64,000 bases of DNA, taken from IMG/VR virus record IMGVR_UViG_3300003154_000001; one strand, given 5' to 3'. Origin of the DNA: a virus. The notes under the pieces were generated by a model. That model was not told where the DNA came from. It made no database searches and saw only the letters and a list, made by a program, of their open reading frames with translations. The position numbers were made by a program, and so were the translations under genes. Numbering within the stretch: the first letter of the stretch is position 1; each line of letters begins with the position of its first letter. Shown here one piece after another: positions 1 through 64,000 of the stretch.

Positions 1-293
1 ATAATATAAATCCTGTGTTTAGCATGTCGAGAGCCATGTAAACCTAGCACTTCCACTACATCATATAACATGGATATTGCCGTGTCCACTTCTATTTTGC
101 TTTCTTGAGGAAATTTATCAACTTCTATCTCGCCCCTATACTCATGTACTGTCTTACTGGAAAATACTTCTTCTCCATCGTAAGAATGGTAATCTACTTG
201 GAAGCCATTATCTGCTTCTGTAATGACTACAACTGGACTGTGCTTTTGTAAATTAATCTTTATTGTAGTATCTTTTTGTTTCTTAGTTTTCAT
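1..293 (-). CDS. hypothetical protein; C-terminus runs off the left edge of the window
   Basis: ATG at 291-293 (minus). Frame stays open to position 1 (MKTKKQKDTTIKINLQ...). Same strand as the surrounding leftward block. Confidence 0.5.
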   Translation of the reverse strand, partial: MKTKKQKDTTIKINLQKHSPVVVITEADNGFQVDYHSYDGEEVFSSKTVHEYRGEIEVDKFPQESKIEVDTAISMLYDVVEVLGLHGSRHAKHRIYI

Positions 294-319
294 TTTATTA
301 CAGAATTTTCTAGTGCTCT

Positions 320-565
320 TCATTTAAGAGTTTCCATCCCGTCAATTGAACAATTAGGGCAGTTACCTGCTTTATGATTAACTGCATTCTCTGTAAGACT
401 GACAACTACTATCTTGCCTGCGTCCGAGTTAAATACCAAGTGTGCTTGTTTAAAACATTCTTTATGAAAAACGGCTATCTCGCTCAGAAGAGTATCATAA
501 TCCTCAAGGTGCATTTCTACATATTCCCCACAAATGATACATCTTGCATCACAAATATCACACAT
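320..565 (-). CDS. small zinc-ribbon protein
   Basis: 81-aa ORF with CDICDARCIICGE near the N-terminus and CPNC near the C-terminus. Confidence 0.6.
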   Translation of the reverse strand: MCDICDARCIICGEYVEMHLEDYDTLLSEIAVFHKECFKQAHLVFNSDAGKIVVVSLTENAVNHKAGNCPNCSIDGMETLK

Positions 566-610
566 ACATTTCTCCTAGAAGTTAATATTAAAATTTACTA
601 GAACTTAGTC

Positions 611-638
611 TGGCAATTGGTTGGCAATTACTTGGCAA
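611..638. repeat. three direct TGGCAA(T/A) repeats phased at exactly 11 bp
   Basis: TGGCAA at 611-616, 622-627 and 633-638, in the 150-nt intergenic gap between two minus-strand genes. Confidence 0.7.
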
Positions 639-647
639 ACGTGGAAG

Positions 648-713
648 CCTTGCATATTTGCAACCCTACTTAAGCTCAACTCTACGGAGGGGCATACATA
701 GGAATATGCAAGG
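648..713. repeat. 11-bp perfect inverted repeat CCTTGCATATT / AATATGCAAGG with a 44-nt spacer
   Basis: Arms at 648-658 and 703-713 are exact reverse complements. The 13-mer CCTTGCATATTCC recurs at 27478-27490. Confidence 0.75.
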
Positions 714-715
714 AC

Positions 716-1000
716 TTATTCCACTTCCTCTTGTTCGTACATTGTATTTATTGCTTTTTTAGATATTGTATTTACATTTCCCAAGTCTGAATATCCATAT
801 AGCCGACTATCTCTATCCGAGAGTTTCTTAGTTCCTGTTTGCCCAACAAACTCTACACAAATACTCTCTGCTCTATCACAGTTAGGATTAAGACAAGAGT
901 ATATAACATCTTTTCTATTAATCCAATTGGCTTTACGGGTTTCTCTTTTCATTCCCTTTGCCCCGCAACGACCACAGTATGTTCCATTCATTATTTCCAT
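716..1000 (-). CDS. zinc-ribbon protein
   Basis: 94-aa ORF with CGRCG and CLNPNC pairs. Confidence 0.6.
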   Translation of the reverse strand: MEIMNGTYCGRCGAKGMKRETRKANWINRKDVIYSCLNPNCDRAESICVEFVGQTGTKKLSDRDSRLYGYSDLGNVNTISKKAINTMYEQEEVE

Positions 1001-1006
1001 AATTCC

Positions 1007-1576
1007 TCACAGATAGTTATAATCGTTCAGAAGTTTCTTTAGTTTTATTGTTATAGATGAGTCTTTGCTAGGCTCACCATCTACAACTGACCAATTCTTA
1101 TCTGTTAAAAGATAAAAATGAGTCTTATTATCAGGCGTATAAATAGACTTTAATACTTTTCTAGGAGAAGCATTAATAGAGTCAATTACCTGTTTCCTTA
1201 CTTCTGCTGGATAGAGTTTGGGAGCTTCCACTTCCATTACAAAGCTATCAGGGAGCTTAACTCCTAGCCTATCGAAAGAAGTATTGTTCTTCCTCGCCAT
1301 TACGTTCTTAAACTTCTCTATCTTTGAGTCGAGGGGCAAATATAGTTTCACAATAAGCCAATGAGGATAATCTTCACTAGGATAGAAAGTTTCTCCCAAC
1401 CCATGTTCACCTTGAAACTCAAGTTTAGTACCAGTACGATACTTCTTTAGAATACGAAGTTGGAGATACTTGGCAGTAGGAGTATTGACTATCTTATTTC
1501 GTATAGATAGTTGAAGAAGTGTACTATCAGGAGGAGTCCAGCGTTCTTTCTTTTCTTCATTATTTTCCATTACCAT
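1007..1576 (-). CDS. hypothetical protein
   Basis: Long ORF. Start moved to ATG 1574-1576, which sits behind AAGGAGAGGAG. The track start at 1660 would overlap the HNH gene by 100 nt. Confidence 0.55.
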   Translation of the reverse strand: MVMENNEEKKERWTPPDSTLLQLSIRNKIVNTPTAKYLQLRILKKYRTGTKLEFQGEHGLGETFYPSEDYPHWLIVKLYLPLDSKIEKFKNVMARKNNTSFDRLGVKLPDSFVMEVEAPKLYPAEVRKQVIDSINASPRKVLKSIYTPDNKTHFYLLTDKNWSVVDGEPSKDSSITIKLKKLLNDYNYL

Positions 1577-2171
1577 TTTTCTTCTCCTCTCCTTCATTGT
1601 GTTTTTTGGGGAATCCTTTAACAATAATTGTCTTATTTTCATGTCCATGTATCGCTTCAATATCCTGAATATTATCGAAAAAAGTTGTAGTCTTATATTG
1701 ACCTAACCATTCCATGATACATTTGCCAGATGGAAATTTAATAATTAATGCTATTGCTCCTTTTCCAGAAACTTTAGAAACATCTTCTTTTCTATATAAG
1801 GAAAAGATTTCAATATTATGATTTCCTAAAAATTTTAAAGCAAACAAGGAACTCCAATGTTCAAAATCCTCAATAGTTAAATTTGATTTGGCTTGATTAC
1901 ATAATTTACAACACGTCACGCTATTTTCTTCTGTATATCCTTTTGTATTATCTACCCTGTCAATTCCATTATAAATTAAATCTTGTTTAGCTCTAGCTCG
2001 TTTTTTACGAAATACATTGGACGGAGGTGCCCCACAATAAAAACAAGTACCATTAAAAAGTATTTTGGCCGTTTCATCCGTTAATGCCCACTCTAATCCT
2101 TTTCCTTGTATTCGATATTTATACTCACTAATGAGTAAATTATAAGGAAGTTCTCCTTGTTTTTTATTCAT
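1560..2171 (-). CDS. HNH homing-type endonuclease
   Basis: Motifs CFYCG ... GIDRVDNTKGY ... CCKLCNQAKS match the HNH_3-type signature. Confidence 0.8.
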   Translation of the reverse strand: MNKKQGELPYNLLISEYKYRIQGKGLEWALTDETAKILFNGTCFYCGAPPSNVFRKKRARAKQDLIYNGIDRVDNTKGYTEENSVTCCKLCNQAKSNLTIEDFEHWSSLFALKFLGNHNIEIFSLYRKEDVSKVSGKGAIALIIKFPSGKCIMEWLGQYKTTTFFDNIQDIEAIHGHENKTIIVKGFPKKHNEGEEKKNGNGK

Positions 2172-2472
2172 TGTCGTCTATCTCCCCGTTAAATTCTCTA
2201 AGTTTTGCATTTAATTTATCTTTAAGAGAGTCACGGTACATCTTCATTCCGATAGTAACCATCAACAATAAAAGTCCTGTGGCAGTTGTTTGTAGAGCAT
2301 CCCTAACTGTAATAAACCTCTCATCATTAAGGAAGTGCGCCCCTAAACTAATCATAAAACAAAACACAGACTGACCAAACATCATTCCACAATTAAATAG
2401 CCAGTTGTTAATTCTTATTGACAGTTCTCCTATTTCCAGAGTTTCTTCTTCGGTAGGTTTCCTTTTTAGCAT
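2164..2472 (-). CDS. small membrane protein (two hydrophobic helices)
   Basis: Hydrophobic stretches FNCGMMFGQSVFCFMISLGAHF and ATGLLLLMVTIGM. GGGAGA lies 7 nt upstream of the ATG. Confidence 0.5.
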   Translation of the reverse strand: MLKRKPTEEETLEIGELSIRINNWLFNCGMMFGQSVFCFMISLGAHFLNDERFITVRDALQTTATGLLLLMVTIGMKMYRDSLKDKLNAKLREFNGEIDDNE

Positions 2473-2719
2473 TGACGTTCTCCCTTTTTATTAGTCCAAA
2501 TTTATTCTTATTAGTATTCCAATCATCATATAACTCTGTACGCGTTAGTTCTGTTTCAAATGAATAATGTTCAAAATCGTCAAAATTACCTGACACTCTT
2601 AAATAATCTGCCCCACCATCAACACTACATTTTCCACATTCACATTTTCTATAATCATGTCTGGCTCTTGAGTAAATAGCAGAACCGCAGTGTTTACACT
2701 TAATACCATGTATTTTCAT
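2408..2719 (-). CDS. zinc-ribbon protein
   Basis: CKHCG ... CECGKC at the N-terminus of a 103-aa ORF. Confidence 0.6.
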   Translation of the reverse strand: MKIHGIKCKHCGSAIYSRARHDYRKCECGKCSVDGGADYLRVSGNFDDFEHYSFETELTRTELYDDWNTNKNKFGLIKRENVNAKKETYRRRNSGNRRTVNKN

Positions 2720-2720
2720 A

Positions 2721-2831
2721 TTATATCTTAGCTCCTTTTAATAGATTTTCTTTAATTGTAAGGGGCTGTAAATTTTTATAATTACACGCCTTGAATTCCC
2801 TTCGTTTATGACATCTAGGGCAAAGTTTCAT
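2721..2831 (-). CDS. 36-aa zinc-finger microprotein
   Basis: MKLCPRCHKRREFKACNYK... The ATG overlaps the upstream TGA (ATGA). Not in the ORF track because it is under 60 aa. Confidence 0.4.
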   Translation of the reverse strand: MKLCPRCHKRREFKACNYKNLQPLTIKENLLKGAKI

Positions 2832-3034
2832 TTTACTACCTCTACTACGGCTACATATTTATCTACAAGTTCTTCGAGAGTTATGCCCATAGATTTTGCT
2901 TGTTCTTTGGTCAACTCTGTATATCGTACCCCATCATAAGATTGTAGTTCAAATTTAACTTCATCTTCGTTTACATCCACTACCTTGCCAAGAGCGTGTT
3001 TAGGTACTGCCATATCTCCAACTTTTATTTTCAT
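2828..3034 (-). CDS. hypothetical protein
   Basis: 68-aa ORF with overlapping stop/start junctions on both sides. N-terminal KIKVGDMAV resembles the KFxxGDI family. Confidence 0.6.
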   Translation of the reverse strand: MKIKVGDMAVPKHALGKVVDVNEDEVKFELQSYDGVRYTELTKEQAKSMGITLEELVDKYVAVVEVVK

Positions 3035-3270
3035 TCCTTCTCCTTTAACAGAAGTTTGATAGCTTTCTGAATTAAAACTAAGGCTCCATCCTCTCTATCG
3101 TGTTCCAGCCTCACACTTTTAATTGGCTTACCTATCTCATAATATTCAGCATAATACTGACATCTTTCTGTACCCTTAACAGGATGAATTTTTTTATAAA
3201 CATCGCCCTCATTATGGATGTATAAATACCCTAGTAAGGCTCCATTAATTTTAATCTCTGCTGTTAACAT
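3031..3270 (-). CDS. hypothetical protein
   Basis: 79-aa ORF with coupled junctions. Confidence 0.6.
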   Translation of the reverse strand: MLTAEIKINGALLGYLYIHNEGDVYKKIHPVKGTERCQYYAEYYEIGKPIKSVRLEHDREDGALVLIQKAIKLLLKEKE

Positions 3271-3272
3271 AG

Positions 3273-3530
3273 TTAATCTCCCTCGTTTACATCCTCACCA
3301 AAAGTTAATATATCTACTTTGACAATAAAATCATTTGGCAACATAAGTGCTGTCTTGGCTTGATGTGTTCCAACCTTCATTTCTTCATAAGTTATATAAT
3401 GTATCTTCTTATTGTTAGTATAAATCTTTAATATTTGGTCTGGTTGTATAATGCCATGAGCAACTATTTCAGCCCCTCTAATTTTATGCTTACTAATCGA
3501 GCCATCTTTTGTTAACCAAAATTCCTTCAC
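3273..3530 (-). CDS. hypothetical protein (GTG start)
   Basis: 85-aa ORF. The GTG start overlaps the stop of the upstream microprotein (GTGA). Confidence 0.55.
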   Translation of the reverse strand: MKEFWLTKDGSISKHKIRGAEIVAHGIIQPDQILKIYTNNKKIHYITYEEMKVGTHQAKTALMLPNDFIVKVDILTFGEDVNEGD

Positions 3531-3673
3531 TTCTTCTCCTTACGTTTCCTCGAACATTCAGGACACAACGCCAATAGCCTATCTGTCTTATCATCCTGCA
3601 TAATAGGATAAACAATGTCGGAAATGTCCTTCCCACAATCATCGCAGTTAACTCTCATTCTAAATTTCTGCAT
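3527..3673 (-). CDS. 48-aa zinc-ribbon microprotein
   Basis: MQKFRMRVNCDDCGKD...LCPECSRKRKEKK fills the gap between the tRNA-like gene and the next ORF. Confidence 0.45.
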   Translation of the reverse strand: MQKFRMRVNCDDCGKDISDIVYPIMQDDKTDRLLALCPECSRKRKEKK

Positions 3674-3692
3674 GATATACTCCTTATAAAAT

Positions 3693-3766
3693 TGGTAGCG
3701 GGTAGCAGAGTTGCACTGCTTACTAAAGGATATGAGCCTTTCGTGTTGCTGTTACACCAACCCGCA
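3693..3766 (-). tRNA. tRNA-Met-like (anticodon CAT), 74 nt with encoded CCA
   Basis: - Hand-folded cloverleaf: TGCGGGT TG GTGT AACAGCA ACAC G AAAGG CTCATAT CCTTT AGTA AGCAG TGCAACT CTGCT ACCCGCT A CCA.
- U8, A14, A21, U33, A37, C56 and A58 are present.
- Atypical points: T1:T72 mismatch, no GG in the D-loop, T-loop TGC instead of TTC. Confidence 0.5.
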
Positions 3767-3773
3767 ATATTCA

Positions 3774-3956
3774 CTACTTCTTCTTTCTCAAGTTTTGCTT
3801 ATAAAGCTCTCCCTTAATGTCCTGTAGAAGCTCTTTAATAGCTAACAACTCTCTGTGTAAATATGTCTGTGCCTTAAGTATTCTTATTGGGTCTTGTACT
3901 GCATACTTAAGTATTATGTCTAATTTCTTTAGAATTTCTTTAGTCTTAAAAAACAT
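3774..3956 (-). CDS. hypothetical protein
   Basis: Start moved to ATG 3954-3956, 6 nt behind AAGGAGG. The track start is at 3986. Confidence 0.55.
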   Translation of the reverse strand: MFFKTKEILKKLDIILKYAVQDPIRILKAQTYLHRELLAIKELLQDIKGELYKQNLRKKK

Positions 3957-4128
3957 GTGGTTCCTCCTTATCCGTAAGGAATTCATAAATCATCCAACCA
4001 ACAATTATTGGTGTGGCTAGTATTATACCAAATAAATATATAGAATATTTAATGAGATACCCAATGATAGATTTACCAAATATGGTTAATAGTTCTTTCA
4101 AGTCGTCTTTAGCAGTTTCAAAATTCAT
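3946..4128 (-). CDS. small membrane protein
   Basis: Hydrophobic stretch IYLFGIILATPIIVGWMIY. Confidence 0.55.
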   Translation of the reverse strand: MNFETAKDDLKELLTIFGKSIIGYLIKYSIYLFGIILATPIIVGWMIYEFLTDKEEPHVF

Positions 4129-4129
4129 A

Positions 4130-4273
4130 TTAATCCTTTTCCGTTATATATAATAGTTCTACATTTGGACTCTTACATTCTGGACAAAATATATGTAGTT
4201 CGTCCTCAAAGGAGTCAAATTCTTCTCCACAATCTTTACAGTAGTAAACATAAATAGTAATATCAGGACTCAT
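4130..4273 (-). CDS. 47-aa zinc-ribbon microprotein
   Basis: MSPDITIYVYYCKDCGEEF...FCPECKSPN. The ATG overlaps the upstream TAA by 1 nt. Confidence 0.45.
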   Translation of the reverse strand: MSPDITIYVYYCKDCGEEFDSFEDELHIFCPECKSPNVELLYITEKD

Positions 4274-4545
4274 TAACAAACCTCTCTTATAGGTGACGCA
4301 AAAACAAAACTGAATCGAGGATTTTCTAAATCATCCTCTAATAAGACAAGACGAGGAGTTTTTGAATATGTATCTCCTTCCCATGTAATTATATCCACAG
4401 TTAAAGGAGTATATTCTAATACAGCATATTGACTTCTTGTAGTTCTTCCAACATCTATTACTTTAAATGAAGTGTCACTATCTAGTGGCGTATAATTTAA
4501 ACAATAATAAGTTCTATTCTTCTTTAATTGATTTATTTTGAACAT
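4273..4545 (-). CDS. hypothetical protein
   Basis: 90-aa ORF in the leftward block. Confidence 0.6.
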   Translation of the reverse strand: MFKINQLKKNRTYYCLNYTPLDSDTSFKVIDVGRTTRSQYAVLEYTPLTVDIITWEGDTYSKTPRLVLLEDDLENPRFSFVFASPIREVC

Positions 4546-4849
4546 TCAAACTCCTTCCAAAGATTATCTTGTTCTTGTTCCTCTGTATCAATAGTTGCTA
4601 GAGCTAACATTCTTTTATGTGTATCAAATATCTCTGTGGCTAAAGATGTAATCATATATCGAAGTGCATCCGTTAAGTCATATATTTTATCAATCTTTTT
4701 AGGCTCTGGTCAAAAAATTGTAGTCAAAAAACTACCATTAGCTAAAACGTAGTAGATTTGACAGTTAAATTCTACTCTAAAATGAGTTTAAATGTCCTCT
4801 AATATGTCCTGATATGGCTTAAATTATAATGTCTAATGAATTCAATAAG

Positions 4850-5146
4850 TTACTTATTTACTCTTTTCTTCCAATGTCCTCTTGAATGTCCACTACTTTG
4901 TTTAGTAGCTTTCTCATATTCTTCTATAAGAATATCTTGTTCGCTGTCAAAATAAGAGGTAGCACATTCTAAAGTATTTTCAGACGCTATAAAATCCTTA
5001 TTATTTCCAAATGCACCAACTAAATAAGTAGTCGAGATTTCTCCTGCGACATTCACTCCAAATCCTAATATTTGCTTTATTTTTCCTACTTCACAAGTTA
5101 AATGGCATCTAACTATATCGCCTTGCTTAAACTTACTCTTACCCAT
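4850..5146 (-). CDS. hypothetical protein, KFxxGDI-motif family
   Basis: N-terminus MGKSKFKQGDIVRC matches the start of ORFs 8246..8536 and 8764..9075. Confidence 0.6.
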   Translation of the reverse strand: MGKSKFKQGDIVRCHLTCEVGKIKQILGFGVNVAGEISTTYLVGAFGNNKDFIASENTLECATSYFDSEQDILIEEYEKATKQSSGHSRGHWKKRVNK

Positions 5147-5622
5147 TCTGGCTTACCTCTTTTTGTCCATTTAGGAGTTCTCTTGTCGGTTTCCCACCTA
5201 GCATTTAAATAATTTTTGTATGCTTCAGGAGTATCAGTAATATGTTTAAATGAAATGCCTTTTTCTTTATTAGTAGTGCAGTTACAGAATGAGCTTCCCC
5301 CTCTACTTGGAATATAGTACTGCCCTAAAACAATTTGTAAAGCAAAGGTAGAGCATTTATGAGTTCTATTAAATCTGTAATTATACTCTGCTATTAAATG
5401 AATAAAATGTTGCATTAACCATTCATAATTTCCTTGACTTGATGAAGCCCATTTAACTACTGGATGATTTAGATGTGTTGGCTTATAAAAGCCCTTATGT
5501 CCATTAATCCAAATTGCCGTACTAAGTATCTGTGCTGACTCTAAAATCATTTTAATTAGGCGTTTATCATCTAAAGCTATGGCACTTAAATGGGGGTCTG
5601 GATTAGTGACAAAAATATTCAA
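5113..5622 (-). CDS. conserved phage protein of unknown function
   Basis: 169-aa ORF. I recognise the N-terminal pattern NIFVTNPDP..SA.ALDDKRLIKMILESAQILSTA as a recurrent phage family but cannot name its function from memory. Confidence 0.6.
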   Translation of the reverse strand: MNIFVTNPDPHLSAIALDDKRLIKMILESAQILSTAIWINGHKGFYKPTHLNHPVVKWASSSQGNYEWLMQHFIHLIAEYNYRFNRTHKCSTFALQIVLGQYYIPSRGGSSFCNCTTNKEKGISFKHITDTPEAYKNYLNARWETDKRTPKWTKRGKPEWVRVSLSKAI

Positions 5623-5642
5623 TCTTCTTCCCGTCCTTTCTA

Positions 5643-5942
5643 TTATATCCCTTTTTGCCCTTCTTTGTTCCTATTGGTCTGGAGGGCTTCTTTGGAACGG
5701 GCTTTCTTATTTTCAAACCTTTGTTTCCTTTTCCCATAAATTAACTCCAATGTCGGGGCTAATCGTTTATCAAAGATTAACTTGTCGTGAAATTCACAGA
5801 TAAAGCGGTAGCCATCCCAATCAATAATAGTCTTTCCATTCTTGAGTTTAATAATTCCCTTCTTAATACGAATAGTTCGTACTTCTTTCTTAGAAGGGTC
5901 TAATTCTTTATTACAATTAAAAAACTCACATTTATATTTCAA
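5643..5942 (-). CDS. hypothetical basic protein (TTG start)
   Basis: 99-aa ORF. TTG start lies behind GGAAGGAGAAG. Confidence 0.5.
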   Translation of the reverse strand: MKYKCEFFNCNKELDPSKKEVRTIRIKKGIIKLKNGKTIIDWDGYRFICEFHDKLIFDKRLAPTLELIYGKRKQRFENKKARSKEALQTNRNKEGQKGI

Positions 5943-5969
5943 TTTCTTCTCCTTCCGCAGAAATCACTT

Positions 5970-6107
5970 TTATCTTATTTCTGCTTTTATGATTTCTAGC
6001 TTGTTCTTGAAGATTGACGAGTCGGCAACATGCCATCGGCTTTGTCCATCCATTAAAGTTGTAAAAGCATAAGCTAGTTTAATATACATCTTCTTAAAAT
6101 CTCTCAT
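5970..6107 (-). CDS. 45-aa hypothetical microprotein
   Basis: ATG lies behind GGAGCAGT. First ORF downstream of the promoter at 6143-6171. Confidence 0.4.
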   Translation of the reverse strand: MRDFKKMYIKLAYAFTTLMDGQSRWHVADSSIFKNKLEIIKAEIR

Positions 6108-6142
6108 ACTGCTCCTATAAACACGAAAATTGATTATACCTT

Positions 6143-6171
6143 ATCTTATCACAAATTACATCATTTGTCAA
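6143..6171 (-). promoter_or_regulatory. sigma70-type promoter (leftward): TTGACA-N17-TAAGAT with TGn extension
   Basis: Minus strand reads TTGACAaatgatgtaatttgTGaTAAGAT. It lies in the 84-nt gap upstream of ORF 5970..6107. Confidence 0.55.
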
Positions 6172-6191
6172 GAGTTTTCTTTTCAATAATA

Positions 6192-6581
6192 TCAACCACT
6201 TAGCTCCTTATTGACTAGAAACTGTACAATTTCCATCCAGTTATTCTTATATTCTATTGCCCTATCATCAATGTAGTAGTTAGCAAATGGCTTACCATTC
6301 TTACCATAATCAATTCTATCATAGGGTATCTTATGCTGTTTCAAGAAGTTAATCATATCTTTGACTATTCTTTGTCGAGAATGATTAGGAAATTTCTTAC
6401 CCCGTTTCAAAGGAGTAGTTCTACATGAGAAGATTATAATTTTATATCCAAGTTTCTTGAGTAACTTTATGGCTTCTCTTGCATGAGGCTTCATCCCGAC
6501 TATTTCAACATAATTTCTGGTTTCTGCCAGCACCCCGTCGAAATCAATGCAAAGCTGTTTCTCAAATTTTAATTTCTTCAA
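6192..6581 (-). CDS. HAD-superfamily phosphatase
   Basis: Motif I CIDFDGVL, motif II IIIFSCRT, a conserved K, and motif IV YYIDDR. Confidence 0.7.
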   Translation of the reverse strand: MKKLKFEKQLCIDFDGVLAETRNYVEIVGMKPHAREAIKLLKKLGYKIIIFSCRTTPLKRGKKFPNHSRQRIVKDMINFLKQHKIPYDRIDYGKNGKPFANYYIDDRAIEYKNNWMEIVQFLVNKELSG

Positions 6582-6825
6582 TCTGTTTCTTCCTTAATTT
6601 AAGAGTTTCAATTATATTAATTATAATATTAATAGTATCTATCATGTCAATATTAAACCAATGGTCTTTTCTAAATTCTTTCTCATCTACATTTATGAAT
6701 TTTATTAAATACTTATTATGACGATAATCTACTTTGGTTAAAATAAAATCTTTATTCCGTAACCAATCTAAACTACGCTCATCTACTAGCGTGTAGATGG
6801 TATCAAAGTTTAAATGAGTTAACAT
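6562..6825 (-). CDS. hypothetical protein
   Basis: Start moved to ATG 6823-6825 behind AAAGAGGAAG. The track start at 6888 would overlap the upstream gene by 70 nt. Confidence 0.5.
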   Translation of the reverse strand: MLTHLNFDTIYTLVDERSLDWLRNKDFILTKVDYRHNKYLIKFINVDEKEFRKDHWFNIDMIDTINIIINIIETLKLRKKQIEEIKI

Positions 6826-7259
6826 ATTAGCTTCCTCTTTGGTTGTTTTAAATGTAGATAATGTTTTTGACATAATGTTCTTACCCAACCGATATCATTT
6901 CGGGTCTTACCTTTTTTACCACAGGTTTCACAAATTGTTGCCGACTTAGTTTCTGCCTCATTAATTAATTTACTTATCTCATCTGTTTCACAAGTCATAT
7001 AAAATCTAAGTGTACCAAATTTCTCTTTAACTTGACTTGCACAACAACGACAACCTAATTTCTTCTGTTCTTCTGTGTAAGAGTCATTGACCGCCTTACA
7101 TAGAGGCTCTAACTTCTCACTTAATTTCCATATAAGGTCAAACCAACCTTTACCACATGAGAAGCCCCAACACATGCAAGTAGTGGACATATTCCCATTT
7201 CTATCCATGTATAGATTAGGAAATGCTTTCACTAACTTTTCGTCTAATTCTCTGTCCAT
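6819..7259 (-). CDS. Cys-rich conserved phage protein
   Basis: 146-aa ORF with a MCWGFSCGKGWFDLI core and a C-terminal CETCGKKG. Function unknown. Confidence 0.6.
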   Translation of the reverse strand: MDRELDEKLVKAFPNLYMDRNGNMSTTCMCWGFSCGKGWFDLIWKLSEKLEPLCKAVNDSYTEEQKKLGCRCCASQVKEKFGTLRFYMTCETDEISKLINEAETKSATICETCGKKGKTRNDIGWVRTLCQKHYLHLKQPKRKLIC

Positions 7260-7288
7260 TGATGTACCTCTTTTATAGGTTACATTAC

Positions 7289-7492
7289 CTACTTTTCAGG
7301 TCTAACATTATTATAAATTCGTGAGGCGTGTCTATAAATATCCATTAAATCATCTATGGCATCTGCGTAAATATGATTATCTAATTTGCCATTAGCCTGA
7401 TAAGCATTTATTTTACAGATAAATGATAAGATGATTTCTCGAATTTGTGTATAACTCTCATCTATTCTCTGCTCATGTATTTTCTTGTCCAT
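7289..7492 (-). CDS. hypothetical protein
   Basis: 67-aa ORF with a coupled junction to the next gene. Confidence 0.55.
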   Translation of the reverse strand: MDKKIHEQRIDESYTQIREIILSFICKINAYQANGKLDNHIYADAIDDLMDIYRHASRIYNNVRPEK

Positions 7493-7686
7493 TATTCCCT
7501 CTCAAATGTAAATTCTTCTGTTTTCTCATTGTAATCTATAAAGTGAACACAAACCTCATTATACTCATCTTCAAAGTACATTTCTTCACTTAAATAGATT
7601 GTGTTAAGTTCCTGACAAAATGGGCAATCTCCCTCTGCCATAATAACTGTGGGATTTGATACGCTACCTTTAACTTTTGTTTTCAT
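7492..7686 (-). CDS. hypothetical protein
   Basis: 64-aa ORF containing CPFC. Confidence 0.55.
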   Translation of the reverse strand: MKTKVKGSVSNPTVIMAEGDCPFCQELNTIYLSEEMYFEDEYNEVCVHFIDYNEKTEEFTFERE

Positions 7687-7993
7687 CTAATTTTTCCTTT
7701 CTCGTTCTTAAATAGTCTAAACTATCGTCATAACCTTTTACTTTTTCTTTATGAGCTAATTCCCCCAATTCATGTAGGGTTAAATAATATCGTTCCTTAG
7801 TCGAACAACATTCTATTGTGAGAATTGAAGTGTTCAATGGTTTATAGTACTGTTCCTCAATAACAAAATATAGTCCTTTGTCCATAAAGGGCGATTTATC
7901 TGGTCGAGGCCATATATAGCACATTACGGGAACAATAGCTTCTAGGAATTCCAGATACATTCCGTCTAATGTACTACGATTTTCTAGGCGCAT
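7670..7993 (-). CDS. hypothetical protein, basic C-tail family (divergent member)
   Basis: Ends DSLDYLRTRKEKLDENKS. Confidence 0.6.
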   Translation of the reverse strand: MRLENRSTLDGMYLEFLEAIVPVMCYIWPRPDKSPFMDKGLYFVIEEQYYKPLNTSILTIECCSTKERYYLTLHELGELAHKEKVKGYDDSLDYLRTRKEKLDENKS

Positions 7994-8249
7994 TTAACTC
8001 CGCTCTCCTTTGTTTCATATAATTAATACTATCGGGATAAATCTTAGCTAGACCAGTTTTTAAAACTTCTTTAAGATTATCTACTAGGATATATTTTTCT
8101 ACTCCTGTTGGACGTTCAGTTAGAATGACTCGCCACTCTTGCCCATCTATCCATATTATATTTTTAATTTTATAAAGATATTTTGAGTTAAAACTTGAAA
8201 TGGTTTCAAACTTTATATAAAATCCTTCTTTCAATTTTTGCTCAATCAT
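7974..8249 (-). CDS. hypothetical protein, Y[LIM][KR]xR[RK]xEL C-tail family
   Basis: Ends DSINYMKQRRAELNAPRKS. Confidence 0.6.
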   Translation of the reverse strand: MIEQKLKEGFYIKFETISSFNSKYLYKIKNIIWIDGQEWRVILTERPTGVEKYILVDNLKEVLKTGLAKIYPDSINYMKQRRAELNAPRKS

Positions 8250-8536
8250 ATTACCTCACCAATTTTATCTATCTGATATTCTAAGACTTCATATCCAACG
8301 TAGCCAAAATAATTTCCATGATACTCATAAGTCTTATAAGAGTATATTCCCTTCCTGTTCATATTAACTGCTCGTATAACAAATGTATCTGTGGGAGTCC
8401 TACTACCGTAGCATTGTTCAATTTTTGTTCCCCGAATATAAGAATTAGTAGCCTCGTCATATATATTGGAGTAAATATAAACTATATCCCCAATATTAAA
8501 CTTAGGTCTAGTTCTTATTACTTTACTTTTTGCCAT
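8246..8536 (-). CDS. hypothetical protein, KFxxGDI-motif family
   Basis: N-terminus ...RPKFNIGDIVYIY. Confidence 0.6.
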   Translation of the reverse strand: MAKSKVIRTRPKFNIGDIVYIYSNIYDEATNSYIRGTKIEQCYGSRTPTDTFVIRAVNMNRKGIYSYKTYEYHGNYFGYVGYEVLEYQIDKIGEVI

Positions 8537-8777
8537 GTTTATTTAACTCCTGTTTTCTATATCTTATATAACTAATAGTTTCTAATTTAACTTTACTTAA
8601 ATCTTCTGCATCAATAAAGTATCCTGATATCTTTTCTTTGGTTTCTATATTTAGAAGGTCTGCTTGGGCTATAATTTTCAGATTAGTAAGTTTATAATGT
8701 GTTCCATCTGTATCAATCACCGTAGCATCAGAATACTTCTTTAATAACTCTTTAATGCTGTCTTTATTTTCTTTCAT
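8523..8777 (-). CDS. hypothetical protein, Y[LIM][KR]xR[RK]xEL C-tail family
   Basis: Ends ETISYIRYRKQELNKHGKK. Confidence 0.6.
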   Translation of the reverse strand: MKENKDSIKELLKKYSDATVIDTDGTHYKLTNLKIIAQADLLNIETKEKISGYFIDAEDLSKVKLETISYIRYRKQELNKHGKK

Positions 8778-9075
8778 TATGATTTTCTACTCCTTTACAA
8801 ACTCTTAATAAGTTAAGTTTTGCGTTATAAAAATCTCTTTCTAGGTCTGTGGCTAATCTTAATGAGTGTTCTGGAAATTGAGTAAGCACCCCCTCAATAA
8901 ATCTTAACTTATAAAACCAAATATATATTGGGTCGAGCATTGTACCAATATGGTCTAATCTGTAACTAATTACTTCTGCAATAAAATTGTTACCTAGTGT
9001 TTCCGAAAACAATTTAATTGCTATTATATCTCCTTCTTGAAATTTTGGCTCACTTATTGTTATTCCTGATTGCAT
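8764..9075 (-). CDS. hypothetical protein, KFxxGDI-motif family
   Basis: N-terminus ...EPKFQEGDIIAIKL. Confidence 0.6.
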   Translation of the reverse strand: MQSGITISEPKFQEGDIIAIKLFSETLGNNFIAEVISYRLDHIGTMLDPIYIWFYKLRFIEGVLTQFPEHSLRLATDLERDFYNAKLNLLRVCKGVENHNERK

Positions 9076-9166
9076 TTTAGTTTCAATTCTTTTTTACGAT
9101 ACTTGAGATTTCCCAATGAGCTTTTAATTCATTTACAATGAATAAATATTCTTGGGGGTATTTCTC

Positions 9167-9358
9167 TCATATTACCTCTACATATTCTTTTGCTATCTTT
9201 ATAATATCCTCAATGTTGTTAACTTCATTAGCTCTGGTATAAAATTCTTTAGCTTTCTCATCTTCTCCATTTCGCTTAAGGGTTCTTTCAACTGCGTTAA
9301 TAACATAATAAGGTGGAGCATCTAAACCAAGAATATTAACCTTTGCTTTTTCTGCCAT
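9167..9358 (-). CDS. hypothetical protein
   Basis: 63-aa ORF. Confidence 0.55.
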   Translation of the reverse strand: MAEKAKVNILGLDAPPYYVINAVERTLKRNGEDEKAKEFYTRANEVNNIEDIIKIAKEYVEVI

Positions 9359-9596
9359 TGATTAATTCCTTTCGTCTATTTTTTAAGTAATAAACTGTAT
9401 CAAATTTTAAATTTACCAAAGGCGGTAATAGAATATAGTCATATAAAATCTCAAAATTACCCTGCCCCATTCGTTTGTAAGCAACATAATAAATATAATC
9501 ATCCTTTGTATGGATGTTAAAAATTTTATAAGACTTACCATCTACTCCAAGTACAACTTTATTAATATATTTATCTTTTAGCTCTTGTAAGGTCAT
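9336..9596 (-). CDS. hypothetical protein, Y[LIM][KR]xR[RK]xEL C-tail family
   Basis: Ends DTVYYLKNRRKELINGRKSKG. N-terminus MTLQELKDKYINKVV resembles ORF 11640..12002. Confidence 0.6.
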   Translation of the reverse strand: MTLQELKDKYINKVVLGVDGKSYKIFNIHTKDDYIYYVAYKRMGQGNFEILYDYILLPPLVNLKFDTVYYLKNRRKELINGRKSKG

Positions 9597-9961
9597 TCCT
9601 TTTCCTTATAAACTGTACTAACTATTTGCTTATTGTGTTCATAATTCACTAAATTAAGTAAGTTGATATACCCTTGTAACTTTTGAATTGCTGAAAAAAT
9701 ATCTTTAGCGTAATTATATTTCAATAAATGCCAACCTGAATGTATATCTGATATTCGTCCTAATACCCATGACTTTTCAAATGTATAAGGTTCTTCTGTT
9801 GCCTCAACAATATATGTGATTTTATCCTCTTTATTATAACCATACCTATTTCTATATAATTGTAATGAGTAATATGATACAGTAGTGTCTGTAACTTCCG
9901 AGATAAGATAATAATTTATTCCCCACACATAGATTTGTCCTGCTTCTAATTTTTTAGTCAT
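9593..9961 (-). CDS. hypothetical protein (weak KFxxGDI-like N-terminus)
   Basis: N-terminus MTKKLEAGQIYVW. Confidence 0.6.
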   Translation of the reverse strand: MTKKLEAGQIYVWGINYYLISEVTDTTVSYYSLQLYRNRYGYNKEDKITYIVEATEEPYTFEKSWVLGRISDIHSGWHLLKYNYAKDIFSAIQKLQGYINLLNLVNYEHNKQIVSTVYKEKE

Positions 9962-11163
9962 TTATCGCCCCTTACTCTAATAAATACGGGATGCCGAATT
10001 GACTTGTCGGCAGTTATTTGCATCCCTTTAACTTCAATAACCTTACCTACCATCTTATTTCTGTTCTTCCAAAATTCCTGTCTTTCTTCGTCTGTATATC
10101 CACTTCCTACCCCAACTTCTACCCCGTTATAATCAACTAAAAACTTACCTAACATACCTTGAAACTTACCTTCACCCTCTACAAATCCTGTTATTGTTAA
10201 GTCCTCTGTAATACTAGGCTTAAGTTTTGACATTATCCCTGATGAAAGGGTAACTCTTTTCCATTGATACAATCCATTAGGGTCTTTTAGCATTAGCCCC
10301 TCAAACTTCAAATCAAGAGCATTTTTAAAATGAGCTTCAACAATTTCTTTGGTTCGGGCTATTTTCATTCCCACAACTTTAATAAAAGCATGTGAAATAA
10401 ATTTTATAGTATTATATCTGTCTTGATAAGTGAGCTTACAACTCTGTTTCTTCCAATCACTTTCGGGCATACCATCAAATATGTAAAACTTTATGTGGTC
10501 TGGTACTTCTTTATCTTCCGAATTAAGTATTGACGCAATTGTATTAAAGTCTGCTTCGTGGGAGTATAATTCCCCGTCAAGGACTAAACTTGTAGTTAAC
10601 TTAAGAGCCTGTATGTTCTTATTTCTAATAGGCTTGCCATTACGCCCCATAAAACCAATAGAAGGAATATAAATAGCTCTAAAGCCATCTAACTTAGGCT
10701 GTACCAATACAGGATACTTTACTTCGTTTAAATCCGGCTGTTTATTGTCGGCTAACATAACATCAAAACTCGGTATGCAATTATCAAATGCTCTATTGAT
10801 TATATGCGTTCCTACTCCAATAGGTTTACGGGTCAATGCCTTTTCAAGCCATCCGTCTTTATCAACTTCATCTAATACCGCCCTAGCTGTATGTATTGCC
10901 TTGTGACCTGTTATAGTTCTTGTTTCAATTAACTCTACTAACTTTAGAAATTTATCAAAGCCAACTGAATGTGAAAAGCCTACCGTCTTATTGGGGTCTG
11001 CTTTCTTTGGGAGCTTATTAACATAAAACACTCTATATGGATTGCTCGCTATATCCAAATAAGCCCGTAGCTCAATGGAGTCATACTTCTTAAGTATTAC
11101 TTCCTTCTCTTTTAAACTGTCCGTCTTATTCAGTTCTTCTAAACATTTAAAGAGATTGTTCAA
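9958..11163 (-). CDS. lig: ATP-dependent DNA ligase
   Basis: Adenylation motif I QPKLDGFRA, motif III LVLDGELY, motif IV FYIFDG, motif V EGLMLKD, plus an OB-fold-sized C-terminus. TTG start lies behind AGGAG. Confidence 0.85.
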   Translation of the reverse strand: MNNLFKCLEELNKTDSLKEKEVILKKYDSIELRAYLDIASNPYRVFYVNKLPKKADPNKTVGFSHSVGFDKFLKLVELIETRTITGHKAIHTARAVLDEVDKDGWLEKALTRKPIGVGTHIINRAFDNCIPSFDVMLADNKQPDLNEVKYPVLVQPKLDGFRAIYIPSIGFMGRNGKPIRNKNIQALKLTTSLVLDGELYSHEADFNTIASILNSEDKEVPDHIKFYIFDGMPESDWKKQSCKLTYQDRYNTIKFISHAFIKVVGMKIARTKEIVEAHFKNALDLKFEGLMLKDPNGLYQWKRVTLSSGIMSKLKPSITEDLTITGFVEGEGKFQGMLGKFLVDYNGVEVGVGSGYTDEERQEFWKNRNKMVGKVIEVKGMQITADKSIRHPVFIRVRGDK

Positions 11164-11343
11164 TTAATTCTCCTGTATCTCGGTGTTTCTATTAGAGTTT
11201 ATTCTCTTAGCTTGCCACTCTGCTTGGGCTACCTTTTCACCAAAAGTTCTAAGAGTCAAATCATACTGAATAGCCTCATCCATACACTTTTCATTACAGA
11301 AAACTCCATTACAATCTTTACCGCAATTTGGACACTTATTCAT
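11164..11343 (-). CDS. 59-aa zinc-finger protein
   Basis: MNKCPNCGKDCNGVFCNEKC... Its stop directly abuts the ligase start. Just under the ORF-track cutoff. Confidence 0.5.
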   Translation of the reverse strand: MNKCPNCGKDCNGVFCNEKCMDEAIQYDLTLRTFGEKVAQAEWQAKRINSNRNTEIQEN

Positions 11344-11659
11344 TTTTAGCTCCTTTCATCTTGAATACATGGAACGTATATTTACCGCCCCGTTCTGATT
11401 TTTCCCAATACAAACTCCAAAATATATTTTTACTCAAGGCTTCTATCGCATTTTCATTTCCTGACCATCCCCCTGTAATTATAACAACTTCTTGTATAGT
11501 AGTATCATCAATGAAGTCATATCTTTTTATCTTCCCATATTCTTCAAATATGGGAACAAGAAATTCTATTAATCCAAAAGGGTCATTAAAACTATCCCAA
11601 TTTTCTATTGTAGTTAAATCTTCTTCCGAGGGATAACTATTATTTGGATATTCTTGCAT
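11336..11659 (-). CDS. hypothetical protein
   Basis: 107-aa ORF. ATG lies behind AAGGAGCAAG. Confidence 0.6.
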   Translation of the reverse strand: MQEYPNNSYPSEEDLTTIENWDSFNDPFGLIEFLVPIFEEYGKIKRYDFIDDTTIQEVVIITGGWSGNENAIEALSKNIFWSLYWEKSERGGKYTFHVFKMKGAKNE

Positions 11660-12002
11660 GTTTCTTGCTCCTTATATACTGTTTCTTTCTCTTTAAAGTT
11701 TTTAGTATGTCAACCTGAATATTATCAATAAATGTTATGATGCGATACTTCCCATCATAAGGAATAAATAAGTCTATTTCAATAAATGAATACCCATATT
11801 CATCATACAAATCAATACATTTTGCCACACCTTCTATCGGTGTATCTTCGGATACAACTCTTGTTTCGTATTTGTCACCTTTGTAAACATACTTATCAAA
11901 CTCCCATTGATAATCAGGCACAAGTATTTCTCGTTCAATTTCATACTTACTGATAATAACCCACTTATTAAGATAAGTATTGTCAAGTTCTTCTTGTGTC
12001 AT
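11640..12002 (-). CDS. hypothetical protein (related to the basic C-tail family)
   Basis: N-terminus MTQEELDNTYLNKWVII. C-terminus KKQYIRSKKHARISK. Confidence 0.6.
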   Translation of the reverse strand: MTQEELDNTYLNKWVIISKYEIEREILVPDYQWEFDKYVYKGDKYETRVVSEDTPIEGVAKCIDLYDEYGYSFIEIDLFIPYDGKYRIITFIDNIQVDILKTLKRKKQYIRSKKHARISK

Positions 12003-12466
12003 TACTTTTTCTTACTGCTAAATATTGTTTTTCTGTCAATGTCGGCTCGGAGTATTCTATTGTTAATTCTCCATTTCTTTTCGTCATTACCTAATATATA
12101 ATCACACCGCATATCCCTACCGCATGTTTGATATAGCCCATAAAATCTATTAGCTCTTGTAGAGATAAATAGTTCTGCCTCTTTACCATATCTTCTTTTT
12201 ACGCTATCAATTTCATACATTATATCTCTTAAGTTTTCTCCATTACAAACTATCCCTGCCTCTGTAGCTATCAAGTGACTACCACAATAGGGGCATCTTG
12301 ATTTAATCTGGTCTTGCTTAAAATTCCTATGCTTCGGCTTTGCCTTTGAGGGCAATAGAAATTGAAAGGCTCTCTTAACACCATACTTCTCTTTCCATGC
12401 CTGTAAACGCTTAACCGCTTTTCGAGCTTGGGCTACGCTTTTATGTCGTAAGTCGAATATTCTCAT
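12002..12466 (-). CDS. zinc-ribbon protein
   Basis: 154-aa ORF with CPYCGSHL...CNGEN. Confidence 0.6.
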   Translation of the reverse strand: MRIFDLRHKSVAQARKAVKRLQAWKEKYGVKRAFQFLLPSKAKPKHRNFKQDQIKSRCPYCGSHLIATEAGIVCNGENLRDIMYEIDSVKRRYGKEAELFISTRANRFYGLYQTCGRDMRCDYILGNDEKKWRINNRILRADIDRKTIFSSKKK

Positions 12467-12648
12467 TCGTTTATAACACTCCTTAATTTATTTAACTTAC
12501 TTTTTAATTCCTCTATCTCTCGTAGCATTTCCTTACGCTGTTTCTTTGTTATAAATTGACACATTTCTAATTGCCTACTCAAATGCTGTATCCTGTCAAC
12601 TATGGCTCTCTCCGTATCTTTAAATTTGTTTGGCTTCTTCAAGGTCAA
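12463..12648 (-). CDS. hypothetical coiled-coil protein (TTG start)
   Basis: 61-aa ORF. TTG start lies behind GAAGGTG. Confidence 0.5.
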   Translation of the reverse strand: MTLKKPNKFKDTERAIVDRIQHLSRQLEMCQFITKKQRKEMLREIEELKSKLNKLRSVINE

Positions 12649-12913
12649 TTAGCACCTTCTTTCTATCTTCAACTGTCGTATATTTAACAATACCCGAAGT
12701 TATAATCTTGTCTAAAGGACTACCATCACCGATAGAAGGATTGTACATAAAATCCACGATTGCTTGCATGTCACGCCCTTGCTCAAGCATTTTTAAAACC
12801 ATAGAACGGAAGATACCTAATTGTTCTTCTCTTGGATTGCGAGTCGGGCTTTTAGGGGCTTGGCTGGCAATCTCTGTTTTCTTTTTAAATGAAGCTGGTT
12901 TAAAGTTTCCCAT
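12620..12913 (-). CDS. hypothetical protein
   Basis: 97-aa ORF. Confidence 0.55.
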   Translation of the reverse strand: MGNFKPASFKKKTEIASQAPKSPTRNPREEQLGIFRSMVLKMLEQGRDMQAIVDFMYNPSIGDGSPLDKIITSGIVKYTTVEDRKKVLIDLEEAKQI

Positions 12914-13121
12914 TCTTTACTTTTCCTTTTCTATATTTTAAAGTGCATCTATCACAGCTTTTATAATCCGCTTCTTCGGGCATATTCCAATCACTAGAGT
13001 ATTTAACATTGCAACCCTTTAAAAAACAAACAGTTCTTTTAATTCTCCACGGCGGTAAATATTCGTTCCAAAAAATCCATAGTTTCCACAACAACTCAAG
13101 CCAAAAAGGTGAATCATCCAA
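12900..13121 (-). CDS. Cys-rich hypothetical protein
   Basis: 73-aa ORF with CFLKGC...CDRC. Confidence 0.55.
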   Translation of the reverse strand: MDDSPFWLELLWKLWIFWNEYLPPWRIKRTVCFLKGCNVKYSSDWNMPEEADYKSCDRCTLKYRKGKVKNGKL

Positions 13122-13130
13122 AATTCAAAA

Positions 13131-14573
13131 TCATTCCTCATCCCCTTCGTGCTTCATCTTAATTACGTTCCCAAATTTTACCTGTTTCTTAAAGTCTGCT
13201 ACATCATAACCATTCTTTGTAAGCACCCAAAGTACAGGCATCGGGGGCTTTTTCAAATTGAAGTCAAAGTATCCGTCTGTAAGTATAACAACTGCATCAT
13301 ACCCTTGCTTCTCTGCAAATCTAAGCCATGACTTTGCACAAGTACCGCCTCTACCACTTACCTTAAAATCTTTAGGCTTAAGTTTCCGCTTCATCTTTTG
13401 GACTTCATGAATTTCAGTATCACCAACAAAGTATTCAACACTAGCCATTTTTGTATTGAATATACGATTTATCTCACCGCCAAATACCTGTAAATCTTTA
13501 TCATAGATTGAGCCTGATGAGTCAACTCCTACCCCAAGATTAAGTTTATAATCGCTCTTTTGCCCTTCATAAGTTATTCCAAATCTCCTTGAGGGTCTTT
13601 TACGAGTATTCTTTCTTAATACTTGAGTAGCGTGTTGCACCCATTTTCTAAACTCGGACTTCCAATTTAATTTTGTCGAAAGAAACTTCAATATATTTTC
13701 TTTAAATTCAGAAGGAAGATTACCAAACGCTTGCGGAGCTTTATCTTTTGCTTCCCGTATCATTCGTTTCAGTTCTTCATCAAGAATTTGTGAAGTTTGA
13801 CCATTTACCGTTTCCCATTTTTCATGACTACCATTACCAAAATCAAACTTAACTTTACCTTCCTTAATATCCTTCTTTAATTGCTCCAATTCTTCGGGAG
13901 TAAGATTAGAAGTAAGCTCTCCTGTCTTTGGATTGAATGTTACTTGTTTCTCTCCTTTACCGCCCTTACCAAACTGTTTCTGCATTTTCTTTTGAAGCTC
14001 TTTATCCTTTGTCACTCTGTCATAATAATACTCGGCTGACTTACACCTTTCTAAACCATATTGTTCGGGAAGTAAACAAGTACAACACTTTCCATTTTTG
14101 TCGGCAGGGGGCAATTGCTTTTCAACTTCATCTTCGGGTATTCCATTTTCCTCTGCAATTTTCTTTTTCAGTTCTTCTCTATTGAATGAGGGAAGGTTCT
14201 CAATGTAACAATTGATTGCCATATCAGCCCCAATATTCCAGAACATAGGGTTCTTATTCTTAGCTCTCTGTAAGTGGTCATTGAGAAGGTGATACAGTTC
14301 ATGCTTTACAATTGCAACCGCTTCATTAGAGTTAAGCTCGGAAAAGAAGAACGGATTAACAAGTAGATGATACCTGTTATTAATTGCACACACGCAAGCT
14401 GTCGGAATTTCCAAAGATACTTGTCTATTCAACATCTGTACTAAATGCCCTAAGAACGCATGGCTTTTCAATAGACTGAAAACGGAAGATGCTAACAATT
14501 CTTGTGTTCTCTGTACAGCTTCTTCTATTTTCTTTTCAATCTCTTTTATGTCTATTTTTGTCAATTCGTTCAT
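13131..14573 (-). CDS. VWA-domain protein with an N-terminal zincin-like (HExxH) domain
   Basis: VKHELYHLLNDH in the N-terminal half. MIDAS-type DSSGS (LGVGVDSSGSIYD) in the C-terminal half. This is the DUF2201-like architecture. Adjacent to a MoxR-type ATPase. Confidence 0.75.
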   Translation of the reverse strand: MNELTKIDIKEIEKKIEEAVQRTQELLASSVFSLLKSHAFLGHLVQMLNRQVSLEIPTACVCAINNRYHLLVNPFFFSELNSNEAVAIVKHELYHLLNDHLQRAKNKNPMFWNIGADMAINCYIENLPSFNREELKKKIAEENGIPEDEVEKQLPPADKNGKCCTCLLPEQYGLERCKSAEYYYDRVTKDKELQKKMQKQFGKGGKGEKQVTFNPKTGELTSNLTPEELEQLKKDIKEGKVKFDFGNGSHEKWETVNGQTSQILDEELKRMIREAKDKAPQAFGNLPSEFKENILKFLSTKLNWKSEFRKWVQHATQVLRKNTRKRPSRRFGITYEGQKSDYKLNLGVGVDSSGSIYDKDLQVFGGEINRIFNTKMASVEYFVGDTEIHEVQKMKRKLKPKDFKVSGRGGTCAKSWLRFAEKQGYDAVVILTDGYFDFNLKKPPMPVLWVLTKNGYDVADFKKQVKFGNVIKMKHEGDEE

Positions 14574-14582
14574 TTTTCCTCT

Positions 14583-14765
14583 TTACTTTTTAATCCAAAG
14601 GTCAGGATTGTTAGGCATTAAACTTAGCCCTTTTTCAATCAATAACTTTCCAAAAGTTTTCCATGCAATTTCTATCGCCTCTCGAATATACAGAGTTTCT
14701 ACATCAGCTTTATAACTGTCGCAAGATACCTCTATATACTTCTTTGCAAATTCTTCATAAGTCAT
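14583..14765 (-). CDS. hypothetical protein
   Basis: 60-aa ORF lying between the ATPase and VWA genes. Confidence 0.5.
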   Translation of the reverse strand: MTYEEFAKKYIEVSCDSYKADVETLYIREAIEIAWKTFGKLLIEKGLSLMPNNPDLWIKK

Positions 14766-15913
14766 TTGCTTTTCTTTCCTTTCTTTGTGTCCTTGCCTTG
14801 CTCAATCTTATCAAGGTTCATCAAGGAATTATAAAGTTTCTTTGCCAGTTCATTACATTTATGCTCTTTATTGGTAGTCGTAGCAAGAATAGCATCTACC
14901 AATGCAGGGTAAGTTTCAACTATCTTTGTAGCCCCTACATAACTAACATCTTCGGCAATATCCGTCAAGAAGGTGAGAAGGTTTCTAAACTGTTTTTCAT
15001 TACCAACAACTTCTTTTTCTTTAAAGGTTTTCTTATCAAAAAGTTCCTCTACTGCCTGTTTCTGTTCGGGTATTCTTGCTTCCTCAACCATTTTGGCTAC
15101 AATCTTTCTGATAGAGTCATAATCATTAAGTATCTTTGTAGCGTCAATCTTAGCATAGCTTGACCGTCTATATTCCTCAAACTGCACCGCCCCTGTCGCT
15201 CCAATTAGCCCCGTAGCCACATCAAGTAAACAATCATTAGTTATCTTCATTTCATCCATCGCTTCAATCATTCTCGATAGCATAGTCCACCCTCTACGGG
15301 AAGGCTTTATAATTTCCAAATCAAGCCCTGTATTTTTTACTTCGAGCATCTTAGGCTGATGAACGATAAATCCCACTACATCTTTTCTAACACCTGTATT
15401 ATTACTAAACTTAATCCATTCATCTGTCGAAGGAGTCAATGAAATGTGGCAAAATCTACCTAGCAAAGCAGGGTCAATACTTGTTACATCATAATCATCA
15501 TCCGCAGGGTTAGTAGCAACAACTATACTTGCTCCTTTGGGAAGTATATAATGGTTCATTATTTGCCTATTCAAGACAAGCTGAAATACACAATTCAACA
15601 CATCTGGTCTGGCTCTGTTAAGCTCATCAAGAAATATAATGCCCTGCCAATCAGGGTCTTGAGGAAGAAAACTTGACATCAAAAATTGAGCATATTTCTG
15701 CCCCTTGTCATTAACCGCTTCAATTGGAAGCCCAAGCCAATCCCCTGCCTCTGTCAATGCGGAGCGAATATCAATAAAATTAATACCCTCATCTTTGGCA
15801 ACTTGAGAAACAGCTTCACTCTTGCCTACTCCATGACTACCCCATAGCCAAATGCCTATGTTAGCCTTACGCCCTGCCTTAATAATCTTCTTTGCAGTTT
15901 CTATACTTGCCAT
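14762..15913 (-). CDS. MoxR/AAA_5-type AAA+ ATPase (CobS/NorQ-like)
   Basis: Walker A GSHGVGKSE, Walker B IIFLDELNRA, then VVATNP (sensor 1 region). Confidence 0.85.
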   Translation of the reverse strand: MASIETAKKIIKAGRKANIGIWLWGSHGVGKSEAVSQVAKDEGINFIDIRSALTEAGDWLGLPIEAVNDKGQKYAQFLMSSFLPQDPDWQGIIFLDELNRARPDVLNCVFQLVLNRQIMNHYILPKGASIVVATNPADDDYDVTSIDPALLGRFCHISLTPSTDEWIKFSNNTGVRKDVVGFIVHQPKMLEVKNTGLDLEIIKPSRRGWTMLSRMIEAMDEMKITNDCLLDVATGLIGATGAVQFEEYRRSSYAKIDATKILNDYDSIRKIVAKMVEEARIPEQKQAVEELFDKKTFKEKEVVGNEKQFRNLLTFLTDIAEDVSYVGATKIVETYPALVDAILATTTNKEHKCNELAKKLYNSLMNLDKIEQGKDTKKGKKSK

Positions 15914-15952
15914 TTGTTAAACTCCTTATAAGTTATTATTGTTTATAATCTT

Positions 15953-15981
15953 AGATTATCATAGTCAAAGTCATTTGTCAA
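15953..15981 (-). promoter_or_regulatory. sigma70-type promoter (leftward): TTGACA-N17-TAATCT with TGn
   Basis: Minus strand reads TTGACAaatgactttgactaTGaTAATCT, in the 124-nt gap upstream of the ATPase gene. Confidence 0.6.
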
Positions 15982-16037
15982 GTAAATTCTTCACTTTATT
16001 TCGTCTATTCTTAGCCTTAATAAGAATGGGTGCGCTC

Positions 16038-16499
16038 TCACTTGACATTACTCATTACCTTTGTAAAATATTTGACATTATCTTTCTTATACCCCGAATT
16101 ATAGTGAAGTAAAACCTTCTCTACATTCTTAGAGTATTTCTGCATTAATGAATATAAAAATAACTCTCCACAAGCTAAATTCTTTTCAGGAATAAAGGCT
16201 TCTTCCTTTGATAAACCGCATAGTTTATTATAAATAATCGGGCGTAATTGTAAAAGTCCAATTGCTCCTGTATGCCTATTGTAAGCCCTTTCATTACCGC
16301 CACTTTCAACCATAATAATAGCGTCAAGAATTTCAGGAGCTATTAACTCTGACTTCCCAACCTTAGTATCAGGAGTATTACTCGTATCCCTCTGTAACTT
16401 CTCAACTTTATTAGATAAACTCCACACCCAACATAGCAAGGTAGTAAAGATAATATATAAAGCCTTTATATGTAGTTGATTTCTAACTGTTATTCTCAT
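16038..16499 (-). CDS. lytic transglycosylase (SLT domain) with an N-terminal membrane anchor
   Basis: SLT motifs ESGGNERA, GAIGLLQL and HYNSGY. N-terminal hydrophobic stretch ALYIIFTTLLCWVWSL. Confidence 0.75.
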   Translation of the reverse strand: MRITVRNQLHIKALYIIFTTLLCWVWSLSNKVEKLQRDTSNTPDTKVGKSELIAPEILDAIIMVESGGNERAYNRHTGAIGLLQLRPIIYNKLCGLSKEEAFIPEKNLACGELFLYSLMQKYSKNVEKVLLHYNSGYKKDNVKYFTKVMSNVK

Positions 16500-17656
16500 T
16501 ACTTCATATCCTTTGTAGCTTTATTAATATAATCTGAAATGTAATTATAAACAAATCCATGATACTCTGATTTGCAAAATTGTCTATCTTTGCTTTCTTT
16601 GAGAATTTCTCTGGCTCTAAGTGAAACTTCCTCACAAGGTATATTATAATAATTATTCTTTGTTATCGGATGGGCTTTAAAATGTTCTTTCATAGCAGTA
16701 TCTAATGCCCTAGACACTCTAATTCGCTTCTTATCTATTCTCTTGCTCTCCGTAACATATAGGAAAATTTCTTTAAACTTCAAAGGGTAATTCTTATGTG
16801 TTGCACTATCAAGATACTTGCACCAAATTGTATCTTTAATTTGAGCTTTCCAATTCGTAACAATGTCTGCAAGCTCCTGATTACTTGGTTCTTTGTCAAA
16901 TTTCTCTAAAATCCCCCTTCTATAATTTGTCTTAACATAATGTTCTACTGAATGATAACTCCACTCACGCCCAAATTGAAGTTTAGCTTGCTCGGCATCA
17001 AACACAAATCCTCTTAGCCTATGTAAACCAATTTCAGCAGGGGTCTTAGGGCTAACTTTATCTGTATTATATCTGCTATACCCCCTATCAGTCATAGTAA
17101 ACTTGAACATATCAAAATTAATCTTAACTTCTCTGCCTGTCGGACTACAAAACCGCATATTATCTAATGGAAGGGTACAGCCCTTTATAACAAGCTCTGC
17201 AAGGTTATCCCCTACATTCTGTTTCTTATTTCTACCAATCAAATTATACTTAAGAGTATTCAGCTTAGAAATTTCTTTGGTAATGGCAGTTATTCTAATT
17301 TCAATCTTATCTGTAAATTTTCTTCTTAGTAAATCCTTTGTGTTGTAGTCAAGATAAAGGTAATGAGGATTATAACTTTTATTTACTGTCGCATACTTAG
17401 GAAATGTCTTAAGTAAATTTTCATCGGTTAAAAAACCTTCCTCTTTATATTCGTCGGAATACCTATCGGGCTTCTTTATTCCTTCAATGGCTATCGCTTC
17501 CCATATCTTATAGTTTGAAATTCTATTATTAATGCTATAATAATTATAACGATAATTGCCTGTACCTATCTGTTTCTTACCCTCAAGACAATAAAGCTCA
17601 TGTTTCAAAATATTACACTTTCTATAAATTTCACTCTTAGTTAATCGTTTCTTCAT
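16499..17656 (-). CDS. hypothetical protein (385 aa)
   Basis: Long ORF with no motif I can name. Confidence 0.65.
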   Translation of the reverse strand: MKKRLTKSEIYRKCNILKHELYCLEGKKQIGTGNYRYNYYSINNRISNYKIWEAIAIEGIKKPDRYSDEYKEEGFLTDENLLKTFPKYATVNKSYNPHYLYLDYNTKDLLRRKFTDKIEIRITAITKEISKLNTLKYNLIGRNKKQNVGDNLAELVIKGCTLPLDNMRFCSPTGREVKINFDMFKFTMTDRGYSRYNTDKVSPKTPAEIGLHRLRGFVFDAEQAKLQFGREWSYHSVEHYVKTNYRRGILEKFDKEPSNQELADIVTNWKAQIKDTIWCKYLDSATHKNYPLKFKEIFLYVTESKRIDKKRIRVSRALDTAMKEHFKAHPITKNNYYNIPCEEVSLRAREILKESKDRQFCKSEYHGFVYNYISDYINKATKDMK

Positions 17657-17938
17657 TTACGCATTTCCTTTCGGGTCTGTACCTTTCAAAATAGCTTCAT
17701 ATATTAATTCTTTCATTTCATTATTTTTCTGGTTCATTATTTCCCGTTTCTTATCTAATACTTTAATTATACTGTCGGCTAACTTGTTATACTTTGTTTC
17801 AAACTCAATCTTATCTATCAACTTAGAGTCTATCATAACTCCTAGTATTATGTCAAGAGAAATCTTAAGGTCAAAGAGAAGTTCGGCAATACCTTGTTTA
17901 TCCAAGTCTATATTTGTCAACTTATCCTTTAAATCCAT
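17657..17938 (-). CDS. hypothetical coiled-coil protein
   Basis: 93-aa ORF. Confidence 0.55.
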   Translation of the reverse strand: MDLKDKLTNIDLDKQGIAELLFDLKISLDIILGVMIDSKLIDKIEFETKYNKLADSIIKVLDKKREIMNQKNNEMKELIYEAILKGTDPKGNA

Positions 17939-18221
17939 TAGTATTATCTCCTTTCACTTCATTAAATATCAGGTCGCCATTACCATTGTCATTGTGAGGG
18001 TCATTATTATCTTGCTCTTGTGGTACATTATTTGTTGGCTCATCTTCTACCCTATTAATATAATCTGTATCACTAATCAAATTAAAATGTGTACCGCAAA
18101 TATAAACTATATGACCGTCAACTTTAATAATCCTACTAGCAGGGAATTTACACGCTGAAATTTCACAATTACGATTTTCAAATATCTTATTTATGTTATC
18201 ATATTTTTTTCGTCTTGTCAA
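17922..18221 (-). CDS. hypothetical Cys-containing protein (TTG start)
   Basis: The TTG start overlaps the TGA of the repaired HNH frame (TTGA). AAAGGA lies upstream. There is no in-frame ATG. Confidence 0.5.
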   Translation of the reverse strand: MTRRKKYDNINKIFENRNCEISACKFPASRIIKVDGHIVYICGTHFNLISDTDYINRVEDEPTNNVPQEQDNNDPHNDNGNGDLIFNEVKGDNTNGFKG

Positions 18222-18726
18222 GTTATATTTTTCCTTTCTCTAAATTTAATTAAAAAAGGTTTAATTTCAAGCATTTCAGTTGTAGTTAAATATTTACCTT
18301 TAATTGAATTGCATTTTTGGCAACAAGGCACTACATTATTTGCATTATATCCAAATATCCAAGATTATTATTAACTCTATCAAGTCCTGCTCCCGTTTCA
18401 TTTAATTTTCCTTCACAATAAAAACATACGTTCAAAAGTAATTGTTTATATAATTTGAAAGATAATGTCCATCCAATTTTTCTTGCTTTTGCCTGTTTCT
18501 TTCCACTTAAAAATCTACCTCTTAGGCTTCTCGCCCACTTACGAGCCAGACTACGCAAATATTTTTTATTAACTTTTCGATATAATCTTATTTTATTAAT
18601 ATTCGCCTTACGATATACCTCATCACACTTTTTACAATATGACCTTAACTTATCTTTGTTACATTTATCTCTTGAAAATAAAGTAATATTCCTTCGCTTA
18701 TTACATTTTAAACATCTTTTAAACAT
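18218..18726 (-). pseudogene. HNH endonuclease disrupted by an 8-bp tandem duplication
   Basis: - Frame 1 ends ...CFYCEGKL...GLDRVNNNLGYLDIMQIM*.
- The -1 frame continues NANNVVPCCQKCNSIKGKY... to the TGA at 18218-18220.
- Removing one copy of TTGGATAT restores ...NNNLGYNANNVVPCCQKCN. Confidence 0.7.
18347..18362. repeat. 8-bp tandem duplication ATATCCAA x2 (TTGGATAT on the coding strand)
   Basis: Exact copies at 18347-18354 and 18355-18362, at the point where the HNH reading frame breaks. Confidence 0.9.
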
Positions 18727-18728
18727 AA

Positions 18729-18881
18729 TTATTTTATATATTTTAATTTCTTGCCTTGTATTAAAGCAATATTTTTTAATAATTCTGGTGTGAGTATTTT
18801 TTTCTCCTTATCCTTTTCTTTTTCAACTCTTTCAACTCTCTTATCCATTTTTATTATTTCCTTTTCCTCACTCGTAGTCAT
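18729..18881 (-). CDS. 50-aa hypothetical charged microprotein
   Basis: MTTSEEKEIIKMDKRVERVEKEK... The ATG overlaps the upstream TGA (ATGA). Confidence 0.4.
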   Translation of the reverse strand: MTTSEEKEIIKMDKRVERVEKEKDKEKKILTPELLKNIALIQGKKLKYIK

Positions 18882-19126
18882 AGTGACAACTCCTTGATTT
18901 CTTTACATTTTCTATCCTTCTTAGTGGCAAGTTTAATAATCTTATTAACCTTAATAATTTCTTCCCCTGAATAATTCAAATGCTCCCTCCACTCTTTCGG
19001 CAATACTTTGGCACGACTTTTGCATACTTCTTTTTGTAGCCAACTATAAATTTGTACCACTTCATCCCAAGTATGCCCTCTCGCTAGATACTTATTAATC
19101 AACGTGGCTCTTTCTTTTTCCGTCAT
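18878..19126 (-). CDS. hypothetical protein
   Basis: 82-aa ORF. Confidence 0.55.
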   Translation of the reverse strand: MTEKERATLINKYLARGHTWDEVVQIYSWLQKEVCKSRAKVLPKEWREHLNYSGEEIIKVNKIIKLATKKDRKCKEIKELSL

Positions 19127-19131
19127 AATAA

Positions 19132-19473
19132 CTACTTCCTTTCTACATTACAAATTACATTATTACATTTTGGACAGGATTTAAGATTAATACTTTCACC
19201 TACTTGTCTAATATATGCGTGATTACAACTATCACAAATGAATACAATTTCTTTTATTTCTTGCTCGGCTCTTAAGACTAATATCTCATCTAAGTTATAG
19301 AAATCTTGAGGATTTTCCACTAATATTTGCTCAAGTTTCTTTTGCTCTTTTACTCCGTAGTGTTTAGGCTTTATAACGCTACCGCACATCTTGCATTGTA
19401 AGCCCTTAAATCCTTTGATTATTTTGGAGCTTCCGCACACTAAACATTTAACTTGAGGGTCTAAACCTTTCAT
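19132..19473 (-). CDS. double zinc-ribbon protein
   Basis: CLVCGS...CKMCG at the N-terminus and CDSC...CPKC at the C-terminus. Confidence 0.6.
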   Translation of the reverse strand: MKGLDPQVKCLVCGSSKIIKGFKGLQCKMCGSVIKPKHYGVKEQKKLEQILVENPQDFYNLDEILVLRAEQEIKEIVFICDSCNHAYIRQVGESINLKSCPKCNNVICNVERK

Positions 19474-19676
19474 TCTTTTATCTCCTTTAATGGATAGAAT
19501 AAATCATATCCGTTATCATCTTCATAATGGTTTATATCTTCTGCTGTATAACCGCCCATTTTGTATCTATAATACTTAAACTCTTTTCCTGTCCACAAAG
19601 CAATATTAGTATTTCTACACCTACCGAAATAATATGTACCTTTTACTAAATCCTTTTTGGCAATAGGTGTCGGCAT
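19470..19676 (-). CDS. hypothetical protein
   Basis: 68-aa ORF. Confidence 0.55.
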   Translation of the reverse strand: MPTPIAKKDLVKGTYYFGRCRNTNIALWTGKEFKYYRYKMGGYTAEDINHYEDDNGYDLFYPLKEIKE

Positions 19677-19678
19677 AA

Positions 19679-19822
19679 TTAAAATCTTCCCATCACTATT
19701 GACTTGACAAGCTCATTAATTACTGTCGAAAACTTGTAAAAACCATAAATGCACCCTGATAATACTAGAATAATTATAGGAAATGCTAAATAACTATCAA
19801 AATTAAGTTTAGGTTTATTCAT
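19679..19822 (-). CDS. 47-aa membrane microprotein
   Basis: MNKPKLNFDSYLAFPIIILVLSGCIYGFY... The ATG directly follows the upstream stop. Confidence 0.4.
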   Translation of the reverse strand: MNKPKLNFDSYLAFPIIILVLSGCIYGFYKFSTVINELVKSIVMGRF

Positions 19823-20101
19823 TTATTCATCCTTTCCAAATATATCTGCCAATGTTGACACTTGTACCATTACGGGCTTTGCTTTAGGAGTATTTTTATA
19901 TGCTTCTTTTGCTTTTTGTTCTGCCTTTTCTATCTCTTTAAGGTTCTTTTTGCCTTCAAGTAATTCTAAACTCTCTGTTACTAATTCCAAACATTCAGCC
20001 CAATTTTCAGCTTCCTCATTTCCGTTTCCCATTTCTTTTAGGTTCTTATTCTTTGCATACTTCAAATTGTCTATTACTCTTTTAATAACTTTCTTATCCA
20101 T
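19823..20101 (-). CDS. hypothetical protein
   Basis: 92-aa charged ORF. Confidence 0.55.
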   Translation of the reverse strand: MDKKVIKRVIDNLKYAKNKNLKEMGNGNEEAENWAECLELVTESLELLEGKKNLKEIEKAEQKAKEAYKNTPKAKPVMVQVSTLADIFGKDE

Positions 20102-20113
20102 TTTGTTATCTCC

Positions 20114-20512
20114 TTATAGCTTCGCAGGTAAATGTAAAAAGTAACCTATTTTCTTTATATTTTCATCTGTCCAATCAAAGCTCAATGTCCACTCTCCGTC
20201 ACAACTTTGCTCAACCTTGCACCCGTATTTATCTTTTAATACAGTCTTAATGCCCCTATTATCTGTATATATTCCAAGTCTTTTTTCCCCAAAGATATAT
20301 ACATGCGTGTTAATCTTTTGATACTCCTTTTTCTCTTTACTCCATTCTCTTGCTTGAATTTCTATATACCATAGCCCGTCTGTATCTTTTTCCTCTTGCC
20401 CTATGCAATTCCATTCAGGAGAATATTGCGTAACAAAGAATTTATTTTTTCTTAAATCTTGCATTGATTTTCTATCTCCTTTTAGATTAACATTTCCAAA
20501 GTTATTTGTCAA
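20114..20512 (-). CDS. hypothetical protein
   Basis: 132-aa ORF. Confidence 0.6.
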   Translation of the reverse strand: MTNNFGNVNLKGDRKSMQDLRKNKFFVTQYSPEWNCIGQEEKDTDGLWYIEIQAREWSKEKKEYQKINTHVYIFGEKRLGIYTDNRGIKTVLKDKYGCKVEQSCDGEWTLSFDWTDENIKKIGYFLHLPAKL

Positions 20513-20521
20513 GGATTATTT

Positions 20522-20863
20522 TCAGTCAATATCATCTTTTTCTGTATCATCTTCCTCTATTGTTTCAATATACCTTCCATGCCCGTCATAAACATTTTGA
20601 CAAGTACAATCTTGACAATCGCAATATTCGCTATCTGTTTCAGGTGTAGGCTCAACAACTATATCCCCGTCAAAAGTAAAATCTTCTCTATCACTTGTTA
20701 CATAATGAGGACAAAGTTTATTAGCCTTTTCAATATCAGCTTCGAGTATCAATTCACTTTCCCAAACTTCATTATCAAAATTACATAGAGGGCATTCACA
20801 ATTGTAAACCTTAATCTTAAGCTCATCTTCCAAATAACCTTTTTCTTTTGTGTAATTTGCCAT
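20522..20863 (-). CDS. acidic Cys-rich protein
   Basis: CECPLC...CPHY...CDCQDCTC with a strongly acidic tail. Confidence 0.6.
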   Translation of the reverse strand: MANYTKEKGYLEDELKIKVYNCECPLCNFDNEVWESELILEADIEKANKLCPHYVTSDREDFTFDGDIVVEPTPETDSEYCDCQDCTCQNVYDGHGRYIETIEEDDTEKDDID

Positions 20864-20902
20864 TTAAAAATCTCCTTTTATTAAAGTTAAAAATTATTAT
20901 CA

Positions 20903-20956
20903 ATTAATTACTACCCACTTATTAAAGTATGTTTTTTCTAATTCTTCTTGTGTCAT
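20903..20956 (-). pseudogene. 17-codon remnant of a paralogue of ORF 11640..12002
   Basis: MTQEELEKTYFNKWVVIN* compares with MTQEELDNTYLNKWVIIS... at 12002. The ATG overlaps the upstream TGA. Confidence 0.45.
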
Positions 20957-21234
20957 TTTTTCCTTTTAAAGAAACTATCAATTTCCCTATTCAATGTTTT
21001 CTTATCAGTAATTTCATTAAAATATAAAGTAAATAATAATTCAGGTTCTCCTAAAATCTTACTTATAAGCCCTTCGGGTACATTGAAATTATATAAATAA
21101 TATTGAGTATCTATTATAAATGTATTCCAATCTACTATTGGAGGGTAATATGGACTAATTAATATTGGCACTAATCCATCATAGAGTAATAGAAACTCTA
21201 ATAAATCATTATATTTGCTTTCTCTTTCAGTCAT
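20953..21234 (-). CDS. hypothetical protein
   Basis: 93-aa ORF. Confidence 0.55.
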   Translation of the reverse strand: MTERESKYNDLLEFLLLYDGLVPILISPYYPPIVDWNTFIIDTQYYLYNFNVPEGLISKILGEPELLFTLYFNEITDKKTLNREIDSFFKRKK

Positions 21235-21254
21235 CGGTATTTCCTTTCGGGTTG

Positions 21255-21470
21255 TTATAACTTATCTTCAATTAACTTTTTACAATTGTAGCAAATTAAT
21301 TCCCCTTCATCTGTTTTGATTGCATCTTTATATTGCTCAAAATTTTGACATTGAGGGCAATAAAAATAACTTTCACATAAAGCCTTGTCGAGCTGATTAA
21401 CCTTATTCTCTAATGATTTAATCCTTTGGTTTAAACCATTGATTAAGTTTTTTGTATCACTACATTTCAT
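21255..21470 (-). CDS. coiled-coil plus zinc-ribbon protein
   Basis: CPQC...CYNC. Confidence 0.55.
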   Translation of the reverse strand: MKCSDTKNLINGLNQRIKSLENKVNQLDKALCESYFYCPQCQNFEQYKDAIKTDEGELICYNCKKLIEDKL

Positions 21471-21487
21471 ATTTTACCCTTTCTTTT

Positions 21488-21516
21488 AGATTATCAAATT
21501 TGAATTAGCTTGTCAA
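21488..21516 (-). promoter_or_regulatory. sigma70-type promoter (leftward): TTGACA-N17-TAATCT with TGn
   Basis: Minus strand reads TTGACAagctaattcaaattTGaTAATCT. The -10 element ends about 18 nt upstream of the ATG at 21470. Confidence 0.55.
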
Positions 21517-21797
21517 GCATTATTTTTTAATTCTTTCCGTCTTTGTTTAAGATAACTAACTGCATCTATCTTTTTTAAAGTCAATAACCAGTTAATTAAG
21601 TTTGTAATTTTGCTTAACTCATAATCTTTTGCCTCACTATCCCATTGTTTTGCTAATTGAAAAGCCTCTTTTGTTACTCCATTAGTGGTTCGACAACAAT
21701 AATTGCAACAATGGCATGGTTGAGTAGTATTAGCCCATGTATTAAGAATATTTTTTATAACCAATTTTCTACCGCAATAATCGCATACATTTGACAT
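21513..21797 (-). CDS. zinc-finger protein with a basic C-tail motif
   Basis: CDYCGR...CHCCNYCC at the N-terminus. Ends DAVSYLKQRRKELKNNA. Confidence 0.6.
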   Translation of the reverse strand: MSNVCDYCGRKLVIKNILNTWANTTQPCHCCNYCCRTTNGVTKEAFQLAKQWDSEAKDYELSKITNLINWLLTLKKIDAVSYLKQRRKELKNNA

Positions 21798-21801
21798 TTT
21801 A

Positions 21802-22122
21802 CTATCCCTTCATTAATCCGTCAATATAACTATTCGCCTTTGTTAATATGTAGTGTAACCTAATAATACTATTCAATTTAAGGTTAGTGTTAGGTTTATT
21901 CACTTCGCATGTTACTCTACAAAGATTGACAATTTCAAGCTGATTATTAACATCTTTAAACAGCTTTTTAAGGTATATAAGGCTCTCTTTTGTTACCCAA
22001 TTGAGCTTTTCAGTCAATTCATACGCCCATATATCGCAATCATTACAAATAGTTTCACCTGTATTTTGGCTCGACAATATCTTTTTACCGCATACTTGGC
22101 AATTTTTAAACTCTTTTTGCAT
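21802..22122 (-). CDS. zinc-finger protein
   Basis: CQVCGK...CNDC. Confidence 0.6.
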   Translation of the reverse strand: MQKEFKNCQVCGKKILSSQNTGETICNDCDIWAYELTEKLNWVTKESLIYLKKLFKDVNNQLEIVNLCRVTCEVNKPNTNLKLNSIIRLHYILTKANSYIDGLMKG

Positions 22123-22171
22123 ATTAATTCCTTTCTTTTAAACTTGGCATACTTTTTGCTGTATTAAAGCT

Positions 22172-22194
22172 AAAGCATTAATCAGTAATGCTTT
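22172..22194. repeat. 9-bp perfect inverted repeat AAAGCATTA-N5-TAATGCTTT
   Basis: Arms at 22172-22180 and 22186-22194. It sits in a 320-bp non-coding stretch that also has TTAATACT x3 and AGCATTA x4. Confidence 0.7.
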
Positions 22195-22441
22195 ACTACA
22201 TACTATTATATTAATACTCTTTATATAAGCATTATATATAGCATTACTTAATACTGTATTTAATCCTATATAGTATTACTGATTTAATACTCTTTAATCC
22301 TTTGTTAAAATTTAATCCCCTTTAATTCACTTAAAAACCGCTTGCCACGCTATTTAAATTTAACTAAGCATACCATACCACTATTTGAAGTCAAAACGTG
22401 CTACAAGTTAAAATTGACCGTTTAAACACTATGCTTAAAAA

Positions 22442-22714
22442 TTACTCAATATAATAATGTTTAATACTGAAATTATGTACATATTGATTATTAAGCATTG
22501 TTAATATAGTTTGATTAACATTAAATCTACTATTTAACATATTAGTTTGTTTATTCCACTTAATTATAAAATTGACCGTGCTATAATAATCATTCCAATT
22601 AATAGTAATTTCAAGTATATCTTTACACCTTTGTCTTATTAATTCACTTTCCTTAGTAAAATAACTTTGTTTTTGTCTTAAACTTTGCTCTGTTATAAAT
22701 TTATAACTATACAT
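22442..22714 (-). CDS. hypothetical protein
   Basis: 90-aa N/K/I-rich ORF. Confidence 0.5.
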   Translation of the reverse strand: MYSYKFITEQSLRQKQSYFTKESELIRQRCKDILEITINWNDYYSTVNFIIKWNKQTNMLNSRFNVNQTILTMLNNQYVHNFSIKHYYIE

Positions 22715-22725
22715 TAATTAATCCT

Positions 22726-23310
22726 TTATAGTTTAACTGTTAACTTTTTTGTACCGTGATATATTAATCCAATGCGCTTTATTCCACTTATAGCTATTAA
22801 ATCACTTTGGGTGCAATCAATATAATCAGCTCGTAGTAAATCCTTTTTACTTTCAAATATCCGTGCTACTGGTTTATTATAATCAATTTGATTATCCAAT
22901 TGACCGCCTAATGATTGAATAATAATGAAGTTATAAGGTTTACCAGTAAAGTCAAGGTGTAAACTTTTTGTATAAGCATAAAAGGTTATATTAGGATTAT
23001 TTATAGCAATAACTTTCCACTTGTCAAAATACTCTTGATTATAAAAATCCCCGCTATCATGCACCCTAACATATTTATATGTAGTAGTCTTAAGATAACT
23101 ATTGACTTCACTTATGAAAGTATCTTTTAAACTTTCAGTATAGTTATTTTGCCTTGCCTGTTTAACCACTTTGAAGGTATAGCACCCTTGCATGGCATAA
23201 CAAAGTGATTTACACCTATCAGCTTTGGGGCAAGTTATTATTGAAGGTAAACCAAAAGATAAAATCCTATCTTTTTTTAACTTTGAATTATTTTTAGAAA
23301 ATTTAATCAT
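22726..23310 (-). CDS. GP88-like phage protein
   Basis: The N-terminal pattern NSKLKKD.ILSFGLPSIITCP.A..C...CYA fits my recollection of the GP88 family. Confidence 0.55.
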   Translation of the reverse strand: MIKFSKNNSKLKKDRILSFGLPSIITCPKADRCKSLCYAMQGCYTFKVVKQARQNNYTESLKDTFISEVNSYLKTTTYKYVRVHDSGDFYNQEYFDKWKVIAINNPNITFYAYTKSLHLDFTGKPYNFIIIQSLGGQLDNQIDYNKPVARIFESKKDLLRADYIDCTQSDLIAISGIKRIGLIYHGTKKLTVKL

Positions 23311-23313
23311 TAG

Positions 23314-23523
23314 TTAATCCCCTTTTTTGAAATATACTTTATTTTTATATCCGATAAAATAATGATTGCATGTATTAATTAAAGTTAATGTATTATTAAA
23401 ACCTTCAATCTTATGTTTACAATACGGGCAAAAAGTTATCCAATAGTTAAACTTCAATTCAATCTTTTTACTAATACAGCTTTTTAATATTTTGTTTAAA
23501 TCAATTTTCATATTTGACTTCAA
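23314..23523 (-). CDS. zinc-finger hypothetical protein (start uncertain: TTG 23523 or ATG 23511)
   Basis: CPYCKH...CNH. Neither candidate start has a clear SD. Confidence 0.5.
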   Translation of the reverse strand: MKSNMKIDLNKILKSCISKKIELKFNYWITFCPYCKHKIEGFNNTLTLINTCNHYFIGYKNKVYFKKGD

Positions 23524-23740
23524 TACTTAAATCATATATTTCAAATAAATAAAGTAAATCCCTGTTAATAGCTACTTGATTATAATCCCCTTTAAGTAAA
23601 TACTTTAAAGTTAATGTATCACTTGTTAATGTAGCTTTAAAGTGATAATGATTGCATAGTTCAATTAAATCTTTTATAAAGCTGTTATGATACTCAATAG
23701 GTTTATTCATAACATATTTTGCATACTCTTTTTTATTCAT
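23501..23740 (-). CDS. hypothetical protein
   Basis: 79-aa ORF. AAAAGGGGAATAA lies before the ATG. Confidence 0.55.
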   Translation of the reverse strand: MNKKEYAKYVMNKPIEYHNSFIKDLIELCNHYHFKATLTSDTLTLKYLLKGDYNQVAINRDLLYLFEIYDLSIEVKYEN

Positions 23741-23908
23741 TTATTCCCCTTTTAAATAGTTTATAAATTTAATATAGACTAATGCCAAGTCATTATATCT
23801 TTTATGCTTAGGATTATTTAAATCTAATTCTATAAAATTACTATTCTTAAATAATTCTTTTTTTAAATTTGAAAATTCAATTAAATTTTTCATTAATTCA
23901 CTTTTCAT
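23741..23908 (-). CDS. 55-aa hypothetical microprotein
   Basis: MKSELMKNLIEF... lies behind TAAAGGGGATTAAAAAA and downstream of the promoter at 23932-23960. Confidence 0.4.
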   Translation of the reverse strand: MKSELMKNLIEFSNLKKELFKNSNFIELDLNNPKHKRYNDLALVYIKFINYLKGE

Positions 23909-23931
23909 TTTTTTAATCCCCTTTAATAATC

Positions 23932-23960
23932 AGATTAAAGTAATTCAATTGACTTGTCAA
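23932..23960 (-). promoter_or_regulatory. sigma70-type promoter (leftward): TTGACA-N17-TAATCT
   Basis: Minus strand reads TTGACAagtcaattgaattacttTAATCT. Confidence 0.55.
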
Positions 23961-23969
23961 GTAAAATCT

Positions 23970-24275
23970 TTAGTCTATAAATTCCCCTGTAAATTCAAGT
24001 GATTTATTAAGTATTAGATATTCCCCTTTGCTATTCAAGGGCGTAACATAGCTATAACCTTTTTTTGGTTTACCTAATATTGATTTAACCTTTATTACTT
24101 GACTATTAACAGGCAAGTTATTACAGGGCGCTATTAAATCCAAGTCATTAGGTATATATTTATAAACCTTTTTACGCCCTTTATTAAGCATAGTCAAGCA
24201 AGCATTACATTTTTCATATTCATTTATATTAGATAGCTTGCTACATATTTCAGTATCATTAATTGATATATTCAT
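23970..24275 (-). CDS. hypothetical protein
   Basis: 101-aa ORF. Leader TTAACAGGGGATTTAAAA precedes the ATG. Confidence 0.55.
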   Translation of the reverse strand: MNISINDTEICSKLSNINEYEKCNACLTMLNKGRKKVYKYIPNDLDLIAPCNNLPVNSQVIKVKSILGKPKKGYSYVTPLNSKGEYLILNKSLEFTGEFID

Positions 24276-24306
24276 TTTTAAATCCCCTGTTAAATTGTTA
24301 ATAAAA

Positions 24307-24753
24307 TCACTTATTTAAAAACTTATTCCAATTTAATTTACTCAAAGTAAACCTTAACTTTTCAATCCAATTTTCGCTTGACAAGTCAATAATAAATTTT
24401 CCTAAGTGATAATCACTTGTTAAAGTAAAATCATTAATGACAAGGCAAGGTTTAAATTCGCTATTCGCTTGAGTATCTAAACCACTTTCAAAGGTTATCC
24501 AAAAGTCATTAGTAATGCGAATTTGAGATTTACTGCTATCATTTTGAAAGGATATGCTTGAATATTCCAAAAAATACTTTATTTCATTCATAGCAAGCAA
24601 ATTGAGTAAATCAATTGTTTCAAAATAATCTTTTGTAGCAATATGATATAACTTACTTAATTTATTATCATTTTTTCGCTTAATTTTACAATACTTGTTT
24701 AAATTATATTTTGTTTTTTTAGCTAAGTCATTAATAGAATTAGTGAAATACAT
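24307..24753 (-). CDS. hypothetical protein
   Basis: 148-aa ORF. Leader TTAACAAAGGGGAATAACA precedes the ATG. Confidence 0.6.
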   Translation of the reverse strand: MYFTNSINDLAKKTKYNLNKYCKIKRKNDNKLSKLYHIATKDYFETIDLLNLLAMNEIKYFLEYSSISFQNDSSKSQIRITNDFWITFESGLDTQANSEFKPCLVINDFTLTSDYHLGKFIIDLSSENWIEKLRFTLSKLNWNKFLNK

Positions 24754-24778
24754 TGTTATTCCCCTTTGTTAAGGTTAA

Positions 24779-24967
24779 TTATTCAATTTCAATCTGATAA
24801 TCAGGCAATTCTTTTGATACTATATCAATAAAACCTATATCAATTGAATTATCAACACAAAATATTATCTTTTTACCTTCAATTAATACGTCAAATATTT
24901 TACCGTGATATTTTGAAGTCAAGCAATATATTTTGTCAATTAACTTGTCATTAAAGCTGTTTACCAT
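24779..24967 (-). CDS. hypothetical protein
   Basis: 62-aa ORF. Leader TTAACAAAGGGGATAAC precedes the ATG. Confidence 0.5.
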   Translation of the reverse strand: MVNSFNDKLIDKIYCLTSKYHGKIFDVLIEGKKIIFCVDNSIDIGFIDIVSKELPDYQIEIE

Positions 24968-25005
24968 GTTATCCCCTTTGTTAAATTGTTACTCTTTTAA
25001 TATTT

Positions 25006-25033
25006 ATTTTACTCTTTTAAATCCCCTTGTCAA
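25006..25033 (-). promoter_or_regulatory. sigma70-type promoter (leftward): TTGACA-N16-TAAAAT
   Basis: Minus strand reads TTGACAaggggatttaaaagagTAAAAT, upstream of ORF 24779..24967. Confidence 0.5.
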
Positions 25034-25563
25034 GTTTTATTTTCAATTTTCAATACTGTTATTTGTTTTTTACAAGTTTTGCATACTTGAATATATTTCA
25101 ATTTTCTATATGCTTTAAATTCAAAATTGCAACATTTATAAAGATAATAAAACCTTTTTAGATTAATAATGTTAAAATCAGGGTATAAATGCTTGAATTT
25201 AACTATATTGACGTTAATTAATGGAGTGCCTAGCATTTTAGCATAGTTTTGAAATATATAGCCGTGACTTGGAATATAGTTAATTCTTGCTATATTATAA
25301 CCATATTCCCGATATACCATAAGATGCGCAATTTCATGCAATAAAACGTCAATCCAAAATTGTTTAGAATTATTAATATAGCTAAGTGAAATATAAACAT
25401 ACTTTTCAAGATAACCTTTTTTAGTGCTTATATATGCTTGTGCAATAACGTGACTTGTCTTTTTAAATTTAATCTCAAAGTCATTAAAACCATGTTTATT
25501 AAGTAATTCCTTTGCTAACATTTCAATTTGACTAATTTTATCTTTTTTATCAATAATATCCAC
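25030..25563 (-). CDS. SprT-like zinc metalloprotease
   Basis: LLHEIAHLMVY (HExxH) plus a C-terminal zinc ribbon CCNFEF...CKTCKKQ. GTG start. Confidence 0.65.
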   Translation of the reverse strand: MDIIDKKDKISQIEMLAKELLNKHGFNDFEIKFKKTSHVIAQAYISTKKGYLEKYVYISLSYINNSKQFWIDVLLHEIAHLMVYREYGYNIARINYIPSHGYIFQNYAKMLGTPLINVNIVKFKHLYPDFNIINLKRFYYLYKCCNFEFKAYRKLKYIQVCKTCKKQITVLKIENKT

Positions 25564-25782
25564 TTGTTACCTTTTTTGTATCATTTTATTCTATCTTGTA
25601 TCTTTTTAACTTTTTTATACTCTTTAAAATCCCGTTTTTGCTATCCCGTTTTTATAATCTAATACCTTGAATTTATTAGATTATTCTATTTAATTTTTAA
25701 AACCTTTAAAATGTATCTTTTTTAACCTTTTTTAGTTTACTTATTAAACCACTTGAAATTAATCAAATGGTTTATAAATCAA

Positions 25783-26085
25783 CTATTCATTTAACTTTTG
25801 GCAAAATTCGCAACTTGGCTTTAAGGTGACATTGAGCCTTTCCAGCGTTTCAGTTAAAAGCCTTTCAAACACTTCCCGTTTAACTCTTTTGCTTTTATCA
25901 GCGTCAATACTGTTTAAGTGTTTGCCAGTGGTATTACTCCAACAATTTTCACTTACTACTAAACGGCCAAAAGCCCGAAAAGCAATTACAGTTTGATAAG
26001 AAAAATAAAAATCAGAGTCATTAACAGTCACCCCTTTAGCTTTATTACCTTGCCTAGCATAATCAAATAGTTCAATCTTTAGCAT
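25783..26085 (-). CDS. conserved phage protein of unknown function
   Basis: 100-aa ORF with the core SYQTVIAF...WSNTTGKHLN. Leader TTTAACAAAGGGGTGCTACA precedes the ATG. Confidence 0.6.
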   Translation of the reverse strand: MLKIELFDYARQGNKAKGVTVNDSDFYFSYQTVIAFRAFGRLVVSENCWSNTTGKHLNSIDADKSKRVKREVFERLLTETLERLNVTLKPSCEFCQKLNE

Positions 26086-26239
26086 TGTAGCACCCCTTTG
26101 TTAAAGTTATTAAGTTATAAAAGAACGTGTAAACTATCTTAAAATCAATCTTATAATCATTATAATCAATCTAATAAACCTTTTAAGGGATATAAGGGAA
26201 GGGATTAAACAATTTTAACCCCTTCCCAAAGTCATTAGG

Positions 26240-26512
26240 TTAGCAATCAAATTTGATTTTATCAAGTTTTAAGGCTATTTTTAACCATGCCTTGACAAGA
26301 TAATCACTATCTTGCCAGTTACTTTCTACATGGCTTGCCTTATGGTTAGCAATATCGCTTAGTGTTTCAAGCGTATTGTCAATGCCTAATACATCAATGA
26401 TTGCTTCAATAACATGGCTTGCAAGGTTATATTGATTAACCTTGTCAAGTTTTTGCGCCTCAAGTAAATCATAAACCATGCCATAATAATCTAAATAACT
26501 TGACTGTTTCAT
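26240..26512 (-). CDS. hypothetical protein
   Basis: 90-aa ORF. Leader TTAACCAAAGGGGTTAGT precedes the ATG. Confidence 0.55.
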   Translation of the reverse strand: MKQSSYLDYYGMVYDLLEAQKLDKVNQYNLASHVIEAIIDVLGIDNTLETLSDIANHKASHVESNWQDSDYLVKAWLKIALKLDKIKFDC

Positions 26513-26712
26513 ACTAACCCCTTTGGTTAAGGTTTATTAAATTGTCAAAGAGCCACTAACTTAATATATCACTTGCCTTGAATGATAGCAAGGTATATTC
26601 TAACTACTAACTGCATTATGTTATAGATAGTAACCATATACATTTAATCTAATAGTAATGTCAAATAACCTAATAAGCAATATACGCTATCTAATGTCAA
26701 ATAACTGGTTTA

Positions 26713-26871
26713 TTATCTCTTGCTAGTTAGTTCTAATTTGAATGAATAATCTTTAATCTTATCCAATACATTGACTTTGGCTAACGCTTTAATTAACTTA
26801 GCTTGCCTCATAGCCTTAACCTTTTGCCTTTGCCTGTATGCCTCTATTATTCTTTTGATTGCCTGCATCAT
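26713..26871 (-). CDS. 52-aa basic hypothetical microprotein
   Basis: MMQAIKRIIEAYRQRQKVKAMRQAKL... Weak call, with no clear SD. Confidence 0.3.
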   Translation of the reverse strand: MMQAIKRIIEAYRQRQKVKAMRQAKLIKALAKVNVLDKIKDYSFKLELTSKR

Positions 26872-26881
26872 AGTATTAACC

Positions 26882-27082
26882 TTATTGCTTATTTACTTCA
26901 TTAATTGCTTGCCTTAACGCCTGTAATAACGCCTTGCTTGCCTTTACATTTGACTTTGGTTGATTATCTTGCCTTGCTATTAACTTGCCTTCCCTTGCGT
27001 CAATTATTGGATAGCTATTGACTTGCTTGCTTGCCTTTGCCTTATCCAATATAGCGTTTATTTGTTTATTGTTTAATTTCAT
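26882..27082 (-). CDS. hypothetical protein; first gene of the leftward arm
   Basis: 66-aa ORF next to the divergent control region. Confidence 0.5.
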   Translation of the reverse strand: MKLNNKQINAILDKAKASKQVNSYPIIDAREGKLIARQDNQPKSNVKASKALLQALRQAINEVNKQ

Positions 27083-27771
27083 ACCTATATTGATTGCATA
27101 CCTTATGCCAAGTTTATAAATTTATTATTGCCATGTTATCAATGACTTAACTTTACGCTATGCGACAACTAGCTTGAAAATTGACAACTAAAGTTTACTA
27201 GTCTAAAAATAATCCGTATTATTCAATTAATCCAATATGTTAGCATGTAACAAAAGTTAACACTAGCAGGGAACTAAAGTTACCCTAACAAGTCAATAAT
27301 ATCAATATGTTATATGATTATATAGTTATATCAATAGGTTATACTCTATTGCTACATGGTACGGTTATTGCATACGTTATACACGTTATATAATAGAGTA
27401 GTAGCATACCATACACTACACTATGTTACCATACATTATATTACATTAATATTAATATGTTATATAGCTTATTAGTCCCTTGCATATTCCATGCCATTGT
27501 ACAAACTTGGCCAAAAGTATATTTCAAAATATTATTGTACATTGTAGTTCAATGGTATATCTATTGCATGCTAGATATATAACTACATTACTATATAACT
27601 AATAGCATTACATTAACATACATATATGGTCATTACAATACAATACATTACATTAGAATAGGATATAATACATATAAGGGATACGGTATAAATAGAATAT
27701 ATAGAGGTCCACCGGTAGATTTAGCACAAAGTAGTTTTTACTGGGAGTAACAATTATTACCTAAATAAATC
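27083..27771. repeat. repeat-dense non-coding divergent region (candidate origin or control region)
   Basis: No ORF of 60 aa or more. Motifs: AATATGTTA x3 (27233, 27303, 27454), ATTGCAT(A/G)C x3, CATTACA(T/A)T x4, many GTTATA, and GCATACCATAC, which is also at 22369. Confidence 0.6.
27113..27142 (-). promoter_or_regulatory. candidate leftward promoter TTGATA-N18-TATAAA
   Basis: Minus strand reads TTGATAacatggcaataataaattTATAAA. The -10 element ends about 30 nt upstream of the ATG at 27082. Confidence 0.4.
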
Positions 27772-27800
27772 TTGACTTTAGACCTATTTTATGATATAAT
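27772..27800 (+). promoter_or_regulatory. near-consensus sigma70 promoter (rightward): TTGACT-N17-TATAAT with TGn extension
   Basis: cTTGACTttagacctattttaTGaTATAAT. It is followed by GAGGAG and the ATG at 27824. Confidence 0.75.
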
Positions 27801-27823
27801 GGAATTATAAAGTAGAGGAGAAC

Positions 27824-28144
27824 ATGCTATATCTAGAGATAGAAGAAGTATTACTAGAAGAACTAAATAATTATATAAGTTCAGGAAATATAAAAACAGT
27901 AGAAGAGCATAAGATAGGTAAAGCGTTAGAGATTTATAGCATTACCTGGATTGATCATGTTCAAGCTTATGCAATTAAATATAAAACAGAGAATCAATTA
28001 GGAACATGTACTATAACCTACTTACCTGAGTACATAATAGAAAATATGATAAAAGAATCAAGGTATGAAGAACATGAACAGGAAATCCTTTGGAAGTATT
28101 TTGAGGACTCCAACTCGGATCCTAGAGAAAAGGAAGAAAAGTAG
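27824..28144 (+). CDS. small acidic protein; first gene of the rightward arm
   Basis: 106-aa ORF with GAGGAG 6 nt upstream. Acidic C-terminus. Confidence 0.6.
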   Translation: MLYLEIEEVLLEELNNYISSGNIKTVEEHKIGKALEIYSITWIDHVQAYAIKYKTENQLGTCTITYLPEYIIENMIKESRYEEHEQEILWKYFEDSNSDPREKEEK

Positions 28145-28444
28145 ATGAACGATCATCCCATAGAGATGCGAATAAATGATTATATTTCTCAATATTTCTT
28201 ACTACATGGAGTATTACCTGAAGAAGTTAATCTGCTAGTGTCGGAATATAGAGAATTTAGGAGAGAATTAGAGAGAAAGTTGCCAGTTTATGAACAAAAT
28301 CGCTCATTTGGACTGCCTACAGTAATAACTTATCATGGAATGCCTATCAAAGTGGCACCATACAGTGATATTAAGACCTTTTGGGAAGAAGAAAACGAAG
28401 AAATTGAGCTTTTAGAGGCATTTGACAATGAAATTAACAGTTAG
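28145..28444 (+). CDS. small acidic protein, acidic-tail family
   Basis: Ends EEENEEIELLEAFDNEINS. The ATG abuts the upstream TAG. Confidence 0.6.
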   Translation: MNDHPIEMRINDYISQYFLLHGVLPEEVNLLVSEYREFRRELERKLPVYEQNRSFGLPTVITYHGMPIKVAPYSDIKTFWEEENEEIELLEAFDNEINS

Positions 28445-28712
28445 AATCACTAATTTTGACAAATATTATGAGAGAGAATTGCACTACGGAGGATCTGTGG
28501 CTACCATTCAAACTCATAGACTATTAAAAGATGCTGAACAGGCTATTTTAGAGATGAGCACAATGGCTTTAGTTGATGAAAATCAAAATAAAATCCCATT
28601 TATACTTCCTGAAGAGCAAAAAGTTGAAAAAGAAGCTCAAATAGAGATACAAAACGATGAATTAATTGAGGAATTTGATAATGAGAGTAAAAATTCAGAT
28701 AGTGGAAGATAA
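28428..28712 (+). CDS. small acidic protein, acidic-tail family
   Basis: The ATG is embedded in the GCATTTGACAATGAA of the previous tail. Ends IQNDELIEEFDNES... Confidence 0.6.
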   Translation: MKLTVRITNFDKYYERELHYGGSVATIQTHRLLKDAEQAILEMSTMALVDENQNKIPFILPEEQKVEKEAQIEIQNDELIEEFDNESKNSDSGR

Positions 28713-28944
28713 TTTTAAGATCTATGACCGTCCTAGAGTAGATAAAGAAGCAGACTTTGCTTTTTTAGGTCACTTAAAAGATAATAATATCCACGTTTTA
28801 TCTAATTACTTGCAAAAACAACTAATAGAGTGGCAAGATGGCGATAAAGAGGCTGCAAGTAAAGATATATTCATGTACGAAGCACAAAACGATGAAATGA
28901 TTAGGGAATTTGAGTATGAAACTAGTGGTAATGATAGAAAATAA
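28681..28944 (+). CDS. small acidic protein, acidic-tail family
   Basis: The ATG is embedded in GAATTTGATAATGAG. Ends AQNDEMIREFEYET... Confidence 0.6.
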   Translation: MRVKIQIVEDNFKIYDRPRVDKEADFAFLGHLKDNNIHVLSNYLQKQLIEWQDGDKEAASKDIFMYEAQNDEMIREFEYETSGNDRK

Positions 28945-29149
28945 AGGTAAAGAATATACCTACACAGTGGATTTTATTAAGGAAATTGGACATTATTACT
29001 CCTCAGATATAGCACAAGAGGCAGAAAGACTCTCACATAAGGCATTTACTGATGCTTTTATGGAAGAGGTCTTCGGAGTACCTTCTAAAACAGCTATAGA
29101 GGCAGAAACGGAAAACGACGAAAACATCGAAGAATTTGACAAAAAGTAG
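28916..29149 (+). CDS. small acidic protein, acidic-tail family
   Basis: The ATG is embedded in GAATTTGAGTATGAA. Ends TENDENIEEFDKK. Confidence 0.6.
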   Translation: MKLVVMIENKGKEYTYTVDFIKEIGHYYSSDIAQEAERLSHKAFTDAFMEEVFGVPSKTAIEAETENDENIEEFDKK

Positions 29150-29150
29150 T

Positions 29151-29402
29151 ATGGATAAGAAATATAAAGAATATCATAAGATGCTAGAGGAATTTGAGAA
29201 GAATACTAAAAAACAGACTTCTAATGAAGAAAAGAAACGAAAAGAAGAAATTCAAGTTATATATGAAGAGCTATATCAGTATATGAAAAATAGGTGGAAT
29301 TTACCAGAGTGGTTAGAAGAAGAGGAAAAACAGATAGAATTGGCCGAAGAATTTGAAAAAGAGAAGAAAGTCTCAGGTCCCGAAAAAGACCCTAAAAAGT
29401 AG
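29151..29402 (+). CDS. small charged protein, acidic-tail family (divergent)
   Basis: The ATG is 1 nt after the upstream TAG. Contains EEEKQIELAEEFEKE. Confidence 0.55.
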   Translation: MDKKYKEYHKMLEEFEKNTKKQTSNEEKKRKEEIQVIYEELYQYMKNRWNLPEWLEEEEKQIELAEEFEKEKKVSGPEKDPKK

Positions 29403-29543
29403 GGCTGTAATAAAATGTAGTAGGTTTGAGCATTACTTTTTATTCAAGAATGCATCCAAGGCATTAAAACTGTAGTCAGATACCTATTAAATCCATTTTA
29501 TATACTTATAATCAATGTAACCTGCTGAACTATATAGAAATAT

Positions 29544-29729
29544 ATGAATAATCCTAATGTTAAATATAAACTAATACTTTCTGGTAGAAGAAGTGGTAAG
29601 TCATTTTTAACTAATTACTTTGCTCAATGGAATGATATAGATCCCAATCAAATAACATTTGAGAATGAAATCCAGGAGATAGAGGCTATAAACGAATATG
29701 ATCGCTTACACGATCAAATAGACCGCTAA
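29544..29729 (+). CDS. small protein with a P-loop-like GRRSGKS and an acidic-tail-like motif
   Basis: LILSGRRSGKSF resembles the TerL Walker A (ACGRRFGKSL). ENEIQEIEAINEYD resembles the family tail. Confidence 0.5.
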   Translation: MNNPNVKYKLILSGRRSGKSFLTNYFAQWNDIDPNQITFENEIQEIEAINEYDRLHDQIDR

Positions 29730-29793
29730 AGACGGTACTATACCGCCCAAAATCCGGTCGTCGCCCCCAGGCGACATAAAAAAGGGAGTAGTA

Positions 29794-30003
29794 ATGAAAA
29801 GAGTAGATGCGTTGTTATGTGAATTTAGAACACTAATAAATAGTACAGAACCAAATTCAGTAGATCTTATAGGGGCCTTAAAAGAAATGATCGAGGACCT
29901 GGTTTACGAGGAACGCCTGCGGGCCGTGAATTTAATGACTTTAAAAGGCATAGAATTAGATCGAGAAACTATTTTACATATATTAGGAGATTCCAATGGG
30001 TGA
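29794..30003 (+). CDS. hypothetical protein
   Basis: 69-aa ORF. AAGGGAG lies upstream. Confidence 0.55.
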   Translation: MKRVDALLCEFRTLINSTEPNSVDLIGALKEMIEDLVYEERLRAVNLMTLKGIELDRETILHILGDSNG

Positions 30004-30223
30004 AAATATTAATTATTTCAAGGTAGTGCATGCTTCCTTGGCAGATTTAGAAGACAGACTAAATACATTACGAAAAGAGGGTTATAATATTGTTCAAGTT
30101 CTTCCAACAGGTAGGGCTGATAATACTGAATTTGCTATAGTAACTATATTATCCCCTCATAATCCAAAATTTTTGGAATTGGTAAAAGCAGAAACTGAAC
30201 CACAGGAGAAGAAAAATGAATAA
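29996..30223 (+). CDS. hypothetical protein
   Basis: 75-aa ORF with an overlapping junction. Confidence 0.55.
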   Translation: MGENINYFKVVHASLADLEDRLNTLRKEGYNIVQVLPTGRADNTEFAIVTILSPHNPKFLELVKAETEPQEKKNE

Positions 30224-30512
30224 AAAGTGGATATTAATGGGAATTTTAGTCTTTGGCCTATTATTTGGTAAGCCTGTTATTACTTTAGTACAATCAAAGG
30301 TAACCTCTCTAACCAATGATAAAAATACTGTTAGAATTGAGTGTATAACCGCCTTAAAACAACTTTGTGATGAAAATATCGAACAATGTCGCATAGATTG
30401 CTGTGATTACCATGGAAAAGATCCAAAAACCTGTGTTTTAACGATGGATGAGATTAATGAGTGGATAGACTATATGATTGATGAATGTATGGCAGAGTCA
30501 GAAAACTCATAA
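30216..30512 (+). CDS. exported or membrane-anchored Cys-rich protein
   Basis: N-terminal hydrophobic stretch WILMGILVFGLLFG, then seven Cys residues. Confidence 0.55.
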   Translation: MNKKWILMGILVFGLLFGKPVITLVQSKVTSLTNDKNTVRIECITALKQLCDENIEQCRIDCCDYHGKDPKTCVLTMDEINEWIDYMIDECMAESENS

Positions 30513-30943
30513 AAAAATAAAATCTAATTAAATTCACTAGTTAACTACTTTTAGTAATTATTTTATAAAATTCTTTATACAAATGTGTCCAATACTAGCG
30601 AATAAAGTGATATATATAGGAGCCTTCTATCTGTAAGGCTCATTATATCTATTTTGGCTCATTTGGGCAGAATAGAACACTTATATCACCATCCGTACAA
30701 TTAACATGGCGGATACATTATATTAATCTGGTAATGCCAGTTTATATATTAAATATTAAGTCGTCTAATCAAGTTGGTGTTTATGGTAAAAATAAAGAAC
30801 ATCTTAAATGTTAGACTTGCTACAGATACTATCCCTCCAATTTTAAATCTTCTTTTTCACTTAAAAGTTAATAGATACACCAAGACTAATAGATTAGGCG
30901 AGCGTAACTTATATTTTATCAAGTCTGACAATTAAACTTAATT

Positions 30944-31025
30944 GGAGGACCGGGAGGTTTACGAACGGACTTCGGTTCGTTCATGCAGTTCCTCCCATAC
31001 TTAGAGCAATCTAAGTACTTCCTCC
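30944..31025 (+). ncRNA. GC-rich three-way-junction RNA element (unclassified)
   Basis: - P1: GGAGGA (30944-49) pairs with TCCTCC (31020-25).
- P2: GGGAGG (30952-57) pairs with CCTCCC (30991-96). It encloses an 8-bp hairpin GAACGGAC-UUCG-GUUCGUUC (30963-82).
- P3: ACTTAG (30999-31004) pairs with CTAAGT (31011-16).
- It lies in a 570-bp ORF-poor gap and is followed by a terminator hairpin. Confidence 0.5.
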
Positions 31026-31034
31026 TCGTCTGTT

Positions 31035-31070
31035 GGGCTGGGGTCTTTCTGACCCCAGTCCTTCAGATTT
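31035..31070 (+). terminator. intrinsic-terminator-like hairpin
   Basis: GGGCTGGGGTC-tttct-GACCCCAGTCC (one G:U pair), followed by TTCAGATTTTAT. Confidence 0.55.
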
Positions 31071-31085
31071 TATGTAAGGATAAAC

Positions 31086-31277
31086 ATGATAGTAGATAAA
31101 TTAAAGAAAATAGGCATTCATGCCGCAGTAATTCTTGTTATGGCATTAGGGGTATTTCTAAGTTCTAGTTTTATTTCTATTCTAAAATGGGACTATTTGA
31201 AGGTTTGTTCAGCAATGCTTCTTGGAGCATATGCATTGAAGCCTTTGGCCGATTGGATTTGTAAAAAGGTATTGTAA
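31086..31277 (+). CDS. small two-helix membrane protein (holin-like topology; function unproven)
   Basis: Hydrophobic stretches HAAVILVMALGVFLSSSFI and CSAMLLGAYAL. Confidence 0.5.
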   Translation: MIVDKLKKIGIHAAVILVMALGVFLSSSFISILKWDYLKVCSAMLLGAYALKPLADWICKKVL

Positions 31278-31732
31278 TGGCAAAGATTGAAGAAAAATCT
31301 AAAAAACCTAAAAAGTATCGTAGCGACCAAGATGCCTATATAAATATGGCTCCTACTAAGAAGCCAGACAAGTTGTTTGGGCAAGCAGTAATTAAAAGTG
31401 GTTCTGCTATAGCAACACAGCCAGAACCTAAGTCTAAAAATCCTGTTAAAATAGATTATAAAGAAACATTGAATAATACTAAAGTTTATGAAAATAAAGT
31501 CAATGTTCATCTTGATATGGATGAAGAAAGATTCCCAAAAGAATCTAAAGTTCCTAATAAAAGAAAGTATAATGAAAAAGGGGAATATATAAAGCATAAA
31601 CAAGTAAAGTTAGAATCCGATACTCAAAAAGATCCGAAAGAGCTTACAACTCATTCAATGGTTCAAGTAATGAAAGAACAAGCTTTATCTAATCCTAATA
31701 GAAAAAATGGAAACAAGCGACTTAAAAAGTAA
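31277..31732 (+). CDS. lysine-rich basic protein
   Basis: 151-aa ORF. The ATG overlaps the upstream TAA (TAATG). Confidence 0.55.
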   Translation: MAKIEEKSKKPKKYRSDQDAYINMAPTKKPDKLFGQAVIKSGSAIATQPEPKSKNPVKIDYKETLNNTKVYENKVNVHLDMDEERFPKESKVPNKRKYNEKGEYIKHKQVKLESDTQKDPKELTTHSMVQVMKEQALSNPNRKNGNKRLKK

Positions 31733-32258
31733 AGACTTAATACTTATTGTGCCTCAAGATAAGAATCTTTCTGTTAGAAAACGAGTAGAAGCATTATCAG
31801 AAGGATCGTGGACAATCCCACAGCAACTATTACAGGAAATACAAGCAACAGACATTGTTGATAATTTAACTACTAATATAAAAATTACTTTAAAAGAACA
31901 AATTGAAAAATTAAATAAACTAATAACTGAAAAATATGCTGAGACTCCGGATATAAGAGATTTATTTTTAGAATACTTACCGAGTACATATGGAGCTTAT
32001 CAGCATTGGACAAAAAAAGAGGGTTGGGAAGAAGCGGTAATGGAAAAAATTCGTTCTTCATATATATTTAGTAAAGAACGAAGAACAGCGGTTATTGATA
32101 TTATATATCAGAAAGCCATTACTAAAGGGGATATGAAGGCAGCCGAGCTATTCTGTAAATTATCTGGTGATTTAGATACTGGAAAGAATCCCAAAGCCTC
32201 TAAAGAGATTGAAGATTACAGAAACTATAATAGCATCCTTCATAATAAGAAGAAATAA
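31707..32258 (+). CDS. hypothetical protein (small-terminase candidate by position only)
   Basis: 183-aa ORF immediately upstream of the large terminase. Confidence 0.45.
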   Translation: METSDLKSKDLILIVPQDKNLSVRKRVEALSEGSWTIPQQLLQEIQATDIVDNLTTNIKITLKEQIEKLNKLITEKYAETPDIRDLFLEYLPSTYGAYQHWTKKEGWEEAVMEKIRSSYIFSKERRTAVIDIIYQKAITKGDMKAAELFCKLSGDLDTGKNPKASKEIEDYRNYNSILHNKKK

Positions 32259-32260
32259 TT

Positions 32261-33742
32261 ATGCCGGTAGGATTTGGTGAACCTCTTAAAATACACGAAT
32301 TGAATATCGAAGGTTTAGTAGAAGAATTTGCTAAACGAGGTTTGACTACCACCACTTCTAAAATTCAAACTTTACATCCTGCACAAAAAGAAATTTGTAG
32401 TGATGAGGCCAGATTTAAAGTATTAGCATGTGGCAGACGATTTGGTAAGTCATTATTTGTTACTTTGATTGCAATGGCAGTTGCATTACAGCCAGGACGT
32501 AAAATTTGGATAGTAGGAGATTCATATGAAATAACTGATAGAGTATTTGCGGAACTCTATCATTTACTTGTTAATGAAATGAAACTTGCGGTTGCTTCTA
32601 AGGGAGGCGGAGCAAGTAAATTACATAGATATATCAATCTTCCTAATGGAAGCGTTATACAAGGAAAGTCATGTGAAAATAGAAATTCTCTAGTTGGTGA
32701 AGCAATTGATTTACTTATTTGGGATGAGTGCAGCTTAGTATCAAATGGAAAAGATATTTGGAACCAGGAATTAAGAGCCACATTAGCAGATAGAGAAGGA
32801 TCCGCAATCTTTATATCAACTCCTCGTGGACGTAATCATTTTTATGATTTTTATCTCTTAGGCAAGAATGGTATAGATTTAAGACAGCAAAAAGCAGAGG
32901 GCAGGCAGTTAACTGATATTGAAGAAGTAACATCAATGTGGTCAGGATTTCAATTTAGTTCATATTGTAATACTATTGAAAATGGAGGATTTCTTAAAAG
33001 ATCAGAATTTGATTCTATGCGGCTTTCTATGCCAGATGTTAAATTTAGACAAGAAGTTATGGCAGATTTTACCGCAGTAGCAGATAGTGCATTTCCAGAA
33101 TTTAAACAAGATGCTCAAGTAAATGATTATGATTTTAATCCAATTCTTCCAGTTTATATAGGAATGGATTTTAACTATCAGACTCCTTGTACCACGCTAT
33201 ATGTTCAGATGGATCCGAATCAAAATATATTAATCTTTGATGAGTATCATCCATTAGATGCACATACAACGGTACATCAACAAGCGAAACAATTATTAGA
33301 ACAAGATCAAAAATTAGGGAATAAAATTGAAATTGTTGCTGCTGACGTTTCAGGAGCACAAAAAAGTTTAAATGGTCGTAGTGCATGGGATGATCTAGCA
33401 GATTGGGGGATTTACCCAGTAGGAAGAAAACAAAAGATAGAAACAGGATGCGATTTAATTAGATTGTGGTGTGCATATCCAAAATTAGATGAAAATGGTT
33501 TACCTGTTTTTGATTCTAAGGGAAATCCAGAAACATATCCCAAATTATTTATTAATAAAAGGTGCAGAAACTTAATCTTAGCATTAGAAGCTGCTAGGGC
33601 ACCTGAAGCACAATCAGGAGTACCAAAAGAAGGTTATAAGAAAGATGGTATAACAGATGGTCCCCTGGATGCATTAAGATATATTCTAGTATATTTATTA
33701 CATGGAACAACACAAGCAGGATTAGTTCCTGCAGGATTATAA
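32261..33742 (+). CDS. terL: terminase large subunit
   Basis: Walker A LACGRRFGKS, Walker B LLIWDE, and a C-terminal nuclease-sized half (GMDFNY...DGPLDALRY). 493 aa. Confidence 0.85.
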   Translation: MPVGFGEPLKIHELNIEGLVEEFAKRGLTTTTSKIQTLHPAQKEICSDEARFKVLACGRRFGKSLFVTLIAMAVALQPGRKIWIVGDSYEITDRVFAELYHLLVNEMKLAVASKGGGASKLHRYINLPNGSVIQGKSCENRNSLVGEAIDLLIWDECSLVSNGKDIWNQELRATLADREGSAIFISTPRGRNHFYDFYLLGKNGIDLRQQKAEGRQLTDIEEVTSMWSGFQFSSYCNTIENGGFLKRSEFDSMRLSMPDVKFRQEVMADFTAVADSAFPEFKQDAQVNDYDFNPILPVYIGMDFNYQTPCTTLYVQMDPNQNILIFDEYHPLDAHTTVHQQAKQLLEQDQKLGNKIEIVAADVSGAQKSLNGRSAWDDLADWGIYPVGRKQKIETGCDLIRLWCAYPKLDENGLPVFDSKGNPETYPKLFINKRCRNLILALEAARAPEAQSGVPKEGYKKDGITDGPLDALRYILVYLLHGTTQAGLVPAGL

Positions 33743-33766
33743 GATTAGCACAGTAAAGGAAAGACA

Positions 33767-34090
33767 ATGGGCGATAATATAATTGATAATAGAAAATCTA
33801 TTCGTCAGAGAATGGATCTAACCGCTCTTCACAAAACAAAACTATTGGATGCCGTAACTGTTACTATAGATACAGTCCGTTTGGACATTGTAGCACATAT
33901 AGTTTCCGTGGATCTTGGATCTATGACAGCAAATATAGAAGGATCAATAGATGGCGTTACATTTTTTACTCTGGCAGCAGGAGCAACTTTACAAAAGACC
34001 TATGGTAAAAATGCAGCAGAACATTTAGTGAAGTGGGTTAGAATTACCTGTACAGCAGGTTCGGATAAAGCAACTATAATTGCGGTGTAA
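33767..34090 (+). CDS. hypothetical beta-rich protein
   Basis: 107-aa ORF. AAAGGAAAG lies upstream. Confidence 0.55.
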   Translation: MGDNIIDNRKSIRQRMDLTALHKTKLLDAVTVTIDTVRLDIVAHIVSVDLGSMTANIEGSIDGVTFFTLAAGATLQKTYGKNAAEHLVKWVRITCTAGSDKATIIAV

Positions 34091-34091
34091 T

Positions 34092-34319
34092 ATGTCAGAT
34101 CCAATCCCCAAACTTATTAAATATTGGGGCGGACGCTTTCGCCTGATAATCGAAAATCTTCCTGAATCTATTAGGAACGATAAAGATCTACATGCGAAAG
34201 TATTAATATTAGTACATCATAAATTTAAGAATTATCCGTGGGGAACAATGCTTCCTGAACAAAGACTAGATGAAATTAATAATTATGTATATAGTCTTTT
34301 GGAAGAATATTTTAATTAA
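34092..34319 (+). CDS. hypothetical protein
   Basis: Start moved to the ATG at 34092, directly after the upstream TAA. Confidence 0.55.
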   Translation: MSDPIPKLIKYWGGRFRLIIENLPESIRNDKDLHAKVLILVHHKFKNYPWGTMLPEQRLDEINNYVYSLLEEYFN

Positions 34320-34331
34320 TTGGAGTGCAAG

Positions 34332-34607
34332 ATGGCAAAAGTATTAAAAAGTCGTGGAATCAGCAAAAAAGTACAAGGTATTCCAAAGAGTAGTTTGCCA
34401 GATAAAGCTGATGATCTTAAGAGACCTCAACCAACTATGGAAACTGTTGGTGTAGGAAGTGCTCATACATTAGCAAAACTACGTTTGGATGCCGCTAGAA
34501 TTAGAGCTGAAAAGAAAATTCCTGGAAATTTAGGATATCAAACAAATCTTGGACCTGGCAAAGAGCATGCTAAGTCAGTTCAAGGAAAGAAAAAAGAGAA
34601 AAAGTAA
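34332..34607 (+). CDS. hypothetical basic protein
   Basis: Start moved to the ATG at 34332, behind GGAG. Confidence 0.5.
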   Translation: MAKVLKSRGISKKVQGIPKSSLPDKADDLKRPQPTMETVGVGSAHTLAKLRLDAARIRAEKKIPGNLGYQTNLGPGKEHAKSVQGKKKEKK

Positions 34608-34789
34608 TGTCAGAAAAATCTAGGGATAATTTTAAAAAGAAATTCAAGGTAAAAGATAGTCATAGTGAAATATTAGGTTCAAAATACCATAATTTCGATG
34701 ATGCTAAAAATATCCTTGAAAACTTACGTAAGTTGAATGAAACCAAAAAACAAACAAATAAGAAATTAGACAAGTCAAGGAGTAAATAA
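34607..34789 (+). CDS. hypothetical basic protein
   Basis: 60-aa ORF with a TAATG junction. Confidence 0.5.
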   Translation: MSEKSRDNFKKKFKVKDSHSEILGSKYHNFDDAKNILENLRKLNETKKQTNKKLDKSRSK

Positions 34790-34790
34790 C

Positions 34791-35714
34791 ATGGGATTCA
34801 CAAGAAGAATCATTCAACGTATTCACTCATTGTGGGAAAAAATAACTGATAGACCCTTCTATAAAGAGAAAATTTCGAAGAAAGATCAAATTCTTCAGAG
34901 TTCTCCTAAAGCTTATGGACTAGTTAGGGGCCTAAAGTATCGTCAGGCAGCAGATTTTGGAGCAGATACCTTCTCCTCTAAAATGGAAGTTGCTTGGGAA
35001 TGCGATGTTGATATTGAAAGAGTGGACTTCGGGGCTGGTAGTTATGGCCTTAGAGTTACTCTTCCCTCAAGTGCATACGTTCTAGCAAGAGGAGTACATG
35101 CCCAAGATCAATTTAGAGTTCTTGAGCTGTCCTCAGCTCGTGCAAATCAAAGTTTTGAATTCATTTCCGAAGCAAATGTTGGAGATGTAGCCGCTGGTAA
35201 AATTAGGATAGTGAGCAGCACAGTATGGAGACTTCCAGATAATACTATAATAGTTCCGGCTGTTGCAGCTACTGGCGATATTACTCTAGATTCTGCATTT
35301 GTTGGAGCCGATCTAGTAGATGGCGATACTATTACTATAGATGATGGAACAAATCCTGCCGTTACATTTGAATTCGATGATGGATTGGGCGGAGGAGTAG
35401 GTCCAGGTAATGTAGCAGTTCTTTTCGCTCCTGCAGATACCGCAGCAGATATTAGAGATGCATTAATTGCAGCAATAAATGGAGTAGGAGCTGGACTAGA
35501 AATTACAGCTTCTCCAGGTACAGGACTTAATCCTAGTGTTGAACTAGTGAATGATACTCCTGGTGTTGCAGGAAATGTAGCTATAACAAAATTAGTTACA
35601 GATCCAGATCTAACCGTAGCGGGCATGTCAGGCGGTGCTGACGCTTATAATGCTTGGGTAGATGAACTCGGAGATAGAATTCGAGTAGAGATAGGTGCAG
35701 GCGTTCGTGATTAA
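34791..35714 (+). CDS. structural-module protein with a Gly/Ala/Asp-rich repeat-like C-terminal half
   Basis: 307 aa. Contains GDTITIDDGTNPAVTFEFDDGLGGG...AADIRDALIAAINGVGAGLEITASPG. Locally GC-rich. Confidence 0.6.
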   Translation: MGFTRRIIQRIHSLWEKITDRPFYKEKISKKDQILQSSPKAYGLVRGLKYRQAADFGADTFSSKMEVAWECDVDIERVDFGAGSYGLRVTLPSSAYVLARGVHAQDQFRVLELSSARANQSFEFISEANVGDVAAGKIRIVSSTVWRLPDNTIIVPAVAATGDITLDSAFVGADLVDGDTITIDDGTNPAVTFEFDDGLGGGVGPGNVAVLFAPADTAADIRDALIAAINGVGAGLEITASPGTGLNPSVELVNDTPGVAGNVAITKLVTDPDLTVAGMSGGADAYNAWVDELGDRIRVEIGAGVRD

Positions 35715-35748
35715 TTGATATATCAATTATTAATAGGAGTAAATTAAA

Positions 35749-35931
35749 ATGGCAGAACTTAAAAGTAACGCAAAGAAAGTACCGGAGAGTTCTCCTTCTC
35801 TTAAATCCAGGGGTTTCAGAATAAAGAGCAAAAAGATGATTCCTGGTCAAGAGGAAGAGGCCGACAAGAAAGTTTCCAAGAAGCTTGATGAAGCTTTTGA
35901 AGGAAAAGATAAACCCGGTAAAGTTGAGTAA
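35749..35931 (+). CDS. hypothetical lysine-rich protein
   Basis: 60-aa ORF. Confidence 0.5.
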   Translation: MAELKSNAKKVPESSPSLKSRGFRIKSKKMIPGQEEEADKKVSKKLDEAFEGKDKPGKVE

Positions 35932-35997
35932 TTAGAAAAGCTTAGGGGGAGCATCTTTAATTAGGTGCTTCCCCAAAAGCATTTTAGAGGAGTACCT

Positions 35998-37920
35998 GTG
36001 AGTTTCAATCTAGGAGTACAAAATTATCCTGGTGGATATCTAGGTGGATTCGGTTTTGGAACAGTTGGTATATATCTGTATGAGGATATTTACTATAGAC
36101 AGTGGATTACTGAAATCGCCCTAGCATTCTACGAAGGTCGTCAGGATGAATTTGTTTGGTTGGATTTGCTAAAACAGTTCAGAAATCCTGAAAAACAGCA
36201 AATTCTACCTTTAAATTTTACAAAAGAAATTATTGATGAAACTTCTATTATGTATAGGGAACCTCCTATATATAAAGTAGTAGATGAAGAAACTGGGGAA
36301 TTGTTAGAAGAAGATCAAAAACTTTGGACAAAAATTCAAAAGCAAAGTCGTTATCTTCAGATAATGGATAAGTTAGATAGATGGTGTAAATTACTTGGTA
36401 CAGTATTAGTTAAAGTATCATTTATTAATGACTCTGGAGAAATGGTAAAGAAGACGGAACCTGGAAGAGTACAATTAGATGTGCTTCATGGCGGAGTCTA
36501 CGATGTTAAATATATATCCAGTCCATTTTATATATCTGAGTTATTGATAGGATTTGGTCAGGGATTTGCCGGATTTAATAGAGGTGCAGGTCCATTAGGA
36601 ATGGGTAGACGTGGTGGATATGTAACAGGAATAGGTGCTAATGCCGTTGGTGGACATCAGAACAATCCTGCTACAGTTCATGGACAAATTACTGAAATTT
36701 ATTGGTCACCCACTCAACATCGTGTGGTTTCTGTAAAACAAGAAAATGAAAAGACATCAGAAGAACTTATTCATGAAGGAAGTAATCCTTATGGAAGAAT
36801 TCCTGCTGTTCCATTTTTTAATGCAGAACCAGCACATTATTATTTCTTGCCTATAAATGAGCCTCTTATTTACGCAAATCATGCGTTGAATATGAGATTG
36901 ACAGATCTTAACCATATTGCTAAGTTTCAATCTTTTGGAATACCAGTCCTGAGTGGAGTTGAAAGAGGAACTTCAATAAGACGTGGAAGACCTGTTGATG
37001 ATTTTAACTTCTTTAGGGCAGGGTCTGCTTCTCGATCACAGATGGGCGGATTTGCTAGGTTTGGTCAAGGTGCTCAACATAGAACATTTGATAATGCTTT
37101 TGCTTCATTTGCAGATGGAAATGCTGATGCTAATGCGGTTGGAATGAGTATAGGTCCAGATACAGCTATAGCAGTTGGAGAAAAGGGAGATTTCAAGTTT
37201 GCATCACCTAATGCAGATATTCAAGGTTTAGCAAAGACAATTCAACAGATTCAGGATTGGGTTCGTATAAATCATGGATTAATGCCCAAGGGATCCTCAG
37301 ATATGCTTTCTATGGCAGAATCCGGATTTAGTAAAATGATATCTAAAATAGGTGTTATTGAAGAGAATATTAAGAGACAAAAGTTATTTAGAGAACGTGA
37401 GCAACAGTTATTTGAGACGATAAAAACACTGTGGAATGTTCATAATGATGGAGAAAAAGGACAGAAATTTAGTGAAACAGCTACTTTAGATATAACTTAT
37501 ATGGAACCTCAATTTCCTACAGATCCATTGACTAAAACTAATTTAATTGAAGCAGAACGAAAGATTATTGAATCTGGTGACAAAAGAGCAATAAAAGCAC
37601 TATTTAAGCATTTAGATGATAGACAAATAGAAGATCTGATTAATAAATATCATGAAGATAGAAAAGAACAGTTAGTACGTGAAATGGAATTGTTACAGCA
37701 TAAGAATGAAAAAATGAAAGAGTTTGGTTTAGATCAAATAATGGGAATGGATGGAAATCCTTTACAGCCTGCGATGGGAGCAGACCAAAAGGTATCTAAG
37801 CAAGATAATCGTCAGAAACATTCCGAGAATAGTTCTAAACAGTTTAAACGAAATTTAGACATGAGGAAAACACCAAAAGCGGAGAGAGCCAATCGTCCGG
37901 ATAAGAAGGTAGTAGACTAA
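35998..37920 (+). CDS. portal protein (by size and position)
   Basis: About 640 aa, the largest ORF between the terminase and scaffold/capsid genes. Start moved to the GTG at 35998, 6 nt behind GAGGAG. Confidence 0.6.
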   Translation: MSFNLGVQNYPGGYLGGFGFGTVGIYLYEDIYYRQWITEIALAFYEGRQDEFVWLDLLKQFRNPEKQQILPLNFTKEIIDETSIMYREPPIYKVVDEETGELLEEDQKLWTKIQKQSRYLQIMDKLDRWCKLLGTVLVKVSFINDSGEMVKKTEPGRVQLDVLHGGVYDVKYISSPFYISELLIGFGQGFAGFNRGAGPLGMGRRGGYVTGIGANAVGGHQNNPATVHGQITEIYWSPTQHRVVSVKQENEKTSEELIHEGSNPYGRIPAVPFFNAEPAHYYFLPINEPLIYANHALNMRLTDLNHIAKFQSFGIPVLSGVERGTSIRRGRPVDDFNFFRAGSASRSQMGGFARFGQGAQHRTFDNAFASFADGNADANAVGMSIGPDTAIAVGEKGDFKFASPNADIQGLAKTIQQIQDWVRINHGLMPKGSSDMLSMAESGFSKMISKIGVIEENIKRQKLFREREQQLFETIKTLWNVHNDGEKGQKFSETATLDITYMEPQFPTDPLTKTNLIEAERKIIESGDKRAIKALFKHLDDRQIEDLINKYHEDRKEQLVREMELLQHKNEKMKEFGLDQIMGMDGNPLQPAMGADQKVSKQDNRQKHSENSSKQFKRNLDMRKTPKAERANRPDKKVVD

Positions 37921-37943
37921 CGATTGACTAAAGGGAGAATTGC

Positions 37944-38285
37944 ATGAATACTATAACTAGAAGTACATTTAGCTTAGTTTTAGACCTTATCGCTCCAGAC
38001 CTATCATTTAGTTTAGTGATGGGAGTTGATAAGCAAACAGCACTGAAAGAACATAAGAAATGGATGTCTAAAATTAAAAAACAGGAATGGATAGACCTTC
38101 CTGCAGATGTGCCTGTATGTATAAATACAAAGGCCATCATAGCCCTACGTGTTGTAGAGATCAAACCAGAAGAAGAACGCAAGCACCAAATGGCAAATAA
38201 CCCAGTTGTAAATCAATTTATTGATAATGCAAATGGACTTGCCAATAAAATAGTCTCTGAAAACACAGATATGGGCTATAAATAA
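37944..38285 (+). CDS. hypothetical protein
   Basis: 113-aa ORF. AAGGGAG lies upstream. Confidence 0.55.
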   Translation: MNTITRSTFSLVLDLIAPDLSFSLVMGVDKQTALKEHKKWMSKIKKQEWIDLPADVPVCINTKAIIALRVVEIKPEEERKHQMANNPVVNQFIDNANGLANKIVSENTDMGYK

Positions 38286-38344
38286 AGATCCTAAGTTGAA
38301 CTTAGGTAGGTTAATATAAACCGGGTAGAACCCAAGGAGTAATT

Positions 38345-39238
38345 ATGCCGAAACCAGGCGACAATCTTAACAAAGTATTTGGAACAAAGGACAAAGATCA
38401 GAAAGCTGCTGAGAACAAAATAGATGAAGTCCAGAAAACAGCGGAAGAAATTGTTGAAAAACTTGATGAAGTAAAAGATGAAATGGCTGCGGAAACTTCA
38501 GAGGTTGAGCCAACTGAAGATTCAGTGGATACAAAAATTGATAAAAAAGACGATCCATATGCAGAATGGACTAAGGAACAACTCGCAAAAGAAATGTCAG
38601 ATGCTCGTAAAGAGGCTGCTAAAAATAGAGTTGCTCTTAAAGAAACAGAAAAGGTTCTTCAGCAAGACTATGATAAGAAGTTGAAAGACCTTGAGCAAAG
38701 ATTCGCACCTTATATTGAACAAGCACAAGAGTATAAGAAAGTTCAAGAAAAAGAAGCGGATAAAAAGCGCAGCTTAGAGGAAAAACTTGCACATAGAGAA
38801 ACTAGAGTCAATGAATTGGTGCAGGAAAAAGAAGAAATAGAAGCCAAGTTCCAAGAAGAGAAAATAAAACTTCAAGCAGAGCTTGAAAAGAAGAGTGCCG
38901 AATTAGAGGCGTACAATAGTTACTGGAAGGAACAGTTAACAAAAGAGTTAACAGAAGTTCCCCAGAAACACAAGAAGTTGGCGGAACTAATTGTCAAGGG
39001 AGCAGGAGAAGATCCTAAAGCTGGCCTTGAAGCAATTAGAGAAGCAAAAACCAACGATTTGTTTGGAACCAAGAAAGTAACTGTATATAATGCTACTCCA
39101 ACCGCTAAAGATGGAGCAAGGTTGGATGCAGCCAAAGCACAGAAGGCCAATTCTTCTACAGCGACAACTCCAAAACAAAAGATAGGAGAAGGTCTTAAAG
39201 GATGGAAAGCCAAACAAAAAAGTAGGATTCTTGGATAA
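38345..39238 (+). CDS. scaffolding protein (by composition and position)
   Basis: 297 aa, E/K-rich with coiled-coil character. Immediately upstream of the capsid gene. Confidence 0.6.
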   Translation: MPKPGDNLNKVFGTKDKDQKAAENKIDEVQKTAEEIVEKLDEVKDEMAAETSEVEPTEDSVDTKIDKKDDPYAEWTKEQLAKEMSDARKEAAKNRVALKETEKVLQQDYDKKLKDLEQRFAPYIEQAQEYKKVQEKEADKKRSLEEKLAHRETRVNELVQEKEEIEAKFQEEKIKLQAELEKKSAELEAYNSYWKEQLTKELTEVPQKHKKLAELIVKGAGEDPKAGLEAIREAKTNDLFGTKKVTVYNATPTAKDGARLDAAKAQKANSSTATTPKQKIGEGLKGWKAKQKSRILG

Positions 39239-39273
39239 ATTGATTGATTAATTTTTTAAGGAGATAATTCACA

Positions 39274-40641
39274 ATGGCTCAAGTTATTACACTTTCAGAA
39301 GCTGCCAAGCTGTCAAACAATCTACTTGTTGAAGGCGTTATTGAAGATATTATAACGATAAATGAGTGGTATAGACATCTCCCATTCGTGGTGTTTGAGG
39401 GTCTTGCCTACACATTTACAAGAGAAAAAACGATAGCTAAGGCTGCGTTTGCAGCTCCGGGAACGAACCTTAATGATCTGAAGTATCAGAAGGGTGCAAC
39501 GATGCAGAATGTTAACGTATCGTTGGCTGCAATAATCGGCGACATAATCATGGACGGACAAATCGAAGATCAGTTGTCAGATCATAATGATCAGCTTCAG
39601 GTTCAGATTTCTTCAAAGGCGAAAGATATCGCCCGTACGTACATGAATGCGATAATTAATGGTAAGAGATATCCTGGTGGTCCACTTGTTCAGTCGAACA
39701 ACGGTCCGATAGGCATCGAAGCTAAGTTTGATGGTATGAAAGCCATCCTTGATGCAGAACAGGGTAACGTAGACGACGTAAATCATCCGTTCTATAATGC
39801 GGGTTCTTCAACCCAGACATTAGAATTGATTGAGGACGATCCTGCGTCAACAAGGTCAGGTAGATACGGTAGAGTATTCACTCTTGAAGATCTTGATAGT
39901 TTGATTGATAGAGTTACTACTGGAAAGCCCGATTTCTTAATGATGCATGCTAGAGACATCAGAACCTTGAGAGTTCTCTTGAGGAATACTGGTGGTGGAA
40001 CTGATGCATATCAGATTCAGCAGGTTGGCCTTGGTAATATGAAACCCATGCTGATGTACCAGGAAATCCCGGTGTTCAGAAATGATTTCATTTCTAAGAC
40101 AGAACCCGTTCATCTAATCGACAGTGGCGTAGTGGCTGCGGCTGGTGCTGCTTCTATTACTACTGCTGAAGATTATTCAGGCGGATTGCCTGCGGCTCTC
40201 ACAGCCGGTATAGCTGCTGGCACAGCAGTTTGTATCGTCAGGGGCGATGATCTGATATTGAGAAAGTATATAATCACTGCGGCAACAGTAGCGAATCCTT
40301 CAGTATTGACGGTTACCGCTACAGGGTCATTCCTTGATGTTGAAAACAACATTCTTGAAGCACAGGTTGCACCAAACTTTGCAGGACTAAATCTTGCTGG
40401 TAAGGACTATGCGATATATGAAAGATCCGATGGATCAGAAATATACGTTGGTCGTTGGGGCGAAATGGAAGGCGTTGTTGGATTTACATCAGCTAATGAT
40501 GCTGGCGTAGTGTTTGAATTTGTTGGTCCGAGAGAAAACGAGAATGCCTATCAATATAGGTTGAAATGGTATTGCGGATTCGATCTGTACAACAGACTAG
40601 CATTAGCTAGGATCAAATATGCTCTTCCGTTAGGAGCGTAA
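39274..40641 (+). CDS. major capsid protein
   Basis: 455 aa. Strong RBS AAGGAGA, higher GC and codon bias than its neighbours, follows the scaffold gene, and is followed by a strong hairpin. Confidence 0.7.
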   Translation: MAQVITLSEAAKLSNNLLVEGVIEDIITINEWYRHLPFVVFEGLAYTFTREKTIAKAAFAAPGTNLNDLKYQKGATMQNVNVSLAAIIGDIIMDGQIEDQLSDHNDQLQVQISSKAKDIARTYMNAIINGKRYPGGPLVQSNNGPIGIEAKFDGMKAILDAEQGNVDDVNHPFYNAGSSTQTLELIEDDPASTRSGRYGRVFTLEDLDSLIDRVTTGKPDFLMMHARDIRTLRVLLRNTGGGTDAYQIQQVGLGNMKPMLMYQEIPVFRNDFISKTEPVHLIDSGVVAAAGAASITTAEDYSGGLPAALTAGIAAGTAVCIVRGDDLILRKYIITAATVANPSVLTVTATGSFLDVENNILEAQVAPNFAGLNLAGKDYAIYERSDGSEIYVGRWGEMEGVVGFTSANDAGVVFEFVGPRENENAYQYRLKWYCGFDLYNRLALARIKYALPLGA

Positions 40642-40667
40642 TCGCTAGTTAGAAATTTAGGAATATA

Positions 40668-40689
40668 GGGGGAGTTTAACGACTCCCCC
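40668..40689 (+). terminator. hairpin GGGGGAGT-ttaacg-ACTCCCCC downstream of the capsid gene
   Basis: Perfect 8-bp G/C-rich stem. The trailing tract ATTCCTAT is only moderately T-rich. Confidence 0.55.
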
Positions 40690-40716
40690 ATTCCTATAAG
40701 ATAAAGAGGAGAGGAA

Positions 40717-41283
40717 ATGTACTATTCAACAAAAAAACTTAGAGGATCTAAGTCAGACATAAAGTATGTACTTTTAAGACATCCTTTGAAAGTTACTGGT
40801 AATGTATGGGTAATGGGAGTAAAATTTTGTAATGGTTATGGAATCGTTGAAAAAGATTCAAAAGTTCATAAAAATATTGCTAGATCTCCTTTATTTAAAA
40901 AGAGAAAAGAGTTTGGATTAGAGTTTCTGAATAAGGCAGGATTTAGAATAAAAGATGTACTTATGATTTGGGGTAAAGATATTTATTATCATTATCTAGA
41001 TGCCGTAGGACTAAATACGGATCTAACTCCAAAGTCTGGCAAGATAACAGAAGAAATACCTAAAAGTATTGAAGAAGTAAAATTAGAGGATCCCATAGAG
41101 GAAACAGTAGAAATAGCCGATTCTGGATTAACTATAGAGCAAACTATTGAAGCACACAAAGAGTTAGGTTTATGTATTCATGTTAAATCCAAAGGAATTG
41201 TTTGTTCTAATAAAGTAGCTAAACAGAGTAAATCAGGATTTTATTGTTTTGGACATATAAAGTTCGAATCTAAGGAGGAATAA
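40717..41283 (+). CDS. hypothetical protein with a C-terminal Cys/His cluster
   Basis: 188 aa. RBS GAGGAGAGGA. Contains CIHVKSKGIVCSN...YCFGH. Confidence 0.6.
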   Translation: MYYSTKKLRGSKSDIKYVLLRHPLKVTGNVWVMGVKFCNGYGIVEKDSKVHKNIARSPLFKKRKEFGLEFLNKAGFRIKDVLMIWGKDIYYHYLDAVGLNTDLTPKSGKITEEIPKSIEEVKLEDPIEETVEIADSGLTIEQTIEAHKELGLCIHVKSKGIVCSNKVAKQSKSGFYCFGHIKFESKEE

Positions 41284-41285
41284 GC

Positions 41286-41561
41286 ATGTTTATAGTATTT
41301 GATCCGAAGACGTTAATAGTTAATATTAAAGCTGGTGCTTTGGAAAAGTATGAACCCACACCAGAGATAACAGCACTTGTAGAAAAAGCTGAAGCTCTAA
41401 AAGTAAAACGGGATGAAAAACTTAAAGAGTTGCAGAAACAGTTTGATGATTTTACTAAAACTGAAATTGATCCTATAGCAAAAGAAATTCAAAAGGATAT
41501 CACTGCCATTAATCAAAAAACGTATCCTCAACTTGCAGAATTGCAGAAGAAAGCAAGTTAA
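41286..41561 (+). CDS. hypothetical coiled-coil protein
   Basis: 91-aa ORF. Confidence 0.55.
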   Translation: MFIVFDPKTLIVNIKAGALEKYEPTPEITALVEKAEALKVKRDEKLKELQKQFDDFTKTEIDPIAKEIQKDITAINQKTYPQLAELQKKAS

Positions 41562-41582
41562 TTTTACATATAGATAGTCTAC

Positions 41583-42317
41583 GTGGGAACTAAAAATAAA
41601 TCATCAGGATCTCAGTTAAATCCTAGAGGTGCTACGCAAGGAATAACATTAGTAGCGCATGAGAGTGGATTACCTTTTGATAGTATTGTAGATGTTCATG
41701 GCGTAAGACGACTTTGTGTTGATGCAAATGTTACCATAGGCAGCGCAACAATTCATGTAGATATAGAATCAGATACTGATAATATAGCTATAAGAAATAC
41801 TGCTAATGATAATGAATTATATATAGAGTCTGATGGTAGCATTAATATTCGTTTAAGAGACGAAGCTGGAGCTGCCTTTACAGATCTTAATCCATTACCA
41901 GTAAAAATTGCATCGGCAGTAGATCTTAATGTAGAGTTGAGTGCTGTAGATGGAGATACTGTAGCTATTTCAGGGCATCCATCACAAATCTTTCCATATA
42001 ATTCGATAGATATAGTTGCTGGAGGGATATATACTACTATTCTAACCTATGTAGCAGGAGCAAATAATACAGGAATTGTATTTGCAGAAGCTACAGGACC
42101 AGTAGAAGCATTAGTCAGGATGAGACTAAATGGGGTAACTATACGTCAAAAGCGTGTAAGTTCAAATTCTCCTAATGTGGAGTTTCCCTTTTTAGAACCC
42201 AGACGAATCAATATAGGAGATACAATTACTATTGATGCTAAACTGGATAAAAATCCCCCTGGATTTATGGTTGGAGGAGCTACTTTTATTGCCTCAGTAC
42301 AGGGATTTATCGAATAA
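41583..42317 (+). CDS. beta-rich structural protein, paralogue set A (GTG start)
   Basis: NVELSAVDGDTVAISG aligns with SVELSAADGDNLYIMD in the next gene. Confidence 0.6.
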   Translation: MGTKNKSSGSQLNPRGATQGITLVAHESGLPFDSIVDVHGVRRLCVDANVTIGSATIHVDIESDTDNIAIRNTANDNELYIESDGSINIRLRDEAGAAFTDLNPLPVKIASAVDLNVELSAVDGDTVAISGHPSQIFPYNSIDIVAGGIYTTILTYVAGANNTGIVFAEATGPVEALVRMRLNGVTIRQKRVSSNSPNVEFPFLEPRRINIGDTITIDAKLDKNPPGFMVGGATFIASVQGFIE

Positions 42318-42377
42318 GCTTAAATAGATAGAGGAGGAAAAGCGTTAGAATAATAACCTTTTCCTTTAAGGAGTAAT

Positions 42378-43241
42378 ATGTCAGATTTCACAAATTTTGC
42401 AGAACTAATTGCAAAATATAACTCTACATTACCGACTCTGAGTGATGGTCAAGCGTCTGAATTGCAAGTTGATTCCAATGGTCGATTACTAGTTCAAGCC
42501 AATATTTCTGTTGAATTAAGTGCGGCTGATGGCGATAATTTATATATAATGGACTCTACTGGCACTAATGCATTAGCAATAGATGTCAATGGAGCCATTA
42601 AAGTTACAGATGGCGGATTATCATTAACAGTTGATAATGGTGGAACATTTGCGGTCCAAGTTGATGGAGCAGCTCTCACAGCGTTACAGTTGATTGATAA
42701 TGCAGTTTATGCAGTAGATACAGCAGCAGGAGCAACGGACGGTGGATATAATATATTAGCAGTCAGAGATGATGCTCTTACTACACTTACTCCAGTAGAT
42801 GGAGACTATGTTTCACTAAGAACTAATGATAAAGGTGCATTATGGGTAAAACATGATGGATCTCTTAGTGTTACTATTTCTGGTGGTACAGAAGCAGACA
42901 AATCATCAGATGCAGCGGCGGATGGACTTATATCATTAACCGCAGGACCAGATGTTCTGGTATCAATTCCTCATGTAGCAGGAACATATAAAATAAGTGG
43001 CTGGAGTTGGTCGTCAGATAAACAATGTACATTTAGACTTGAAATATATGATGCCGCAGTTCTAGTTGAAATTATAAGAGTTATGTTAAACTCAGGATCT
43101 ACTCCTAGTGGATATATGCATTTTGAAACACCTATTGAAATCGCTGGAGCAACAGATAGAGTTATAAGAGTTTCTGCAGCAAAAATTGGCGGTGGAGCAG
43201 GTGGATCTGCTTCTGCCGGAATAAATGGCTTTACTGTTTAA
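42378..43241 (+). CDS. beta-rich structural protein, paralogue set A
   Basis: Contains VDSNGRLLVQ and VELSAADGDN. Ala/Gly/Asp/Val-rich. RBS AAGGAG. Confidence 0.65.
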   Translation: MSDFTNFAELIAKYNSTLPTLSDGQASELQVDSNGRLLVQANISVELSAADGDNLYIMDSTGTNALAIDVNGAIKVTDGGLSLTVDNGGTFAVQVDGAALTALQLIDNAVYAVDTAAGATDGGYNILAVRDDALTTLTPVDGDYVSLRTNDKGALWVKHDGSLSVTISGGTEADKSSDAAADGLISLTAGPDVLVSIPHVAGTYKISGWSWSSDKQCTFRLEIYDAAVLVEIIRVMLNSGSTPSGYMHFETPIEIAGATDRVIRVSAAKIGGGAGGSASAGINGFTV

Positions 43242-43260
43242 CAAATTTTAATATTAGATG

Positions 43261-43278
43261 GGGGATCTTCGGATCCCC
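43261..43278 (+). terminator. hairpin GGGGATC-UUCG-GATCCCC
   Basis: 7-bp stem with a UUCG tetraloop, followed by TATCTGATTTCTT. Confidence 0.55.
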
Positions 43279-43295
43279 TATCTGATTTCTTAATT

Positions 43296-44297
43296 ATGGC
43301 AGATTTTACTCCTACACAGCAAGAAATATCTAATATTGTAGACCCACAAGATACTACTGTTGTATTAGTTGATGGCACAAATCCAGCATATAAAGCAGTA
43401 ATAAATTCTAGTGGAGCATTACTTGTTACGGGATCATCTGGTACATTTCAGGTGAAGGATAATTCTGCTGCAGTTTTAGGAACAGATCTGGCATGTATTA
43501 TCGCAGGTTATGATGGAACAAACTATCAATTTATATCTGTTGATTCTAATGGTCATCTACAGATATTATCTTCTCAATTGCCTTCTGCATTAGTAGGAGG
43601 ACGTTTAGATGTTAATATAGGTTCCTCTGGAATTACACTTCCAATTTCCGGAACAGTTGTTGCAAATCAGGGATCTGCAAATTCTTTAGCAAATGCTTGG
43701 CCCATTAAGATTACAGATGGAATAAATGTTTCTAGTTTTAGCGGAGATAGATTAAAAGTTGATACTCCTACTACGTCTCAAGTTGAAGAGGCTACTTTTA
43801 TAGCGATCTCACTAGATACTACGATAGGCAATGATAAGTCTATGATGTCAATCGTTAATACTCATGCTACTTTAAAAACTAAGATAAAACAGATTGTTAT
43901 TAGAAATGCTCAAACAGGAGCGGTAACCGGAGTGATGGCAGATTTTAGATTGTTACGTTGTACAGGACATTCAAACGGAACACTACTTACTCCAGAAAAA
44001 CGAGATACTGCCGACTCTGTAGATGCCGCAATTACTGTGAGAACTGGATCAACTATAGCAGGAGAGGCCACAACTCCATTAGATAGATGGAAATGGTCTT
44101 CAGATGAATATGGAACAGGTACGCTAGATCAAGAAGGATTAGATCATGCTTTTATGAATAGTTTTCCAGCATCGAGTATTTTTGATCCTTCCGAAAAGCG
44201 AATTACTTTAAGACAAAATGAGGGCATTACTTTAAAACAAGTTACTAATAGCACAAATGGGTCCTTTGATATTATAATAATATTCACGGTTGTATAA
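43296..44297 (+). CDS. beta-rich structural protein, paralogue set A
   Basis: VDSNGHLQIL aligns with VDSNGRLLVQ in the previous gene. 333 aa. Confidence 0.65.
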   Translation: MADFTPTQQEISNIVDPQDTTVVLVDGTNPAYKAVINSSGALLVTGSSGTFQVKDNSAAVLGTDLACIIAGYDGTNYQFISVDSNGHLQILSSQLPSALVGGRLDVNIGSSGITLPISGTVVANQGSANSLANAWPIKITDGINVSSFSGDRLKVDTPTTSQVEEATFIAISLDTTIGNDKSMMSIVNTHATLKTKIKQIVIRNAQTGAVTGVMADFRLLRCTGHSNGTLLTPEKRDTADSVDAAITVRTGSTIAGEATTPLDRWKWSSDEYGTGTLDQEGLDHAFMNSFPASSIFDPSEKRITLRQNEGITLKQVTNSTNGSFDIIIIFTVV

Positions 44298-44917
44298 TGG
44301 AAAAGATAACGATATCTTGGTCACAATTTAAGTCGTTAATTGATACTAAGGCGATTCAATGGCAATATGTTGAGTCCGACGATGTATATGAGTTAACTGG
44401 CTATCAAGGTCCTGAAAGTTATTCGTGCACGATTATAAAAGTAACTGAGGTAACTGAAAAAACAGATTTTGAAACTAATTATAAAAGTAACTATACTGCT
44501 ATATTAAAGAATGCTACAGAGATTGTAAATAATATTACTAATCCTGTAAGTATAGTAGTGGTTCCTGCTGTTACTCCCTCTGGAGGAACTAAAGTAAGCA
44601 CAGTAGTATATAATGCAATATCATCTAATTCTGACTCCATATATACTATCCCAAATGGTGAAACTTTAGTTATTCAAAGTCTAACCGGAGGATGTGAATT
44701 TAAAAGTCAGGGTAGTTCTATTGAGTTATGGTATGATCCAAATGGTAATGGATCAGGCATGACAATTATTGATGTATTACATGTTAATGGAACTAGTGAT
44801 CAGCATTCTATATATGCTTCTTACATAGGAAATGGCACTAAAAAAATTAGATTAAGACGTAGAGCTTATGGAGGAGGAAGTAGAGAAGTATTTGCACGTT
44901 GGGAGGGATATTACTAA
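44297..44917 (+). CDS. structural protein, paralogue set B
   Basis: YTIPNGETLVIQS ... GNGTKKIRL aligns with the next gene. Confidence 0.6.
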   Translation: MEKITISWSQFKSLIDTKAIQWQYVESDDVYELTGYQGPESYSCTIIKVTEVTEKTDFETNYKSNYTAILKNATEIVNNITNPVSIVVVPAVTPSGGTKVSTVVYNAISSNSDSIYTIPNGETLVIQSLTGGCEFKSQGSSIELWYDPNGNGSGMTIIDVLHVNGTSDQHSIYASYIGNGTKKIRLRRRAYGGGSREVFARWEGYY

Positions 44918-45240
44918 TGTCTATTTATAGAAAAGACTATTATAAAGCGGTAACCGCTAATACTGAAGACTATAATATAGAAGTTATCCCCAATGGAGAA
45001 ACATGGGAGATTGTAAGTTGGAATGGCTCTGCAAATCCGAATAGGGATACACATGTCTGTTTAATTTGGGATTATGATACAGAGAATGCAGAAATCATTG
45101 CATTAACATATCTATCTGAAAAAAGAGATATAAATAGACAGTTTGCGGGAGATGGCACAAAGAAATTTGCTATAGTATTAGTAAATGACTCTGGAGAAGC
45201 GGAAAAACTTGGAGCAGGATTCATCTATCAGGTAATATAA
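44917..45240 (+). CDS. structural protein, paralogue set B
   Basis: Start moved to the ATG at 44917 (TAATG junction, GGGAGGGA upstream). Contains VIPNGETWEIVS ... GDGTKKFAI. Confidence 0.6.
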   Translation: MSIYRKDYYKAVTANTEDYNIEVIPNGETWEIVSWNGSANPNRDTHVCLIWDYDTENAEIIALTYLSEKRDINRQFAGDGTKKFAIVLVNDSGEAEKLGAGFIYQVI

Positions 45241-45241
45241 T

Positions 45242-45817
45242 ATGAGTACTGGAACAAAAATTAGACCACAAAAGATAGATAAAGACACAGATGGTGCAAT
45301 GATTTCTCGACCTAAAGCTGCTAAAAAGGGTTGGGTATTCTCTTTATTAGACATCGAGTTTAAAACAGCCAAACTAGGAAGTTTATATTCTAAGGATAAG
45401 GCTGGAACCGATAGAGCAGGAATGTCTATAAAGTTATATGATATTAATGGAACAGAAATTACTACGTCAGAAAATGAAATATATTGTGTAAAGACTGTTA
45501 TTTGTTTTGAGCCTCCTTATGATTATGAAGTAATAGGAGGACAGTTACAGCAAATCACGAAACCTACTACAGATATTAGAGTATGGACAATTGCTGTGCC
45601 TGATGTTCCTTATGCAATGGGCGGTTCAAGAGAAATGATAGGCGGCATAAATTTAAAATTTATTGATCCAACAGATAAAATATATGCCGATGGACGAGTG
45701 GCTAAGTTAATGTCTTATAATGCTACATATCATACTAACAAGTTAGAGTTTACATTTAAACATGATGCAGGATTTCAACATGATATTATGATATTGGTGG
45801 AGCTATTCCGTGGTTAA
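45242..45817 (+). CDS. hypothetical structural-module protein
   Basis: 191-aa ORF. Confidence 0.6.
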   Translation: MSTGTKIRPQKIDKDTDGAMISRPKAAKKGWVFSLLDIEFKTAKLGSLYSKDKAGTDRAGMSIKLYDINGTEITTSENEIYCVKTVICFEPPYDYEVIGGQLQQITKPTTDIRVWTIAVPDVPYAMGGSREMIGGINLKFIDPTDKIYADGRVAKLMSYNATYHTNKLEFTFKHDAGFQHDIMILVELFRG

Positions 45818-46322
45818 TACTCTTTATATAGGTTTTTCAGCTAGAAAAGGTTTTAATATAGTTTCTTGGCTTATTCGTAAGTTTCAAGGGACACCATATT
45901 CGCATGTATATATAAGAATTCCTTCAGAAAGTTTACAAAGAGATCTTATATATCAATCAAGTGGTTTAAGCGTTCATTTTAGCAATTATGCTAATTTATT
46001 GAATAAGTCAAAAGTTATTAAAGAATACATTCTTAATGTAACTCCAGAAACTAAAATAAAAACATTACAATTTGCAATAGATAATTTAGAAAAACCGTAT
46101 AGTATGTTACAATTAGTAGGATTTGTATGGGTTAGTATTAGTAAATGGTTTGGAAAGAAAGTATCAAATCCTTTTAAAAATGGTCCAGAATCATTCATAT
46201 GTTCAGAGTTAGTAGCTACAGTTTTAGAGGAATTGGGATATGATCTAGAGGAAGATTTAGATTCAATTAGTCCCAAAGATATAGATAAATTTTTACAGGA
46301 ACAACAGATTCCATGTATATAA
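45810..46322 (+). CDS. permuted NlpC/P60 (YaeF/YiiX-like) hydrolase candidate
   Basis: A His in PYSHVYIRI precedes a Cys in SFICSELVATV. This is the permuted papain-like order. GTG start lies behind GGTGGAG. Confidence 0.45.
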   Translation: MVNTLYIGFSARKGFNIVSWLIRKFQGTPYSHVYIRIPSESLQRDLIYQSSGLSVHFSNYANLLNKSKVIKEYILNVTPETKIKTLQFAIDNLEKPYSMLQLVGFVWVSISKWFGKKVSNPFKNGPESFICSELVATVLEELGYDLEEDLDSISPKDIDKFLQEQQIPCI

Positions 46323-46334
46323 GTGAGGAAGTAA

Positions 46335-46526
46335 ATGAGGATTATAGAAGTTAAAAAATCGGATATTAAAGAGGATAAAAAAGCAAACATTAGAGTAGTT
46401 AAAAGTAATCGTAACTTATTGATTAAATTGATATTTATACTATCTCTATTCAATGCGGCGGTATCCGGGCTTCTCTTAATTGGGGTATGGAGGATAATTG
46501 TAGAATGGGCACAGAAGATCTTATAA
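46335..46526 (+). CDS. single-pass membrane protein
   Basis: Charged N-terminus followed by LLIKLIFILSLFNAAVSGLLLIGVW. Confidence 0.5.
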   Translation: MRIIEVKKSDIKEDKKANIRVVKSNRNLLIKLIFILSLFNAAVSGLLLIGVWRIIVEWAQKIL

Positions 46527-46897
46527 AGAAATTAAAAGCATCTAATAATGTAAAACCCACACAATTAAAAGTAAAGATATCAACAATAACAGAAGACCTT
46601 CCTAAAGTTGAAGAGATTAAATTAGAATCACTACAGACCGTTGAACAGAAAATTGAAGAAGAGGTAGCCAAACTTAAGGAAGAGAAAATTAATGTTGATA
46701 AAAAGTACTGGAATAATGAGTTTGCTAAGATAACTAAGCAGTTTGAAGAAATTAAACAGCATATCCATTGTGTGGACATTAAAGTTACGGATTTAGTTAA
46801 TAAGATTGATACATTACAAGAAGATTTGGCGATTAAAAAGGAAGTCCATAAAGTTAAGATAAGTTTTTGGAAGAGGTTAATTAACAAATGTCGGTAA
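46487..46897 (+). CDS. coiled-coil protein (alternative start ATG 46505 behind GGAGGA)
   Basis: E/K-rich 136-aa ORF. Confidence 0.5.
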   Translation: MEDNCRMGTEDLIKKLKASNNVKPTQLKVKISTITEDLPKVEEIKLESLQTVEQKIEEEVAKLKEEKINVDKKYWNNEFAKITKQFEEIKQHIHCVDIKVTDLVNKIDTLQEDLAIKKEVHKVKISFWKRLINKCR

Positions 46898-48168
46898 CAA
46901 TAAATTTTGTATCTCCGGGGAATCCTCCTTATAATATAACTCAATTTAGAGTTGAACGAAGCGTTAGACCTGCACGAGGTACAATTGCTTCGGTAGGAGA
47001 TATCAATAATACTACAAAAGTGGTAACAGTTACTTTTATTGGTGGTACGCCTTCAAATGGTGCATTAGCAGGCGATCAGATGCATATTAATGGTCTTCTT
47101 TATCGCATAGTAACTAATACATCAACCACTATTACATTTACATCAGATACAGATTTATCTACAATTACAAGTTTTCCTGCTTCATTCATTATAATAAATG
47201 ATCTAGCAGAGTTTGAAGAATTTGAATTGATGGGAACGATAACTCCCTCACTACCTTTTACATTAAACACTGTACATCAATATGTTGATTCTACCGGAAC
47301 TATATTTGATTTTTATCGTATAAAGACAGTAGATTCTGGTGGGTCGGTTAGTCTGACTCCTCTTAATGATCCATTTAGACCAGGTGCAGTTGCAGCTCTC
47401 ATTTTAGATGAGAAGCGGTTAGATCCTAAAGATGGCCTAAAAGGAATACTTGGAGGTTCTATAACCTTTGAAGTAGAAGTAATGATTGGTGGACGTAGAC
47501 AAGATCCTAGAGATAATAAGGTATTTGCAGACGTATTAATGCCTAGCTATTTATCACCTACCGGGAAATTTGAAAGATTAGTAGCACTGGAAATGGTAAG
47601 GGTAGGATTTGCCAGATATAGAGTTACATGGGATATTCCTAGAATTACTACTACTGGACTTACTGTGCATCCCTCAGATGATTATGTGGTATCTTATAAA
47701 GCTAATTTTGTAGGGGTAATTAATCCTGATCCAAATAATCTAATTGAATTTGATAATGAACATTTTACTATTGAATATATAGATGCTCCTATATATGGTA
47801 GATTCCCAGCCTATGCAACTATAGAAGATCTTAGACAAACATTCTTTGAAGTAGATGCATATCTTCCCGAATCCATAGATAGATCCGATGTGGAAAATAG
47901 AAATAAAGTACTACAGTATCATTTAGAAAGAGCATGTGACAAACTTAGAGAAGAGTTGAATATACATCAAGTTAGATCTAACTCCTCAGATAGAAAAGAG
48001 TATGTTGCTTCTAGGGCTGTGTATACAATTTTGATGGCCGCAAGAGGTCAAAATTCCTCCGCTATTTCTAACGAACTCTTAAAAGAGTGGAGAGAAAGAG
48101 CAGAATATATACTAGCACAACTTAAACGTGAAGGCATTGCTCAAGGAATACCAATGGGCAGAGGATAA
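46888..48168 (+). CDS. structural protein (head-tail connector candidate)
   Basis: 426 aa. The helical C-terminus (VLQYHLERACDKLREEL...) is reminiscent of gp6-like adaptors. Weak call. Confidence 0.45.
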   Translation: MSVTINFVSPGNPPYNITQFRVERSVRPARGTIASVGDINNTTKVVTVTFIGGTPSNGALAGDQMHINGLLYRIVTNTSTTITFTSDTDLSTITSFPASFIIINDLAEFEEFELMGTITPSLPFTLNTVHQYVDSTGTIFDFYRIKTVDSGGSVSLTPLNDPFRPGAVAALILDEKRLDPKDGLKGILGGSITFEVEVMIGGRRQDPRDNKVFADVLMPSYLSPTGKFERLVALEMVRVGFARYRVTWDIPRITTTGLTVHPSDDYVVSYKANFVGVINPDPNNLIEFDNEHFTIEYIDAPIYGRFPAYATIEDLRQTFFEVDAYLPESIDRSDVENRNKVLQYHLERACDKLREELNIHQVRSNSSDRKEYVASRAVYTILMAARGQNSSAISNELLKEWRERAEYILAQLKREGIAQGIPMGRG

Positions 48169-48169
48169 G

Positions 48170-48805
48170 ATGGCAGAGCAGTTTATCAATATTACTATAA
48201 CTGGGGATAAGGAATTAGTTAAAATGTTAACTAATTTACCTGAATTATTAGAACAAAATCTCTGGTTAGGTTTTAAGAGGTATATGCATCAACATCTTGT
48301 TCCTAGAATGAAAGAAAGACTATCTAGAGCCACAGAGCCATTACAGAAATCAGTAATGGGGATGGATGGAATTCCAGTAGGCAAGGGAGGATATGGAACT
48401 CCAAAAAATACTCCTAGATATGCCGAATGGAAAAGTAGTCGGTCTAATTTGCCAATTGTAGGAAATTTAACAACCAGAGAACTGGTAGCAACAGGATATT
48501 TAGTTGATTCTATAGATGTAGTACATTTTGCGAAAACTGTCGGACAATTTGAATTTGCAGTTGGAGCGAAGCCTGGACCAAGACCTAAAGCCATGTCTAT
48601 GTCCTCGGATCCTAAAGGTAGTACCAATGCCAATATTTCTCAAATGATTGAGAATACTCAGTTAATGGAATGGATAAATGATTCTCAGTATGCGTTTCTA
48701 GCTAAAGAGTTTGAAGATGTGCTTAGAGATGTAACACCCTTAGTCTTACATATACTAAAGATTACTATACGACAATTATCAAAAGAATTCGTTAAAGGTA
48801 AATAA
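48170..48805 (+). CDS. HK97 gp10-like head-tail/tail-completion protein candidate
   Basis: Start moved to the ATG at 48170, directly after the upstream TAA. The N-terminus ...ITGDKELVKMLTNLPELLEQ fits the gp10-family pattern as I recall it. Confidence 0.5.
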   Translation: MAEQFINITITGDKELVKMLTNLPELLEQNLWLGFKRYMHQHLVPRMKERLSRATEPLQKSVMGMDGIPVGKGGYGTPKNTPRYAEWKSSRSNLPIVGNLTTRELVATGYLVDSIDVVHFAKTVGQFEFAVGAKPGPRPKAMSMSSDPKGSTNANISQMIENTQLMEWINDSQYAFLAKEFEDVLRDVTPLVLHILKITIRQLSKEFVKGK

Positions 48806-50265
48806 TGCCGGATAATTATATACAAATACTGGAAGATATTGAAGAAGCTCTATCTAGAGAAGTAAGACGTATTCTATTTATAGATAATAGACAAAAACGT
48901 AGCAATGATAGTGCTTTATTTAAAGAATGCTTTGATCCATTTACTGGAAAACAGGTAATGAAACCAATCGAAGCACGGTATTTTGATAATACTGCCGATG
49001 CGTTAATATCAACTAGTCCTAGGTTTGATATTAGATTATTGAAATTATATGAGGATAGAGATACAAAAAGATTATTACCTCCATATGGCGAAGAGTTTAT
49101 AGAACCTCTTCCTGCTCCATTAGCCTATGAGCCGGTAATAGCTGGAGACGATGCAATTACTACTAATGGTGGAACTGGAAATACAGTTACTTTAACACAC
49201 AGAAAAATTAGAGAAGTAGAAATAGGGCAATATATTCGCTTACTATGTAGTTTAAATGATGGAACATATCGTATTGAATCTATTACCTTAAATGGCAATG
49301 GTCCGCATACATTAACGTTAAGCCATGATTTAATTATAGATATACCAACAGTTAGATATAATAAAGACTCTGGAGTCATTACATTTGATCCATTTCTAGA
49401 TATTAAAGTAGTAAAAATAGGAGATATATTTAGAGATAACAATGGGGCTACCTTTCCTATTATTGCTACAGATATGACAAATTCTACTATTACTATTGCT
49501 GCTGGTAGTGCAATAGTGACAGGATTAGGAAGTAAAATCTATAGAATTGGAGATGTATTACAACAGGATGATAGTGGAAATCCTATAAAATATGTTGTAT
49601 TAGATCCTTCACAAGTTATTTCCGGTAAATCTACTAAATATAGAAAACGAAATCAAGTTATTCCATATACGTTTTTATATTATATAAAGATTACTTCTCG
49701 TGAAAGAGATGATCATATTTCTGCAGCTAATCGAATGATGCAAGTATTTAATCCTCCTCGTGGGTCATTAACAGTTCTTGCTAGAAGTAGTGTATCTACT
49801 GAATCAGACTTAATAAAAGATGCTGGGATAAATGATACTATTTTATATGTAAAGAACTCTGATAGATTTTATACTAATGATATTATTCGAATATATGATA
49901 ACTTAGGCATAGGTGAGGAAGTAAAAGTTATCTCAGTTAATAATGAAAGTAATGCGGTTACAATTGAGACCCCTCTAACTCAAAACTATACAGTTAACAA
50001 CTTTAGTAAAGTACTTAGTAATTATGAACTCTGTACTTTTGAACGAGACTTTATGAATCATGTAACTGAGGATCGAGAAGATATGATGTTATGGATTCAT
50101 AGATTCACATTTAGAATCGAAGGTTGGGTTGATGCACGAATTGATACCTCCGCAGAGACAGAAAATGGTGAACCTACCCATGAAGATGTTGGAGACGTTA
50201 ACTTTATAGAATTTGCCTTAGAGGATGAGGAAGGGAATCCTTATGAAGATCCATTGATTCCATAA
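48805..50265 (+). CDS. structural protein of unknown role (486 aa)
   Basis: Long ORF with a TAATG junction, between the connector genes and the sheath gene. Confidence 0.6.
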   Translation: MPDNYIQILEDIEEALSREVRRILFIDNRQKRSNDSALFKECFDPFTGKQVMKPIEARYFDNTADALISTSPRFDIRLLKLYEDRDTKRLLPPYGEEFIEPLPAPLAYEPVIAGDDAITTNGGTGNTVTLTHRKIREVEIGQYIRLLCSLNDGTYRIESITLNGNGPHTLTLSHDLIIDIPTVRYNKDSGVITFDPFLDIKVVKIGDIFRDNNGATFPIIATDMTNSTITIAAGSAIVTGLGSKIYRIGDVLQQDDSGNPIKYVVLDPSQVISGKSTKYRKRNQVIPYTFLYYIKITSRERDDHISAANRMMQVFNPPRGSLTVLARSSVSTESDLIKDAGINDTILYVKNSDRFYTNDIIRIYDNLGIGEEVKVISVNNESNAVTIETPLTQNYTVNNFSKVLSNYELCTFERDFMNHVTEDREDMMLWIHRFTFRIEGWVDARIDTSAETENGEPTHEDVGDVNFIEFALEDEEGNPYEDPLIP

Positions 50266-50275
50266 GGAGAGGAAT

Positions 50276-50521
50276 ATGCAAAAATATAGAAATGCTACTC
50301 GTAGTACTCTAGCAATAGATTGTTTCACTAGAACTATATATATAAGGCCGGGAGAAATAGTTACTCTTCCCGAAACTAGGGATGTTAGATACTACTTACG
50401 GCTAAATCAGTTAGTTCTTGTTAAATCTATTAACAAAGAGTCTAAAATTCGAGTGGCTACGTTCAAAAAGCCCAACAGGGCTAATGTAAGTCAAAAACAA
50501 ACAAAAATGGAGAATGAATAA
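50276..50521 (+). CDS. hypothetical protein
   Basis: 81-aa ORF. RBS GGAGAGGA. Confidence 0.5.
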   Translation: MQKYRNATRSTLAIDCFTRTIYIRPGEIVTLPETRDVRYYLRLNQLVLVKSINKESKIRVATFKKPNRANVSQKQTKMENE

Positions 50522-53115
50522 TGGCTGATTTAATTAACACAAACCAAGGCCCAGAGCGGGTTGAGGTTATCTCACAGCCTACAGGCGTTGTACCGATTCC
50601 TGGTGCATCTACTGCCATTACTTGTTTCGTCATCAGATCTACAAAATCTGGTGCACCAATTGATTCCCCAGTTGAAGTTCTTAGTATTGAAGAAGTTGTT
50701 GAGCAGTTTGGTGACGCAACGGATATAGGTAATGCTTATTATGCGATTCAAGGATTCTTTGATAACGCAGGATCAGGCAGTCAGGCTATTATCATTAATG
50801 TAGCTCCTACAGCATCAGGTTCTGATGTTTCTGAAAGAGGCGTTGCGGAAATAGCTGGTGGTGGATTTATGGAAGATACGGGAGTTATTCTTAGCTCTCT
50901 TGCTATATCTACCTATACTCCTACTACTGGATTGTTAGTATTTTCTGCTACCCCGGATCTTTCGGAAGTTAAAGTAGGCGATTACTTTAAAGATGATAAT
51001 GGACGTTTATTTGAAATTCTAGCAGTTACTCCTGGGATATACACCATTGAAATTGCTAAGAATTTAGTTACAAGTGCTACACAGCCGGTACATGCTGCTG
51101 GTGGATTAAATGTAGCTTCTGCCGCAGGCAAGATATTGAGACTATTTGAAGTGGATATGTTTAATTCGTATGCACTTATTCAAAAAGGATCTTTAAAAGG
51201 CTCTGTAACAATTACTAGTTCAACTAGTAATATTATAATAGCCTCTGCTGGTGGATTCCTTAATATGGGAGCCAAAGTAGGTGATATACTTGTTGATAGC
51301 GGAGCAAATGTATTTTATATCACTTCAATTGAAGATGATGATAAGGTTTATGTAGATCGTAGTGGAGCGGCTCTTGGAGCTACCAATATTTATGCAGGAA
51401 CAGTAAGCATAATTCAGGATACTCTTAGGAGTGCTTCAGCGAATGCATCAGTATCCCCTCAGAACGTAGTAGCATTTTCGAGTTCTGGAGCAGGATATGG
51501 ATTACTTCCCACTGCCGTAGGACCATATGCGGCCGACTCATTGACAGATCATTTTGCAATATTAAGTGGAGAAGAGAAAGAAATTCTATCTTCTTCTATT
51601 ATTGCTAGTGGTACGTTAAACGCACTATTCGGTACATGTGCTCAGACATTAGTATATACTGCTGTCTCTGGACTAATACAGTTTGGTGGAGCAGTCAATC
51701 TTTCTACCGTCAACCCTGGCGATGTATGGAGAGATACTAGTAGTAATGACTTTGTAATCATATCCGTTGATGATCTTAATGATAGAATAGTAATACTTCC
51801 GAATCAGATAGTTAATACCGCAATAGGTTCAACAATTAGAAATGGACAAACAAAGATATTCTTCAAAGATACAGCGTTTGATCCAGGTATAACTAATGTT
51901 CCTACCTTCTTTGAACCAGCTTCTAAGTTAGAAGTTCCTGCATCAGTAACTCTTCTTGCAGATAGTTACTTTATATCGGATGCAATTGTACAAGATTCAG
52001 ACTATATTGGGACAGCGGCAAATGGAAAAGGTCTTCATGCACTTGATGAGATAGATGATGTAAGTCTTGTATGTATTCCTGAAATTACTTCTAAAGTGGT
52101 TCAGAATGCGTTAATTGACTACTGTGAAACGGGTAGAGAAGATTGTTTTGCTCTCTTGGTAATTCCAAGATCAATAACATCCCCAGTTACAGACAGAGTA
52201 AAATTAACACCAGTAATTAGCACAATATCAGTTGGAGCAACATATAGTACGGTTGCTTTCTCTGGTAGCCCAAGTCTCGCAGACGTAGTAGTTGGCGATA
52301 TACTTATATTTAACAGTATAAAGTACCTAATACTTGACGTAGATGACACGGATAAAAAGATAACTGTTGAATCCACCTCTATATCAGGTTCCGGAAGTTG
52401 TTCAATTGCTTCTCCTAGTGCTATTACTTATAAGGAGATAATAATTAATAATCCTAGTAAGAGATCTGCATGGTATTACAATCATGTTAAAGTTCTTCGT
52501 CCCTCTGACAGTGCAATAATCACTGTAGATCCAGTCGGGCACGTTGCTGGGGTTATGGCAAGAATAGACGCTAATACTGCTATAGGCGGAGTAAGTCATG
52601 CTCCTGCTGGAACAAGATTTGCAGGGTTAGCTGGAACAGTTGGTATGGATTTAGCGATTTCCGAATCACAGCATGGTGGTCCGCTACGTCTAGCCTTTAT
52701 AAATAGATTAACAGAATTTGCAGGAGCTGGAAGGATTATATTTGGAGCATATACTTCGGATAGTGGTACTTCACCAGCATTCACCGCAGAGGAACAGTTA
52801 ATTCAAATTATAAGAACCAACTTGTTTATAAAGAAATCCCTGGAATCAGGCTTGAGAAGCTTTATTTGGGAAAATTTCTCACCTACGACTCAATATCAGG
52901 CAAAGCAAGCTATATTGTCGTTCTTGAGGAATAATGCCTATTTATTCCCTGCTGGATTACCAGAAAGTGAGCAATTTAGAGTTATCAGTGTGGATCCTAC
53001 CACTGAAGCTTTAGCAAAAGGTTTGATGAAGTTTAGAGTACAGATCAGGACAAATAGTGCTCTAAGGTTTGTCGAGATTGCTCTTGAATTCCCAATACCA
53101 TCTGCACAAGGATAA
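50521..53115 (+). CDS. contractile tail sheath protein
   Basis: 864 aa. Contains the sheath signature DPVGHVAGVMARID...GGVSHAPAGTRFAGLAG and a conserved C-terminal domain. Immediately upstream of the tube gene. Confidence 0.85.
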   Translation: MADLINTNQGPERVEVISQPTGVVPIPGASTAITCFVIRSTKSGAPIDSPVEVLSIEEVVEQFGDATDIGNAYYAIQGFFDNAGSGSQAIIINVAPTASGSDVSERGVAEIAGGGFMEDTGVILSSLAISTYTPTTGLLVFSATPDLSEVKVGDYFKDDNGRLFEILAVTPGIYTIEIAKNLVTSATQPVHAAGGLNVASAAGKILRLFEVDMFNSYALIQKGSLKGSVTITSSTSNIIIASAGGFLNMGAKVGDILVDSGANVFYITSIEDDDKVYVDRSGAALGATNIYAGTVSIIQDTLRSASANASVSPQNVVAFSSSGAGYGLLPTAVGPYAADSLTDHFAILSGEEKEILSSSIIASGTLNALFGTCAQTLVYTAVSGLIQFGGAVNLSTVNPGDVWRDTSSNDFVIISVDDLNDRIVILPNQIVNTAIGSTIRNGQTKIFFKDTAFDPGITNVPTFFEPASKLEVPASVTLLADSYFISDAIVQDSDYIGTAANGKGLHALDEIDDVSLVCIPEITSKVVQNALIDYCETGREDCFALLVIPRSITSPVTDRVKLTPVISTISVGATYSTVAFSGSPSLADVVVGDILIFNSIKYLILDVDDTDKKITVESTSISGSGSCSIASPSAITYKEIIINNPSKRSAWYYNHVKVLRPSDSAIITVDPVGHVAGVMARIDANTAIGGVSHAPAGTRFAGLAGTVGMDLAISESQHGGPLRLAFINRLTEFAGAGRIIFGAYTSDSGTSPAFTAEEQLIQIIRTNLFIKKSLESGLRSFIWENFSPTTQYQAKQAILSFLRNNAYLFPAGLPESEQFRVISVDPTTEALAKGLMKFRVQIRTNSALRFVEIALEFPIPSAQG

Positions 53116-53127
53116 GGAGATAAAAAC

Positions 53128-53679
53128 ATGGCAAGAAGTTCTAAAGTAGATGCCGTTGAGAAATTTAGATTTACAGTTTCTTACGACGGTTTAACTCGTG
53201 CTGGGTTTAGCGAAGTCTCCATTCCTAAATACACCTTTAATAAGGGTGAATACAGAGAAGGGAATGCTCCGGATAATGTTCAGTTATTTCCTGGACTTAC
53301 GAGAACAGAAGACATAACTATGTCTCGTGGCGTTACAACGAATCAGGATTTCTACAGTTGGATTAAAGAAATATTTGATCCTTCTGATCTTCCTGGTGGA
53401 TTGAATAATGCTGGTCAAGGTGGATCAGTGACCCCGATAGGGAACGCTGAAGTATATCGTAAAGATATTACTATTACCTTGCATCACAGGACTGGAAAAC
53501 CCGTTAAACAATGGGTTCTGTACAATGCATTTCCGGTTGCCTTTCAGCCCGGTTCTGACCTAAATGCTACAGAAGATGGAGAAAAAGCCATAGAGCAGGT
53601 AACAATTGCTTATGAAAGCTTTGAAGAAGTCTCTGGTAGTCAGATTCAATCTCCTGATACAGGAATTGATTTAGGTTAA
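53128..53679 (+). CDS. tail tube protein (T4 gp19-like), major copy
   Basis: MARSSKVDAVEKFRFTV...FSEVS...YREGN...LPG...ITMSRGV matches the gp19/CIS tube pattern. RBS AAGGAGA. A terminator follows. Confidence 0.85.
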   Translation: MARSSKVDAVEKFRFTVSYDGLTRAGFSEVSIPKYTFNKGEYREGNAPDNVQLFPGLTRTEDITMSRGVTTNQDFYSWIKEIFDPSDLPGGLNNAGQGGSVTPIGNAEVYRKDITITLHHRTGKPVKQWVLYNAFPVAFQPGSDLNATEDGEKAIEQVTIAYESFEEVSGSQIQSPDTGIDLG

Positions 53680-53693
53680 TTATATTGGATATG

Positions 53694-53715
53694 GGGGAGG
53701 ATTTCGGTCCTCCCC
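53694..53715 (+). terminator. intrinsic terminator GGGGAGGA-tttcgg-TCCTCCCC followed by TTTAT
   Basis: 8-bp G/C-rich stem (UUCG-type loop) followed by a T-rich tract, downstream of the tube gene. Confidence 0.65.
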
Positions 53716-53761
53716 TTTATCTATCTGTATACATTTTATTAGAGGAATTTAGGGGGAAACT

Positions 53762-53917
53762 ATGCCAGCTAAAAGTAAGGCACAAGCAAGATTTATGAGA
53801 GCAGTAGCCAGTGGATCTGTTAAGAAACCTGGTCTATCAAAAAAGAAAGCTCTTGAATTTGTAAAAGGACATTCTACAAAAAGATTGCCCGAAAAGAAAA
53901 AAGCAAAAAAGAAATAA
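53762..53917 (+). CDS. DUF3008-like small basic protein
   Basis: MPAKSKAQARFMRAVASG... matches the pattern I recall for that family. 51 aa, so not in the ORF track. Confidence 0.5.
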   Translation: MPAKSKAQARFMRAVASGSVKKPGLSKKKALEFVKGHSTKRLPEKKKAKKK

Positions 53918-53927
53918 AGGAATTGTA

Positions 53928-54161
53928 ATGGCTACAGCATCAAAGAAATATAATAAGTTAAAAGGTGGAATGGCTGATAGTTGTTCTCCAGAAGACTTTG
54001 ACTCAAAACAATTAGAAAAAGGAACCAAAGTTGAGATGGAACATACTAATGATCCTTCTATTGCTAAAGAAATTGCAATGGACCATCTAAAGGAATTTCC
54101 AGATTATTATATAGAATTAGCAAAAATGGAAAAGAAACTTAATAAAAAGTCTAAAAAATAA
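53928..54161 (+). CDS. DUF5661-like protein
   Basis: FDSKQLEKGTKVEMEHTNDPSIAKEIAMDHLKEFPDYY matches the family pattern as recalled. Confidence 0.55.
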   Translation: MATASKKYNKLKGGMADSCSPEDFDSKQLEKGTKVEMEHTNDPSIAKEIAMDHLKEFPDYYIELAKMEKKLNKKSKK

Positions 54162-54171
54162 TAGGCATATT

Positions 54172-54390
54172 ATGGACGATAAATTATATAAAAGTAAGTC
54201 TAAGAAACAAAAAGAACATTGTGATCAAAATTATGATTACAAGGTACAAAAACGAGTCGAAGAGATGGAAAGAGATTTTCATCAGGATAAAGATCGTAAA
54301 GTTAATGATGAAGCTTGGAAGAAGCATATGGAAATGCATCCTGAACGCTATGGTGCAGTAGAAATAAAATCTCCTAAGAAGAAAAAGTAA
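54172..54390 (+). CDS. hypothetical charged protein
   Basis: 72-aa ORF. Confidence 0.5.
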   Translation: MDDKLYKSKSKKQKEHCDQNYDYKVQKRVEEMERDFHQDKDRKVNDEAWKKHMEMHPERYGAVEIKSPKKKK

Positions 54391-54392
54391 TT

Positions 54393-55013
54393 ATGGCTAG
54401 ATCATCTAAAGTAGACGCAATAGAAAAATTTAGGTTTGGAGTATTTATATTTGATCTTAATCTAAGTTTAGCAGCTTTAGCAAAAGATACTATCAGTTTC
54501 TTACGAGGTGGGTTTTCTGATGTGACTCTACCTAGACAAACAACTACAGCGATGGAATATAGAGAGAATTTGGACGCTGCTCATCCTCAGCTTATTCCAG
54601 GAATAACTCGTTATGATTCTGTATTTTTAAGACGTGGAGTTACAAATAATTCTGATTTTTTACGATGGGCAAGTGCAGTTCATGATGCTAATCAATTTGT
54701 TGCATCTGCGATACAAAGTATTCGTGGAGATTCTGGTGCACAACCTCCTTCTGAAAGTTTAAATTTTAGAAAAGATGTAGTTATTGTAATTTATAATCGG
54801 TCTGGCAATCCAGAGAAAGCATGGCTATTAAGAAATGCCTGGGTAGCATCCTATAAACCTGGCGACGACCTGAGTGCATTATCTGGAGAGAAACTAATAG
54901 AAGAAATTGAATTAAGATATGAATGTTTTGAAGAGTTATCAAAGGATGCTGCTATAAGTGGTGCTATTAATGATGTATTGGGAGCATTTGATTTAGATAA
55001 CTTTAAGCTTTAA
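54393..55013 (+). CDS. tail tube paralogue 2 (gp19-like)
   Basis: MARSSKVDAIEKFRF is nearly identical to the start of tube 1. It has an inserted hydrophobic segment. YRENL...IPG...VFLRRGV. Confidence 0.75.
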   Translation: MARSSKVDAIEKFRFGVFIFDLNLSLAALAKDTISFLRGGFSDVTLPRQTTTAMEYRENLDAAHPQLIPGITRYDSVFLRRGVTNNSDFLRWASAVHDANQFVASAIQSIRGDSGAQPPSESLNFRKDVVIVIYNRSGNPEKAWLLRNAWVASYKPGDDLSALSGEKLIEEIELRYECFEELSKDAAISGAINDVLGAFDLDNFKL

Positions 55014-55024
55014 TTGGAGTACCA

Positions 55025-55582
55025 ATGTCTAGAAGTTCTTCATTTGATCCATTAGATAAATTTAGATGGAGAGTATATATTGCTAATCCGGCAGGAAGCA
55101 ATTTTATTCGAGGTGGATTTACATCTTGTAGCAGTCCGGGGATAACTATAAATGTAAATACCTATGCTGAAGGTGGAAGTCATATGAATCCTCGTAAGAT
55201 TATAGATGGGGCAGTATGTAAGCCTATCACATTAAAACGAGGAGTTATTGCTAAAAATGGAGCAGATGATTTTTCTAAATGGGTAGAAGATGTATTTAAA
55301 GTAACTAGTCCAGAAATTGCCGTAAATCCTGGAGCACAATATAGAAATGATATCGTTATAGAGCATCTAGATAGAGATGGTACAGTGATTATTAGGTGGA
55401 TACTCAGAGACTGTGTTCCTACTATGTATGAACCAGCCTCAGATTTTGATGCAATGGGAGAAAATGAAGTAAGTATTGAAACACTTACATTCGAATATGA
55501 GGGATTTGAAGAGGAACGTCCAGGAAATATCATCAATGACGTTGGAGATATATTAAGACGTTCTACTAGGGGAATTTTTTAA
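55025..55582 (+). CDS. tail tube paralogue 3 (gp19-like)
   Basis: MSRSSSFDPLDKFRWRV ... ITLKRGV ... same domain pattern. Confidence 0.75.
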   Translation: MSRSSSFDPLDKFRWRVYIANPAGSNFIRGGFTSCSSPGITINVNTYAEGGSHMNPRKIIDGAVCKPITLKRGVIAKNGADDFSKWVEDVFKVTSPEIAVNPGAQYRNDIVIEHLDRDGTVIIRWILRDCVPTMYEPASDFDAMGENEVSIETLTFEYEGFEEERPGNIINDVGDILRRSTRGIF

Positions 55583-55597
55583 TAAGGAGAAAGTACT

Positions 55598-56338
55598 ATG
55601 TTAATAGAACTTCCTTGTGGGATTTTGCATGACGGTTTGGTATATGATAAAGTTAATGTAAAAGAGTTAACAGGTAAACAGCAAAATTACTTAGTTGATA
55701 TGGACTTAGTGGCTAATAATTTAGGACATGTAACTAAGTTATTGGAAGACTTAACTTCTGATTACCAAACATCCGAAGGGTTACCTCTAAATATGACTTC
55801 AAAAGAAGCTATTTGGAAGTTACCAACAGAAGATATAGAATTTATTTTATTGAAAATTAGAGAACTTACCTTTGGAGCAGTAATGGCATTGCCAGTATCT
55901 TGCCCTTGGTGTGGACATCAGCAAACAAAGAAATTAGAGTTGGATAAATTAAGCGTTACTCCTCTTCCGGATAAGAAGATTAGAACTCGCATAATTGAAC
56001 TTCCAAAATCTAAACTAACTGCTGAAGTAAAGCTTCTCTATATCAAGGATCTTTTTGACTTATATAAGATTCTTAAAGAGAATACACATGCATTATATAC
56101 TGGATCATTGTGTCTTTCTATAAGTAAGTTGGGAGAAAAAACTAATGTTACTCAACAGGATTTAGATTCTCTTCCCGCTACTGATTTACAGTTGATGGAA
56201 GATGCCTTCTCTACTTTGAGAGGATCCATAGACACTAATATAATACATGACTGTGAAAATTGTCATAAAGAATTTAATGCTCCATTACCAGTGATGGATC
56301 CAAGTTTTTTCGTCCGGTCGCTGACCCCTTCAATATAA
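55598..56338 (+). CDS. tail assembly chaperone, short (0-frame) form
   Basis: Lies between the tube and tape-measure genes. Contains a slippery heptamer 25 nt before its stop. Confidence 0.6.
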   Translation: MLIELPCGILHDGLVYDKVNVKELTGKQQNYLVDMDLVANNLGHVTKLLEDLTSDYQTSEGLPLNMTSKEAIWKLPTEDIEFILLKIRELTFGAVMALPVSCPWCGHQQTKKLELDKLSVTPLPDKKIRTRIIELPKSKLTAEVKLLYIKDLFDLYKILKENTHALYTGSLCLSISKLGEKTNVTQQDLDSLPATDLQLMEDAFSTLRGSIDTNIIHDCENCHKEFNAPLPVMDPSFFVRSLTPSI

Positions 56339-56517
56339 TTCCAACAGAATATACTGATCATCGTACTGATCTGTTAGGAGATTATGAATATTTAGGACAA
56401 GCATTCAGATGGGGTCCAGATCAGACAGATAAACTACGTTGGATAGATAGAAAACAAATTATTGAAGACCATAAATCTGCAATGAAACAATTGGAGTCTA
56501 ATGCCAAATCCAGGTAA
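55598..56517 (+). CDS. tail assembly chaperone, -1 frameshifted long form
   Basis: The -1 extension RPVADPFNIIPTEYTDHRTDLLGDYEYLGQAFRWGPDQTDKLRWIDRKQIIEDHKSAMKQLESNAKSR has no start codon of its own. It ends inside the start of the tape-measure gene. Confidence 0.55.
56305..56311 (+). promoter_or_regulatory. -1 programmed frameshift slippery heptamer T_TTT_TTC
   Basis: In the 0 frame it reads AGT TTT TTC (X_XXY_YYZ). The -1 frame is open from 56311 to the TAA at 56515-56517. Confidence 0.6.
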
Positions 56518-58525
56518 TATAAATATACTGGTTAGCGTACAAAATAAGGCATCACAGCCCTTACGTCAAGTTCGTAAGGATGTTACTGACTTTCGAGATG
56601 AACTTGTTAAATTTAACAGACGTTTATTTACTGCCAGTGCCTTACTTGCTACATTTACTATGGGATTTAGGAAAGCCTTTCAATTGGCAGCAGTTGGAGC
56701 TGATTTTGATATGTTCCGACAACAGTTTAATAAAACTTTTGGGTCGGACTATTTTAAAGTATTAAGAGATGCAAGTCAGTATACAATGGATTCTATGTCC
56801 ATTATGAAATTGGCTATTCAGAATCATGCTAGAGGATTGACTAAATATGAACAACAGAGGATATTCACACTTTCTGTTGGTGCCGCTAAACTATTAGGAA
56901 CCTCTACTGCAGATGCAGCTCAAAAAATGTCTCAAGCATTTCAGACAATGAGTGCCTCTGGTCTTAAACAATTTATGGTTGCTTTGAACATCAATAACCA
57001 ATATAAAAATATGGAATTGATGATTAATAAGTTAACTAAAGGTTGGAATGCGGCTGGAAAATCTTCAGAGAATTTTAGAAAGTTTGCTCTTAGAGAATTA
57101 GAAATTGCTTTAGGAGAACTTTCTATGCAAGCTGGCGATGCTAAGACTATGTTTATGGTCTTAGGGGCTGGTATGGATAGTTTCCGTCAGACAGTAGGCA
57201 ATTTCCTAGCTAGAGCATTAGCTCCTGCTGCGTCTAAACTAGGACGATTTATATGGGACATAGTAGATAAATTACGTCAAAAATTAGATGCTACAGGAAA
57301 AGCAGCCAATGTATTAAGACAGAATCTTATTAATTTTATACAAACGGTAGGTGGAGTAATCTCTGCGGGAACAGTATTCTTAGGAGTATTCTCTATGATG
57401 GGGCTAATTGCCTCTACATTGGGGGTATCCATTGGCTCTATAGTAGGATCTATGACCTTATTTGGAATAGCTCTAAAACATGTTAAGGATCATAGTAAGG
57501 GTTGGCTAGATGCTCTTGCTAATATAGGAGCAGAATTAAAAGCCTATTATCAAGCATTTACCTCATTTAAGGATGGTTGGATAACCTTAAGTGGTACAGT
57601 CGTAGATAAGTTAAAAATGTTGGACAGAGAAACTCAGACCCGAATATGGAGAATGATCGAAGTTGTTGTTGTATTACGTAAAACCTGGTCTGGATTTGTT
57701 GATGGTATAAAAGCAGGATTTGCTCCGTTATTGTGGATTTTTGATAAGATAAAGGCCATGTTAGGATCGGGAAAGGCTACTGGATTTGGTTCAAAAACTT
57801 TAGATAAGTGGCAAACTGCTGGAAAAGTAGCCGGAGTAGGCATGGTAGGCTTAATTGGACTATTCACTGCATTAAAAGGATTTAAAGGACTCTTTTCAGT
57901 ATTAGGTAAGATACCTATAGTTGGTAAGTTATTTAGAGGAAGACAGCCAACTGGTAGTATGTTTGATCCTATCTATACAAAAATTGTGAACTTTCCTGGA
58001 TTAGCTATGGGAGCTGCAGGAAGTATAGGCGCAAAAGGAATGAGTTGGATAGGCGGGTTGATGGGACAATTGGGCAGATTTCTAATAAGTCCTCCTGTGT
58101 TAGCGACAATTGCTGCTATTGCTCTTCCATTAGTAGCATATTATATGTTTGATAAGTTGGGCCTACATGACAAGATGGCAAATTGGCTTACTTCTAAAAC
58201 ACAAGGCGAAGAACAACGAATTGCTACAGGAAATGTACGGACTGGAGATCAGGCGAAAAAAGAATACTATAGAATGTTAAGACAAACTGGTTCATCTTGG
58301 GAAGATAGTGATCAGCAAAGACGTTTTCAAAATCTATTGGTCGAAACTAACTCGATGGGCTTTAAACAAGGTGTAATAGATGTGGATAGACTTGTGCAGG
58401 CCATGAATGATAATAAGGTAACATCTAAAGAAGGATCTCAATTAATTTCAGATACTATAAAATTAATGATTGCGGCTGGATGGAAACCTCGTTTAGAAAA
58501 TGGTAAGCCTAATGCTAGGAATTAA
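56501..58525 (+). CDS. tail tape measure protein
   Basis: 674 aa, helical, with central hydrophobic Gly-rich segments. Canonical position after the chaperone. Confidence 0.8.
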   Translation: MPNPGNINILVSVQNKASQPLRQVRKDVTDFRDELVKFNRRLFTASALLATFTMGFRKAFQLAAVGADFDMFRQQFNKTFGSDYFKVLRDASQYTMDSMSIMKLAIQNHARGLTKYEQQRIFTLSVGAAKLLGTSTADAAQKMSQAFQTMSASGLKQFMVALNINNQYKNMELMINKLTKGWNAAGKSSENFRKFALRELEIALGELSMQAGDAKTMFMVLGAGMDSFRQTVGNFLARALAPAASKLGRFIWDIVDKLRQKLDATGKAANVLRQNLINFIQTVGGVISAGTVFLGVFSMMGLIASTLGVSIGSIVGSMTLFGIALKHVKDHSKGWLDALANIGAELKAYYQAFTSFKDGWITLSGTVVDKLKMLDRETQTRIWRMIEVVVVLRKTWSGFVDGIKAGFAPLLWIFDKIKAMLGSGKATGFGSKTLDKWQTAGKVAGVGMVGLIGLFTALKGFKGLFSVLGKIPIVGKLFRGRQPTGSMFDPIYTKIVNFPGLAMGAAGSIGAKGMSWIGGLMGQLGRFLISPPVLATIAAIALPLVAYYMFDKLGLHDKMANWLTSKTQGEEQRIATGNVRTGDQAKKEYYRMLRQTGSSWEDSDQQRRFQNLLVETNSMGFKQGVIDVDRLVQAMNDNKVTSKEGSQLISDTIKLMIAAGWKPRLENGKPNARN

Positions 58526-58527
58526 TT

Positions 58528-59274
58528 ATGAAATTTAGTTCTTCTGGACCTAGAAAATTTGTTGCTAAAAATAGAAAGAATGAGCCAGGATATAAGGCTA
58601 CACTTCTTCCTATGAAATCTGAGACCCAAGCAGATGAAACTTATGGATCACTCGGAATGTTCTATATAAATCCAGCAAGTTGGACAGAAAGCAAAACATC
58701 CCATTGGGTTAAACAGGAAATTCCTGGATATAGCGATCCTCATCAACAGTGGATTTCTAGTGGAGCTAGACAAATTACTTTTGATGCATTGGTTACCAAT
58801 GATAGGGCTGAAGGGCATATTAATGCCAATACCGAGAATATTACTATTACAGATGATAATAAGTCATTAACTTCTAAGTTTAAGTCTACTGCTATAAAAG
58901 CTATTGGTGGAATTGCTAAACAAGTATTTAATATTCCTGAATTATCGTTAAAATCATTATTTAATGACAATAATCGTAATCAAGCTCAGGAGTTATCTTT
59001 AGATATTACTGCTAAATTGAATTATTATCGTAGTTTAATATATCCAAAAACAAAAGAAGGAAAATTAACCGATACTCCCCCATTAGTTAGACTTAGAGTA
59101 GGAAGTTCCTTTGGAAATAGAACTAAAGGATCTAAGTTTGTAGTTGATAAAGTGGATATTAGAATTACAAAACAATTGGCGGACTTAACTCCATGTGAGG
59201 CTACAGTATCATTTACTTTAACTGAGTTTCCTGGAAAAATGGTCTCCTTTAATGATGTTAATAAGGATATATAA
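58528..59274 (+). CDS. CIS-tube-like / tube-initiator candidate
   Basis: FYINPASWTESKTSHW...QQWISSGARQITFDALV and C-terminal ATVSFTLTEF resemble the N-domain of Afp7-type tube-baseplate proteins as I recall them. Confidence 0.45.
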   Translation: MKFSSSGPRKFVAKNRKNEPGYKATLLPMKSETQADETYGSLGMFYINPASWTESKTSHWVKQEIPGYSDPHQQWISSGARQITFDALVTNDRAEGHINANTENITITDDNKSLTSKFKSTAIKAIGGIAKQVFNIPELSLKSLFNDNNRNQAQELSLDITAKLNYYRSLIYPKTKEGKLTDTPPLVRLRVGSSFGNRTKGSKFVVDKVDIRITKQLADLTPCEATVSFTLTEFPGKMVSFNDVNKDI

Positions 59275-59597
59275 TGGCTAATTTTAGAAGTGGATCTCGT
59301 TATACAAATGGAACCTTTACTACAGATTCTGAAAATAAAGAATTTCTATTATTGAGAAGTAAATTAGAAATTTCTGAATCTGAAGACGATATATTTTTAA
59401 CTATAGAGGGTCGATTTATAAAACGTATAGATTTAATTTCTCAAGAAGTATATAATAGACCTGATCTTGGATGGGCTATATTAGACATTAATAACTTACA
59501 AGAACCATTATTTGATTTATATATTGGCCAAGTACTTAGAATTCCTCCACTATATAAAGTATTACAAGCAATTGAAAAGCTAAATGTTGTTGAATAA
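59274..59597 (+). CDS. P2 gpX-like (LysM-like) tail protein
   Basis: 107 aa. RIDLISQEVYNRPDLGWAILDINNL...GQVLRIPP fits the tail-X/LysM pattern. Lies upstream of the gpD-like gene. Confidence 0.65.
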   Translation: MANFRSGSRYTNGTFTTDSENKEFLLLRSKLEISESEDDIFLTIEGRFIKRIDLISQEVYNRPDLGWAILDINNLQEPLFDLYIGQVLRIPPLYKVLQAIEKLNVVE

Positions 59598-59599
59598 GC

Positions 59600-61339
59600 A
59601 TGGCACTAATTAATTTAGAACAATTAAAATGCCCGTATTTTGACGTAAGAGTAGGTCCTCCAGGACTTCCTACTGAAAAACTTATTCCTTTACCAGATTC
59701 CTTAAGAAGTATCCTGGTAAGTTTCGAGTATTCTGAAATGATTGATGGAGGAAGAGGATCTGCAGCTCGTATTAGGTTAACCTTTTATGATAATATTCAT
59801 AAATCTACTGCTGTACTAGATCAAAAGTTTTCTACAATAGGTGATGCTACTCAAATTACATATGTGACTCCAGAAGAAATAGCTTTAGGAAAATCTCTCT
59901 ATAATAAGATGAGAGAACAAGAATCTAAATTAGGAAAAATACTTGTTCCTTCTAATGCTACTCCACAGCAAATTGAAGTCAATGAGAAAAAACGTCAAGC
60001 TACAGAAAAAACTTTACAGGAATTACAAGAACAACTTTCTAAGACATCTGCAGATTTTGTTTTTCAAGAACGAAATATAGTTGAAGTTACTTGGGGATAT
60101 AAAGACGCATTAGGACAACATCCAGATTTACAACCAAGAACGGTAAGAGGAGAAATTTTACAGATTAATTATAAAGCTTCCGCAGGAGATATACCTCTTA
60201 CTGAGATATTAGCAGTTGACATTGGTTCGGGGGAGATGTCCAAAATCTATCGTAAAGAAGGTGTTAATTTTAGTAATAAGTTAGTTAAGGAAAAAATCAA
60301 AATTGGAGAACCTTTAGGAATAACAATTAAAACTCCAGCCGGGGAAGTAATTACTCGCTCTGATGATGCTCCAGCTAGAATAGATGATATATTTAGAGCC
60401 GTAGCAGATAGTTACTTAAAAAATACTATTGCTCATGTAGATCTTACTGATGAGGAAAAGTACTTAGATATTCAGGATAATACCAGTTCACGTAATTGGA
60501 CTCAAGGAACTAACCTTCACGACTTCCTTATGGAATTAGCTGAAAAAATATATGCTAATTATTACGTGACAGTAGAATATAGAAATGGAACATTAAAAAC
60601 TATTTTAAACTTAATATCCAGAAGAAAGTTTGAGGCTTCGAGTGCCATGCATTTCTTGTGGAAATCAGGTTTAGGTAGTGAAGAAACTACGTCTGCTGAT
60701 TCAGGAGAAGCCACTATATTTAATACAATTAAAGATTTTGAATTGGCATTATATCCCTCTGGTGGATCTGGAGCTAGTTCTTCAGGAATTTCTTCTTTAA
60801 GTAAAGAAAGTGTTGGGTCCTCTGCAAATAGAGATGAAAAATATAGTTATCTATTAACAGAACAATCCGAGTTAGATTTTAATAAGGGTCAGGCTCAAAA
60901 ACTTAATGATAGAGATCCAGAGAATGCTATATTAAATGATTCCCAGGGAATGTCTACATATTCCCCTTCTTCTAGTGATTCTCAACATGAGAGTATTGCT
61001 AATAAAATGGCTGGAAGAATGGAAAGAGGCTTGCGTTTAAGTTTCACTAGCATAGGGATACCTAAATTTAAACCTGGAGTAATTAAAGTTTCTAATATAG
61101 GAACCAGATATAGTGGATTATATTCAATTCTATCTGTAACTCATAGAATTAGTATTGGTGAAGGCTACATTTGTACAGCAATGGGGGAGACAAATGTAGT
61201 TAAAGGTGGTGGAGTTAGTGCAAAGAGTGCTCCAGTCAGAAATGATTTGGATAGATCTGTGAAATTCAATTTGTTAGGTGACACACCTCTAGATTTTGAA
61301 AAAGGCATAGATGTCATTAAGAAAGCCCTAGGACAATAA
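59600..61339 (+). CDS. baseplate hub, P2 gpD-like
   Basis: 579 aa. C-terminal YSGLYSILSVTHRISIGEGYICT is typical of the gpD/gp27-like family. Position is X-D-V-W-J. Confidence 0.6.
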   Translation: MALINLEQLKCPYFDVRVGPPGLPTEKLIPLPDSLRSILVSFEYSEMIDGGRGSAARIRLTFYDNIHKSTAVLDQKFSTIGDATQITYVTPEEIALGKSLYNKMREQESKLGKILVPSNATPQQIEVNEKKRQATEKTLQELQEQLSKTSADFVFQERNIVEVTWGYKDALGQHPDLQPRTVRGEILQINYKASAGDIPLTEILAVDIGSGEMSKIYRKEGVNFSNKLVKEKIKIGEPLGITIKTPAGEVITRSDDAPARIDDIFRAVADSYLKNTIAHVDLTDEEKYLDIQDNTSSRNWTQGTNLHDFLMELAEKIYANYYVTVEYRNGTLKTILNLISRRKFEASSAMHFLWKSGLGSEETTSADSGEATIFNTIKDFELALYPSGGSGASSSGISSLSKESVGSSANRDEKYSYLLTEQSELDFNKGQAQKLNDRDPENAILNDSQGMSTYSPSSSDSQHESIANKMAGRMERGLRLSFTSIGIPKFKPGVIKVSNIGTRYSGLYSILSVTHRISIGEGYICTAMGETNVVKGGGVSAKSAPVRNDLDRSVKFNLLGDTPLDFEKGIDVIKKALGQ

Positions 61340-61340
61340 T

Positions 61341-62258
61341 ATGTCGGTAAAATATATTGATTATAGTGGAGAAACTAGATACTTAGCTCCCTCTAAAGCA
61401 ATTGTAATCGACAATAAAGATCCTGATCAAAAAGGACGTATTCGAGTATATAGCCCAGTATATGGCGAAAGTCCTTGGATTCATTATATAACTATTGATG
61501 ATGGTTTCTTTTCTCCTCCAGATTTAGGCACAGTAGTTTATGTGGAAGCAGACGGTGGAGATCCTGATTTTATTATTGCTCGTGGCGTAATTAATGATGG
61601 ATTAATTATTAACTCCGATACTCCTATAGAATTTAGACGAGCCGTACCAACAAATAGAGGTTGGGTAAGCCCTGGAATATTAGATGTTACGGGAAAATGT
61701 ATAACTCCAAATTCTGGGCATCGTATTGAATTAGATGATGGGATCGCCCTAGATAATAATGGAAACATTACTCATACTACAGAATCTAAAGGAGTACGAC
61801 TTACTACCTCTGGTGGACATTACTTAAAATTGTGGGAAGAAGCATCGGAAGGTAGTCAAAAAAATAGAGCTGAATTAGGCACAGTTGATGGTCAAAGTAT
61901 ACAATTAATTGATGATATTGATTCCTTAAAGCAGCAAGTTATAATTAAAGATAAAGAAGATCGAACTATAGAGATTATAAAAGAAACGGATAGAATAAGA
62001 TTACGTAATAGAACTGGTACTATATATATTGATATAGATTTTACCAATGATACTATTACTTTAGACGCAGAGCATGTTAAACTTGGGACAAACGCAGCTC
62101 AATCTATAGTTCGTGGAGATGCATTTAAAACATTATTTGAATCACATACGCATCCATATACAAAGCCCTTGCATCCAGATGGATCCGATAATACTGGATC
62201 TCCAAATCAGACGCTAACAAGTGGTATAGAATTATCTGATAAACATAAGGTTGAATAA
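61341..62258 (+). CDS. baseplate central spike, gpV/gp5-like
   Basis: OB-fold signature AIVIDNKDPDQKGRIRVYSP...W, and a C-terminal HTH (SHTHPY) apex-type motif. Confidence 0.75.
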   Translation: MSVKYIDYSGETRYLAPSKAIVIDNKDPDQKGRIRVYSPVYGESPWIHYITIDDGFFSPPDLGTVVYVEADGGDPDFIIARGVINDGLIINSDTPIEFRRAVPTNRGWVSPGILDVTGKCITPNSGHRIELDDGIALDNNGNITHTTESKGVRLTTSGGHYLKLWEEASEGSQKNRAELGTVDGQSIQLIDDIDSLKQQVIIKDKEDRTIEIIKETDRIRLRNRTGTIYIDIDFTNDTITLDAEHVKLGTNAAQSIVRGDAFKTLFESHTHPYTKPLHPDGSDNTGSPNQTLTSGIELSDKHKVE

Positions 62259-62260
62259 CT

Positions 62261-62650
62261 ATGTCCAAACCACATTTAGGAAAAGGATTACAATTCCCCA
62301 TTAATGGTAAGTTTGAATCTTCTGAAGGAGTAGATAAGGTCCTGGAAGATCTACAAGCATTGTTACTAACCAACTTTGGTGAGCGAGTAATGCGATACAA
62401 CTACGGTTGTAATTTACCTTCCAGAATTTGGGAAAATTTAGATGAAGTAGCAGAAGTAGGGATTTCAGATATTAGTGAGGCTATAGCCAATTTTGAACCA
62501 CGCATATCTTTAATTGAGGTAATTCCTACGATTGATCGGACTATAGGGGCAGTTTATTTTAATATTCGTTTTATAATACTTGATACAAATACTGAAGTTA
62601 ATTTAGTATTTCCATTTAAACCATCTTCTCAATTGAGTATAAGGAGCTAA
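62261..62650 (+). CDS. baseplate wedge protein, GPW/gp25 family
   Basis: GKGLQFPI...VLEDLQALLLTNFGERVMRYNYGCNL matches the gp25-like signature. Confidence 0.8.
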   Translation: MSKPHLGKGLQFPINGKFESSEGVDKVLEDLQALLLTNFGERVMRYNYGCNLPSRIWENLDEVAEVGISDISEAIANFEPRISLIEVIPTIDRTIGAVYFNIRFIILDTNTEVNLVFPFKPSSQLSIRS

Positions 62651-62653
62651 CTA

Positions 62654-64000
62654 ATGGCAACTAATCGCTCCATAGATTACATTGCAAAAGACTTTGATTC
62701 TGTAGTAGACGCCCTGATTACCTATGCTACAGTTAACTTTGGTCCAGATACGGCTGCAAACCGTCAATGGACAGATTTTAACGTAGATGATTTTAGTCGA
62801 ACATGGCTAGAATTAGTAGCATATGTAGCAGATCTAATTTTCTACTATTTAGATGTACAAGCTACACAGAGTAATTTGCAAACAGCTACTATTAGATCAG
62901 CAGTATTAAATATTGCAAAACAATTTGGATATGTGGTTCCAACTGCAACTTCCTCGTCGGGATTAGCGAAATTTACATTAACTACTGGTGAAACAATCCC
63001 GATAGGATTTAGACTAGCAGCTACTAATGGAGCACCATTCTTTGTAGCTTCCGCAGTACCTGCTGCTGGATCTACCACTTTACAGCCTATTCTTCAAGTA
63101 GTTCAGGGAGAGCAAAAGACTGATACTTTTAGGGCGTTAGGTGTACAGAATGAAGAAATTGTTCTCAATTTTTCTCCATTAGTTAAAGATTTAGATAATG
63201 CAATTATATCTATTAGGAGTCCTCAAGTAAATGTTAATTGGAATCCTTATACCTTAGTAGAAACATTTATAAATAGCCTTCCCTCTGATAAGCATTATAG
63301 AGTTAGTATTAATACAGATGGCAGAGCTATATTACGTTTTGGAGATGGTATATTTGGACAAAAATTAAATCCTAATGATTCCATTATAGTTAATTATCGT
63401 ATTGGTGGTGGAACTATAGGGAATATATCGGCAGATACTCTTACAGTATTAGTAGATTCTGCAACATTTATTCAGTCTGTTACCAACCCTCTGTCATTTA
63501 GTGGTGGTTCCGATGAACCTACTACAGATAAATTAAGAGAGTTAATTCCAGCTAGTCTTAGAACTTTGGAAAGAGCAGTGGCCGTAGATGATTACGCAGA
63601 TATAGTATTGGCTAATTTTTCAAATGTTGATAAGGCCGCAGCCGAGGAAAATACAGAGGATCCAGGGATTGATGTAAATTTATACATCGTTCCCTCTGGA
63701 AATACGATCACTCCAATTACTCAGAATGCTCCCTTATTAAATAGTATAGGATCTTTCATAGATAAACGAAAAACTGTTACTACCGTTGTTAGCATTAATG
63801 ACGCCTACGGAGTAGATGTAAAGTTTAAAATTAAAGCTTATTTAGTGTCGGGTGTTTCCAGATCTGCTATTACCGAAACTATTGTATCTACACTACAAAC
63901 ATTCCTAGATTTACAAGAAGGCGATATAGATGGTTCTGGTACTAAATTTGGTCAGAAGATTCTTATTAATGATTTATATCAACTTCTGGATACTATTGAA
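62654..64000 (+). CDS. baseplate J-like protein (gpJ/gp6 family); C-terminus beyond the window
   Basis: ATG at 62654 behind AAGGAG. Open to the window end (449 codons). N-terminus IDYIAKDFDSVVDAL... and its position after gp25 fit Baseplate_J. Confidence 0.75.
   Translation, partial: MATNRSIDYIAKDFDSVVDALITYATVNFGPDTAANRQWTDFNVDDFSRTWLELVAYVADLIFYYLDVQATQSNLQTATIRSAVLNIAKQFGYVVPTATSSSGLAKFTLTTGETIPIGFRLAATNGAPFFVASAVPAAGSTTLQPILQVVQGEQKTDTFRALGVQNEEIVLNFSPLVKDLDNAIISIRSPQVNVNWNPYTLVETFINSLPSDKHYRVSINTDGRAILRFGDGIFGQKLNPNDSIIVNYRIGGGTIGNISADTLTVLVDSATFIQSVTNPLSFSGGSDEPTTDKLRELIPASLRTLERAVAVDDYADIVLANFSNVDKAAAEENTEDPGIDVNLYIVPSGNTITPITQNAPLLNSIGSFIDKRKTVTTVVSINDAYGVDVKFKIKAYLVSGVSRSAITETIVSTLQTFLDLQEGDIDGSGTKFGQKILINDLYQLLDTIE

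Follow-up and report, generated by a model that had tools for sequence, protein, structure and literature searches.

We describe a tandem array of seven small acidic genes (o1 to o7) within a 64,000-nt stretch of phage DNA, hereafter the window, whose products carry one constant C-terminal tail on largely different bodies. At the sequence level, the tail codons are shown to be used twice, encoding the peptide and also providing the following gene with a putative ribosome-binding site and a start codon. Whatever the function of the tail, these junctions are a natural and clear-cut instance of dual coding, in which one 40-nt stretch specifies both a peptide and a Shine-Dalgarno sequence with its start.

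A constant tail on variable bodies

All seven products share a 12-residue C-terminal motif, E-x-[EQ]-[QN]-[DE]-x-L-[IW]-[EK]-E-[FY]-[ED], numbered here with the aromatic residue [FY] as 0 and the leading E as -10 (Table 1). The original prediction placed it at the end of five genes, with a related form in the seventh; the motif stands, but the count rises to seven of seven, and the membership of o1 is clear because its relatives c1, c10 and d2 show the same tail class (LW[EK]EY). Similarly, the tail and start peptides quoted there are all present in the ORFs, whereas the length range of 80-106 aa needs correction to 77-106 aa for the first six genes, with o7 standing apart from them.

Table 1. 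Features of the array and associated elements in the window (ORF coordinates of o1 to o7 use ATG starts)
Feature	Coordinates	Strand	Description
Sigma70-type promoter	27772..27800	+	TTGACT-N17-TG-TATAAT; best site of the window by consensus match
o1	27824-28144	+	106 aa, pI 4.6; tail variant EQEILWKYFED at about 28067-28102
o2	28145-28444	+	99 aa; tail ENEEIELLEAFD at 28391-28426
o3	28428-28712	+	94 aa; ATG inside o2 tail (GAC AAT GAA); tail EIQNDELIEEFD at 28644-28679
o4	28681-28944	+	87 aa; ATG inside o3 tail (GAT AAT GAG); tail EAQNDEMIREFE at 28879-28914
o5	28916-29149	+	77 aa; ATG inside o4 tail (GAG TAT GAA); tail ETENDENIEEFD at 29105-29140
o6	29151-29402	+	83 aa; tail EEKQIELAEEFE at 29322-29357, then basic extension; no gene start inside
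o7	29544-29729	+	61 aa; 141-nt spacer before it; tail EIQEIEAINEYD at 29667-29702; no gene start inside
GC-rich conserved element	29730..29790	+	hairpin GTCGCC-CCCA-GGCGAC; between o7 and o8; no U-tract
o8	29794-30003	+	conserved closing gene
o9	29996-30223	+	conserved closing gene
o10	30216-30512	+	conserved closing gene; signal peptide or membrane anchor
Terminator-like hairpin	30620..30641	+	consensus scan only
SH3-like protein, eighth motif copy	4850..5146	-	98 aa (MGKSKFKQGDIV...); carries DSEQDILIEEYEK, then basic end

The motif is more than an effect of chance or composition. When the 64 kb are searched in all six frames, the pattern [ILMN][ILA][ER][EA]F[DE] matches six times, each time on the + strand between 28409 and 29357. 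A looser tail pattern is found in 6 of the 7 array genes versus 4 of 110 other genes, a count of six that is attained in none of 5000 shuffles of the tails with composition preserved. Among 41 tails, 40 from five genomes plus P0011, conservation is highest at E(-10) (40/41), followed by E(-1) (34/41), Q/N(-7) (33/41) and L(-4) (24/41), while position 0 is split 20/21 between F and Y. In all 41, between 3 and 22 residues follow the aromatic residue, and the array proteins end in INS, SGR, DRK, DKK, PKK or IDR. The eighth copy lies 22 kb from the array, in the replication and metabolism arm, and has no start codon embedded; it scores 19.5 bits on the tail PSSM, where real tails score from 7.8 bits upward (median 20.7) and the runner-up among 16,307 background 9-mers scores 7.5 bits. 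A 75-aa protein encoded after the large terminase, which ends in LLEEYFN, was rejected as a client, since its end is conserved in array-less relatives too and the upstream half of the motif is absent. Short EQ-x-x-LW-x-EY helices are also found in unrelated phage proteins, for instance terminases.

With the tails removed, o3 and o5 give the only body match inside the window, o4 being marginal. The paralogy of o3 and o5 (full-length blastp E = 3e-5) survives tail removal, and the similarity between o3 and o4 (E = 1e-3) lies mostly in the tail. Across the five genomes plus P0011, the 48 bodies sort into 8 small groups, with 19 left as singletons; the most widely kept type is that of o2 (o2/b2/a1/c6/d6), and N-termini are not common to the array members. 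The proposal of six to seven paralogues therefore holds for o3 and o5, and the remaining members have no detectable homology outside the motif, again with o4 marginal. Judged from these sequence comparisons, the array is a set of variable bodies with a constant tail, not a simple one-family duplication array.

The proteins o1 to o7 have pI values of 4.55-5.40 and a D+E content of 16-28% (20-23% in o1 to o5), so that the extreme acidity claimed originally turns out to be only moderate. Nevertheless, the consecutive proteins o1 to o10 are all acidic, which is unusual in a phage with a median pI of 6.8, and this median argues against a halophile-type uniformly acidic proteome as the cause. The suggestion that the proteins act as DNA mimics is not supported for the whole proteins, given their moderate charge and the absence of any link to Ocr, ArdA or other mimics in the profile libraries or in Foldseek searches with the o2 and o3 models.

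The family was reported as unrecognised, and our searches agree. Pfam, PHROGs and NCBIfam return nothing above noise for o1 to o10, and no match was obtained by blastn of the region against GenBank phages or by tblastn of a tail. A profile of o3/o4/o5 finds nothing among PDB sequences, the Rfam scan of 26500-31500 is empty, and the best Foldseek E-values exceed 0.4 for the o3 model against PDB and BFVD and 0.6 for the o2 model against PDB. The tail profile has two matches in PDB, both non-significant: alpha-actinin-2 (E = 0.39) and the antitoxin SpoIISB (PDB 3o6q chain B, E = 0.93). The latter is small and has a tail-like ENERLIDEYKRK at its C-terminus; however, it belongs to a Bacillus toxin-antitoxin pair, in another context, and has no further similarity to the array proteins.

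Peptide and translation start in the same codons

The three next-gene ATGs said to lie inside the motif codons are found at 28428, 28681 and 28916, with overlaps of 17, 32 and 29 nt, respectively. The DNA repeat described at the junctions as roughly 36 bp is also present, although its copies measure 35-41 nt and are 65-80% identical. At most junctions, tail codons supply the Shine-Dalgarno sequence as GAG-GAA, AGG-GAA or TGG-GA, and the next ATG arises from xAT-G. At position -2, GAG outnumbers GAA by 16 to 5, compared with 70 to 162 in the bodies (p = 5e-5), and GG occurs in 20 of 20 junctions with an ATG 4-13 nt past the aromatic codon, compared with 5 of the 10 tails that embed no start (Fisher p = 0.0018); both values overstate significance, because the 41 tails include orthologues and are not independent. 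The pair b5 and o5 forms a natural experiment: b5 has GAG-GAA and an embedded ATG, whereas o5 has GAA-GAA, with neither a Shine-Dalgarno sequence nor an embedded ATG, and still keeps the peptide. Codon choice at the junctions thus tracks the role in use, independently of what the tail does, and this codon-level tuning supports the embedded ATGs as initiation sites. Predicted accessibility of the embedded initiation regions (0.52, shuffled 0.53) gives no sign of hairpin-gated coupling.

Such features raise the possibility that the tail has no function as a protein and is a by-product of initiation regions and 35-40-nt direct repeats, with cassettes shuffled by recombination and ORFs inheriting the tail. 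Consistent with this, the -2 codons are biased to GAG, AGG or AAG, with the GG noted above; the +2 residue is N, D, Y or H, encoded by an xAT codon, exactly where an ATG is embedded; and N(-7) is written AAC 12 times and AAT 4 times, versus 23 and 112 in the bodies. Furthermore, the tail is common to unrelated bodies, b2x and o1 have been gained or lost at junctions between relatives, and an apparent tail in L003 (LKCSK-stop) is an alternate frame of the next gene's MFKV start. However, the best-conserved residues, E(-10) and Q/N(-7), sit 22-37 nt upstream of the ATG, beyond a normal initiation region, and conserved residues use synonymous and cross-family codons: L(-4) is written TTA, CTT, TTG or CTA, F and Y swap at position 0, a strict requirement that is no nucleotide requirement, and E(-10), E(-1) and D(-6) have the same synonymous codon ratio as in gene bodies. 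The peptide stays fixed while the embedded ATG lies +1, +4 or +7 nt from the aromatic codon, and the motif is kept without an embedded start in o6, o7, b6, b7, a4, a6, c5 and the gene at 4850-5146 (-); in o6, o7, c5, a6 and the last of these it is complete although no start lies near. Conversely, c12 has a Shine-Dalgarno sequence and ATG but lacks the aromatic residue.

Comparison of orthologues points the same way, with tails 73% identical and whole proteins 45-61%. For instance, o4 and its orthologue b4 (P0004) are 59% identical overall and share 11 of 12 tail residues, LTEEFE is kept in b6, the orthologue of o6, and b7, the orthologue of o7, carries EENEIKDLEAYD and an identical YDRLHDQIDR end. 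The motif therefore persists in the homologues of related phages. Taken together, the codon usage, the F/Y swap, the motifs without embedded starts, the variable ATG offset, c12 and the greater identity of tails than of whole proteins argue that selection on the tail at the protein level is real, and we regard the nucleotide by-product as unlikely.

A possible docking function and its alternatives

Since the tail is conserved in relatives and appears to be selected as a protein, docking on one common partner, as raised in the original prediction, is the best reading of this short linear tail, and we give about an even chance to the array encoding modular proteins of the immediate-early phase that all attach to one partner through an acidic helix that folds on binding. 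A short motif by itself is weak evidence for a shared interaction. Judging from the promoter consensus alone, the unit would be transcribed by the host RNA polymerase at the start of infection, and the embedded starts suggest that ribosomes may pass from gene to gene. The constant tail would fold into a short amphipathic acidic helix, with E, Q/N, L/I and F/Y on one face, that could dock every member on one host or phage partner with a basic or hydrophobic groove, and the differing bodies would thereby be brought to the same place. The tail region is helical in both AF2 models. In the o2 model (pLDDT 75), an alpha/beta body is followed by a helix spanning the C-terminal residues 76-98 (pLDDT about 70); the o3 model has a beta-hairpin plus helix at residues 2-55 (pLDDT 70-88), a probably flexible linker at residues 56-73 (pLDDT <50) and a low-confidence helix at residues 65-87 that covers the tail. 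Position and evolutionary rate hint at a possible role in host takeover or anti-defence. Should the tail prove to be a shared docking peptide, it would represent a clear case of a constant short linear motif on unrelated phage early proteins and offer a sequence rule for spotting further members of the set, and one peptide pull-down could reveal the hub that this lineage targets first after infection.

Alternatively, the tail could be an address label for loading into the procapsid or virion and ejection with the DNA, acting from the C-terminus much as the T4 capsid-targeting sequence or the cargo-loading peptides of encapsulins do. The internal proteins of T4 are diverse small defence proteins that share only a short peptide targeting them to one destination (PMC3012670). 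Like the array proteins, IPI, IPII, IPIII and Alt evolve fast and have only a short terminal peptide in common, and the array shares its strand with the genes for packaging and the head and precedes the large terminase by about 2.9 kb; the portal and major head protein come next. However, the T4 sequence is N-terminal, spans about 10 residues, ends at a prohead-protease site (L/I-x-E) and is cleaved, and the T4 proteins are packaged; the array peptide is C-terminal and acidic, with no known cleavage motif after it, no prohead-protease motif was found, and no T4-type N-terminal targeting peptide is present. The host-type promoter and the terminator-like hairpin also set the array apart from the structural genes, and its proteins are acidic, unlike internal proteins embedded in DNA, which tend to be basic. 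No virion protein turned up as a homologue, the profile libraries and Foldseek (o2 and o3 models) reveal no sequence or fold similarity to T4 internal proteins, and the eighth copy belongs to the replication and metabolism arm, all of which makes a virion label improbable. A similarly doubtful, slightly less probable alternative is that the tail mimics the adaptor-binding core of the host ssrA (tmRNA) tag, N-D-x-x-x-E-E-[FY] as in Caulobacterales-type tags, leading to SspB/ClpXP and serving timed destruction of early proteins or titration of the adaptor by a decoy. Tags of the form ANDN[FY..]xEE[FY]A[LV]AA from Caulobacterales, Hyphomonadaceae and Parvularculaceae, such as ANDNFAEEFAVAA, have an N-D-x-[aromatic or hydrophobic]-x-E-E-[FY] core with the same spacing as xQNDExIEEF; they occur in more than 120 genomes, three confirmed by ARAGORN, and the Caulobacter sequence is given in PMC9393093. 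Two MAG loci of low GC (34-36%; the phage has about 33%) carry the tag ANDNYTEEFALAA, and the phage relatives of the major head protein all infect Proteobacteria. On the tail PSSM, the Caulobacter tag lies above 99.98% of phage 9-mers (top 2e-4 of the background), but at 6.4 bits it falls below every real tail, and the likeness was found post hoc among many motifs considered. Moreover, N-D occurs in only one tail subclass ([QE]ND..[IL].E[FY]; o3, o4, o5, b2x, c4, c8, c9, d5 and d8), the others having EQExLWxEY; nothing in the tags corresponds to E(-10), the best-conserved position; A-[LV]-A-A forms the free C-terminus of the tags, whereas no tail has the L/V-A-A determinant of ClpX or an LAA end; and the E. 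coli tag, at -13 bits, fails to match. Neither the window nor any of 9 related loci contains a phage-encoded tmRNA. The least probable alternative, for which we see only a slim chance, is that the tails are oligomerisation helices bundling co-translated array proteins into one hetero-complex. The conserved positions -10, -7, -4/-3 and 0 have heptad-like spacing, co-assembly would be helped by coupled translation of a single mRNA, and AF2 predicts helix in the tail region. Nevertheless, the tail spans three turns with E and Q/N at the core and a strong negative charge, which would make a homotypic bundle repel itself; the o3 tail helix is of low confidence, and the eighth copy is encoded far away in the other arm.

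The docking reading also differs in detail from other known tails and early-gene clusters. SSB (DDDIPF) and T7 gp2.5 and gp4 have a flexible acidic C-terminal tail with a critical aromatic residue that docks several partners and needs a free end. In those tails the motif occupies the extreme C-terminus, whereas the array has a 12-residue helix-like pattern, and a free acidic-aromatic C-terminus is absent from all 41 tails. The SPO1 gp37-60 module, T7 class I genes and T5 pre-early genes resemble the array as clusters of small ORFs of unassigned fold that stand behind strong host-type promoters and are expressed first; to our knowledge, these clusters have no shared terminal peptide or serial embedding of starts in a conserved motif. 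PeSL (promoter-early stem-loop) cassettes in the hyperplastic regions of T4-like phages also place recurring short conserved sequences between small variable early ORFs and are tied to ORF gain, loss and replacement (PMC2839356, PMC4122927). PeSLs, however, are intergenic promoter-terminator units, whereas the array repeat lies inside coding sequence and encodes a conserved peptide together with a Shine-Dalgarno sequence and ATG, and a single promoter serves the entire array.

Promoter, module layout and relatives

The promoter ahead of the array matches the sigma70 consensus at 11 of 12 positions, and a whole-window scan bears out its description as the best such site, since it alone combines an 11/12 match with a 17-nt spacer and a TG extended -10. 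Extended -10 promoters with 11-12/12 matches also stand upstream of the array in L092, L096, L217 and L002, which confirms the promoter-proximal position in five of five genomes. By these features the array is the predicted opening of the phage's rightward arm, behind a near-perfect host-type promoter. The module runs from this promoter through 6-12 tail-bearing genes, a chain of small acidic ORFs that mostly overlap or abut with the next start embedded, to the conserved o8/o9/(o10), of which o10 is present in most of the genomes.

The same module is present in only four other metagenomic phage genomes and one fragment, so that the observations come from five or six uncultured phage genomes. 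Searching 1.84 billion representative proteins with the o3/o4/o5 profile gave 7 matches, one of them spurious (P0009, a 2376-aa repetitive adhesin). A degenerate DNA scan of IMG/VR with QNDExIxEF[DE] gave 2 chance matches in unrelated proteins and no array, and with EQ[DE]x[LF]WxEY 37 matches (terminases, portals, the tail-chaperone region and other unrelated families), again with no arrays. On these searches, the motif-bearing array is therefore confined to this clade. Querying one genome per species with the large terminase, for clues to the host, gave no relative.

Within the clade, the array outpaces the large terminase and o8 in sequence change: its genes show the 45-61% identity given above between the window and L092, whereas the large terminase reaches 87% and o8 90%. 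Together with the variation from 6 to 12 copies among genomes, this fits the diversifying set that was originally proposed. L092, for instance, lacks o1 and retains only a remnant of its 3' end.

A search of 5.8 billion proteins found o8 homologues in the five genomes with an array and nowhere else. L002, L096 and L217 retain the order array-o8-o9-o10; in L091/L092, no o10 homologue was called after that of o9. Anti-CRISPR operons offer a comparison, in that a helix-turn-helix Aca gene ends a cluster of small genes; here o8 and o9 close the array, with no helix-turn-helix or other match in Pfam or NCBIfam. Their own acidity (pI 4.7 and 5.3) makes them poor receptor candidates for an acidic helix. 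The GC-rich element between o7 and o8 is nearly identical at L092:2927-2975, although its fold z-score is only -1.6. The terminator-like hairpin probably ends the early unit, and the following 450 nt or so (30642-31085) contain no ATG-started ORF of at least 60 aa. A TTG-started ORF of 53 aa at 30774-30935 has a homologue in L091/L092.

The array and its promoter

The window lies within a 113,444-bp metagenomic contig (AMWB02) of an uncultured tailed phage, whose large terminase (32261-33742) shares at most about 28% identity with any GenBank phage counterpart. Genes to the left of about 27.1 kb occupy the minus strand and include those for a ligase, a MoxR-type AAA protein with a VWA/DUF2201 partner, an SprT-like protein and GP88; genes to the right of 27.8 kb, among them those for the large terminase, portal, scaffold (38345-39238) and major head protein (39274-40641), occupy the plus strand. 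The small acidic genes o1-o7 are located exactly where these two arms diverge, behind the sigma70-like promoter named in the original prediction, which was recovered as the top-ranking site in the window when the TG and the length of the spacer are taken into account. An extended -10 promoter matching 11-12 of 12 positions precedes the array in all five genomes.

The AT-rich divergent intergenic region between the arms (0.7 kb, 27100-27770) contains several short direct repeats (three copies of ATATCAATATGTTATA together with units of the TACCATACA type). Cumulative GC skew reaches its minimum there, weaker promoter-like sites are present, and the region may be an origin or have a regulatory role. 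In the relatives L096 (13-50) and L217 (5274-5311), the first array gene's ATG lies just 6 nt past the -10 hexamer (TAtAAT-gtaagt-ATG), a spacing suggestive of a leaderless first cistron; this gene is apparently frameshifted in L217 (5309-5422, plus d0 at 5385-5558).

Products of o1-o10, of which o8-o10 are conserved genes closing the module, have pI values of 4.55-5.40. The acidity is a local property of this run, since the window proteome is not generally acidic (median pI 6.8); calling it extreme was too strong. A GC-rich element some 50 nt long (29730-29790) lies between o7 and o8; it contains the hairpin GTCGCC-CCCA-GGCGAC, lacks a U-tract and has a fold z-score of only -1.6; it is nearly identical at L092:2927-2975 despite diverged flanking genes.

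Features of the array region, the left arm and the related genomes
Feature	Location or source	Strand	Remarks
Sigma70-like promoter TTGACT-N17-TG-TATAAT	27772-27800	+	11/12 positions matched
o1	27824-28144	+
o2	28145-28444	+
o3	28428-28712	+
o4	28681-28944	+
o5	28916-29149	+
o6	29151-29402	+
o7	29544-29729	+
MoxR-type AAA ATPase	14762-15913	-	left arm; adjoins DUF2201 protein
VWA-like/putative metallopeptidase DUF2201 protein	13131-14573	-	left arm
ATP-dependent DNA ligase	9958-11163		left arm
SprT-like protein	25030-25563		left arm
tRNA-Met	3693-3766		left arm
L091/L092 (one genome)	JGI 3300048654, 114.7 kb		tail-bearing genes b2, b2x, b3-b7
L002	IMG/VR, 95 kb		tail-bearing genes a1-a6
L096	Logan, 3.8 kb		genes c1-c12, tails on 11
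L217	Logan, 64 kb		tail-bearing genes d0-d10
SH3-like 'MKFKVGD' array	L003:1954-2754	-
SH3-like 'MKFKVGD' array	L016:191-2490
SH3-like 'MKFKVGD' array	L017:5154-7182
SH3-like 'MKFKVGD' array	L019:6030-7839
SH3-like 'MKFKVGD' array	L022:155-1572

Tail motif and protein bodies

Alignment of 41 tails on their aromatic residue (position 0) gave the consensus E(-10)-x-[EQ]-[QN](-7)-[DE]-x-L(-4)-[IW](-3)-[EK]-E(-1)-[FY](0)-[ED](+1), in which E(-10) is conserved in 40 of 41 tails, [QN](-7) in 33 and E(-1) in 34; a further 3-22 residues come after the aromatic residue. Both o1 and o7 belong to this set, and therefore all seven array genes of the window carry the motif. The pattern [ILMN][ILA][ER][EA]F[DE] has six matches in the six frames of the 64 kb, every one within 950 bp of the array, and a looser tail pattern is found in 6/7 array genes versus 4/110 other genes. 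The shared tail withstood a check for composition, as none of 5000 composition-preserving tail shuffles reached the six-gene count. The individual tails first quoted, the resemblance among the o3, o4 and o5 N-termini and the three embedded ATGs were likewise all found in the sequence.

An eighth complete copy, DSEQDILIEEYEK, lies on the other arm in an SH3-like 98-aa protein (4850-5146, minus strand), scoring 19.5 bits on the tail position-specific scoring matrix versus 7.5 for the best other of 16,307 background 9-mers; it is followed by a basic C-terminus and has no embedded start codon. A second, N-terminal MLEEFE core occurs in o6 (29181-29198, residues 11-16) and is not kept in its orthologue b6. 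We also considered a conserved 75-aa protein two genes past the large terminase (34092-34319, plus strand), ending in YVYSLLEEYFN. Relatives without the array keep this end too, L015 closely and L017 in a more diverged form, and a relationship to the array motif is improbable.

Although six to seven paralogues had been proposed, o3 and o5 are the only bodies within the window that match once the tails are removed. Of the 48 bodies of the five genomes and a further fragment, 19 are singletons and the others make up a beta-beta-alpha family, the o2 family and six pairs. Judged from these comparisons, the architecture is a variable body with a constant tail, not a simple paralogue array. AF2 predicts o3 fairly confidently as a beta-hairpin plus helix (residues 2-55), followed by a low-confidence linker (56-73, pLDDT below 50) and a low-confidence helix (65-87) covering the tail; for o2, a C-terminal helix is predicted after an alpha/beta body. 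Structure searches returned no PDB resemblance for either model and none in BFVD for o3.

Junction codons and the role of the tail

The junctions are direct repeats, 35-41 nt long and 65-80% identical, in agreement with the DNA repeats originally described. The next ATG is built from an xAT codon and the following G, so that residue +2 is N, D, Y or H; it begins +1, +4 or +7 nt from the aromatic codon at 26 of 41 junctions. Codon -2 is GAG in 16 cases and GAA in 5, versus 70 and 162 in the bodies (p = 5e-5), and GG occurs in codons -3 to -1 at 20/20 junctions with an ATG offset of 4-13 nt versus 5/10 tails without an embedded start (p = 0.0018), both p-values being optimistic because orthologues were counted as separate observations. 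A natural experiment is provided by b5 of L091/L092, with GAG-GAA and an ATG, and o5, with GAA-GAA and no ATG. RNA folding indicated that embedded initiation regions are neither specially occluded nor exposed.

Such codon choices could also reflect needs of the nucleotide sequence alone, the junction acting to initiate translation and to link cassettes in recombination; we consider this reading unlikely. Synonymous codons encode E(-10), E(-1) and D(-6) at the same frequencies as in the bodies, L(-4) is encoded by four codons drawn from both Leu families, and F and Y alternate at position 0. The peptide stays constant while the ATG offset shifts, and complete motifs occur also where no start is near; conversely, c12 has an initiation region and lacks the aromatic residue. 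As read from these codons, the junction is one sequence under two layers of selection, RNA and protein.

With moderate confidence, we infer that the likeliest function is that of tail-bearing, modular early proteins docking on one common partner. Host RNA polymerase would make these proteins first, and the tail, an acidic amphipathic helix folding on binding, would dock them all onto that partner through a conserved face formed by positions -10, -7, -4/-3 and 0. The products of o8 and o9 are unlikely receptors because they are themselves acidic. DNA mimicry by whole proteins, also originally suggested, found no support. The closest analogies are to the T4 internal proteins, in which effectors of diverse kinds carry a single short targeting peptide, and to PeSL cassettes, which place recurrent junction elements around variable early ORFs; the array lacks the defining sequence features of both, its peptide being C-terminal, acidic and inside coding sequence. 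That the tail labels proteins for loading into the virion, as the T4 capsid-targeting sequence does (PMC3012670), is a doubtful reading. Mimicry of the Caulobacterales-type tmRNA tag, ANDN[FY]xEE[FY]A[LV]AA, seems slightly less probable still: the tag has the same spacing as the tail and resembles the motif more than 99.98% of phage 9-mers do, yet it matches more weakly than every real tail, and the likeness was spotted after the fact. An oligomerisation helix would be the least probable of these alternatives.

Relatives carrying the module

Billions of proteins, searched exhaustively and with profiles, yielded almost no match beyond a tiny clade. The module is real and unusual, and confined to a handful of uncultured phages: the window, four relatives and a further fragment encoding P0011. 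The tails recur in the arrays of all four relatives and copy number varies, from 6 to 12 genes. Gene content varies as well; L092 has lost o1, and the window lacks b2x. In every genome the array is followed by o8 and o9 homologues, those of o8 being limited to the five array-bearing genomes. L002, L096 and L217 also have an o10 homologue 3' of the array; in L091/L092, no such gene was called beyond the o9 homologue. Identity between the window and L092 is 45-61% for array genes, 87% for the large terminase and 90% for o8. The ATG within the a5 tail of L002 opens a 31-codon ORF (6390-6485), whose product (MSRNRANRLISWIISVVAAVLLYLYVKTQVK) is hydrophobic and membrane-like.

Arrays of small SH3-like 'MKFKVGD' proteins are found in more distant relatives, whose large terminases are 40-65% identical; they lie upstream of the terminase and on the same strand except in L003 (opposite strand). 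Upstream of the terminase in L003, an otherwise AT-rich relative, a GC-rich stretch of about 2.7 kb (5292-8000) has no clear ORFs; it gave no Rfam match at gathering thresholds, and neither a tRNA nor a tmRNA was found in it. The conserved C-terminal tail of the 'MKFKVGD' arrays differs from lineage to lineage (LKxLKCSK, TIDYMKRKK or WxEILYG), and in L003 this tail is the alternate frame of the next gene's MFKV start.
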